A stretch of 38,924 bases of DNA from a virus (Duplodnaviria > Caudoviricetes). Under the pieces are notes generated by a model. That model made no database searches and was not told the origin of the DNA. It saw nothing but the letters and a program-made list of their open reading frames with translations. Below are positions 1-38,924 of this stretch, piece after piece (position 1 is the stretch's first letter; each line of letters starts with the position of its first letter). Location: IMG/VR virus record IMGVR_UViG_3300003972_000015, positions 1-38,924 of that record; one strand, given 5' to 3'. Made by a program: the position numbers and the translations under genes.

Positions 1-5
1 CGGCG

Positions 6-2201
6 ATGATTCCCGAAGAACGCTTTTCCACCGAGACGGTTCGCGGCGTGCTCTTGAACCCGTGGTCGCGTGATCGCAAGATCAGCTATCACTGGGGTCC
101 GGTGCAGGTCCAAGACCCGTCCCAAGGGCTTCTGGTCAAACTGTGGACGCTGCGTGTCATTGGCAACGACGCAGTGCTGTCAGCTCCTGGAAGCCCCACT
201 CAGGTGTTGTTCACTCGCGCCAATGGCCTGGACAACGTGAGCTTGTCCTTTGACCAAAACGGGCGTCCTTGCGTGTGCTTCGAGGAGGAGGTCGGCGGCA
301 GTGCGTTCCTGTATTGGTTCGACCCCGTGCCGAATGCTCCTGTATTCATGCCTGTCGATGGCGATTCCCCGAGAATCACGTTGGACGATGCCCGCGCGCT
401 CAACGTGGCCAACTCCGACGTGATTCTCGGGTACGTGCGTGCCGGATTCGTGCGCTACCGCCGTCAGCGCGACCGTTTCACCGTAGAGTACACACCGCTC
501 ATCGGCCCCGGCGGCACTCCTGCACTTGCCACCCGCTTGCGACACATCAGCATGAACAGCAACCTTCGCCTTGAGTTTCTGACCGACACACCAGGCGAGC
601 ACCCGTGGACACTAGGTGACGTGGTGGAGGATCTGTGCGTACGTGCAGGGATTCCACCTGAGTCTGTGGACGTGAGTGAGTTGTATGAAGACATCGTCCC
701 CGGTATGAAGGTCACTAGCACGGACGGGTTCTCCAGCGACATCGACCGTCTCCGTGAGGTGTTCAACTTCGACAAGTCGCTCGTCGATAGGAAGATCCGT
801 TGGCCTAAGCGCGGGAGAGAGCCTGTTGCTTGGATCCCGTACAGCGACCTGCTTGGCAGCCGCGACGAGGCGTTGAAGCAGAATCTGGTCAACGAGCAGA
901 AGCTGCCACGTGAGATCCACATCGAGCACATCGACCCGGACGGCGGCTACGCCAAGAACAAGCAGACTGCACGTCGCCGCAGTAACTTAGTCAAGGCTGA
1001 GAAGAGCGAGACCATCAGCTCTGGGCTCGTGTTGACCGCCGACCAGGCGGCCAGTGCAGTGCTGCAGAAGCTCAAGGTCCGCTGGAACGAGCAGGTCGAG
1101 TTCGAGTTCACCACGTCGATCAAGTACACCTTCGTCACCCCGGCCGACGTGGTCATGGTCGAGGACGCGAAGGGGGTTTGGCACCGTGTTCGCATCGAGG
1201 AGCGCAACGAGGACAGCGGGGAGATCGACTGGAAGGGTATTCAAGACGCAGGTACGCGAGCTTACGGCTCCATCCTGACGGGTAACCCGCTACCGCCACC
1301 GGTCTCAACAACTCCTGGCGTTGTCGGCGAGACCCGGTTTGAAATCCTCAACATCCCGGTGCAACGTGGTCAGGACGATGAGCTCGGCCTCTACCTCGCT
1401 GCGTGTGGTGAGACGTCTGGATGGGCGGGCTACCAACTGCTCTTTTCCAATGACGAAGGCGCGTCATACAGTGAAGTGTTCCAAAGCGAAAATGCGTCAA
1501 TCATCGGCGACACGCTGACCACGCTGCTGGAGGAGCCTGCCGGTTATACGTACCCCAGCGCCCAGACCGTCGAAGTACTCGTCAACTTCCCGTTGAGCTC
1601 GGTCTCGTACGAACAGATCCTGCAGCGCAAGAACCTCTGTGTCATTGGTGACGAGGTCTTGCAGTTTCAAACGGCGACGCTTCTCGAGCAGGTTGATGGC
1701 AAGTATCGCTACCTGCTGAGCGGTCTGTACCGTGGTCGATTGTACACACCTGCCGAGACATGGCCACAGGGCACGAGGTTCGTGCTGCTCGACGCGTCGG
1801 TTATCTTCGCCCCCATCGACCGTGTCTATCTTGGCGCCGATCTGTGGTACAAACCCGTGAGCTTGGGTCAGTCGTCTGACGAGGTCACGCCAACCGCGTA
1901 TCTGTTCAACGAGGGTGTTAGCCAGCGTGAGTTCCCTGTCAGCAACGTGGGCACTGTGCGCGACGGCAGTAACAATGTGACGGTGACGTGGGTTGGTGCC
2001 GCGCGACTCGGCGTCGACACGTCCCCATACCACTCCAAGTATTTCAGAGGCTACCGCGTCAAGTTCAGCAACGGACATACAATCGACACCACCAGCCAGA
2101 CAGCCACCTACCACTCAGCGCCGGTTGGCGTGACGGTGCAGGTGTGCGCGCTGAACGAAATCACGGGCGAAGGTCCGTACTCTCCCGCCATCGCAACCTG
2201 A
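6..2201 (+). CDS. Tail tip / host-specificity protein (GTA-like phage tail protein family)
   Basis: 731-aa ORF. The C-terminal two-thirds resembles GTA/siphovirus tail-tip proteins (LGDVVEDLCVRAG, KLPREIHIEHID, IGDEVLQF, LSGLYRGRLYT, GTRFVLLD) and ends in an FN3-like segment. It lies upstream of a DUF2793-like gene and the lysis genes. Confidence 0.75.
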   Translation: MIPEERFSTETVRGVLLNPWSRDRKISYHWGPVQVQDPSQGLLVKLWTLRVIGNDAVLSAPGSPTQVLFTRANGLDNVSLSFDQNGRPCVCFEEEVGGSAFLYWFDPVPNAPVFMPVDGDSPRITLDDARALNVANSDVILGYVRAGFVRYRRQRDRFTVEYTPLIGPGGTPALATRLRHISMNSNLRLEFLTDTPGEHPWTLGDVVEDLCVRAGIPPESVDVSELYEDIVPGMKVTSTDGFSSDIDRLREVFNFDKSLVDRKIRWPKRGREPVAWIPYSDLLGSRDEALKQNLVNEQKLPREIHIEHIDPDGGYAKNKQTARRRSNLVKAEKSETISSGLVLTADQAASAVLQKLKVRWNEQVEFEFTTSIKYTFVTPADVVMVEDAKGVWHRVRIEERNEDSGEIDWKGIQDAGTRAYGSILTGNPLPPPVSTTPGVVGETRFEILNIPVQRGQDDELGLYLAACGETSGWAGYQLLFSNDEGASYSEVFQSENASIIGDTLTTLLEEPAGYTYPSAQTVEVLVNFPLSSVSYEQILQRKNLCVIGDEVLQFQTATLLEQVDGKYRYLLSGLYRGRLYTPAETWPQGTRFVLLDASVIFAPIDRVYLGADLWYKPVSLGQSSDEVTPTAYLFNEGVSQREFPVSNVGTVRDGSNNVTVTWVGAARLGVDTSPYHSKYFRGYRVKFSNGHTIDTTSQTATYHSAPVGVTVQVCALNEITGEGPYSPAIAT

Positions 2202-2212
2202 GGACCCTAGTT

Positions 2213-2554
2213 ATGCCGACTCCGAATATTGGCCTGCCTACTGCTCCTGGCGGCGCGACTGACCTGTCGGTGGCGTTCAACGCTGCCATGCAGATTATCG
2301 ACGCACTGACCCCGCTGGTGGTGCAGGACAAAGACCTGAACGCGCCACCGGCCACCGTGGCGGGTGACGTAGGCAAACGTTGGATCGTCGGCTCTTCTCC
2401 CACCGGCGCGTGGGCGGGCCACGCAGGCGAGATCGCCCTCTGCACCGCAGCTAACGTCTGGCAATTCATTGTGCCGCCACCGTTCATTACCGCTTACGTC
2501 ATCGATGAGGCCATGGACTACCGTTACGACGGTGTCGCATGGGCGCCGCTGTGA
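2213..2554 (+). CDS. DUF2793-like tail-associated protein
   Basis: ATG 2213 follows GAGGA. TPNIGLP...NAAMQIIDAL...APPA...WIVG..PTGAWAGHAGEIA matches the DUF2793 pattern found next to GTA-like tail tips. Confidence 0.75.
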   Translation: MPTPNIGLPTAPGGATDLSVAFNAAMQIIDALTPLVVQDKDLNAPPATVAGDVGKRWIVGSSPTGAWAGHAGEIALCTAANVWQFIVPPPFITAYVIDEAMDYRYDGVAWAPL

Positions 2555-2739
2555 CCAATGAAGAGGCTCTTCGCCTGGCTCGCGCGCAGCTTCAGATTCG
2601 GTACCAGCAACTCTTATCCTGCCGCATCTGTGGCGCCGACGCCAAGCGATTTGAAGAAGCCATCGAGCGAATCCGACAACTTGAACTCCAACACCGAGGG
2701 GACAGCCATGACATTCAAGTTCAGCAAAGCCAGCCTTGA
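2551..2739 (+). CDS. Small hypothetical protein with CxxC
   Basis: GTG start overlaps the upstream stop (GTGA). Helical, protein-like sequence (NEEALRLARAQLQ..CRIC..FEEAIERIRQLE). Confidence 0.45.
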   Translation: MTNEEALRLARAQLQIRYQQLLSCRICGADAKRFEEAIERIRQLELQHRGDSHDIQVQQSQP

Positions 2740-3157
2740 TCGACTTGCTACCGTGGATCCGCAGCTGCGGAAGGTGGCGCACCGTGCGTTGGAGCTGTCT
2801 CCGGTGGACTTCGTGGTGGTGCAGGGCGGTCGCACGCTCGACGAGCAGAAGCGCCTGTATGGTAAGGGTCGTACAGCGGAGCAGTGCAAGGCCAAGGGTG
2901 TGCCGGTGGAGTACGCGCGCCCCAACGAGGCCAAGGTCACCTGGACACTGAACAGCAGCCACATCGGCGGGCGGGCAATTGACGTCGCCCCATATGTAGA
3001 CGGTGGCATTCAGTGGGACGACAGCGGCAAGCGCGGCCTGTGGCCAAAGATCGCAGCGGCGTTCAAGCAGGCCTCCAAGGAGCTCGGCATCCCTATCACG
3101 TGGGGTGGTGACTGGACCACCACGGTGGACCGCCCGCACTTCGAGCTGAAGAGGTGA
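2708..3157 (+). CDS. Endolysin, M15 family L-alanyl-D-glutamate peptidase
   Basis: GGRTLDEQKRLY, SSHIGGRAID and WGGDW....DRPHFEL are M15 zinc peptidase motifs. ATG 2708 has a GAGGGG RBS; the frame is open from 2558. Confidence 0.9.
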   Translation: MTFKFSKASLDRLATVDPQLRKVAHRALELSPVDFVVVQGGRTLDEQKRLYGKGRTAEQCKAKGVPVEYARPNEAKVTWTLNSSHIGGRAIDVAPYVDGGIQWDDSGKRGLWPKIAAAFKQASKELGIPITWGGDWTTTVDRPHFELKR

Positions 3158-3160
3158 GTC

Positions 3161-3571
3161 ATGAAGGAAGAAGTAGCTAACTTCGTGAAAATGATGAGCA
3201 CTTCGACGAGCACGGGTGTGGCTACTTCGCCGGTGTTTCAGCTGCTCACCAACTACGTCAATCAGCCTGTGTGGGGCGTCCCCGTCACAGTGTTCGGTGC
3301 CTCTGCCGCCGGTGCCTGCATGTCGCTGTTCTTCGGCGACCCGCTACCGACGCGACGCGCACTGTTCGGTCAGACGCTGTCCGCCACGTTCTTCGGCGCC
3401 GCCGGAGCCGTCCTGATGTCGGACGCCATGAACTGGGAGTGGGCGAGCAAGAACATCTCGATGTTCGCCATGGTCAGCGCCGCCATGATCCGCTGGTTCC
3501 TGCCCTCAATCATCGAGCGCGGGAGGCAGCTGATCAAGGAGTTCAAGTTCCCGCTCACAAAGAAACAGTAG
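3161..3571 (+). CDS. Putative holin
   Basis: Several hydrophobic segments and a basic C-terminus; lies between endolysin and spanins. Confidence 0.6.
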   Translation: MKEEVANFVKMMSTSTSTGVATSPVFQLLTNYVNQPVWGVPVTVFGASAAGACMSLFFGDPLPTRRALFGQTLSATFFGAAGAVLMSDAMNWEWASKNISMFAMVSAAMIRWFLPSIIERGRQLIKEFKFPLTKKQ

Positions 3572-3581
3572 GAGGTGACAA

Positions 3582-3887
3582 GTGAGTATCTTAGACATTC
3601 TGATCGTCGTCGCGGCACTGCTGATCTTCCTCACAGCCGTCGCGCGCCTCAACGACATCAAGCGCTCTCAGAACAGCAAGCGGTGGTGGGTGCGGCGCAT
3701 CGGCCTGATGCTGGTGACTGTGTCGATGGTGATGGTGATCGCTTCTTACTTCACCCTCGCCACTCCGTACTGGTACCAAGTGCAGCGGTTCACTGGGCTG
3801 TGGGGCCTCGCGCTCACGTGGTTCACCACCCCGGGGATGCCGCCGTGGTGGAAGTACATCTCACGATATGACGTTGAGCAGGAATGA
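3582..3887 (+). CDS. Putative holin/antiholin membrane protein
   Basis: GTG after AGGAGGTG. 101 aa with 2-3 transmembrane-like segments, within the lysis cassette. Confidence 0.6.
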   Translation: MSILDILIVVAALLIFLTAVARLNDIKRSQNSKRWWVRRIGLMLVTVSMVMVIASYFTLATPYWYQVQRFTGLWGLALTWFTTPGMPPWWKYISRYDVEQE

Positions 3888-3888
3888 C

Positions 3889-4290
3889 ATGGCCATCACC
3901 GAGACTGTCAAGTTCATCATCGCAGTGCTCATTGGCGCTGCTGTACTGTTCGGCGTGCAGACGGTGCTGGACTGGCGCGAAGGCGCGCAGGCCGGCGAGC
4001 AGCTAAGGCGCACCGCCACCGCCATCAGCGGCATTATCAACGACGGCGCCGAGGCCGACGCGCAACGTGACACCGTCGACATGGGCATCGCCCGGGGCCG
4101 CGACAAGTTCAATAACGACTACCAAGAGGCGAAGCTCAATGAACCAGAAACTGCCGCTCGTGCTGCTCGTGTTGTTCCTGTCAGCGTGCGGAACGCATTC
4201 CGCGCGCGGCGACTTGCCCGCGAGCGATCTGCGTGCCCTGACGGCCGCTGTGTCCAGGGACCTGCGCCCGAGGATGCTACCGAACGGTAA
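3889..4290 (+). CDS. Inner-membrane spanin (Rz-like)
   Basis: N-terminal TM segment (FIIAVLIGAAVLFGV) followed by a helical region; overlaps a lipoprotein gene in another frame. Confidence 0.75.
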   Translation: MAITETVKFIIAVLIGAAVLFGVQTVLDWREGAQAGEQLRRTATAISGIINDGAEADAQRDTVDMGIARGRDKFNNDYQEAKLNEPETAARAARVVPVSVRNAFRARRLARERSACPDGRCVQGPAPEDATER

Positions 4291-4501
4291 GGAGTACTGC
4301 GCCGAGTTGGCCCGGACCGAGCAGCAGCAGGACGACTGCATGGGCGATCTGGAGGACGCCCTGTACGCTTCCAACCGCGACAAGGAACGGGCGGCGAGTA
4401 CACTACTGTCTGGGGTCGCCCGCATCGAGTGGGCCCGCAATCCCTGCCGGTGGTGGCAGTTCCGATGCCGGTCACAGCGCAAGCCGACGAACGGTAATTG
4501 A
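4139..4501 (+). CDS. Outer-membrane lipoprotein spanin (Rz1-like)
   Basis: MNQKLPLVLLVLFLSA-C signal with lipobox LSAC; starts inside the Rz-like gene. Confidence 0.8.
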   Translation: MNQKLPLVLLVLFLSACGTHSARGDLPASDLRALTAAVSRDLRPRMLPNGKEYCAELARTEQQQDDCMGDLEDALYASNRDKERAASTLLSGVARIEWARNPCRWWQFRCRSQRKPTNGN

Positions 4502-4526
4502 CGGAAGCCGCCCGGGGCGGTATCCT
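4483..4526 (+). promoter_or_regulatory. Boxed early promoter, copy 1
   Basis: GCCGACGAACGGTAA box, then TTGACG-17-TATCCT; followed by a GC hairpin (~4535-4557). Confidence 0.65.
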
Positions 4527-4582
4527 TTGCTAACCGGGGCGCGAAGGGCGCCCCGGGCCCTTAGACGATAGAGAGACACAAC

Positions 4583-5125
4583 ATGAGCAAGGAAATGTCC
4601 TATCAGGGCCGCATTGTGGCCGTGGTCGAGCGCAACGGCGGTTGGACCACCATCCTTGACGGCATGAAGCAGATCAAGGTCCGCAATGGCGAGCTGACGG
4701 CGTTGGTCGACGGCAAGCCGATCAACCCGGCCAAGCCCAGCAAGCTGCCGTCCACCAGGCGCAAGGCCGCCAAGGCCCCGAAGGCCGCCAAGGCCCCGAA
4801 GGCCGCCAAGGCCAAGCCGGCGGCCGAGGGCGCCGAGAAGACCACCAAGCCCCGCTTGGTGAGCCCAGACCTGAGCCGTTACGTGGTGTCCGACGTCAGG
4901 ACTGCCTCCGGGCGCAGGGCGATCGACCGCAACGACGAAGTGGCCAACCTCCTGCGCGGCATGGATCTGGCCGAGGTGTACGGCAAGGCGGCTGAGGTGC
5001 TCGGGGTCAGCACCAGTGCCCTGAAGGCCCAGTACCAGCACCTCAACCCGGGCATGCAGCGCATGAACCTCGGCAACCGCATCCGCGGCGCTCTGTCCAA
5101 GGCCGCCAAGGCGCGGGGGGACTGA
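4583..5125 (+). CDS. Basic Lys/Ala/Pro-repeat protein, putative DNA-binding
   Basis: 180 aa with KAAKAP repeats encoded by an 18-bp tandem repeat (4763-4813) and a helical C-terminal domain; has its own promoter. Confidence 0.7.
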   Translation: MSKEMSYQGRIVAVVERNGGWTTILDGMKQIKVRNGELTALVDGKPINPAKPSKLPSTRRKAAKAPKAAKAPKAAKAKPAAEGAEKTTKPRLVSPDLSRYVVSDVRTASGRRAIDRNDEVANLLRGMDLAEVYGKAAEVLGVSTSALKAQYQHLNPGMQRMNLGNRIRGALSKAAKARGD

Positions 5126-5379
5126 TCCCCATGATCGCCCAGCAGCACGACCAGGGCCGGGTCGTGCTGGCGCGTGTCAGCCCGGCCTCCAGGTTGTCAC
5201 ACGGGGCCTCGCTCGAGGCCCCGACTGCCGCGGAGGCCCAACTTAACGAGCGGCCGTCGGAGGCCCGCATGGCCCCGGGTAGCGGCTACCATAGCTGCGA
5301 CCCCACAAGCGGCCAACCGGAGCCCGGCCGTTAAGCCGGAGACGGCCCCGGCCGGCCCCGGGCCCCGCCGCCCTCGCGC

Positions 5380-5650
5380 GGGCGCGTGCGCGGGCACCCG
5401 CCCGATGGACAGTCTGTGATAGTTGTGATACCTGTGATACCCTCCCCGGCACCGGCGCAGCCGGCCTGCGCATTCCTCCCCGAGGTATCACGCCTATCAC
5501 GCCTATCACAACGCCCCCAAGAGGCCCGCGGGACGGGAGCTCTGGCTGTGATGGGCAGCGGCGGCCTGCCAATCACGGGTATCACGCAAAACGGGGGGAG
5601 GCGCCCAGCGGGCCGCCAGCCCCCTGCGGTGCCTTCCCCGCGCGGGCGCG
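5380..5650. repeat. Iteron-like GTGATA/TATCAC array, copy A (candidate origin)
   Basis: GTGATA at 5416/5425/5434 and TATCAC at 5486/5495/5504 (9-bp period), with further copies at 5548, 5571 and 5580; directly upstream of the primase. Confidence 0.7.
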
Positions 5651-5651
5651 G

Positions 5652-5680
5652 TTGCTAGGCCGCCCCCGGCGTGTTAACAT
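5652..5680 (+). promoter_or_regulatory. Putative primase promoter
   Basis: TTGCTA-17-TAACAT with extended TG, followed by ATAGAGCATAGCG and an RBS. Confidence 0.5.
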
Positions 5681-5717
5681 GGTGCCAATAGAGCATAGCG
5701 ACACCCCGAGGAAGGAA

Positions 5718-7328
5718 ATGGTAGACCAGCTAAACCTGCACCGCTTCCTCCGGCTGTTCAGGGGCAACCACCGGTCTTATGGCAGGTGGGACCCAAGCAA
5801 GCCGAAGGACAAGCAGTCCCTGACCGAGAAGAACCACGACGGGTTCAAGCCCGAAGTGATCGAGGCCGCGGTGAGAGACCACCTCGATGGTAAGATCGGG
5901 TTCGGCGCCGTGCCGATCCGGGACGACGGCAGCACTCTGTGGGGGGCCATCGACCTGGACAACCACGGGTCGGACAAGGACATCGACATCCGGGCGGTGG
6001 AGCGCCGGGTGGCCGAGAAGGGGTACCCCCTGATTCCGTGCCGCAGCAAGTCCGGCGGTGTCCACCTGTACGTGTTCTTCAGCGAGCCGGTCCGGGCGGA
6101 CATGGTCAAGACGGTGCTGGGCCGCTGGGCCAAGGAGCTGGAGGTGGATGGGGTGGACTGTATCTACCCCAAGCAGGGCAGGCTGGCGGTCAACTCGGAC
6201 GGCGTGCGCGCGCTGGGCAACTGGATCAACCTGCCGTACTACGGATCCACTGGCGGTGATGGCGCTGGCCCCCGGTTCGCCGTGTCGAACGGCAAGAAGC
6301 TGACCCTGGAGGCGTTCCTGTTACAGGCAGAGTCTCGGGCCATCGACGCCCAGACTCTGCAGAAGTACTTCTCGGACGACCTGACCGAGTTGCCCCCGTG
6401 CCTCCGAGCCCGGCTGCAGTCCGGTGGGTTCGCGCCCGGCGAGCGCAACGAGGGCACGTACCAGGTCGCCGTGTTCTGCCGCAAGCGCGACCCGGAATCG
6501 GCCCGCGATGCGGCGCATGATCTGGTCATGCGGTTCATGCCAGAGCATCCCCTGTCGTTCAAGGAGCGCGACAAGACCATACGCTCGGCGGTTGGCAGCC
6601 GCAGTAACAACTACCGCTGCAAAAGCTTTCAAGACGTGTGCGACAGGGAGGCGTGCCGAAAGCTGAAGTACGGTATCTCGGAGGGCGAGTACGAGGCGAT
6701 GACCGCCCGGGCCATGATGCCGGCGTTCCACTCGCTGATCAAGTACCGTAACGCCGAGCCGATGCGATTCGACCTGAGCGTTGGCGATGAGGAGACGTCC
6801 CGCAAGATCGAGGGGCTGACCATTGACGAGCTGGTGAGCTTCCCCGAGCTGCGCAAGGTGGTTATGGCCAAGACCCACATCGTCCTGCCGCGGCTGAAGG
6901 CCGACGAGTGGGACAAGATCCTGCGTGAGCTATTCGAGAAGGTGGTGATCGAGGACATCCCGGAGGACAGCACGCCCGAAGGCATGGTCCGTATTCGCCT
7001 GATGGAGTTCCTGCGTAAGGCGGATCTGAAGAGCGAGGGCGACAACGTCAAGGACCGAGAGGCGTTGGTCCGTGGGGTGCCGGTCGTGCAGCTCTACAAT
7101 GACGAACGGGTGGTGATGTTCAGACACGTGGACTTCGTGTCCTACCTGAACAAGACCCGCACCGACGCAATCAAGAACAAGGACCTGTGGTTCAAGGCGA
7201 GCCGGCACATGGGTGTGCAGAACACCCGGGTGCGGGTAGGCAAGAACGTGATCCCAGTATGGTTCCTGCCCCTGTCCATGATCGAAGAGAACGAACAGCA
7301 TGCGACCGACTTCACCCCAGAATACTAA
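5718..7328 (+). CDS. Archaeo-eukaryotic primase (AEP/PrimPol-type)
   Basis: WGAIDLD (DxD), SKSGGVHLY (SxH), INLPY, then a PriCT-like LPPC...GERNE segment and a Cys cluster. ATG 5718 follows GAGGAAGG. Confidence 0.8.
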   Translation: MVDQLNLHRFLRLFRGNHRSYGRWDPSKPKDKQSLTEKNHDGFKPEVIEAAVRDHLDGKIGFGAVPIRDDGSTLWGAIDLDNHGSDKDIDIRAVERRVAEKGYPLIPCRSKSGGVHLYVFFSEPVRADMVKTVLGRWAKELEVDGVDCIYPKQGRLAVNSDGVRALGNWINLPYYGSTGGDGAGPRFAVSNGKKLTLEAFLLQAESRAIDAQTLQKYFSDDLTELPPCLRARLQSGGFAPGERNEGTYQVAVFCRKRDPESARDAAHDLVMRFMPEHPLSFKERDKTIRSAVGSRSNNYRCKSFQDVCDREACRKLKYGISEGEYEAMTARAMMPAFHSLIKYRNAEPMRFDLSVGDEETSRKIEGLTIDELVSFPELRKVVMAKTHIVLPRLKADEWDKILRELFEKVVIEDIPEDSTPEGMVRIRLMEFLRKADLKSEGDNVKDREALVRGVPVVQLYNDERVVMFRHVDFVSYLNKTRTDAIKNKDLWFKASRHMGVQNTRVRVGKNVIPVWFLPLSMIEENEQHATDFTPEY

Positions 7329-9099
7329 GCACACCCGAGTTGACTACGACGACAAGCGCGGCCGGTTCATAATCAGCTGCCCGATCTGGGACAACCAGCG
7401 CGTGCGTGCGCTACCCAACCGCAGGTGGCACAAGGCCACGGGCACGTGGCACGCCCCGGCGATTAGGGCCAACATCGAGTTCATGGCCGCGATGTTCGCC
7501 GAGTCCGACACCACGGAAGTGACCGAGGCGGCCCGGTCCAAGATTGCTGGCTACATGGACTCCCGCCGCAGCCGGGCCCGGGTGTCGCAGTTCCCAGTTT
7601 TCTACGGGTTTAAGCGGCCGCCGCGTGATAAGCAGCGCGAGGCTATCGAGAAGGTATACGGCCTGCACGCGTTCGCGCTGTTCATGGACATGCGCACCGG
7701 CAAGACCAAGGTGTTCATCGACGTGGCCTGCGCCCTGCGCATGGAGGGCCGAATTGACCGGGTGATCCTCGTGTGTCCCCTGTCGCTGCGCAAGAACTGG
7801 GTCCGCGAGCTCGCCAAGGATGCCCCCATCCCGGTGGACGCTTACTTGCTGGACACCAGCAAGCCGAAGGAGTTCGAGCGCTGGATGCACACCCCGCATG
7901 ACTTCAAATGGTTGCTGGTTGGCGTGGAATCGCTGGCCGCCGGCAAGGCTGTCGATCTTGCTGAGCGGTTTGCCCTCACCTCCGCCCGGGTCTTGATCGG
8001 CGTGGATGAATCGTCGAAGATCAAGACCCACAACGCTACCCGCTCTAAGAACGCGGTGAGGCTGGCCCGGAAGTGTGAGTATCGGGGCATCATGACCGGC
8101 ACCCCGCTGACCAAGAACCCGCTCGACCTGTATATGCAGTACGAGTTCCTGGATCCCGATATAATCGGGCTGGGCGACTACTACTCATTCCGGGCGCGCT
8201 ATGCCGAAATGGGCGGGTATGAAAACCGGCAGGTAGTGGGGTACAACAACCTCGACGAGCTGGTCGAGCTGATATCGCCGTACACTTTCCAAGTACGGCA
8301 GCACGAGGTGTTCCAGCACGACAAGACCCGGGTGCTGCGTGAGGTGAAGATGTCCACCGAGCAGGCCCGGCTGTACAAGGAGCTGCGCACCAAGTCGCGG
8401 TTGGGGCTGTTGGGGTCTGACCGGGAGATGGTGGTCCAGAACGTGCTGGAGAAGTCGCTACGCCTGCAGGAGATCGCCGGCGGGTTCGTGTCTTACCTGT
8501 ACACCGAGGAGCAGCTGTCGGACCTGCGCTCGCGGCTGGGCCCGGCCAAGAAGCTCCCGCGCACCTACCGCGAGCCCATCCCTGGGCCTAACCCGAAGAT
8601 TGCGGACCTGCTCGACGCGTGCGACGAGTACGAGGGCCAAACCATCGTTTGGTGCGCGTTCAAGGAGGAGATTCACGCGGTATGCGAGGCCCTCCAGAAC
8701 AAATACGGGGAAGGCGCGGTGGTGGCCCTGCACGGTGGCGTGGACGAGGCCCAGCGCGACATCAACGTCTACGAGATATTCCAGAAGCGCAAGGCGCGGT
8801 TCATCGTCGGGAATGCGGCGACCGGCGGCATGGGCCTGACCATGGACGCGGCGGACAATATCTTCTTCTACTCCAACACTTACAACTACGTGGACCGTGA
8901 GCAGGCGGAGGAGCGCGGCACGGCGGCCGGCAAGTCCACCTTGATCGTGGACTTTGTGACAGAGGGCACGATCGATGCTGCCATCCTCGCCGCCATCGAG
9001 GAGAAGAAGGACCTGTCCGAGTACATCCGTGGCAAGATCGATGCCGCGCGCGGTAAGCCTGCCGACGCCGTGGCCGACGAGCTGTTCGGGGGCAATTGA
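7300..9099 (+). CDS. SNF2-family (SF2) helicase
   Basis: LFMDMRTGKT, VCPLS, DESSKIK, MTGTP and GGMGLTM...QAEER motifs. Confidence 0.9.
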   Translation: MRPTSPQNTKHTRVDYDDKRGRFIISCPIWDNQRVRALPNRRWHKATGTWHAPAIRANIEFMAAMFAESDTTEVTEAARSKIAGYMDSRRSRARVSQFPVFYGFKRPPRDKQREAIEKVYGLHAFALFMDMRTGKTKVFIDVACALRMEGRIDRVILVCPLSLRKNWVRELAKDAPIPVDAYLLDTSKPKEFERWMHTPHDFKWLLVGVESLAAGKAVDLAERFALTSARVLIGVDESSKIKTHNATRSKNAVRLARKCEYRGIMTGTPLTKNPLDLYMQYEFLDPDIIGLGDYYSFRARYAEMGGYENRQVVGYNNLDELVELISPYTFQVRQHEVFQHDKTRVLREVKMSTEQARLYKELRTKSRLGLLGSDREMVVQNVLEKSLRLQEIAGGFVSYLYTEEQLSDLRSRLGPAKKLPRTYREPIPGPNPKIADLLDACDEYEGQTIVWCAFKEEIHAVCEALQNKYGEGAVVALHGGVDEAQRDINVYEIFQKRKARFIVGNAATGGMGLTMDAADNIFFYSNTYNYVDREQAEERGTAAGKSTLIVDFVTEGTIDAAILAAIEEKKDLSEYIRGKIDAARGKPADAVADELFGGN

Positions 9100-9136
9100 C
9101 AGTGGGCGCCGAGTCCTGTACACTGGGACTCGGCGC
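9096..9136 (+). promoter_or_regulatory. Promoter with -10 inside an inverted repeat
   Basis: TTGACA-17-TACACT; perfect 11-bp arms at 9106-9116 and 9126-9136. Confidence 0.65.
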
Positions 9137-9168
9137 TGGTATCAGTGCATAGATCATAGAGGATTCAA

Positions 9169-9534
9169 ATGTCGCAGGCAAGGCCCCGGGTGTTCGTCAC
9201 CCAAGAGAACACGCAGCTGAACTACTCGCATGCCGAGGAGTATGGCGAGGTGGTGTTCCTGACGGCGCGCGAGGTGTCCCCGATCCCGGGGTCGCTGGCG
9301 AACGCCTTCATCATGGACGAGCTGCGCACCAAGCTCGCCGATTTCGACTTCGACAACGACTTCCTCGCCCCGTCCGGCTCGCCGGTCGTGTGCGGGATGG
9401 CGTTCCTGACCCTCGGCATGCGGCTCGGCGAACCCGGCAGCCGCGCCGGGTCCATGGCACGCCCCAAACAGCTCCGCGTCCTGCGCTGGAGCAATCGCGA
9501 CCGGCTGTACCAGCCGATCACCATCCAGCTGTAA
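9169..9534 (+). CDS. Hypothetical phage protein (alpha/beta)
   Basis: 121-aa ORF with promoter and ATAGAG motif; coding-like codon usage. Confidence 0.7.
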   Translation: MSQARPRVFVTQENTQLNYSHAEEYGEVVFLTAREVSPIPGSLANAFIMDELRTKLADFDFDNDFLAPSGSPVVCGMAFLTLGMRLGEPGSRAGSMARPKQLRVLRWSNRDRLYQPITIQL

Positions 9535-9557
9535 CCCACTAATAGAGGATAGAGAAG

Positions 9558-10163
9558 ATGTCCGAGTACGATAACGAATTCGCGAACGGCGCCAATGGCC
9601 GCTTCGACGAGGTCGAAAAGCGCTACCGCAAGGGCGGCAATCCGCGCCGTCCCCACCCCGACAAGGCCGCCGAGATCAGGGCGGCCATGCGAGTGGTCGG
9701 GGACTTCTACCGGGGCGTGGGCATCGACCCGAGCCTGTTCGACGAGGCGGGCGGCCTGTGGGAGGACATTCCGACCCTGCACCTGCTGCGCGAGTTCAAG
9801 GCCGCCAAGGATCTTAAGGAGGCGTGCGATCTGCTGGCCAAGGAGGCCGGCCGCGTGTACGACTACCTGCGACTCGCCGCGGTGCCGAACCGCTTCGAGG
9901 AGGAAGGCATCTCCAACATGAAGGTTGAGGGTGTGGGCCGCGTGCAGCTGGCCGGCGACCTGTACGCCGGCATCGTTCGCGGCCGCGAGGAAGAGGCTTT
10001 CGAGTGGTTGGATGACAACGGCCGCGGCGACCTCGTGAAGAAGACCGTGAACAGCTCCAGCATCAAGGCGGTGTTGAAGAAGATGCTCGCGGACGGCGAG
10101 GAGCTGCCCGAGGGCCTGTTCAAGGTCGAGCCGTTCACCCGCGCCAGTATCGTCAAGGCGTAA
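9558..10163 (+). CDS. Conserved phage replication-region protein
   Basis: 201 aa. The AFEWLDDNGRGDLVKKTV pattern is typical of genes preceding SSB-like genes in this kind of module. Confidence 0.7.
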   Translation: MSEYDNEFANGANGRFDEVEKRYRKGGNPRRPHPDKAAEIRAAMRVVGDFYRGVGIDPSLFDEAGGLWEDIPTLHLLREFKAAKDLKEACDLLAKEAGRVYDYLRLAAVPNRFEEEGISNMKVEGVGRVQLAGDLYAGIVRGREEEAFEWLDDNGRGDLVKKTVNSSSIKAVLKKMLADGEELPEGLFKVEPFTRASIVKA

Positions 10164-10169
10164 CAGTTC

Positions 10170-10310
10170 CATAGAGTGCGAGGGGACAGCAAAAAACATT
10201 CCGGACCACCCGCCGTGAGGCTGGCATCGTGGAAACCCCCTGACCAGTGGAGCTCCCGGGATTGCGCACTCTTCCATTGTTTGACCGGCTCCGCAGCGGT
10301 TCTGCGGTAG
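10170..10310 (+). ncRNA. Candidate structured leader RNA (possible pseudoknot)
   Basis: Nested stems AGAGTGCG/CGCACTCT, ATTCCGG/CCGGGAT and CCAC/GTGG; a GUGA-loop hairpin; crossing AGGGG/CCCCT pairing. Confidence 0.45.
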
Positions 10311-10342
10311 AACCCACCAACCAGCGAAAAGTGAGAATCGAA

Positions 10343-11107
10343 ATGGCCAAGAAGAACGAGATTGCGACCACCGAGCATAGCACCCTCCTCGTCGTGCAGG
10401 ACAGCATGCCGGACTTCCTTCGCGACAAGCAGGGCAGCGCGCGCGGTCAGGAGAACGTGGGTGCCGAGGACCTCGTCATTCCGCGCCTCGAGGTGATCCA
10501 GGACCTGAGCCCGTGCCGCAAGCGCAACGACCCTAACTACATCGAGGGCGCCGAGGAGGGCATGCTGTACAACAACGTGACTCGCGAGCTGTACGGCAAG
10601 GAAGTCCTCGTCGTCCCGGTCGGGTTCGTCAAGGAATGGTTGATCTGGAAGGACCGCGAGAAGGGCGGCGGCTTCCGGGGCGCGTTCCCGAGCAAGGCCG
10701 AGGCCGAACGCGCGCTGTCGGCGCTGGAGGACGGTGACGACTGCGAGATTGTCGATACCAACCAGCAGTTCTGCCTGCTGCTGAAGGCCGACGGCACCGT
10801 CGAGGAGATCGTCGTGTCCATGGCCAAGTCCAAGGCTAAGGTCTCGCGCAAGTGGAACAGTCTGATCCGGCTGGCCAACGGCGACAGCTTCTCGCGCGTC
10901 TATCGCCTGAGCGCGGTCGAAGACAAGAACAACAAGAACCAGTCGTTCTACAACTTTGCGGTGGCTGTCGCTGGCTACCCGAGCGAGGCGGTTTACCGCC
11001 GCGCTGAGAAGATGTACGAGGCCCTTGTACAGGGCCGTATTGTCGCCGACCGTGGCGTCGACACCTCCGGCGACGAGGGCGCCCAGCGCGACTCCAGCGA
11101 GTACTGA
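10343..11107 (+). CDS. Putative single-stranded DNA-binding protein
   Basis: DLVIPRLEVIQDLSP, beta-rich core, acidic tail ending in an aromatic residue (DEGAQRDSSEY); lies between the two helicases. Confidence 0.6.
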   Translation: MAKKNEIATTEHSTLLVVQDSMPDFLRDKQGSARGQENVGAEDLVIPRLEVIQDLSPCRKRNDPNYIEGAEEGMLYNNVTRELYGKEVLVVPVGFVKEWLIWKDREKGGGFRGAFPSKAEAERALSALEDGDDCEIVDTNQQFCLLLKADGTVEEIVVSMAKSKAKVSRKWNSLIRLANGDSFSRVYRLSAVEDKNNKNQSFYNFAVAVAGYPSEAVYRRAEKMYEALVQGRIVADRGVDTSGDEGAQRDSSEY

Positions 11108-11129
11108 TCGGGCGGGGCCCAAGTAGTGT

Positions 11130-11163
11130 GGCCCGGGGTGTGTTAGTGCGCCCCGGGCCTTTC
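11130..11163 (+). terminator. GC-rich hairpin, weak terminator candidate
   Basis: GGCCCGGGGTG/CGCCCCGGGCC stem followed by only TTT. Confidence 0.4.
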
Positions 11164-11184
11164 CATAGAGTATAGAGGACCGGC

Positions 11185-12621
11185 ATGAAGGCGTTCGCAA
11201 TTTTTGGCCCCCCCGGCACCGGCAAGACCACGGAGATGCTCCGCTTGGTGGGCGAGGCCCGGGACCGCGGCTACGGCCCTGACGAGATCGGGTTCTTTTC
11301 GTTCACCAAGGCGGCCGCGGGCGAGGCCCTGAAGCGGCTCGGCCTGACCCGATCCGACAAGGTGTCCACGCTGCACTCCCTGTGCTTCCGGTTGGTCGGC
11401 GCCAGCCCTCCGCAGATGGTTGACGGCTACAAGCTGCGCAAGTTCGGGGCGAAGGCTGGTATCCCCTTCGCAGGCGTCGCGTCTGATGAGTATGGGGAGC
11501 AGATGGAGGACGGCGACAAGTATCTGGCGCTGTACAACCTCGCACGCTCCCGACTGACTTCCCCCCGGGACGAGTACTACGCGGCCGACGACCGCCCAGG
11601 CGACTTCGCCCAGTTCAAGTACTGCATCGAGTCGTATAACAGCTGGAAGGAGGCGTACGGATACCTAGACTTCACCGACCTGCTCGAACAGTACGTGGCC
11701 CAACCCCGCAACCACGGCGCGAGGGTCTTGTTTATCGATGAGGCTCAGGACCTGTCGCCCCTGCAATGGCGGGTGATCGACCGGATGCTGGGGTTTCCGC
11801 AGGTGGACGAGGTGACGATCGCCGGGGACGACGATCAGGCGATCTACGAGTGGGCGGGTGCCGACCCCCACGGCATGGCCTCGTTCGCCTCCCGTTACGC
11901 CGGGGAGGCCCGCGTGCTGGCCCAGTCATACCGGGTGCCCCGGGAAGTCCACGAGGTCGCCCGGGGCATCGTCGTGCGCATCCGGGAGCGCGTACAGAAG
12001 CGGTACCGGCCGGCGCCCCGGGAGGGCAAGGTGGTGCAGTACGGGGCGTTTATGCCCGAGACTATCGAGCACGGGGACGACGTCCTGATCCTGTGCCGGT
12101 CCCACGCCATCCGGAAGGAGGTGGAGGGGCACCTGATCGCTGCCCGCAAGCCGTACCGCAACGAGGGCGGCCGCCCGGGCCTGTTTGAGTCCCAGTGGGC
12201 CGATGCGATCCGGGCCCTACATAAGCTGGCCCGGGGCGAGGGGGTCACAGCGCGCGAGCTGGAGGTAATGGCCAAGGTGGGCACTCGCGACACCAAGGAG
12301 GACTTGAACCGCCGTGACTTCCGTGCCATTGTGTCCAGGGGGCCCGAACGTGCTTTCAACATCCCGCTGGAGCACGTGGAGTTCTTCCGGGAGGCGGATC
12401 TGTCCCTGTCCCCCACCATTCGCCTATCCACCATCCACTCGGCCAAGGGCCGCGAGGCCCGGCGCGTCGTGCTACACTGTGGCATCACCACCCGGACTCA
12501 CGCCGCGATGGACACGAACCCAGATCAGGAGCACCGGGTGTGGTACGTGGGTGTCACCCGCGCCATCGAGCAGCTGGACGTGGTAGGCGGCTATGACATG
12601 GACTACGAGGTGATTCGGTGA
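11185..12621 (+). CDS. UvrD/Rep-like SF1 DNA helicase
   Basis: GPPGTGKTT, STLHS, DEAQD, GDDDQAIY, QSYR, TIHSAKGRE and YVGVTRA motifs. Confidence 0.92.
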   Translation: MKAFAIFGPPGTGKTTEMLRLVGEARDRGYGPDEIGFFSFTKAAAGEALKRLGLTRSDKVSTLHSLCFRLVGASPPQMVDGYKLRKFGAKAGIPFAGVASDEYGEQMEDGDKYLALYNLARSRLTSPRDEYYAADDRPGDFAQFKYCIESYNSWKEAYGYLDFTDLLEQYVAQPRNHGARVLFIDEAQDLSPLQWRVIDRMLGFPQVDEVTIAGDDDQAIYEWAGADPHGMASFASRYAGEARVLAQSYRVPREVHEVARGIVVRIRERVQKRYRPAPREGKVVQYGAFMPETIEHGDDVLILCRSHAIRKEVEGHLIAARKPYRNEGGRPGLFESQWADAIRALHKLARGEGVTARELEVMAKVGTRDTKEDLNRRDFRAIVSRGPERAFNIPLEHVEFFREADLSLSPTIRLSTIHSAKGREARRVVLHCGITTRTHAAMDTNPDQEHRVWYVGVTRAIEQLDVVGGYDMDYEVIR

Positions 12622-14462
12622 GGTATCCATCCCTTGCAAGCTACCCGCTGGTGGTCCTCGACGTCGAGACCACCGGCCTGAAGTGGTGGTCAGACAAGAT
12701 ATTTGGCATCGCCCTGAGCGTGGCCGACCGGGACATGTATTTCGACGTTCGCCGGGAGCCCGAGGCGCTGGAATGGCTGCGCGAGGAGATTCCGCGGGTC
12801 CGGCATCTGAGCAACCATAACGTCAAGTTCGACTGGCACTTCTGCCGCGAGGCCGGAATCCACTTCCCGGAAGACCGCACCACCTGCACCATGATCCGGG
12901 CGGCGCTTATCGATGAGCACCGCCTGACCTACGACCTGGACTCGTTGGGCAAAGACTACCTCGGCATGCGCAAGGACGGGGACATCTACGCGGAGCTGGC
13001 CGAGATGTTCGGCGGCCGTCCGACCCGCAACGCCCAGATTGGCAACCTGCACCGGGCCCCGCCGGAGATAGCCGGCCGCTACGCCAAGCAGGACACCCGG
13101 CTGGCGTACGCGCTGTGGCAGTGGCAGGAGGAGCAGATCGAGAAACAGGGCCTGCGGCAGGTCCATGAGCTGGAGCGCGAGTTGCTTCCGGTGGTAGTGC
13201 GCATGGAGCACGGCGGGGTCCGGGTAGACGTGGAGCGCGCCGAGCGCGCCGTGTTCGACATTGACCGCCGGGTCCAGGCCATGCAGCGCGAACTAGACAA
13301 GCTCGCGGGCTTCCCTGTGAACCCCAACCCGTCCGGGAGCATCCACCGCCTGTTCAAGCCGCGGCGCGTGCCCAGCGCGGATGGCGGCGAGCATTGGGAG
13401 GCGGTGGATGGCACCGTCCTCCCCACCACCGAATCCGGGGCTCCGTCGTTGGGCGCCGACGCCCTGCGCAGGATGAAGCACCCGGCCGCCCCGATGATCC
13501 TGAGCCTGCGCAAGATGATGAAGGCCCGGGACACGTTCCTGAAGGGGCATGTGTTGGGCAACCACCACCAGGGGGTGATCCACGCCAACATCAACCAGAC
13601 CAAGACCGAGGGCGACGCGGGCACCGGCACCGGGCGCTTGTCGATCAACTCCCCAGCGCTGCAGCAGATCCCAGCCCGCGACAAGGACGTGGCGGCCATC
13701 GTGCGCGCGGTGTTCATCCCTGACCCTGGGTGTGACTGGGTCTGCAATGACTGGGCCCAGATGGACTTCCGGGTGTTCGCCCATTACGTGAACGATCGGA
13801 ACATCCTTGAAATGTACGCCCGGGACCCCGACACCGACTTCCACAGCCTGACCGCCAGCATGACGGGATTGCCCCGATCCCCCCGATTTGCGGGCGACCC
13901 CAACGCCAAACAGATCAACCTCGGGCTGGTGTTCGGAATGGGCAAAGGCCGGCTGGCGGAGGAGATGGGCCTGCCCTACACCATCGAGCCCAACGGGAGT
14001 GGCGGCACGTGGTTGAAGCCCGGGCCGGAGGCCGAGGAAGTGTTCGCCAAGTACCACAGCGCTATCCCAGGCGTGCAGGACCTGCTGCGGGACGCCAGCT
14101 CAGTGGCCAAGCGCCGCGGCTACGTGAGGACCATCATCGGCCGACACATCAGGTTCCCGCGTGGGCAGTCCACCCACAAGGCCGGCGGCCTGATCTTCCA
14201 AGGCACCGCGGCCGACTGCCTGAAAGTAAAGCTGATCGAGCTGGACCGGCTGCTGTACAAGGAGTTTGCCGGGTCTGGGGCCAGGCTGTTGTTGAACGTG
14301 CACGACGAGTTTGACACCAGCGTGCCGCCGGATCGGGCCGACATCCGCGAGGCCATTAACCGGGTCGTGACTGCCTTTGGCCCGGGTGACCGTATCCACT
14401 TGCGCGTGCCGGTGCGCACGGATCAGGGCAGGGGACCTGATTGGTGGGAGGCGTCGAAGTAA
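12618..14462 (+). CDS. dpoZ: Family A DNA polymerase, probable DpoZ
   Basis: 3'-5' exonuclease motifs DVETTG, HNVKFD, YAKQD; TGRLS, LQQIP; motif A DWAQMDFR; motif B GDPNAKQINLGLVFG; motif C VHDE. No 5' nuclease domain. The DpoZ call rests on linkage to purZ. Confidence 0.85.
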   Translation: MRYPSLASYPLVVLDVETTGLKWWSDKIFGIALSVADRDMYFDVRREPEALEWLREEIPRVRHLSNHNVKFDWHFCREAGIHFPEDRTTCTMIRAALIDEHRLTYDLDSLGKDYLGMRKDGDIYAELAEMFGGRPTRNAQIGNLHRAPPEIAGRYAKQDTRLAYALWQWQEEQIEKQGLRQVHELERELLPVVVRMEHGGVRVDVERAERAVFDIDRRVQAMQRELDKLAGFPVNPNPSGSIHRLFKPRRVPSADGGEHWEAVDGTVLPTTESGAPSLGADALRRMKHPAAPMILSLRKMMKARDTFLKGHVLGNHHQGVIHANINQTKTEGDAGTGTGRLSINSPALQQIPARDKDVAAIVRAVFIPDPGCDWVCNDWAQMDFRVFAHYVNDRNILEMYARDPDTDFHSLTASMTGLPRSPRFAGDPNAKQINLGLVFGMGKGRLAEEMGLPYTIEPNGSGGTWLKPGPEAEEVFAKYHSAIPGVQDLLRDASSVAKRRGYVRTIIGRHIRFPRGQSTHKAGGLIFQGTAADCLKVKLIELDRLLYKEFAGSGARLLLNVHDEFDTSVPPDRADIREAINRVVTAFGPGDRIHLRVPVRTDQGRGPDWWEASK

Positions 14463-14505
14463 GCCGACGAACGGTATTGACAAAGGCCGGGCAGGCTGAT
14501 ATACT
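14463..14505 (+). promoter_or_regulatory. Boxed early promoter, copy 2
   Basis: GCCGACGAACGGTA, then TTGACA-17-TATACT with extended TG. Confidence 0.8.
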
Positions 14506-14544
14506 TTGTCTAGGGTGTATGAGAGCGTGTACGGCGACGCGTGA

Positions 14545-14581
14545 TTGACCCCCAGCCCGGCCGGTGGTACACTGGCCGGGC
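14545..14581 (+). promoter_or_regulatory. Promoter with -10 inside an inverted repeat
   Basis: TTGACC-17-TACACT; arms GCCCGGCCGGTG and CACTGGCCGGGC. Confidence 0.6.
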
Positions 14582-14610
14582 GTCATCCACATAGAGAATA
14601 GAGGTGAGCA

Positions 14611-14802
14611 GTGGAAACAATGATCGAATGCGTCGTCGAAGCGGCGCTGCAAAAGAACAAGGAAGACGGGGCCTCGTGGCAGCGGGCCATGTCGCTGTGC
14701 GAGGACGCCCAGACGGTGGTAGGGGTTCGGCTGTCCCCCGAGGAAGTCAGCGAGGCCGTTGGCCTGATTTACAGTGGCCTCGATCATGAACAAGACCAGT
14801 AA
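14611..14802 (+). CDS. Small hypothetical protein
   Basis: GTG start after ATAGAGAATAGAGGTG; 63 aa, acidic and helical. Confidence 0.6.
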   Translation: METMIECVVEAALQKNKEDGASWQRAMSLCEDAQTVVGVRLSPEEVSEAVGLIYSGLDHEQDQ

Positions 14803-14965
14803 GCTCGTATTCTTGCTCATCGGCATCGCCATCGGTCTGGCCCTGTGCGCTACCGGCACCGGCCCGGACGAGCTGGAGGTCGAGCTGCGCCAATATTGCG
14901 AAATGGTCGCGCTCAACCGCGCCGATCAGGGCGTGGGGCCCGATTGGTGGGAGGCGTCGAAGTAA
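14786..14965 (+). CDS. Small membrane protein, chimeric paralog ending in the polymerase C-terminus
   Basis: MNKTSKLVFLLIGIAIGLAL...YCEMVALNR is paralogous to 15301-15504 but ends DQGVGPDWWEASK. Confidence 0.6.
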   Translation: MNKTSKLVFLLIGIAIGLALCATGTGPDELEVELRQYCEMVALNRADQGVGPDWWEASK

Positions 14966-15038
14966 GCCGACGAACGGTAATTGCGGCCTTTGTAGGGGCA
15001 TGATATAATTTGTCTATGGTCGGGGCTCCCCCGGCCCC
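14966..15038 (+). promoter_or_regulatory. Boxed early promoter, copy 3, with leader hairpin
   Basis: Box, then TTGCGG-17-TATAAT, then a GGTCGGGG..CCCCGGCC hairpin. Confidence 0.8.
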
Positions 15039-15054
15039 AATAGAGGATAGAGAG

Positions 15055-15243
15055 ATGGCCACCCTGACCCTGACCCGTTCCCAGTACGACTTCCTTATCA
15101 ATACGAATCAGCCGCTCCTGCAGCGCGCGGTGGACGAGGCCACGGGCCGCCGCTGGTCGCTGGCTGGGGTGGAGTATGAGGGCCTTGATTGGGGCCTCAT
15201 CGAGCAGATCGAGGAGGCTGTCAGTGAAGTGGGATCGGATTGA
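15055..15243 (+). CDS. Small acidic hypothetical protein
   Basis: ATG follows ATAGAGGATAGAGAG; 62 aa. Confidence 0.7.
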   Translation: MATLTLTRSQYDFLINTNQPLLQRAVDEATGRRWSLAGVEYEGLDWGLIEQIEEAVSEVGSD

Positions 15244-15277
15244 CCTCAACGCCCGGCCGGTGATACACTGGCCGGGC
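15240..15277 (+). promoter_or_regulatory. Promoter with -10 inside an inverted repeat (upstream of the purZ operon)
   Basis: TTGACC-18-TACACT; same arms as the 14545 copy. Confidence 0.55.
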
Positions 15278-15300
15278 ACCACCTGCCATAGAGAATAGAG

Positions 15301-15504
15301 ATGAACAAACGATCCAAACTCGGATTCTTTCTCCTCGGCGTAGCCCTCGCGCTGGCAATCGCCGCGATCGGGGAGGACCCGGACGGCGCGCAAGCCGAAT
15401 TGCTCCAGTACTGCAAGATGGTGGCCCTGAACCGGCAGGACCCGGACCTCGGATGGCCCGACTTTCACGGCACCTACAACAGCGAGTGCACGACCAATGA
15501 GTAA
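15301..15504 (+). CDS. Small membrane/secreted protein
   Basis: N-terminal hydrophobic segment and two Cys; overlaps the purZ start. Confidence 0.7.
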   Translation: MNKRSKLGFFLLGVALALAIAAIGEDPDGAQAELLQYCKMVALNRQDPDLGWPDFHGTYNSECTTNE

Positions 15505-16567
15505 CTTCCAAAGCGGCAACCTGATTATCGACCTGCAGTTTGGGTCCACTGGCAAGGGCCTTATCGCTGGCTACCTGGCCGATCGAGACGCGCCCGACAC
15601 CCTCATCACCGCGTGGGCCGCGAACGCTGGGCACACCTACATCGACCGGGATGGTCGCAAGTTCGTCCACACCATGCTGGCGAATGGCATCGTGTCCCGG
15701 TCCCTGCGCCGCGTGCTGATCGGGCCGGGTTCGGTAATCGACCCGGTGAACCTGCGCCGCGAGATGGACGAGGCAGGCACCCTGATGGACGGCGTCGATG
15801 TCCTCATCCACCCCAGCGCCGCCATCATCGAGCAGCGCCACCGTGACGAGGAGGCCGGCCCGATGACCAAGATCGGGTCCACGAAGAAGGGGTGTGGCGC
15901 GGCCGCGATCCATCGCATCAGACGCGACCCGGACGACATGAACACCGCGTGGTGTGGCGGTCAGCCCCACCCGCTGCTCATCGAGCAGGGACTCGGCGGC
16001 AAGGTCGCCACCCGCGAGCAATACCTCAACGCGGTTCTCGACGCGCGCCGAATCCAGATCGAGGGCGCGCAGGGCTACAGCCTGTCGATGTACCACGGCT
16101 TTTACCCCTACACCACCTTCCGGGACGTAACCGTACACCAGGTGCTGGCAGACTGTGGGGTGCCGCTGGGGACCGGGCGCAAGCTCGTCGTGGTTGGCAC
16201 CGCGCGGACCTACCCGATTCGGGTGGCCAACCGCTTCGACGAGCAGGGCAAGCAGGTGGGGTGGTCGGGCCCGTGCTACCCGGACCAGCGGGAAATCTCC
16301 TTCGAAGAGATCGGTCAGGAGGTGGAGCTGACCACCGTCACCAAGCTTCCTCGCAGGATCTTCACCCTGTCCCATCTTCAGCTGGCTGAGGCGGTGCGGA
16401 TGAACGGCGTGGACGAGCTGTTTCTCAACTTCGTGAATTATGTGCCGAGTCCGGAGCGCCGCGAGTTCATCGCCAGAGTTCGTCAGACCCTGTCCGAGGC
16501 CGGTTCGGCTCGGCTGGCGTATCTGGGTTACGGCCCGACGCATCGCGACGTCATGGAGTGCGCGTGA
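15497..16567 (+). CDS. purZ: PurZ, N6-succino-2-amino-dAMP synthetase (adenylosuccinate synthetase paralog)
   Basis: DLQFGSTGKG has Ser where PurA has the catalytic Asp (GDEGKG). Also NAGHT, IGSTKKG, EGAQG..YPY, RTYPIRV, TTVTKLPRR, and FLNFVNY in place of the GTP-specifying TKLD. Confidence 0.93.
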   Translation: MSNFQSGNLIIDLQFGSTGKGLIAGYLADRDAPDTLITAWAANAGHTYIDRDGRKFVHTMLANGIVSRSLRRVLIGPGSVIDPVNLRREMDEAGTLMDGVDVLIHPSAAIIEQRHRDEEAGPMTKIGSTKKGCGAAAIHRIRRDPDDMNTAWCGGQPHPLLIEQGLGGKVATREQYLNAVLDARRIQIEGAQGYSLSMYHGFYPYTTFRDVTVHQVLADCGVPLGTGRKLVVVGTARTYPIRVANRFDEQGKQVGWSGPCYPDQREISFEEIGQEVELTTVTKLPRRIFTLSHLQLAEAVRMNGVDELFLNFVNYVPSPERREFIARVRQTLSEAGSARLAYLGYGPTHRDVMECA

Positions 16568-17118
16568 TGAGCGACGAATTTCGCAAGCAGGTGGAGGCCG
16601 CCCCCGGCACCGTGGGTGCGCTGCAGGCGCGGGTGTTCGAGTTTGCCGAGAAGACCTTCGGAAAGGGCCGCGAGGACGCCGCGTGGAAGAAACTGTTCGA
16701 GGAGCTGGGCGAGGTACTGAAGAGGCCCCGGGACCCGTCCGAATGGGGCGACGTGTTCATCCTGCTGCTGGATCTGGCCACCATATACGACATCAGCGTT
16801 GAAACGGCCACCCTGTCCAAGCTGGAGGCCATCCGCACCCGGGTATGGCAGCGCACCGAGACCGGGACCTTTCAACACATTCCGGGCCGCGTGGCCGAGC
16901 AGCAGTTCGAAGAGGTCCCCGCCGTCTTCATGGGAGGGGGCCCCCACGAGGACTTTTCGGCCATACGGGTGCCGGTTGGGGAGGCACCCCCGTCGGCGTT
17001 CTGCCCGCCCGGCTGGCAAGGCCCAGGGGGGTACGAGCTGCTGCGCGTGGACCGCGGGCCCGACCGCCGCAGCCACTGCGTGTACACCTGGCGGCCCGAC
17101 ATGGGGGTACCGTTCTGA
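16567..17118 (+). CDS. mazZ: MazZ / DUF550-type dNTP pyrophosphohydrolase
   Basis: TFG...KKLFEELGE....P.DPSEWGDVFILLLD...K....R.W is the DUF550/MazG-like pattern; TGATG coupling to purZ. Confidence 0.8.
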   Translation: MSDEFRKQVEAAPGTVGALQARVFEFAEKTFGKGREDAAWKKLFEELGEVLKRPRDPSEWGDVFILLLDLATIYDISVETATLSKLEAIRTRVWQRTETGTFQHIPGRVAEQQFEEVPAVFMGGGPHEDFSAIRVPVGEAPPSAFCPPGWQGPGGYELLRVDRGPDRRSHCVYTWRPDMGVPF

Positions 17119-17699
17119 TGCTACTCACCGAAAAACTGCGCGCCGGCCACGTCCGGCGTTGGCACATCGTAGCGATGGCCCGTGAGCAGACGGTTGCCGA
17201 GCACATGTACCGGGTGGGCGTTATCGCCGAGGAGATCCTGCGCATCATTGGCCGGTTCAACTGGGACGACAACCTCACCCTGAACACCATGCGATGGGCC
17301 ACTATCCACGACCGGCATGAGTTCCTGCTCGGGGACCTGCCGACGCCTGGCAAGGACGCCTTGCGCGCCGCCGAGTCGGCCACCGGGGCGGGGGCCATCG
17401 CTCGCGCCTGTGCGGCCATCGACCCGGAGGCCGAGGAGCTACGGCAGTGCGTCAAGCCGGGCGGCGAGTGCCCGCTGGCCGGGTATATCGTCAAATATGC
17501 CGATTTGCTGGAGGCCGTGAACTACGTCGGCATCTTCGGCTGTGGTAGCCACGCCCGGGAGGTGTGGCGTGGCCTGCGGGACTCGGCCGAGGCGGCGTGT
17601 GACGCCGTGGCCCGAGCCGCGGGTGGCCTCGATCCTCATCAGGAGCAGCAGCTGCGCAGCCTGCTGCATGTTTTGGCTGAAGGAACCCAGTGGAAATGA
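17118..17699 (+). CDS. datZ: DatZ, HD-domain dATP triphosphohydrolase
   Basis: VRRWH...QTVAEHMYRV, IHD.HE...GDLPTP.K and IVKYADLLEA; TGATG coupling within the purZ operon. Confidence 0.85.
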   Translation: MLLTEKLRAGHVRRWHIVAMAREQTVAEHMYRVGVIAEEILRIIGRFNWDDNLTLNTMRWATIHDRHEFLLGDLPTPGKDALRAAESATGAGAIARACAAIDPEAEELRQCVKPGGECPLAGYIVKYADLLEAVNYVGIFGCGSHAREVWRGLRDSAEAACDAVARAAGGLDPHQEQQLRSLLHVLAEGTQWK

Positions 17700-18394
17700 A
17701 CGCCAACGAGTTTGCGAAGAGCATCGACCAACTGTACGAGCGCCTGAAGGCCCTGACCGCATCCAAGGGCGAGGAATACAAACGCCGCGAGGATAACCAG
17801 TTCGCCAATTTCGAGCGCGGGGCGCAGGCGCTGGGCCTGACTCGTGAGCAGGTCCTGATGGTCTATCTGTCCAAGCACATGGACTCGATCACCACCTACG
17901 TGAAGGACCGGGCGGCCGGGCAGGAGAGGGTGTACTCCGAGCCGATCACCGGCCGGATCGATGACGCCATTCTGTACCTGCTGCTGTTACGCGGCATGGC
18001 CGTCGAGAACGAGGGGGTGGCCCGCGCTATCGAGACCCAGGCCACGGTGGGGATCGGCGGCGTGACCACTCCCCGCCGCACGGCTGGTGTCGGGGCGCCC
18101 GTCGTGGTGGCCAGCACGTCCCAGAGTGCTGCCCAGCAGGAATGCCGCTCCCGCGGCCTCCCGGTGGGCACGGCGGCCATTATGTACCCGGACCAGCTGC
18201 ACGGGTACAAGTCCGGCACCCACGTGGTCTACGTGCACCTGCCGGGGTCCACCGAGTCTGTCATCATGCTCGGTCAGTTCCGGGCCCGGGCCGAGAAGCA
18301 GGGCCTGTCGTTCGAGGTCGTCGAGCGTCAGCTGGAAGGCGCGGGGTTGGCCGGCGCCGCCCCGGCGGAGCGCGAGGGGGGGCCGCAGGCATGA
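17696..18394 (+). CDS. Helical nucleotide-modification-associated-like protein with an extra C-terminal domain
   Basis: KGEEY.....QFANF, YLSKHMDSI and EPITGRIDDAILYLLLL resemble DUF1599/Nmad1-like all-alpha domains; ATGA overlap with datZ. Confidence 0.55.
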   Translation: MNANEFAKSIDQLYERLKALTASKGEEYKRREDNQFANFERGAQALGLTREQVLMVYLSKHMDSITTYVKDRAAGQERVYSEPITGRIDDAILYLLLLRGMAVENEGVARAIETQATVGIGGVTTPRRTAGVGAPVVVASTSQSAAQQECRSRGLPVGTAAIMYPDQLHGYKSGTHVVYVHLPGSTESVIMLGQFRARAEKQGLSFEVVERQLEGAGLAGAAPAEREGGPQA

Positions 18395-18660
18395 GCAGGG
18401 GCAGGGCGAAGACTCCGGCAATGATGACGGCTGCGCAGGCCAGGGGCCTGCGGGTAGGGGACGAGGTGTTCGTCATCCGCCTGTGGAACGCTACCGAACC
18501 GCCGCGTAACCGGGTACCGCGGCCCACCCGGGTGGTGTCTACGAGGCCGGACCCGCGCACGCCGGGCGGGGTGTTGGTGACGGTCGAGACTTCCTGCGGC
18601 GGGCGCATTGAGCTGGACTCGGGGTGGCTGGAGGCGCCAGAATTGGAGGGGCCCTTGTGA
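18391..18660 (+). CDS. Small hypothetical protein (SH3-like beta pattern)
   Basis: Start and stop both overlap neighbouring genes; LRVGDEVFV motif. Confidence 0.6.
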   Translation: MSRGRAKTPAMMTAAQARGLRVGDEVFVIRLWNATEPPRNRVPRPTRVVSTRPDPRTPGGVLVTVETSCGGRIELDSGWLEAPELEGPL

Positions 18661-19148
18661 GCAAGCGAGACCCCGAGCAACAGCTGTGGGACGACATCCG
18701 GGGCGCCATGGTCGGCCGGTGGCATGCCCAGCGCCACGAGGACCGGTATTCTACCGGCATCCCGGATGTGTCGTTCGGGATCGGGAGGCGTTCGGACGGA
18801 TGGGTGGAGCTGAAGTACCTGCCAAAATGGCCGGCCTCGAGGATGGCCTGCAACAAACCGTGGGACTTCAGCTACGACCACTTCACTGCCGAGCAGCGTA
18901 ACTGGATGTCCCTGCGCGCCCGCCACGGCACCGGCCGGGTGTTCTTGATTTGTAGATTCGGTGACACCTGCACGCTAGTGTGGAACTGGGCGCGCATCGA
19001 GAAGCTGTTGGGCGTCGCCCCGCTGGACAAGGTCGTGAAGGCGGCCTCCGCGCAGTGGTGGCACGCCCCCATTGACCCGGAAGAACTGGAGCAGGTCCTG
19101 TCCGGCAACCGGATCATCCCGCCGAGATTTCGAATCCCTACGCCCTAG
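18657..19148 (+). CDS. PD-(D/E)XK nuclease (VRR-NUC / Holliday junction resolvase-like)
   Basis: PEQQLW, GIPDV, WVELK and TAEQRNW motifs. Confidence 0.8.
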   Translation: MSKRDPEQQLWDDIRGAMVGRWHAQRHEDRYSTGIPDVSFGIGRRSDGWVELKYLPKWPASRMACNKPWDFSYDHFTAEQRNWMSLRARHGTGRVFLICRFGDTCTLVWNWARIEKLLGVAPLDKVVKAASAQWWHAPIDPEELEQVLSGNRIIPPRFRIPTP

Positions 19149-19157
19149 GAGGGCAGC

Positions 19158-19949
19158 ATGCCTAGCCACATCTACACCATCGACTTCGAAACCACCTCAC
19201 AGGACGCCTCGGAGGCGTACGCCATCGAGGTGGCGCTGGCCAGCCCTGATGACCTGGAGTGTTACGAGCAGTCCTTCATTGCTCTGCCCGAGGGCGTGAC
19301 CATCCCGCCGGAGACTTCGGCGGTCCACCACATCATCGACGAGGACCTAGTGGGCGCCCCCGACTGGGACGCGGTGGTGGCGGGGCTGGTGGTCTCCGTT
19401 ACGCAGGGCCATCAGCTTGATATGGGCGACGTGGTGATGGTCGCACATAATGCCGACTACGAGCGTGCCGTGCTGGCCGGGACCGACTTTGACCGGGCCC
19501 AGTGGATCTGCACGTTCAAGTGCGCCCTGATCGCGTTCCCGGACGCTCCGAGCCACAGCAACGAGGGCCTGCGGTACTGGTTGCGGCTCGGCAAGCGTGG
19601 CCGCTCCGGCCCGATCGCGACCCACTCGGCACTGCACGACTGCAAGGTCACGGCTAGTTTGTTCAACGCCCTGTACGGGTGGTTCTACGTCAGCCTGTCC
19701 AAGGAGGGCGTGATCGGCCCCGGGGCCGGCATCCACTCGGACGAAGCCCGGCGGGCCATCATCGCACGGATGGTGGCCATCTCCAGCGAGATTGCGCAGT
19801 TGCCCCGTTGCCCGATCGGCAAGGAACGGGGCAAGCGGTGGTCGGAAATCGACGAGGGGTTCTTGCTGTGGGCGCTGAAGCAGCCCGACATGCGCGAGGA
19901 CGTGAAGCACTCGGCCAGGAAAGAGCTGGACCGCCGCGCCGGCCGGTGA
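19158..19949 (+). CDS. DEDDh 3'-5' exonuclease (exonuclease X-like)
   Basis: IDFETT, AHNADYE, WICT, HSALHD, and a C-terminal PIGKERGKRWSEI segment. Confidence 0.85.
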   Translation: MPSHIYTIDFETTSQDASEAYAIEVALASPDDLECYEQSFIALPEGVTIPPETSAVHHIIDEDLVGAPDWDAVVAGLVVSVTQGHQLDMGDVVMVAHNADYERAVLAGTDFDRAQWICTFKCALIAFPDAPSHSNEGLRYWLRLGKRGRSGPIATHSALHDCKVTASLFNALYGWFYVSLSKEGVIGPGAGIHSDEARRAIIARMVAISSEIAQLPRCPIGKERGKRWSEIDEGFLLWALKQPDMREDVKHSARKELDRRAGR

Positions 19950-19963
19950 AGCGGGGGGCGTGA

Positions 19964-20035
19964 GCCGACGAACGGTAATTGCGGCCTCTGTAAGGGGATG
20001 TTATAATTTGTTCATGGTCGGGACTCCCCGGCCCC
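19964..20035 (+). promoter_or_regulatory. Boxed early promoter, copy 4, with leader hairpin
   Basis: Box, then TTGCGG-17-TATAAT, then a GGTCGGG..CCCGGCC hairpin. Confidence 0.8.
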
Positions 20036-20051
20036 GATAGAGGATAGAGAG

Positions 20052-20285
20052 ATGATCAAGGCCCGCCACAACAACGGTTCTGCCCTCACCGCCAAGGCCA
20101 ACCGCGCGCTGCGTGCAGCTGGGATTGAGGGCGTGAAGGTCAAGTCCAACGGCTACCTGCAGGGCGGCACAGTGTCGGGTTCGGTCGCGGCCCTGATCCT
20201 CGCCCGGCCGGTGTTGGAGCAGGCGGGCCTTGAAGTCTCCCCGCTGGTAACCTACAGCTGGGGGACGCAGTTCTACATTGCGTGA
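20052..20285 (+). CDS. Hypothetical early protein
   Basis: First gene after the promoter and ATAGAG motif. Confidence 0.7.
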   Translation: MIKARHNNGSALTAKANRALRAAGIEGVKVKSNGYLQGGTVSGSVAALILARPVLEQAGLEVSPLVTYSWGTQFYIA

Positions 20286-20326
20286 CCGACAATAATCCCG
20301 GGCGGCATCCAATAGAGGATAGAGAG

Positions 20327-20560
20327 ATGAAGAAGACTGAAGTGCCCCGCGCCAACGTCGAGCGCGCCACCGCCCCGCTACAGGTCGAGGTCGAGGCGCT
20401 GCGGGCGGAGGTGGAGAGGCTGCGGGAGGCGCTGGAGTGCATGGTCATCGGGGCCTGCGCAGTAGCAGTCCCGCACAATGGCGAACGAGCTGTATTGCAA
20501 GATGCAGTAAACATCGCCCGAGTCGCCCTCGCCGCCTACCGCAAGGGAGGTAAGCGATGA
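20327..20560 (+). CDS. Hypothetical protein with coiled-coil module
   Basis: ATAGAG motif upstream; contains EVERLREAL. Confidence 0.7.
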   Translation: MKKTEVPRANVERATAPLQVEVEALRAEVERLREALECMVIGACAVAVPHNGERAVLQDAVNIARVALAAYRKGGKR

Positions 20561-20919
20561 ACACGAACATCAAAGTGCCGCAGGAGCTGGATGAACTGGT
20601 GGAGGCGGCACGCCTGCTTGGCGCGACCCAGGCCAAAAAAGGGTTCGGCTGTCATACGGACGAAGACTGCCGATTCGAACGAGCCATGTACGAGAGCATA
20701 GACAAGCATCGCGCCGCCCTGCTCAACTGGGGGACCAAGCAGCCCGTGCCCCAGCAGCCCGCAGTCGTGGATGAGGCGATGGTGGAGCGCGCTTGTCGCC
20801 ACTGGTACAGCCGGTGGGATGAAGCGGATCAGGCGACCAAAATGGTGTGGGCGGAGATGATGTACGACCTGCTGGACGCCGCCCTCGCCGCCCAGCAGCA
20901 GGAGGCCCGCAATGGCTAA
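20557..20919 (+). CDS. Hypothetical mosaic protein
   Basis: GGAGGT RBS and ATGA overlap; contains VVDEAMVERA and AALAAQQQ segments. Confidence 0.7.
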   Translation: MNTNIKVPQELDELVEAARLLGATQAKKGFGCHTDEDCRFERAMYESIDKHRAALLNWGTKQPVPQQPAVVDEAMVERACRHWYSRWDEADQATKMVWAEMMYDLLDAALAAQQQEARNG

Positions 20920-21349
20920 CACCCCACGCCTTGTCACCATCAAACAAGCCGATGCCCTTGCGGAGTTGTACGTCTGGGATACGGTTGTCGAAATCTTGGA
21001 GGGCAGCACCGCGCCGAGAGATGCGAGCGGCCAAAAGGCGGCGAGAAAAGTCATCGCCATCGCGAAGGCGGAACAGAAGAAGCTGTTTCGCAAGTACGAC
21101 GCGGAGGCCCGCCATGACGACTTCGCCGCGCTACAGGCCGAGATTGAGCGGCTGCGGGAGGCACTGGCAGCACTGAAGGCCGAGAACGAGATGCTGCGCG
21201 AGGCGCTGAAGGACGCCGACAACGAGTTGGATTTGATCGATGAGGAGATGGACACGTGCGACCACTCGGTCGGAGTGTGCACGTGCTCGCACTGGAGCAT
21301 GCGGCGAAAGATGAAAGCCGCGCTGTCGAAGGGGAACAGCAATGACTGA
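20912..21349 (+). CDS. Hypothetical protein with coiled coil and Cys/His cluster
   Basis: AGGAGG RBS; contains EIERLREAL and [10 protein letters not shown]. Confidence 0.7.
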
Positions 21350-21998
21350 CCGCCAAGGAACGCATGGACACGACTGCTGGGGCTGGGGGCCGAAGCACTA
21401 CGAGTGCGCGGTGAGGGAGATCGAGCGGCTGGCTGCGCGGTTGACCGCAGAGACGAGCAACGCGCGGGGGGAGGTTGAGTACGAGTACGAGGTGTGGCAG
21501 GGTGACGCTTTGCAGGCTGGCGGCAGCACAACCGATTATGCCTCCGCCCAGTCCGAGGCCAACCACTACGCGATGATGTACGCCCAGGATGGGCCCGTCG
21601 AGGTGCGAATCTATGAGAAGCGCCTGCTCAGCGCCAACAAGATCGATCGTGACTGGCTGGCGGACGACCATGCGCACATCTGCTCCAAGCTGGCGGAGCA
21701 GTACAAAAGCGATCCCGTGTTGTTCGCGGCGCTCACGGACGCTGCGGCCATCATCCGCGACTTGATGCGCGAGTTGCGCCGAGAAACCGAGCGTCGGTGG
21801 GAGGGCAACCGACGTGCTGCACAAGAATATGTAGATGACATGCGCGACGTGTTGAAAGAGGCGGCTCGGGTTTGCAAGGACTTGGATGATGAAGCACTGG
21901 CGAAGGAAAACAGGCTAGCGTGCGGGGCCGAGTGTGCCGCCGCCATCGCAGACTTGGCCGCGCGAATGAATGTTCATTGTGAGGTCAACCATGAGTGA
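21342..21998 (+). CDS. Hypothetical mosaic protein
   Basis: 218 aa, overlapping both neighbours; N-terminus [17 protein letters not shown]. Confidence 0.7.
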
Positions 21999-22434
21999 GA
22001 AGCCTGTGGCGTCCATCAAGACGCTTGCAAGGTACGAGCCAGACATCGTGTATATCGGCACTGGCAAATACGTAGCCGAGTGTGTCCGTGCTGACGACGG
22101 CGACTACTATCTGGCCGCAGACGTGGACGCCGCCATCGAGGCGCTGCGGGAGGAGGTGGAGAGGCTGCGTGCTGATCGGGGTAGCCGAGAGCAGCAGACG
22201 GCCCATTCCGCAATCACTCACTGTGGCAACTGTGGCTGTGACTGGCTGGACAATGGGCTGAACCCTGTCGGCTGCCCTTACTGTAAGCAGTCCGCTGAGA
22301 TCGAGCGGCTGTCGGAGGCGTTGCGTGAACTGGTGGAAGTGTTCAGCGAGTCCGGCATGTACGACGAGGAAGTGTTCGCCAAGGCCCGCGCCGAGCTGGC
22401 GAGGGAGAACAACTCACGGGGAACCTCGCCATGA
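21991..22434 (+). CDS. Hypothetical protein with Zn-ribbon and coiled-coil modules
   Basis: GAGGT RBS; CGNCG...CPYC lies between two E[IV]ERL modules. Confidence 0.7.
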
Positions 22435-22694
22435 GCATGCACCGCATGAAGGCCCTTGAGGCGTCCCTGTCCAAGATCGCCGGCGCCCCCGTGGAGGTCA
22501 CGATCCGAGGCAACGGCAAGTTCACATTCAGCATGGACGGCGACCACCGCGCCGCCGCCGAGCGCCTGGCGGCCGACATTCACGCCAGCGGCGCCAAGGC
22601 TACGGTCGAGGTCAGCGACATCAGCGAGCCCGGATTCCCTGCCTTCATCACCTGCGTCTACGTCGAAGTGCTGAAACAGGAGGACACGCAATGA
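22431..22694 (+). CDS. Hypothetical protein
   Basis: ATGA overlaps at both ends; 87 aa. Confidence 0.65.
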   Translation: MSMHRMKALEASLSKIAGAPVEVTIRGNGKFTFSMDGDHRAAAERLAADIHASGAKATVEVSDISEPGFPAFITCVYVEVLKQEDTQ

Positions 22695-23134
22695 GGGAGA
22701 AAGCATTTATCTGCGACTTGTGTCGTACGCGGGTGGAGGAGACTAGGCGGGATCTTCAAGCTCGCGGTCTGTACCTGAACATCTACCTCCCGTGCTCAAA
22801 CCCGATGGGTGCAGTGAGCACAAACGGGAATTGGCAGAGTTCGGTAATCGAATACAAAGAAGTCTGCAACGAATGCCGAAAAGCAGTTGCAACTCAGATC
22901 GCCGCCGCTGTGAAGTCGCGGTTGGAACTGTCGGAACAGCGACAAAAGAGGGACGAGCAAGTGATGGAACAGTACCCGTTACCCCTCGCGCCGGCTGACG
23001 CAGAGGAAATTGGCTGGAACGAGTTGACGCCGCAGGAGCAGGTTTCGCTCATCCGCCAGGGCTATCGCCCGCCCGCGCTGACGGTCATGTCAAACGCGGC
23101 CTACACCGAACTGGAAGAACGGGGTGCCACATGA
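22691..23134 (+). CDS. Hypothetical Zn-finger-like protein
   Basis: AGGAGG RBS; CDLC...CNEC; visibly lower GC than neighbours. Confidence 0.65.
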   Translation: MREKAFICDLCRTRVEETRRDLQARGLYLNIYLPCSNPMGAVSTNGNWQSSVIEYKEVCNECRKAVATQIAAAVKSRLELSEQRQKRDEQVMEQYPLPLAPADAEEIGWNELTPQEQVSLIRQGYRPPALTVMSNAAYTELEERGAT

Positions 23135-23195
23135 GCATCCAGACGATCCACCGCAACAAGACGGGCGATGGTGCGCTGGGTGAAAAGGTGGCGTG

Positions 23196-23378
23196 ATGGA
23201 CCTGCGGAAAATAAGCGTTCCCTGGGCGCGCAGCCTGCTCGAACAGGGGTATCCGCCGGCAAAGGTGGCCCAGATGCTGCAGGAGTCCGCCAGCCACTAC
23301 ATGCGCCAGGCGGCCAAACACCAACACAGCGCCGATGCGATCCGCAAGGCGCTCAAAAAGAGGGAGTTCCAAGTATGA
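23196..23378 (+). CDS. Small hypothetical protein
   Basis: 60-aa helical ORF coupled by TGATG and ATGA overlaps. Confidence 0.5.
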   Translation: MDLRKISVPWARSLLEQGYPPAKVAQMLQESASHYMRQAAKHQHSADAIRKALKKREFQV

Positions 23379-23959
23379 CCAACAACACAGACCCGGTGCG
23401 GGCGCTGGTTGGCCAGTGGCGCGACGCCGCGGGGTTTTTCAAGGGCGATGCTGGCTCCGATATCCGAGAAACTCTTATGGCGTGTGCCAGCGAGCTGGAA
23501 GCCGCCCTCGCCCAGCAGCCCGCAGCGCCGAGCGGGGCTGTCAACGTCGTTGGAATGCCCGAGTTCGACGGCCTGCTGGACCACATCTATGAGCACGGAA
23601 CGACAGCCGATGGCGTGATCGAAAGGGCCAATGCACTCGCTAGGGCCGTTCTTGCGCGGTACGCACCCCATCAGCCCGCGGGCGTGATGCCGGATGGGAT
23701 CAGCGACGACGTAATCAAGGCCGTTTGGCGGGCCGCGATGACCAGCGCGCACAACGTATGCGTCAACCGCAGCAACCGATGGAACGATGACGACGGCCCG
23801 GATGACCGGATCACCGAGGCAAACGAGTGCGCGAAAGAAATTGCCCACTGGCTTGAAGCCGACGAGGGGTTCATCGCTGAGATTCGCGCCGCCCTCGCCG
23901 CCCAGCAGCAGGGAGGCCGCGCCGATGGCTTCGCCGCCAACCGCCAGGAGGGGGAGTGA
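23375..23959 (+). CDS. Hypothetical mosaic protein
   Basis: GGGAG RBS; contains AALAQQPA and AALAAQQQ modules. Confidence 0.65.
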   Translation: MTNNTDPVRALVGQWRDAAGFFKGDAGSDIRETLMACASELEAALAQQPAAPSGAVNVVGMPEFDGLLDHIYEHGTTADGVIERANALARAVLARYAPHQPAGVMPDGISDDVIKAVWRAAMTSAHNVCVNRSNRWNDDDGPDDRITEANECAKEIAHWLEADEGFIAEIRAALAAQQQGGRADGFAANRQEGE

Positions 23960-24087
23960 TGCGCAGGCTGATCCGATTCCTGTTCGGCCCGAGCATGGCC
24001 GAACGCCAGCGCCGCATCCGCGAGGACCGCGCATTGATCGACGCAATTGACGCTTACCTGCGAGAGACGGAGGTGCCCCGTGGCTGA
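23959..24087 (+). CDS. Small hypothetical protein (42 aa)
   Basis: AGGAGG RBS and TGATG overlap; MRRLIRFLFGPSMAERQRRIREDRALIDAIDAYLRETEVPRG. Confidence 0.5.
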   Translation: MRRLIRFLFGPSMAERQRRIREDRALIDAIDAYLRETEVPRG

Positions 24088-24189
24088 CGTTGAGCTGCTG
24101 CCTTTGGGGAACGCCGCCCACCTCACCGCCATGGGTGTTGCCCGGCCGTGGCGGGTCTTCCGGTCCTCGGGCAAGGGAGGGCACGCCTA

Positions 24190-24720
24190 ATGCACGTGAT
24201 GAAAGTAGAAGTGGACTATTCCAACCTGCCGGAACCGCGGCGGGACTCATTCACCAAACAGGAGTGGGAGCAGCTGCTGCGTGATGCGCCGGGCGCGGGG
24301 CTGCCGTCGTGGGACGAAATTGAAGCGGGCCGCAACGCCCCTGAGGAAGAGAAATACCGCCGGTACTGGTACGCAACCGGACTGGTGACCATGGGCGAGG
24401 TGGCCGCGCTCTCGGCGTTTGGTTTCGAGCGGATTCACGTGTCCCGGGTGCGGGGCCTGTACTCGTCCCGCGACCCGGCCGATATTCTGGCGGCGGCCCA
24501 GAGCGGGTGTGCTCATACCCAGATCGACATCACGGTCCCTGGGGGCGTGGCCCTTACCAACATCGCCCGGGTCACATGGCTGGAAGACTGCTGTACCCAG
24601 CACCTGCAAAAACAGCTGGAGGCCGGGTGGAGGATCATCGCAGTGTGCCCGCCGAATGACGCCCGCAGGCCCACCTATATCCTGGGGCATACCGACCCCA
24701 ACGCCCGGGAGGTGATTTGA
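24190..24720 (+). CDS. Hypothetical phage protein
   Basis: GGAGG RBS; C-terminal LEDCCTQHLQKQLEAGWRIIAVCP...RRPTYILG. Confidence 0.7.
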   Translation: MHVMKVEVDYSNLPEPRRDSFTKQEWEQLLRDAPGAGLPSWDEIEAGRNAPEEEKYRRYWYATGLVTMGEVAALSAFGFERIHVSRVRGLYSSRDPADILAAAQSGCAHTQIDITVPGGVALTNIARVTWLEDCCTQHLQKQLEAGWRIIAVCPPNDARRPTYILGHTDPNAREVI

Positions 24721-25082
24721 TGCCAAGGCGCTCACCAAAGACTGCCACCCGTTACGACGTAGGTCACGGGGAGATGCTGACGATCCGCCAGATCGCCCTG
24801 ATCCTGAAAACCACGCCGGGGGTCGTCCGGAGCCGCGTCCAGCGCGGCTGGAAGGGGGAACAGCTACTTACCCCCGTGGGCCAGCGCGGCAACAAGGGAA
24901 GGCCGCGGACGCAGACGGCGGTATATGCCTACACGCTGGCCCTGAAGTTTGGCCGGCGCTGGCCGTCGACCATAGAGATCCTCGACACCATCCCGGTGGA
25001 CGACACCACCGCCATGTACTGGCGGGCCGCGATCCGGGACGCCCTGACCAAGCTGGCCGAAAGGGAGGCCCGGGGGAGGTGA
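24720..25082 (+). CDS. Putative HTH DNA-binding protein
   Basis: GEMLTIRQIALILKTTPGVVRSRVQRGW is HTH-like; basic protein; GGAGGTG RBS. Confidence 0.6.
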   Translation: MPRRSPKTATRYDVGHGEMLTIRQIALILKTTPGVVRSRVQRGWKGEQLLTPVGQRGNKGRPRTQTAVYAYTLALKFGRRWPSTIEILDTIPVDDTTAMYWRAAIRDALTKLAEREARGR

Positions 25083-25119
25083 GCGGGTACGGCGCCCGCC
25101 CAGTGCCCGAGGGGAGCCA

Positions 25120-25163
25120 GCCGACGAACGGTAATTGCGGCCTTTGCCGACGAATGTTATAAT
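25120..25163 (+). promoter_or_regulatory. Boxed early promoter, copy 5
   Basis: Box, then TTGCGG-17-TATAAT. Confidence 0.8.
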
Positions 25164-25194
25164 TACCCTGTAGTCCACCAATAGAGAATAGAGA

Positions 25195-25404
25195 ATGGAA
25201 ACGAACGCGATCCTCAAGGTCAAGGCCACCATCAAGTGCAACACCTGCGGTTGCAAGCTGCCCCGCGTCAAGTCTTTCAAGGTCAAGGCCACCACCGCAG
25301 AAGAGGCCAAGGCGGAAGTGGCCCCAAGGATCACCGAGTGGAAGCGCTCGCTCGTTGGTCAGAATTGCCGGGTTTGCGACTCGATCATCAAGGCGGTGGG
25401 CTAA
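25195..25404 (+). CDS. Small Zn-binding (CxxC...CxxC) protein
   Basis: CNTC and CRVC pairs; first gene after the promoter. Confidence 0.7.
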   Translation: METNAILKVKATIKCNTCGCKLPRVKSFKVKATTAEEAKAEVAPRITEWKRSLVGQNCRVCDSIIKAVG

Positions 25405-25733
25405 TGGACCCCCGCCTCCAGTCCTACATCGCCACCCGGGATAAGCGGGTGGCGAAGCTGCGTGGGTACGACCTCGCCCCCATGGCCCGCCAGTTCGCCG
25501 AATTGGTTGAACGCGGTGTGGTCAGGGTCGGGGGGCGTGCCACCAGCGGCCCCAAGACTGACCCCACGTGGATCGAGTTCGGGATGTGGAATGAAATTGT
25601 TCGCAAAGCCCGCGCGCTGGGCTATGTGATCGAGGAAACCAGCATCAAGCACGACAATGCATGGGCCACCAAAAGTGGTGGGTTCTGGGATGAGCGTGAG
25701 TACCGACTGGTGAAGCGAGCCGACGAACGGTAA
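25404..25733 (+). CDS. Hypothetical protein
   Basis: TAATG overlap; 109 aa. Confidence 0.65.
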   Translation: MDPRLQSYIATRDKRVAKLRGYDLAPMARQFAELVERGVVRVGGRATSGPKTDPTWIEFGMWNEIVRKARALGYVIEETSIKHDNAWATKSGGFWDEREYRLVKRADER

Positions 25734-25792
25734 TTGCGCCCTTTGTCAGGGCATGGTACAATTTGTCTATGGTCGGGATCGCCCCGGCCCCC
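25719..25792 (+). promoter_or_regulatory. Boxed early promoter, copy 6, with leader hairpin
   Basis: Box, then TTGCGC-17-TACAAT, then a GGTCGGG..CCCGGCC hairpin. Confidence 0.8.
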
Positions 25793-25808
25793 AATAGAGG
25801 ATAGAGAG

Positions 25809-25970
25809 ATGAACATCAACGGGCAGAACTACGTTGTCGTAAGCGAAAAGGAGATCATCGTGAACGGTGAGGCTCGCAAAGTGGTAAAGGTTCGCAAGCC
25901 GAACGGCCGGCGGCTTTATGAGGTGGTCGTGTACGCGAACGGCTCCACGTCTTCGGTGGTCCCCGCATGA
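25809..25970 (+). CDS. Small beta-rich hypothetical protein
   Basis: ATG follows ATAGAGGATAGAGAG; 53 aa. Confidence 0.65.
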   Translation: MNINGQNYVVVSEKEIIVNGEARKVVKVRKPNGRRLYEVVVYANGSTSSVVPA

Positions 25971-26452
25971 GCGGGGCGACGGCCCCAAGGAGCCTCAACA
26001 TGTTTTTCCGCAACGATGACCTGGGGCAGCTGACCGATGCTGAGCGGGCGGCCCTGAAAACTGCCATGCACGAATACGCGACCGCGGACGAGGTGCGCTT
26101 CGGGGCCGACACGCGAATCCTCGCGCCGATCCTGAACATGCTGATCGAACAGCGCGCCAAGTTCTACTTGGTCCACCTGCCCGGTGGCGGCGGGTGGGTC
26201 CTTCGTCGTCACCGACCTACGGGGGAGTTCCATGGACACGCGCCCAAACCCGTCAGTCAAGGAGGGGCTGACACTGACCCGAGCCCGGCACAACTTCGAG
26301 ACCCGGAAGGCGATCGCTGCACAGCCGAGAAGTATTTCGGAATTGCCGATCCTGAGGGCTCCCGAGCGGGTGATCGAGGTGGCCGCGAGGATCAAGGCCC
26401 AGATGCGGGCGGCAGAGCTGCGGGGGAGCCAGCTCGGTCAACAAGCTCTTAA
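25967..26452 (+). CDS. Hypothetical protein (C-terminal half doubtful)
   Basis: ATGA overlap. The first ~90 aa look protein-like; the rest overlaps ORF 26232-26471. Confidence 0.45.
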   Translation: MSGATAPRSLNMFFRNDDLGQLTDAERAALKTAMHEYATADEVRFGADTRILAPILNMLIEQRAKFYLVHLPGGGGWVLRRHRPTGEFHGHAPKPVSQGGADTDPSPAQLRDPEGDRCTAEKYFGIADPEGSRAGDRGGREDQGPDAGGRAAGEPARSTSS

Positions 26453-26471
26453 CGAGCGAGCCCGTCTGTGA
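26232..26471 (+). CDS. Hypothetical protein
   Basis: GGGGGAG RBS before ATG 26232; 79 aa, basic and helical. Confidence 0.45.
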   Translation: MDTRPNPSVKEGLTLTRARHNFETRKAIAAQPRSISELPILRAPERVIEVAARIKAQMRAAELRGSQLGQQALNERARL

Positions 26472-26629
26472 TACCCGTGTGGTGCCCTCGTCGGCCGAGG
26501 CTGCAACGGGGGCGCCATATGCAGCAGAGGCCGGGGGCGTGAAACACGCTGGTTCCACGGGTAATATGGGACATGAAGTCATAGGCGGCGGAGCCCGCAA
26601 GGACGGGCGCTGGCACGGTTCTTGCTACG

Positions 26630-26970
26630 CGTGCGCGTGCGCGCGTGCGGGCACCCGCGCGCTTGGCACCCAGCTGTGATGGTTGTGATACCTGTGACAC
26701 CCTCCCGGATAATAATGCGGGGCGGGGGCGGTTCTTTAGGTCCTAGACTATCACAACTATCACACACACCGACAGACCGCGTCACGCCGCGCTCGGAGGC
26801 CGTGATAGGCAGGCGGGCCAAGATTATCACAACTATCACAGCGCACCAGCGCCGGGGCTGGCACCCAAGAACCAAAACGGGGGAGGAGGTGCGACGGGGT
26901 GCCCAAGGCTGGCGGGGTGTCGCGCGCGTACGCGCGTATTTGCAGGCCGCTTCCCCTGGCCGCGGTGTGC
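26630..26970. repeat. Iteron-like GTGATA/TATCAC array, copy B
   Basis: GTGA(T/C)R at 26676/26685/26694, TATCAC at 26749/26758, GTGATA at 26802, TATCAC at 26825/26834; flanks homologous to copy A; upstream of the terminase genes. Confidence 0.7.
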
Positions 26971-27127
26971 GCTTTGATGCGCCCGCTGTGGGGTCTTGCT
27001 TTCGATTTTCGCAGGTGGTATCATACGCGCGCACGTACGGGGGTGACCGCACGGCCCCGGCCTTGCGAGACCCCGGCCGCGCCTATTACCATGTGCTGGT
27101 GCGCAGTGCGCCTACCGGAGAAGGTCA

Positions 27128-27571
27128 GTGACCCGTCGAACCCGCTCGTCCATCACCAGGCAGCCCAACGAAGTCCAGGCCATTCTGGCAGCCGATCGAG
27201 ACCCCGACGTGCTGGCGGCCTGCGGGACCCGGGCCCGGGAGTTCCGCGCCGCCCGTGACCACTGTGCTAGCCTCGGCATCGACCCTGACTCCGTCAGCGA
27301 CGCGGTGCGCCAGCTGTCGAGGAAGTTCAAGCGCGGACCGCTGGAGATCCTCTGGCAGCTGGCGGATGACGAAACGGCCAGCCGCAGCGCGCGCGCCAGC
27401 GCAGCGATGGCCATTCTGCCCTACCTGCAGGGCAAGCCCAAGGAGGTCAAGGAGCCGCTCAAGAGCCAGACGCCGGGGGTCATGGAAGTGCCCATTGCGC
27501 AGTCCATGGAAGAGTGGATGAGCATCGCGGGGCCTAGCCAGGCCACGCTGAAGGCCCGTGTCCGTGAGTAA
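27128..27571 (+). CDS. Putative terminase small subunit
   Basis: Directly upstream of and overlapping TerL; RASAAMAILPYL.GKP helical pattern. Confidence 0.6.
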   Translation: MTRRTRSSITRQPNEVQAILAADRDPDVLAACGTRAREFRAARDHCASLGIDPDSVSDAVRQLSRKFKRGPLEILWQLADDETASRSARASAAMAILPYLQGKPKEVKEPLKSQTPGVMEVPIAQSMEEWMSIAGPSQATLKARVRE

Positions 27572-29123
27572 CCCGATCCTGCCCCCCGGCGTCGTGTGGC
27601 GCCCGCTGCCCGGCAGCCAGGCCCTGGCCATGAGCTGCCCTGCGCAGGAGATCCTCTACGAAGGCACGCGCGGCCCCGGCAAGACCGACGCGCAACTGAT
27701 GCGGTTCCGCCGCCTAGTGGGCAAAGGCTACGGTCGGTTCTGGCGTGGCATCATCATAGACCGCGAGTACAAGAACCTCGAGGACTTGATCGGCAAGTCG
27801 CTGCGCCACTTCAGTGCGTTCGGTGACGGCGCCAAGTTCCTGAGCAGCACCAGTGACCTGCGATGGGTGTGGCCGACGGGCGAAGAGCTGCTGTTCCGCG
27901 TGCTCAAGCGTGACCAAGACTACTTCAACTATCACGGTCACGAGTATCCATTCATCGGCTGGAACGAGCTGACCAAGTACCATAACTCGAGGCTCTACGA
28001 CGCGATGCTCTCCACGAATCGATCGTCGTTTGTGCCAGAGATTCACAGCCCGCGCGACGAGGACGGCAACATCCGCCTCCTGCCGCCGATCCCGCTGGAG
28101 GTGTTTTCCACCACCAACCCCTACGGCCCGGGCCACGCCTGGGTAAAGCGCGAGTGGATCGACCCGGCGCCCCCCGGCGTGCCCATGTTCCGCACCACTA
28201 GCGTCTTCAACCCGCGTACGCAGCGGCGAGAAGACATCGTTCGATGCCGCGTACGCATCTTCGGCAGCTACAAGGAGAACCCCTACCTCGACGCGCAGTA
28301 CATCGCGACGCTGGAGAACATCACCGATGAATCCAAGCGCCGCGCCTGGCTGTGGGGCGACTGGGACATCGTGGCAGGCGGCGCGTTGGACGACGTCTGG
28401 AATCCAGAAGTGCACGTGGTGCCCCGTTTCAAAGTGCCGCCGAACTGGAAGATCCGCCGATCGTTCGACTGGGGTTCTACGCACCCGTTCAGCGTGGGCT
28501 GGTGGGCGGAGAGCAACGGCGAAGAGGTGCGTATGCCTGATGGTACCACGCGTCGCTTCGCGCCGAAGTCGCTCATCCGCATCTACGAGTGGTACGGGAG
28601 CAAGGGCGCTACCAAGTCCGTCGGCGGCCTCCTCCCGAGGAGCGGCGAGTTGGGCTTCAATCAAGGCGTGAAGTTCAGCACGAAGGACATCGCCACTGGT
28701 ATCAAGGTCATCGAGCGCCACCTGCAGAAGGAAGGCTGGATCGGGCGCAGGGTCGAGCCCGGTCCTGCTGACAATCAGATCCGCGATGTGCGCGAGAGCG
28801 ATGTGCCCAGCATCGAGAAGAAGTTCAACGAGGAAGGCGTGACTTGGAAGGAGAGCGACAAGTCCGTTGGCTCGCGCTCCATCGGCCTGCAGCTGCTGCG
28901 CGACCGCCTGGAGGCGTCGATTGAGGGCGAAGGCCGCGGCATCTACTTCATGGACAACTGCCGCATCTCGATTGCCGGCCTGCCGACGTTGCCCCGCGAC
29001 GAAGACAACATGGACGACGTGGACACGTCCGCCGAAGACCATTTCTACGATGAAATTCGCTACATGGTGCTCGACGTCGACTCCGACTTCGCCGCCGATA
29101 TTCGCTCCCTGAGGCCCTACTGA
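27558..29123 (+). CDS. terL: Terminase large subunit
   Basis: Walker A EGTRGPGKT, IGWNELT, TTNPYGPGH, nuclease motif SFDWG and EDHFYDEIRY. Confidence 0.92.
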   Translation: MSVSNPILPPGVVWRPLPGSQALAMSCPAQEILYEGTRGPGKTDAQLMRFRRLVGKGYGRFWRGIIIDREYKNLEDLIGKSLRHFSAFGDGAKFLSSTSDLRWVWPTGEELLFRVLKRDQDYFNYHGHEYPFIGWNELTKYHNSRLYDAMLSTNRSSFVPEIHSPRDEDGNIRLLPPIPLEVFSTTNPYGPGHAWVKREWIDPAPPGVPMFRTTSVFNPRTQRREDIVRCRVRIFGSYKENPYLDAQYIATLENITDESKRRAWLWGDWDIVAGGALDDVWNPEVHVVPRFKVPPNWKIRRSFDWGSTHPFSVGWWAESNGEEVRMPDGTTRRFAPKSLIRIYEWYGSKGATKSVGGLLPRSGELGFNQGVKFSTKDIATGIKVIERHLQKEGWIGRRVEPGPADNQIRDVRESDVPSIEKKFNEEGVTWKESDKSVGSRSIGLQLLRDRLEASIEGEGRGIYFMDNCRISIAGLPTLPRDEDNMDDVDTSAEDHFYDEIRYMVLDVDSDFAADIRSLRPY

Positions 29124-29138
29124 CGAGGAACCTGCGCC

Positions 29139-30659
29139 GTGGCTGAGAACATCGACTATGTCCTGCCCGAGGTCGCCGAAGCCCTCGAAACCTGGCAGCG
29201 CATCCGCGACGTCATCAACGGTGAGACGGCGGTCAAGAAGCGCGGCAAGTACCTGCCGTACATCATGCCGTCGGACAAGAGCCAGGTCAACATCGACCGC
29301 AACATCGCCTACGCCCAGCGAGCGGTCTTTTACGGCGTCACCAAGCGCACGCTGAAAGGGATGATTGGCCAGGTGATGGCCAAGCCCCCGGTGCTTACGG
29401 TGCCGGAGCTGCTTGAGCCGCTGCGGGATGACATCGACGGCGGCGCGGTCTCGATTGAGCAGCAGAGTCGCCAGGCCCTCAGCGACGCGTTAAGCGTTGG
29501 CCGCCTCGGCCTGCTGACCGACTACCCGCGGATCGAAGGCCGCCTCACGCGCCCCACCCGTGCTGACCTGCTCGAAGGCCGAATCAAGCCGTCGGTGCAG
29601 TACTACTTCGCCGAGCAGATCATCAACTGGCGTGTCGAGATGGTCAAGGGCCAGCGCAAGCTGACGCTCGTCGTGCTGCTCGAGAAGTACATCAAGAAGG
29701 ACGACGGCTTCAAGAAGGAGGAGGCAGACCAGTGGCGAGTCCTGCGACTGGTGCGTGACAGCGATGACGACGCGGGCCGGTACGTCGTGCAGGTCTACCG
29801 CAAGGACGAGGCCGGCGCGTTTATCGTTGTGCCTGAGCTGAGCAGCATGCCGGTCGACGCGTGGGGGAGGCCGTTCACCGAGATCCCGTTCGTCATTGTT
29901 GGTAGTGACAACAATGACCCGGGCATCGACGACCCGCCGCTCGAGGACATGGTCAACCTGAACCTCGCGCACTACCGCAACAGTGCGGACCACGAAGAGT
30001 CGGTGTTCATCGCCGGCCAGCCCACGCCCGTCTTTGCCGGCATGACCAAGGAGTGGGTCGAAGAGGTGTGGGGCAACAAGGAGATCTACCCGAACGGCGT
30101 GGCCATGGGTTCGCGCAGCCCCATTCCACTGCCCGCGGGCGGCAGCGCCTTGCTGCTGCAACCGAACCCCAACACGCTGGTCTTCGAGGCGATGAAGCAC
30201 AAGGAAGAGCAGATGAAGGCTCTCGGTGCGAAGCTCGTCGAGCCGAGGACTAGCACGCGCACCTTAGGCGAGGCGCAGATGGACTACGCGAGCGAGTCCT
30301 CAGTGCTGATGAATTGCGCAAGGAACGTCTCGGCCGGTTATACTCGCTGCCTGCGCTGGGCTGCCATGTTCGCTGGCGCCCCAGTGACCGACGACATCGC
30401 ATACGAGCTGAACACCGACTTCGAGATCAGCCACATGACCGCTGACCAGCGTCGCCAGCTGCTCGCCGAGTGGCAAGCCGGCGCCATCTCCACCACCGAG
30501 TACCGCGCCATCCTGCGCCGTGCGGGCGTCGCCACGCAGGAGGACGAAGAGTACCGGGAGGAGGTCGATCAGCAGACCGCCAAGGATCTGGAGACTCAGG
30601 CGGCGATGTTCGGCGCAGGGAGCGGCAACGGTTTCGGTGGCGACGGTGACGAGGAGTAA
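29139..30659 (+). CDS. Portal protein (DUF4055-type)
   Basis: Follows TerL; RAVFYG, IINW, NLAHYRNSAD.EE and ALGAKL motifs. Confidence 0.85.
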   Translation: MAENIDYVLPEVAEALETWQRIRDVINGETAVKKRGKYLPYIMPSDKSQVNIDRNIAYAQRAVFYGVTKRTLKGMIGQVMAKPPVLTVPELLEPLRDDIDGGAVSIEQQSRQALSDALSVGRLGLLTDYPRIEGRLTRPTRADLLEGRIKPSVQYYFAEQIINWRVEMVKGQRKLTLVVLLEKYIKKDDGFKKEEADQWRVLRLVRDSDDDAGRYVVQVYRKDEAGAFIVVPELSSMPVDAWGRPFTEIPFVIVGSDNNDPGIDDPPLEDMVNLNLAHYRNSADHEESVFIAGQPTPVFAGMTKEWVEEVWGNKEIYPNGVAMGSRSPIPLPAGGSALLLQPNPNTLVFEAMKHKEEQMKALGAKLVEPRTSTRTLGEAQMDYASESSVLMNCARNVSAGYTRCLRWAAMFAGAPVTDDIAYELNTDFEISHMTADQRRQLLAEWQAGAISTTEYRAILRRAGVATQEDEEYREEVDQQTAKDLETQAAMFGAGSGNGFGGDGDEE

Positions 30660-30662
30660 GCC

Positions 30663-31724
30663 TTGGCGCGCTCCGACCTGACCAACTCGGCAGTCCGCCA
30701 CCAGGTCATGCTGGAGCGGCTCAAGGCGGCTGAGGCTGGCGAGTTTAACAAACTGATCCCCATCCTCGAGCGCCAAGTGCGCGAGACGCTGGCCAAGCTG
30801 GATGAGCCCGTCCGGGGCCTTACGCGTGCCCGTCTGAATGGCTTGCTTCGCGAGCTGCGCGCAGCGCAAGAAGCGGCGTTGGCCCGGGCCCAGGACAAGC
30901 TGCTGCGCCGCCTGCGCAACATTGCGGCGTACGAGTCGAACTTCGAGGCCAAATCGCTCACCGCCCAGACGCCGCGCGGCGTTACGATCACTGCAGCCAC
31001 CACTAAAGCGGCGTGGGCGAATGCGACAGCGGTGCCACTCAGCGCCACCGGCGACTTGCTCGAGCCGTTCATCCGCGAGATGACCAAGCGTGAAGTGAGC
31101 ATGATCAACAAGGTCATCATGCGCGGCTACAGCGAAGGTTGGACCAATGACGAAATCGTGCGCGTGATTCGCGGCACCAAGAAGCTGAACTACAATGACG
31201 GTCTGATGAAGGCGCTCGGCCGTCACACCGCCACGCTGGTGCGGACGGCGGTGCAGCACGTGGCCAATCAGGCCCGCGAGGCAACGTGGGAAGAGAACGA
31301 CATCACCCAGTACCGTTGGGTGTCGACGCTCGATAGCCGCACGTCGTCGCAGTGTCGTAGCCTCGATGGCCAAGTGTTCACCATCGGCAAGGGCCCGCGC
31401 CCGCCCATTCACATGAATTGCCGCAGCACAACTGTGGCCATCATCCCGGGCCTGGAGAACCTCAGCGACACCCTGACCCGTGCGTCACAGGACGGCCAGG
31501 TGAAAGGCTCGCTCACATACTACGAGTGGCTCAAGACCCAGTCCGCGCAGTTCCAGGACGCGGTGCTGGGGCCTGTCCGGGGTAAGCTCTTCCGGGACGG
31601 CGGCCTGTCTGCCAAGCGTTTCGCCGAGTTGCAGCTGAACTCGGTATTCGAGCCTCTGAGCCTGGACGAGATGCGGAAACTGGAGCCTCTGGCATTCAAG
31701 CGTGCGGGAATTGACGACGAATAG
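30663..31724 (+). CDS. Minor head protein (SPP1 gp7 / Mu F-like)
   Basis: TLVRTA, WVSTLDSRTSSQCRSLDG and PPIHMNCRS motifs. Confidence 0.88.
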   Translation: MARSDLTNSAVRHQVMLERLKAAEAGEFNKLIPILERQVRETLAKLDEPVRGLTRARLNGLLRELRAAQEAALARAQDKLLRRLRNIAAYESNFEAKSLTAQTPRGVTITAATTKAAWANATAVPLSATGDLLEPFIREMTKREVSMINKVIMRGYSEGWTNDEIVRVIRGTKKLNYNDGLMKALGRHTATLVRTAVQHVANQAREATWEENDITQYRWVSTLDSRTSSQCRSLDGQVFTIGKGPRPPIHMNCRSTTVAIIPGLENLSDTLTRASQDGQVKGSLTYYEWLKTQSAQFQDAVLGPVRGKLFRDGGLSAKRFAELQLNSVFEPLSLDEMRKLEPLAFKRAGIDDE

Positions 31725-31799
31725 CGCGGCCATACTTGCAGAGGTTTGGCCGACGGTATAGGATTTTGCCCGATGAACGTACAGTCACAGAACCCGAAC

Positions 31800-31951
31800 G
31801 AGGACGATGTGGTTCACACGCGCCCCGGCCTCAATGACGAGGACAACCCTGTGATCACAGACCCCGGTCCTGCCCGTTGCAACGGTGGCGGTCTTGAGCC
31901 GGACATCGTATCCCGCCGCGCGTCGCGGTAACCACAAAGAGAGAGTCTCTC
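31800..31951 (+). ncRNA. Candidate structured RNA in the scaffold-capsid leader
   Basis: Nested stems 31804-31810/31903-31909, 31825-31838/31891-31902 and 31840-31844/31867-31871, with internal palindromic hairpins; possible promoter TTGCAG-17-TAGGAT at 31736. Confidence 0.45.
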
Positions 31952-32686
31952 ATGAGCACGAAGTTGAAGATGCAACTGGACAGCCTGGACGGTCTCGATG
32001 AGTCGCTGCACGGGTTCTACGAGGAGCGGGATGGTAAGTTCCACCTCAACCTCGACGGCTACGAAGACCCGGCCGCGCTGAAGCGGGCGAAGGACTATGA
32101 GAAGGAGGCCCGCAAGAAGGCGGAAAAGGAGCTGAGGGAACTGCGCCAGGAGTTCGAAGACTTCCGTGCCGAAGTCGAGAAGAACAACGACGACAAGTCC
32201 CGCAAGAAGGGCGACATTGAGGCGCTGGAGCAGTCCTACAAGGACAAAATCGCGAAGCTCGAACAGAAGTACCAGCAGGCCCTCGCCGAGCGCGACGCGC
32301 AAATCAGCAAGTTGCTGGTGGACAACGTCGCCGAGACGATGGCCGCCGAGCTGAGCGACACGCCGGAGCTGCTGGTCGACATCATTCGCAGGCGGCTCAA
32401 GGCGGAAAACGGTGAGACCCGCGTGCTGGACGCCAACGGCGAGCTCAGCGCGACGACGATCGACGAACTCCGCGAGGAGTTCCGCGCCAACAAGAAATAC
32501 GCCGCTATCATTCGCGGCAGCCAGGCCAACGGCGGAGGTTCCGGCGGTGGTGGCAAGGGTGGCGGTGCCACCAAGTCCTTCAAGGAGCTTTCCGAGAAGG
32601 AGCGCGTGGAGCTGGCCAAGACCAACCCGGCCGAGTTCCAGCGTCTGCTGGACGCCTACAAGGCGGAAAGCAAAACTAACTACTGA
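31952..32686 (+). CDS. Capsid scaffolding protein
   Basis: Charged coiled coil with a Gly-rich linker near the C-terminus; directly before the major capsid gene. Confidence 0.8.
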   Translation: MSTKLKMQLDSLDGLDESLHGFYEERDGKFHLNLDGYEDPAALKRAKDYEKEARKKAEKELRELRQEFEDFRAEVEKNNDDKSRKKGDIEALEQSYKDKIAKLEQKYQQALAERDAQISKLLVDNVAETMAAELSDTPELLVDIIRRRLKAENGETRVLDANGELSATTIDELREEFRANKKYAAIIRGSQANGGGSGGGGKGGGATKSFKELSEKERVELAKTNPAEFQRLLDAYKAESKTNY

Positions 32687-32719
32687 CCCGCAACCTTACC
32701 TCCCAAGGAGTAACGCACC

Positions 32720-33736
32720 ATGGCCAACACCGAACTCAGCGACATCTTCGTGCCGGAGGTGTTCCAGTCCTATCAGGTCAACGACACCGTCGAGAAGACC
32801 CAGTTCGTCGAATCCGGCGTCGTGACCCTGTCGCCCACCCTGGACCAGCGCGCCAACAGCGGCGGCATGCTGACCACCATCCCGTTCTGGAACGACCTCG
32901 ATGCGTCCATCGAGCCGAACTACTCGAACACCACCTACACCGACATCGCCACGCCGCAGAAGATCAACAGCGGCGAGCAGACCGCCCGCATCGCCTACCT
33001 GAACGAGGGCTTCAGCTCGTCCGACCTGAACAAGGAGCTGGCCGGCTCGGATCCGATGCAGCGCATCGCGAACCGTGTCGATGCGTACTGGCAGCGCCAG
33101 TTCCAGCGCCGCGTGCTGTCGATCGCCATTGGCATCTACAACAACAACGTGGCCGTCGACGGTGGCGACATGGTGGTCGACGTCTCGTCCACCACGCCGG
33201 GCACTATCACCGACGCCAACCGATTCACCGCGCCGGGCCTGATCGATGCCAACTACACCATGGGCGACGCCGCTCCGGGCGTGAGCGTGCTGGCGGTGCA
33301 CAGCATCATCTACAAGAAGATGCTGAAGGACCAGCTGATCGAGTTCATCCCGGACGCGCAGGGCAGGCTGACCATCCCGACCTACCTGCAGATGCGCGTG
33401 GTCGTCGACGACGGCATGCCCAGCTTCGGGACCGGCGTGGACCGCAAGTACCTCTGCATCCTGTTCGGCCAGGGGGCCATCGGCTACGGTCGCGGCACCC
33501 CGCGCGTGCCGGCCGAGGTGCAGCGCTACCCCGAGCGGGCGAACGGCGGCGGCGTCGAGGTGCTGTGGAGCCGCAAGACCTGGCTGATCCACCCGTTGGG
33601 CTTCAACTTCCTGTCGGCGGTCATCACCGGGCCGGGCCTGTCGCCGACCTGGGGCGACCTGCAGGATGCCACCAACTGGGAGCGTGTGCTCGACCGCAAG
33701 AAGATCCCGCTGGCGTTCTACGTTGTCAACGCTTGA
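32720..33736 (+). CDS. Major capsid protein
   Basis: LSDIFVPEVF, IPFWNDL, LAGSDPM and RVVVDDGMP motifs; strongly biased codons; AAGGAG RBS. Confidence 0.88.
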   Translation: MANTELSDIFVPEVFQSYQVNDTVEKTQFVESGVVTLSPTLDQRANSGGMLTTIPFWNDLDASIEPNYSNTTYTDIATPQKINSGEQTARIAYLNEGFSSSDLNKELAGSDPMQRIANRVDAYWQRQFQRRVLSIAIGIYNNNVAVDGGDMVVDVSSTTPGTITDANRFTAPGLIDANYTMGDAAPGVSVLAVHSIIYKKMLKDQLIEFIPDAQGRLTIPTYLQMRVVVDDGMPSFGTGVDRKYLCILFGQGAIGYGRGTPRVPAEVQRYPERANGGGVEVLWSRKTWLIHPLGFNFLSAVITGPGLSPTWGDLQDATNWERVLDRKKIPLAFYVVNA

Positions 33737-33742
33737 TGAGAA

Positions 33743-33760
33743 GGGCGGCTTCGGCCGCCC
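33743..33760 (+). terminator. UUCG-loop hairpin after the capsid gene
   Basis: GGGCGGC-TTCG-GCCGCCC with no U-tract, so it may be an mRNA stability element rather than a terminator. Confidence 0.4.
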
Positions 33761-33815
33761 GGCTCTAAGTGCCCGCGTCGACGGAGCACCCAGTTCACCA
33801 TCGAGGAGAAGCATC

Positions 33816-34124
33816 ATGGTCAAGACCAACACCACCAAGGCCACCGACAAGGCGCCCAAGACGAAGGCGACGGAGGGCGCCAAGCAGGCCAGCACCGTGC
33901 TCGAGGCGCCGAAGCCCGATCCGGCCCGCGCCCCGCGCGAAGACGACATCGGTCGTCGCGAGCGTCGCGGGCCGAAGAAGGACATCAACGCCGAGGACGA
34001 GGGCCAGGACAAGGTCTACAGCGTCGCGTCCCGTGCCCGCTGGGGCGGCACCGAGACCATCCACGAGCTGTCGCAGGACGCGCAGGCCGCCGAGGCGTCG
34101 GCCGCCGAGAACCGCGAGGAGTAA
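33816..34124 (+). CDS. Charged low-complexity hypothetical protein
   Basis: GAGGAG RBS; 102 aa; lies between capsid and adaptor genes. Confidence 0.65.
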   Translation: MVKTNTTKATDKAPKTKATEGAKQASTVLEAPKPDPARAPREDDIGRRERRGPKKDINAEDEGQDKVYSVASRARWGGTETIHELSQDAQAAEASAAENREE

Positions 34125-34129
34125 GCGCC

Positions 34130-34654
34130 ATGGCACTCGTCATCGAAGATGGCACCGTGGTGACGGGTGCCAACTCCTACATCGACGTCCCCGAGGCCAA
34201 GGCCTTTGCCGCGGCCAGGGGCGTCGACCTCGGCAACGACGACGTGGTGACTGAGCAGCGTCTGCTCATCGCCATGGACTACCTGGAGTCGCTCAACTAC
34301 AAGGGCGTGCGCACCGACCCTGACAAGCAGTTGCTCTCGTGGCCGCGCACCGGCGTTACCTTCGACGGTCGTACCTTCGGAGACCACGTCATCCCCAGTC
34401 AACTGAAGTCGGCTCAGGCGCAGCTCGTGATCGAGCAGTTCAACGGAGTTTCTATCTTCGCCAGCTCAAGTGCTTCAAACGGCGCCGGCGAACTGGCCGT
34501 GAAGAAGGAGGTCGTCGACGTCATCGAGACCGAGTTCTTCTCGCCGAAGGATATGGGCCAGGAGATCTTGGCTGTTGCGCAGATGCCGGCTGTGTCCGCG
34601 CTGCTGCGTGGTCTGCTCAAGGGCTTCGGCCCGCTCTTCGCCTACCGGGGCTGA
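34130..34654 (+). CDS. Head-tail adaptor (DnaT-like family)
   Basis: LVIEDGT..GANSY, AMDYLE, QLLSWPR and IPSQLKSAQ motifs. Confidence 0.8.
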   Translation: MALVIEDGTVVTGANSYIDVPEAKAFAAARGVDLGNDDVVTEQRLLIAMDYLESLNYKGVRTDPDKQLLSWPRTGVTFDGRTFGDHVIPSQLKSAQAQLVIEQFNGVSIFASSSASNGAGELAVKKEVVDVIETEFFSPKDMGQEILAVAQMPAVSALLRGLLKGFGPLFAYRG

Positions 34655-34657
34655 GTC

Positions 34658-35044
34658 ATGGGTACTTACGACCGCCAAGTCGCCACAGCTGAGCGCCTGA
34701 TCCGGGAGAAGGGGAAGCCCGTTCAGGTGGTGCGCCAGTCGACGACGCTGCCCGACCCCAACCGCCCGTGGGAACCTGGCGAGCCGGTGGAGACCTTTAC
34801 CGACGCGTATGGAGTGTTCCTGAACTTCAACGCGCAGGACATGGAGACGATGAGCAAGATGGCCGGTGCGTCTGAGATTCAGTCGTCCGACCGAAAGGTG
34901 CTGTTGGCGGCTGCCGCAGCCGGCGCTCCGCTGACCACCAACGACAAGCTGCGCGACGCAGATGGCGATTGGTCGATCGAGTGGGTCCAAGTGCTCGCGC
35001 CCAACGGCGAAAACATTCTCTACACCGTGAGAGCCCGTCGATGA
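34658..35044 (+). CDS. Head closure / neck protein
   Basis: Position; A.RLI.EKG...DRKVLL pattern. Confidence 0.65.
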   Translation: MGTYDRQVATAERLIREKGKPVQVVRQSTTLPDPNRPWEPGEPVETFTDAYGVFLNFNAQDMETMSKMAGASEIQSSDRKVLLAAAAAGAPLTTNDKLRDADGDWSIEWVQVLAPNGENILYTVRARR

Positions 35045-35481
35045 CCGCCAACGCCATCATCGTCCGCGACGAGGCCTTCGCCATGATCAGGGCAGCGGTG
35101 CTTGCCTACGACCCCACGGTGAAGATGTACTGGGAGGGCGTGCCGACGTCGCCGACGAATCCGCCTCCGACCGCGAATGACACCTGGTTGCGTGCATCGC
35201 TGCTACATGCTACTGGCAGTCAAGCCTCTCTTGCCGGCGTGGACGGTGTCCGCCGCTGGAATCGCACCGGGTTTATCTCGGTGCAGTGCTTCGCCCCGCT
35301 CGCCAAAGGCAGTGCTCAGGCGGCAACGAAACTGGCGTGCGTGGTACGCGACGCTCTGCAAGGCAAACAGACGCCGAGCTGTGTCTGGTTCCGCAACCCC
35401 AAGATCAATGAGGTTGGCGAGGATCGCGACTGGTTCAACGTCAACGCTACCATCGACTTTGACTACGACGAACTGAGGTGA
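35041..35481 (+). CDS. Tail terminator protein
   Basis: Position before the major tail gene; WLR..L.H...G.I.VQCFAP pattern. Confidence 0.7.
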   Translation: MTANAIIVRDEAFAMIRAAVLAYDPTVKMYWEGVPTSPTNPPPTANDTWLRASLLHATGSQASLAGVDGVRRWNRTGFISVQCFAPLAKGSAQAATKLACVVRDALQGKQTPSCVWFRNPKINEVGEDRDWFNVNATIDFDYDELR

Positions 35482-35485
35482 CATC

Positions 35486-37039
35486 ATGGCCGTGTGCCCG
35501 AAGTACAAGATCGATTCCAATGTGACCGGTCTCCGGTACGCGGAGGAAGTCTGCCTCAAGCAGCTCCCGACGCTCGCCGCGGACGGTACTGACCCCGTGT
35601 GGATCGCGCTTGAGCCCAACAGTTACTCCGACTTCGGCGGGCAGGTGACCACGGTCGCTCGCAACCCCGTCAACCCGTCGCGCCAGCGCCGCAAAGGAGT
35701 GGTGACCGACCTCGAAGCGAGTGGTGGGTTCCAGCAGGACCTGACGTTCTTCAACTTCCGTGACCTGCTCCAGGGCTTCATGTTCGCCGACCTGCGCGAG
35801 AAGAAGTCCACGCGCCCCGCCAATGGCCCCGCTTTCGCCGTGACTGACGTGGCGGCGGTCGATAGCACCTACACTACCGAAGCGGGCGGCGGCGCCGGCT
35901 TCATTGAGGGGCACCTCATCGTTGCGGAGGGCTTCACCAACGCCGCAAACAACGGGATCAAGACCGTCGTGAGTTCGACTGGCTCCACCGTGGTCGTCGC
36001 CGAGGCAACGGTCGATGAGCCCGCTCCGCCTGCCGGTGCTGTCCTCGCGGTCGTCGGCTACCAGGCCGAGTCTGGCACGCTGGACATCGAGCTGAACGGT
36101 GGCCTCGTCCGTCTTGTTTCGAACGTTGGCGTCGACTTCACCACGCTCGGTCTCATCCCCGGAGAGTGGATCTTCATCGGAGGTGACCAGCCCGCGAACA
36201 GCTTCGCCAACAACGGCGGCTTCGCCCGCATCAGCACCATCACCGCCGACTACCTCGAGTTCGACAAGGTTGACTGGCCGAATCCGGTCGACGAGGCTGG
36301 CACGGGCAAGAGCATCAACCTGTACTTCGGCTCGGTGCTGAAGAACGAGTCTGATCCGGCTCTGATCAAGCGCCGTTCCTACCAGCTCGAGCGCACCTTG
36401 GGCCAGGACGCCAACGGCACGATGAGCGAGTACCTCGTCGGTGCGGTGCCGAACGAGCTCACGCTCAACGCGCCGCAGGCTGACAAGATCACGGTCGACC
36501 TGTCCTTCGTCGCCTGCGACCACGAGATCCGCAACGGTCTGACCGGTGTTAAGCCCGGCACCCGCGTGGGCGTTGTCGAGGGCGACGCCTTCAACACGTC
36601 GAGCGACTTCGCGCGCATCAAGATGGCGCTGGTGACCGAGGACGCGGCGATCCAGCCGCTGTTCGTCTTCGCCAGCGACCTGACGCTGACCGTCAACAAC
36701 AACGTGAGCGCCAACAAGGCCCTCGGCGTGCTCGGCGCATTCGACCTCAGCGCCGGCACCTTCGAGGTCGGTGGTTCCTTCACCGCGTACTTCGCCAGCG
36801 CCGAGTCAGTGCAGGCCGTGCGCAACAACGCCGACGTGACGGTGGACGTGATCATGGTGAAGAACAATCACGGCATCCTGTACGACATCCCGCTGCTCTC
36901 CTTGGGCAACGGTCGTCTCAACGTCGAGCAGGACCAGGCCATCACCCTCCCGCTTGAAACTAACGCGGCGGAGAGCAAGTTTGGGCATACGCTGCTGTGG
37001 CAGTTCTTCCCGTACCTGCCCAACGCTGCTACACTTTAA
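35486..37039 (+). CDS. Major tail tube protein
   Basis: 517 aa; IDSNVTGLRYAEE, LEPNSYSDFGG and RQRRKG; followed by the chaperone pair and tape measure. Confidence 0.8.
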   Translation: MAVCPKYKIDSNVTGLRYAEEVCLKQLPTLAADGTDPVWIALEPNSYSDFGGQVTTVARNPVNPSRQRRKGVVTDLEASGGFQQDLTFFNFRDLLQGFMFADLREKKSTRPANGPAFAVTDVAAVDSTYTTEAGGGAGFIEGHLIVAEGFTNAANNGIKTVVSSTGSTVVVAEATVDEPAPPAGAVLAVVGYQAESGTLDIELNGGLVRLVSNVGVDFTTLGLIPGEWIFIGGDQPANSFANNGGFARISTITADYLEFDKVDWPNPVDEAGTGKSINLYFGSVLKNESDPALIKRRSYQLERTLGQDANGTMSEYLVGAVPNELTLNAPQADKITVDLSFVACDHEIRNGLTGVKPGTRVGVVEGDAFNTSSDFARIKMALVTEDAAIQPLFVFASDLTLTVNNNVSANKALGVLGAFDLSAGTFEVGGSFTAYFASAESVQAVRNNADVTVDVIMVKNNHGILYDIPLLSLGNGRLNVEQDQAITLPLETNAAESKFGHTLLWQFFPYLPNAATL

Positions 37040-37067
37040 TTACCGACCGCCCTAGGAGAGTCTCCTC

Positions 37068-37499
37068 ATGAGCCTGTACAACATCTTCGAAACCGACAAG
37101 GGCCTCGAGCGCGACGGTGTCGTGCTGGACTACGGCTTCAATTCGAAGAATCAGCCGGTGCAGATCCGGATCGCCCGCGCCGGTGGCGCTAACATCAAGT
37201 TCGCCAAGGTGCTCGAGCAGAAGATGAAGCCCTACAAGCGGGCCATCGCCAACGACACCATGGACAACAAGGTGGCCGAGAAGCTTCTGATCGAGGCCTA
37301 CGCCGACGCTGTCATCCTTGGTTGGGAAGGTGTTGAGGACCGCGATGGGAACCCGTTGGACTTCACCCGCGAGAACGTGATCAAGGTCCTGACCGACCTG
37401 CCCGATCTGTTCCTGGACATCCAGCAGCAGTCCCAGAAGGCCGCTCTGTTCCGCGCCGAGCTGCGCGAGGCGGAGCAGGGAAACTCGCTGCGTTCCTGA
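37068..37499 (+). CDS. Tail assembly chaperone (gpG-like)
   Basis: Follows the tail tube gene; has the slippery heptamer G GGA AAC near its end. Confidence 0.8.
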   Translation: MSLYNIFETDKGLERDGVVLDYGFNSKNQPVQIRIARAGGANIKFAKVLEQKMKPYKRAIANDTMDNKVAEKLLIEAYADAVILGWEGVEDRDGNPLDFTRENVIKVLTDLPDLFLDIQQQSQKAALFRAELREAEQGNSLRS

Positions 37500-37864
37500 T
37501 CTACGGATTGGAGCAGGGACCGAACGAGCGTTATATCATCGAGCAGTGCGTCAGGGAGCGGCGTCCGCTTCCTGACGCGATTCAAAATGCGCCGGACCTG
37601 ATGCCTGGCTCGGAGCTGTTCTACATGGCGTTCATGGATTTGACGTCGAGTAGGTCGCTCGGGTACATGTCAGCCGGACCCATCCCTTGGCACGCGATCC
37701 ACCTTTACTGTGAAGCCAACGGAATCACGGGGGAGCAACGAGAAGACGTCTTCTACCATGTCGAGCACCTGGACAAGGTGTACTTGGACTGGTTAGCAAA
37801 GAAACAGAAACAGCGGCTGGACGCGAGCAAGCCATCACCAACTAAGCGAGGGCGGTCCAAATGA
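37478..37864 (+). CDS. Tail assembly chaperone -1 frameshift extension (gpGT-like)
   Basis: GGGAAAC at 37478-37484; the -1 frame is open (KLAAFLIYGLEQGPNE...) to 37864. Confidence 0.75.
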   Translation, partial: GKLAAFLIYGLEQGPNERYIIEQCVRERRPLPDAIQNAPDLMPGSELFYMAFMDLTSSRSLGYMSAGPIPWHAIHLYCEANGITGEQREDVFYHVEHLDKVYLDWLAKKQKQRLDASKPSPTKRGRSK

Positions 37865-38289
37865 CCGATTTGAAGACCTTCTCCCGGCGCATCAGGATCC
37901 GAGCTAACAAGATCTCGAAGAACACCGACGACCTGGTCAAGAAAGTCATCCTCGCGGTCGACCAGGCCGTCGTCCTTGCCACGCCCGTTGACACGGGCCG
38001 CGCACGCGCCAACTGGCGTCCCAGCATTGGCGCCCCCATCACCGACACCCTCCCCGAGCCGCCCAACAAGCAGGCCGGTCTGCGCAGTGCGCTGGACGCA
38101 GGCGAGCGGGTGGCAAGGCAGTACAAGGGCGGGGTCAACTCACCCACGGTTCATATCACGAACTCGCTGCCGTATATCAAGTCCCTGAACGACGGGTCGT
38201 CGAAGCAGGCTCCTCGCAACTTCGTGAACACCGCGATCCTGCTGGCCGTCAGCGTCATCCGCCGGGCCCGCATCATCGACATCAGGTGA
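37861..38289 (+). CDS. HK97 gp10-like tail completion protein
   Basis: TPVDTGRARANW and NSLPYI..LNDGSSKQAP motifs. Confidence 0.8.
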   Translation: MTDLKTFSRRIRIRANKISKNTDDLVKKVILAVDQAVVLATPVDTGRARANWRPSIGAPITDTLPEPPNKQAGLRSALDAGERVARQYKGGVNSPTVHITNSLPYIKSLNDGSSKQAPRNFVNTAILLAVSVIRRARIIDIR

Positions 38290-38293
38290 GGTC

Positions 38294-38924
38294 ATGACGA
38301 CCGAGGTCATTAACATTCAGGTTCGCGAGGACGGCTCCCGAGTCGTCGTCCGCAACATCGACGGCATTGGCACCGCGGCCGATCGAGCGTCGGGTCCTGT
38401 GAACCGACTGAAGGGGCTGCTCGCGACGCTGGTGACTGGCGCCGCTGTCACCCAGCTGGGTCGACTGGCGGACGAGTACACCAACCTCCAGAACCGACTG
38501 CGCCTGGTCACGACCGGTACGGAGAACCTGAGTCGTGTCACCAAGGAGCTGCTTGGCATCGCCAATCAGACCCGCTCGGACTTCACCGCCACCAGTGAGC
38601 TATACGCGAGGCTGGCCAGCACGACCAAGGAACTCGGTCTCTCGCAGCAGGAGCTGCTCGACTTCACCAAGCGCGTGAATCAGGCCATCGTGCTTTCTGG
38701 CGCCAGCTCCCAGGAAGCGGCCGGCGGCCTGCGACAGTTGGCGCAGGGTCTAGCGTCTGGCACGCTGCGCGGCGACGAGCTGAACTCCGTCATGGAGAAC
38801 TTCCCGAAGGTCGCGCAGATCATCGCGGAGGGCATGGGCGTCTCGATCGGCGAGGTCCGCAAGCTCGGTGCTGAGGGCAAGATCACCGCGCGGCAGATCG
38901 TCGACGCCTTCGCCAAGGCCGGCG
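38294..38924 (+). CDS. Tape measure protein (N-terminal part, runs off the window)
   Basis: LADEYTNLQNRLRLVT and QLAQGLASGTLRGDELNSVMEN match the tape-measure N-terminal pattern; no stop codon before the window end. Confidence 0.88.
   Translation, partial: MTTEVINIQVREDGSRVVVRNIDGIGTAADRASGPVNRLKGLLATLVTGAAVTQLGRLADEYTNLQNRLRLVTTGTENLSRVTKELLGIANQTRSDFTATSELYARLASTTKELGLSQQELLDFTKRVNQAIVLSGASSQEAAGGLRQLAQGLASGTLRGDELNSVMENFPKVAQIIAEGMGVSIGEVRKLGAEGKITARQIVDAFAKAG

What the first reader, a model, noticed from the sequence alone, without database searches (positions are those of the whole stretch)
12618..17699. Complete 2-aminoadenine (Z) genome system: dpoZ, purZ, mazZ, datZ
PurZ carries the diagnostic Asp-to-Ser change (GSTGKG) and the NFxN motif of ATP/dATP-using PurZ. 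It is translationally coupled to a DUF550/MazZ-type pyrophosphohydrolase and an HD-domain DatZ, just downstream of a PolA. In the established pathway, MazZ supplies dGMP, PurZ with host PurB and kinases makes dZTP, DatZ removes dATP, and DpoZ favours dZTP. The virion DNA therefore probably uses Z:T pairs and evades restriction at A-containing sites. The system is described in other phages (S-2L, phiVC8, SH-Ab 15497); whether this lineage or host is new cannot be told from the window.
Basis: partly seen in the sequence, partly recalled or inferred. Interest (0 to 1): 0.85.

Follow-up and report, generated by a model that had tools for sequence, protein, structure and literature searches.

The report
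Z-DNA kit on borrowed phage virion
This compost phage carries the four known genes that likely replace all adenine in its DNA with 2-aminoadenine, and it carries them on a head-and-tail gene set about 82% identical to that of two cultured phages that lack the system and are predicted to modify cytosine instead, which would give a natural matched pair for comparing the two DNA chemistries.

Summary
Confirmed, and a known system. dpoZ and purZ pass NCBI's curated cut-offs (824/500 and 352/300 bits). All four proteins match the solved phiVC8 or S-2L enzymes best and keep every published catalytic and Z-specificity residue. Virion DNA is therefore very likely Z-substituted; chemistry untested. Corrections: dpoZ lies 1,034 nt upstream of purZ, separated by promoters and four small ORFs, including a strain-specific 503-bp insert; PurZ F208 is private to this strain; Z blocks only about half of tested restriction enzymes. 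The added finding is context. The head-tail module is 82% identical over 11.3 kb to Stenotrophomonas phage AXL3 and Pseudoxanthomonas phage PW916, which have no purZ and carry a predicted cytosine-modifying module. The replication half is 78% identical to uncultured phage G054, which has another head. Contigs from other studies bridge both joints, and composition marks this lineage as the recombinant. Horizontal spread of Z machinery is already proposed in print; this is a close matched pair. Host probably Xanthomonadaceae, not new for purZ (BUCT555).

The parts
12618..14462 (+). dpoZ, phiVC8-like family A polymerase with 3'-5' exonuclease domain, no 5'-3' exonuclease; GTG start overlaps the uvrD-like helicase stop
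   Evidence: NF038380 824 bits, cut-off 500; 7PBK E 3e-133; L435, F439, G524, R420, R137, I141 and the three DpoZ insertions
14419..14921 (+). 503-bp strain-specific insert: a second dpoZ 3' end, a promoter, ORF 14611-14802 and the 5' part of a small membrane-protein gene
   Evidence: skipped by one contig in each of 4 of 4 runs laid (joint 14418>14922); 62-nt direct repeat 14415-14476 / 14918-14979, 90%
14463..14505 (+). promoter repeat copy with sigma-70-type hexamers (11 of 12)
14611..14802 (+). small ORF of unknown function inside the insert
   Evidence: no family
14786..14965 (+). chimeric 59-aa ORF: first 47 aa as in P0026/P0027, last 12 aa the old dpoZ tail
14966..15054 (+). promoter repeat copy with hairpin and ribosome-binding motif
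15055..15243 (+). small ORF of unknown function
   Evidence: no family
15240..15269 (+). promoter-like site (9 of 12) directly upstream of the 15301-purZ-mazZ-datZ run
   Evidence: consensus match only
15301..15504 (+). 67-aa ORF with a hydrophobic N-terminus, overlapping the purZ start by 8 nt; also precedes purZ in G054 and L178
   Evidence: phrog_6168 E 8e-7
15497..16567 (+). purZ, ATP/dATP-type succino-amino-deoxyadenylate synthase
   Evidence: NF038379 352 bits, cut-off 300; 7ODX E 3e-89; S17, T279, V243, R286, N311/F312/N314; F208 private to this strain
16567..17118 (+). mazZ (MazZ-1/DUF550) with a ~75-aa C-terminal extension of unknown function; no DUF5664 fusion
   Evidence: PF04447; 7ODY E 5e-14; K42, E45, E46, E49, E59, D62, I65, D69, R92; PF18909 absent, controls positive
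17118..17699 (+). datZ, HD-domain dATP triphosphohydrolase
   Evidence: PF12917, phrog_7076, 6ZPA E 3e-12; 15 of 15 S-2L key positions identical, including W15, I17, P77
17696..18394 (+). ORF coupled to datZ (4-nt overlap); N-terminal 115 aa DUF1599/Nmad1-like; possible fifth nucleotide-pool enzyme, unproven
   Evidence: (named row TM 0.81/0.88); fold searches inconclusive
5652..12621 (+). rest of the Z replication module: AEP primase, SF2 helicase, three Pam3 gp32-34-like proteins, UvrD-like helicase
   Evidence: syntenic in PMBT28, PSA28, SH-Ab 15497 and G054
27591..38919 (+). head-tail module 82% identical to AXL3 and PW916 (context)
2699..4393 (+). lysis cassette 72-74% identical to AXL3 and PW916; similarity ends inside its last gene, 90 nt before the first promoter repeat (context)

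Best explanation
The region encodes a complete phiVC8/PMBT28-type 2-aminoadenine kit (dpoZ, purZ, mazZ, datZ) that likely makes the phage's DNA with Z in place of A, and this kit sits in a replication half that was likely recombined onto the virion genes of an AXL3-like phage predicted to modify cytosine instead. Mechanism, each step shown for homologues and inferred here: MazZ-1 cuts dGTP to dGMP; PurZ joins dGMP and aspartate using ATP or dATP; host lyase and kinases finish dZTP; DatZ strips dATP to deoxyadenosine and spares dZTP; DpoZ prefers dZTP, with the module's own primase and helicases. The result would be Z:T pairs genome-wide and partial escape from host restriction. Shown here: gene content, residues, coupling, the mosaic and its occurrence in other samples. 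Inferred: enzyme activities, Z in virions, a Xanthomonadaceae host, the direction of the swap.
For: Curated cut-offs passed. Best solved-structure hits are the Z enzymes. Residues named in PMC8342488, PMC8599892 and PMC8065100 are kept. PurZ groups with G054 and L178 (SH-aLRT 99) on the PurZ side, apart from the two PurZ0 rows (quick tree). The four genes travel together: among 64 IMG/VR purZ loci, DpoZ 57, MazZ 63, DatZ 60. All four are intact in near-identical strains from other assemblies. PMBT28 purZ+mazZ+datZ, with PurZ 54% identical, put dZ into E. coli plasmid DNA (abstract of PMC12944874). Mosaic: blastn to AXL3 covers only 2705-4393 and 27591-38919; no purZ in AXL3 or PW916, control positive; replication half 78% to G054, whose portal is 34% and capsid 53%; joints bridged in X2, X3, X22; halves differ in dinucleotide signature, delta* 92, p 0.0005, against 7-45 in five control genomes.
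Against: No chemistry or enzyme assay. PurZ has F at 208 where 63 of 64 IMG/VR loci and the three sister strains have S, next to dGMP-pocket residues. MazZ has F for S-2L W15 and I for N80, which are W in 61 of 62 and N in 62 of 62 IMG/VR rows, though G054 shares both changes. The window shows no depletion of G/C-only 6-mer palindromes (observed/expected 1.01) whereas PMBT28 and PSA28 do (0.16). The DpoZ paper states that its signature residues each occur in non-Z polymerases, so they do not prove specificity. No single outside contig runs from datZ to the terminase; the 20.3-24 kb stretch between them is variable. PW916's halves also differ slightly (45, p 0.035), and the window's replication half is not identical in signature to G054's virion half (54, p 0.015). 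No second record pairing this capsid with purZ was found (0 of 50 records).
Confidence: 0.87

Rival explanations
1. The kit is genuine but weakened in this strain, giving partial A-to-Z replacement, because of PurZ F208 or the altered MazZ pocket.
For: F208 (codon TTC at 16118) is private: S in P0002-P0004 and G054. No G/C-only site avoidance.
Against: Y occurs at this column in L053 and in 2 of 55 motif matches in the metagenome loci, and S-2L has A, so the site tolerates change. DatZ is fully conserved and would remove dATP, so weak dZTP supply should lower yield rather than allow A (inference). S-2L's stretch also shows no G/C-only avoidance (1.02).
Confidence: 0.08
2. The synthetase is an auxiliary PurA, or a GTP-using PurZ0, and the DNA is ordinary or made by the PurZ0 route.
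For: It scores on Pfam PF00709 and weakly on PurA models.
Against: S17 in place of the PurA Asp; NFxN where the PurZ0 rows Wayne and Frizzle differ; PurA models far below cut-off, PurZ above; DatZ next door would destroy dATP.
Confidence: 0.02
3. The pairing of Z module and AXL3-type virion is a chimeric assembly of two phages.
For: The record is a linear metagenomic contig, 84% complete. In X2 and X7 the first 4.4 kb is about ten times deeper than the Z module.
Against: The head-tail module has about the same depth as the Z module in 4 of 4 runs; the deep relative shares only tail tip and lysis genes. X3 record 20 runs 26030-38924, from G054-like DNA into the AXL3-like head; X2 record 5 runs 3962-20350; X3 record 14 runs 2017-8270.
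Confidence: 0.04
4. History ran the other way: the common ancestor had Z, and AXL3/PW916 replaced it with a cytosine-modifying module.
For: G054 carries Z and shares tail (tube 67%) and lysis genes (53-69%) with the window, as an outgroup to window+AXL3+PW916.
Against: AXL3 and G054 are each uniform in composition (39 and 17), the window is not (92); its virion half resembles AXL3's non-homologous replication half (39, p 0.09). The promoter repeat is confined to the window's non-AXL3 half, with 5 copies in G054 and none in AXL3 or PW916.
Confidence: 0.2

Closest known systems
Z cluster of Salmonella phage PMBT28, Pseudomonas phage PSA28 and Acinetobacter phage SH-Ab 15497
   Same: Same gene order from primase to datZ; PurZ 49-54%, DpoZ 49%; same key residues.
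   Different: Their MazZ is fused to DUF5664 (PF18909); here it is not and has a C-terminal extension. Four small ORFs and promoters replace the single gene between dpoZ and purZ. A DUF1599-like ORF follows datZ. Different virion (capsid 46% to PMBT28).
Vibrio phage phiVC8 (DpoZ 7PBK, PurZ 6FKO) and cyanophage S-2L (PurZ 7ODX, MazZ 7ODY, DatZ 6ZPA)
   Same: Catalytic and specificity residues and the three DpoZ insertions.
   Different: No MazZ-1 hit in the phiVC8 stretch, no DpoZ hit in the S-2L stretch; S-2L uses PrimPol (PMC8065100). DpoZ has E564 for phiVC8 S583, as in PMBT28 and SH-Ab.
Stenotrophomonas phage AXL3 (Axeltriavirus) and Pseudoxanthomonas phage PW916
   Same: Head-tail module 82% nt, capsid 91-92%, portal 82-85%, endolysin 85-87%.
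   Different: No purZ, mazZ or datZ; unrelated polymerase (25%); replication genes on the opposite strand; dCMP deaminase, thymidylate-synthase-like enzyme, kinase, NTP pyrophosphatase, methyltransferase and ThyX instead; different tail tip. Whole-window similarity only about 24-27%, so not the same genus by the usual ~70% rule (rule recalled).
Uncultured phage G054 (48,468 bp, direct terminal repeats) and locus L178
   Same: Closest Z modules: DpoZ 85%/77%, PurZ 73%/66%, same promoter repeat, same MazZ extension, same DUF1599-like ORF.
   Different: Different head module (portal 33-34%; G054 capsid 53%, no terminase hit).
Stenotrophomonas phage BUCT555
   Same: purZ, DUF550, polymerase in a Stenotrophomonas phage, so the predicted host family already has a purZ phage.
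   Different: PurZ only 42%; phiVC8-like gene order; groups with phiVC8 and Bm1.

Membership tests
PurZ (ATP/dATP type) | Score above the curated cut-off of NF038379 | tested here: met
   352.4 bits, cut-off 300
PurZ (ATP/dATP type) | Ser in place of the PurA catalytic Asp (S-2L S23, phiVC8 S14) | tested here: met
   S17; feature from PMC8342488 and PMC12884076
PurZ (ATP/dATP type) | Adenine-binding N305/F306/Q308 (phiVC8 F295, N297, Y298) | tested here: met
   N311, F312, N314, Y315
PurZ (ATP/dATP type) | dGMP pocket: N49, A50, T132, R146, Q190, T205, R240, V241, T273, R280 | tested here: met
   all identical; the neighbouring position 208 is an unusual F
PurZ (ATP/dATP type) | Makes dSMP from dGMP, aspartate and ATP | not testable with these tools
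   needs assay
PurZ0 (GTP type) | Falls in the PurZ0 clade and lacks NFxN | tested here: not met
   NFVN present; Wayne and Frizzle differ there and branch apart
PurA | Catalytic Asp13 and curated cut-off | tested here: not met
   Ser; TIGR00184 102.6 against 395.55
DpoZ, phiVC8-like | Score above the curated cut-off of NF038380 | tested here: met
   824.2 bits, cut-off 500
DpoZ, phiVC8-like | L455, F459, G548 and three polymerase-domain insertions | tested here: met
   L435, F439, G524; insertions 2 and 3 present and absent from R5C; insertion 1 present but also in R5C and AXL3
DpoZ, phiVC8-like | Intact exonuclease motifs with R161/M165 equivalents | tested here: met
   DxE, NxxFD, YAxxD; R137, I141
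DpoZ, phiVC8-like | Prefers dZTP over dATP | not testable with these tools
   needs primer extension; residues alone do not prove it (PMC8599892)
MazZ-1 (DUF550) | Metal ligands E35, E38, E50, D53, plus R83 and guanine-specificity I56, D60 | tested here: met
   E46, E49, E59, D62, R92, I65, D69; PF04447 36 bits, cut-off 23
MazZ-1 (DUF550) | Other pocket residues W15, N80 | tested here: not met
   F26 and I89, shared with G054; not named as defining in PMC8342488 part read
MazZ-1 (DUF550) | dGTP to dGMP activity | not testable with these tools
   needs assay
DatZ | W20, I22, P79 and metal/phosphate residues R19, H34, H66, D67, E70, D75, K81, K116, D119 | tested here: met
   15 of 15 positions identical to S-2L; features from PMC8065100
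DatZ | dATP-specific triphosphohydrolase | not testable with these tools
   needs assay
Z-genome phage | dZ replaces dA in virion DNA | not testable with these tools
   contigs carry no base-modification signal
Axeltriavirus (AXL3 genus) | High genome-wide nucleotide similarity and shared replication module | tested here: not met
   13,018 of 38,924 bases aligned, about 27% identity over the window
DUF1599/Nmad1, MazG-like fold (ORF 17696-18394) | Profile or structural match | tested here: inconclusive
   no Pfam hit; Atlas named row meets its bar; Foldseek MazG-like rows only at E > 1, VIA top Z 8.1 to generic hairpins

The most novel reading that the evidence does not exclude
One virion, two opposite DNA chemistries: a single recombination event moved an entire 23-kb Z replication half, with its own promoters, primase, helicases, DpoZ and nucleotide-pool enzymes, onto the capsid, packaging motor, tail and lysis genes of a cytosine-modifying AXL3-type phage. 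The virion half still carries the AXL3 compositional signature and is drifting away from it (A/T-only palindromes returning, substitutions 2.5 times faster than in sister L081). The DUF1599-like ORF behind datZ may be a fifth pool enzyme standing in for the missing DUF5664 (about 0.2 on its own).
Probability: 0.55. Interest if true: 0.58.

Novelty: new member of a known kind. Interest (0 to 1): 0.42.

Why it matters
The pathway is established, so another carrier adds little. The context adds a usable natural experiment: AXL3 and PW916 are cultured, AXL3 DNA is cut only by two A/T-only enzymes of 37 tested (PMC7504290), and this phage is predicted to have the complementary protection on nearly the same particle. 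The pair would let one ask what switching DNA chemistry costs or gains against one host family's defences, whether one packaging motor and capsid handle both, and how a genome re-adapts after the switch. It puts breakpoints on the horizontal spread of Z machinery that PMC12884076 infers from gene-sharing networks, and suggests the unit of transfer is the whole replication half, which fits reports that matched helicase and SSB raise dZ incorporation (bioRxiv 2025.10.22.683976, PMC12944874).

Tried and rejected
Restriction-site avoidance as support for Z: no G/C-only 6-mer depletion in the window (1.01) and mixed values in the comparators (0.16, 0.16, 0.30, 0.83, 1.02 among Z-cluster phages; 0.99 and 0.89 in AXL3 and PW916), so not diagnostic. 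My first reading, that a ten-fold more abundant AXL3-like sister shares the whole virion in X2 and X7, was withdrawn: one search shows the extra depth only over tail tip and lysis genes and part of the accessory region, and the loose end at 4393 does not match AXL3 or PW916. Dating the swap by four-fold-site identity failed; sites are near saturation. A directional mutation bias on the window's branch against L081 was not found (Fisher p 0.85). A second record with this capsid and purZ: none among 50 of the 64 purZ loci's records (control 4 of 5); capsid and endolysin scans of IMG/VR gave only short close fragments or distant hits. L029's apparent match to ORF 14786 was only the dpoZ tail. Fold searches for ORF 17696 gave no clear match, and its family also occurs in phages of Gordonia, Rhodococcus and Arthrobacter, none of the 40 listed of 61 records being among the top purZ hits. 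The PurZ tree is the quick one; its row labelled MaF61_PurA has Ser and is not a PurA, so the tree has no PurA outgroup. Three look-ups of earlier findings returned nothing. Paper searches for PurZ+Stenotrophomonas, Axeltriavirus, 2-aminoadenine+Xanthomonas and module exchange found nothing on this pairing; the library lacks most subscription journals.
Full report
What is there. The window is most of a siphovirus genome (IMG/VR linear record, 84% complete; G+C 63.7%), all called genes on the + strand: tail tip and lysis (1-4500), replication (5652-19949), small accessory genes, then terminase, head and tail (27128-38924). purZ, mazZ, datZ and ORF 17696 are coupled by 1-, 1- and 4-nt overlaps.

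Family tests. The polymerase scores 824 bits on NCBIfam phage_DpoZ_1 (cut-off 500) and the synthetase 352 on amino_Aden_PurZ (cut-off 300); PurA and ordinary Pol I models stay far below their cut-offs. Best solved-structure hits are phiVC8 DpoZ, S-2L PurZ, S-2L MazZ and S-2L DatZ. I took the defining residues from the structure papers (PMC8342488 part 2 of 6; PMC8599892 parts 2-3 of 6; PMC8065100 passages; bioRxiv 2025.10.22.683976 results parts 2-3 of 3) and read them off alignments with cultured references, G054 and the 64 IMG/VR loci. PurZ keeps S17, the dGMP pocket and N311/F312/N314; the PurZ0 rows differ at the last motif. DpoZ keeps L435, F439, G524, R420, R137, intact exonuclease motifs and the three insertions, though insertion 1 is also seen in the non-Z rows. 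MazZ keeps all metal ligands and the guanine determinants I65 and D69. DatZ matches S-2L at 15 of 15 positions. Departures: PurZ F208 (S in 63 of 64 IMG/VR rows and in 3 of 3 sister strains; Y in L053), and MazZ F26 and I89, shared with G054. There is no DUF5664 in the window or G054, while PMBT28 and SH-Ab 15497 have it (2 of 4); the window lacks 16% of the genome.

How it most likely works. By homology with the published pathway (PMC12884076 introduction; PMC8342488): MazZ turns dGTP into dGMP, PurZ makes dSMP with ATP or dATP, host enzymes finish dZTP, DatZ removes dATP, DpoZ copies with a preference for dZTP. None of these activities was measured here. Protection is partial: 53% of 147 restriction enzymes were blocked or partly blocked (abstract of PMC12944874). 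The cluster is common: PurZ-like matches in 206 of 50,697 cultured-phage records, PurZ0 types included, and DpoZ, MazZ and DatZ beside purZ in 57, 63 and 60 of 64 IMG/VR loci.

Between dpoZ and purZ. The 1,034-nt gap holds four small ORFs. A 14-nt motif followed by sigma-70-type hexamers occurs 6 times in the window (0.03 expected), twice here. Bases 14419-14921 are skipped by a contig in 4 of 4 other runs. The insert brought a new dpoZ end and a promoter, and its last gene is fused to the old dpoZ tail: P0025 equals the first 47 residues of P0026 plus the polymerase's last 12. This is ordinary accretion of small cassettes and leaves dpoZ intact.

The mosaic. Searching with the head genes gave 3 records covering at least 80% of the query: AXL3 twice and PW916, at 83-84%. 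Against AXL3, blastn aligns only 2705-4393 (72%) and 27591-38919 (82%). Neither phage has purZ (control PMBT28 positive), mazZ or datZ. Their replication halves point the other way and encode dCMP deaminase, a thymidylate-synthase-like enzyme, kinase, NTP pyrophosphatase, methyltransferase and ThyX. AXL3 gp28 hits CMP 5-hydroxymethylase best and has Asp where thymidylate synthase has Asn (that this site sets cytosine specificity is recalled knowledge). AXL3 DNA was cut by 2 of 37 enzymes, both with A/T-only sites (PMC7504290 passages); the PW916 paper passages report no such test. So these phages are predicted to modify C. The promoter motif found G054, a complete 48.5-kb record whose replication half is 78% identical over 9.2 kb and 74% over purZ-datZ, with DpoZ 85% and PurZ 73%, but portal 34%, capsid 53% and no terminase hit. 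L178 is a third member; the three form a clade in a quick PurZ tree of 44 rows (SH-aLRT 99). The nearest cultured PurZ is 54%.

Is the join real. 22 runs in 13 studies hold part of the stretch; one may be the source. I laid four others from four studies (labelled soil, compost, compost, unlabelled). On the lysis side X2 record 5 runs 3962-20350, X3 record 14 runs 2017-8270 and X22 record 8 runs 1920-5000; on the head side X3 record 20 runs 26030-38924, starting in G054-like DNA, and X2 records 5 and 6 overlap across 25406-33583. Depth over Z module and head module is about equal in 4 of 4 runs. No outside contig spans datZ to terminase. X7's listed pieces bridge neither joint.

Direction. Dinucleotide distance between virion and replication halves is 92 in the window (block permutation p 0.0005) against 39, 45, 17, 16 and 7 in AXL3, PW916, G054, PMBT28 and PSA28. 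The window's virion half is close to AXL3's non-homologous replication half (39) and far from G054's (73); its replication half is nearer G054's virion half (54) than AXL3's replication half (131). The promoter motif is confined to the non-AXL3 half and is absent from AXL3 and PW916. I read the window's lineage as the recombinant; the opposite history keeps about 0.2 because G054 shares tail and lysis genes as an outgroup. Weaker, after-the-fact signs of drift: 21 A/T-only 4-mer palindromes in the virion module against 3 and 3 (Fisher p 0.007 and 0.004; some overlap, so not independent), 12 against 1 in the 95%-identical fragment L081, and 150 against 61 polarised substitutions, which recombination could also explain.

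Host. Endolysin 85-87% to AXL3 and PW916 and tail tip 48-52% to Xanthomonas and Stenotrophomonas phages point to Xanthomonadaceae. That is inference, and not a first: BUCT555 of S. maltophilia carries purZ and DUF550.

A possible fifth gene. ORF 17696-18394 follows datZ here, in G054, L178, 6 of 64 IMG/VR and 3 of 56 metagenome loci. The Atlas places its N-terminus with DUF1599/Nmad1; my model (pLDDT 88, four helices) found no clear solved fold, and the family occurs in other phage groups. A lead only.

Comparison with print. PMC12884076 (abstract, introduction, results part 3 of 3, discussion) already reports at least seven groups of Z phages, five linked to canonical-DNA phages, and infers horizontal transfer. 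Four searches found no paper on this pairing. The 2021 Science papers and the PurZ0 paper were not available to me and are recalled only; supplements were not read and those of PMC12884076 may list related genomes. PMC11946847 was seen as passages, PMC13128860 as abstract.

Verdict. Observation confirmed, interpretation supported, pathway known. New member of a known kind in an uncultured three-member clade, with a well-supported mosaic that makes a matched pair with cultured non-Z phages. Interest 0.42.

Noticed in passing
window 4483, 14463, 14966, 19964, 25120, 25719; G054 five copies; L178 9110 and 18610; G055: Conserved 14-nt motif directly upstream of sigma-70-type -35/-10 hexamers, often followed by a hairpin and a repeated ribosome-binding motif; it marks cassette boundaries and may be a regulator site and recombination seed.
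   Followed up: partly
window 27128-27571: Only the last 31-35 residues of the small terminase match AXL3/PW916 and G054 gives no hit, so the crossover seems to leave the DNA-binding part of TerS non-AXL3.
   Followed up: no
window 1-4393 in runs X2 and X7: A relative about ten times more abundant shares only tail tip and lysis genes and diverges at 4393; its identity is unknown.
   Followed up: partly
window 6-2201: The tail tip has no hit in AXL3 or PW916 but 48-52% to Xanthomonas phages Langgrundblatt, Pfeifenkraut, Suba and Stenotrophomonas phage Sonora: a third module source.
   Followed up: partly
window 16891-17118; G054; L178 11089-11940: MazZ C-terminal extension of about 75 aa, no family; 47% in G054 and visibly similar in L178, whose MazZ also has an N-terminal HNH-like stretch (by eye).
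   Followed up: partly
L079 24050-28084 and 39667-40515 (AXL3): gp28, annotated thymidylate synthase (dUMP hydroxymethyltransferase in PW916), looks cytosine-specific, with ThyX supplying dTMP and a SAM methyltransferase nearby; the modified base is uncharacterised in the passages read.
   Followed up: partly
window 20300-24100: Hypervariable run of small genes built from shared short repeats; X22 has a contig that skips 3,605 bp (20347>23953).
   Followed up: no
L007, L008 (PMBT28, PSA28); G054: PMBT28 and PSA28 almost lack GATC (2 and 3 against about 205 expected) and G/C-only 6-mer palindromes; G054 lacks CCGCGG, GGATCC, CTCGAG, GAGCTC.
   Followed up: no
window 19158-19949: DEDDh exonuclease (exodeoxyribonuclease X-like) behind the Z cluster, shared with G054 (65%) but in only 1 of 64 IMG/VR purZ loci.
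   Followed up: no
L236 (Flavobacterium phage MaF61): A divergent synthetase with Ser at the PurZ site and NFxN in a 168-kb phage, between scaffold and terminase genes.
   Followed up: no
window 4762-4829: 9-nt tandem repeat encoding a Lys/Ala/Pro-rich linker in ORF 4583-5125, a gene shared with many Z phages (30 of 64 loci).
   Followed up: no
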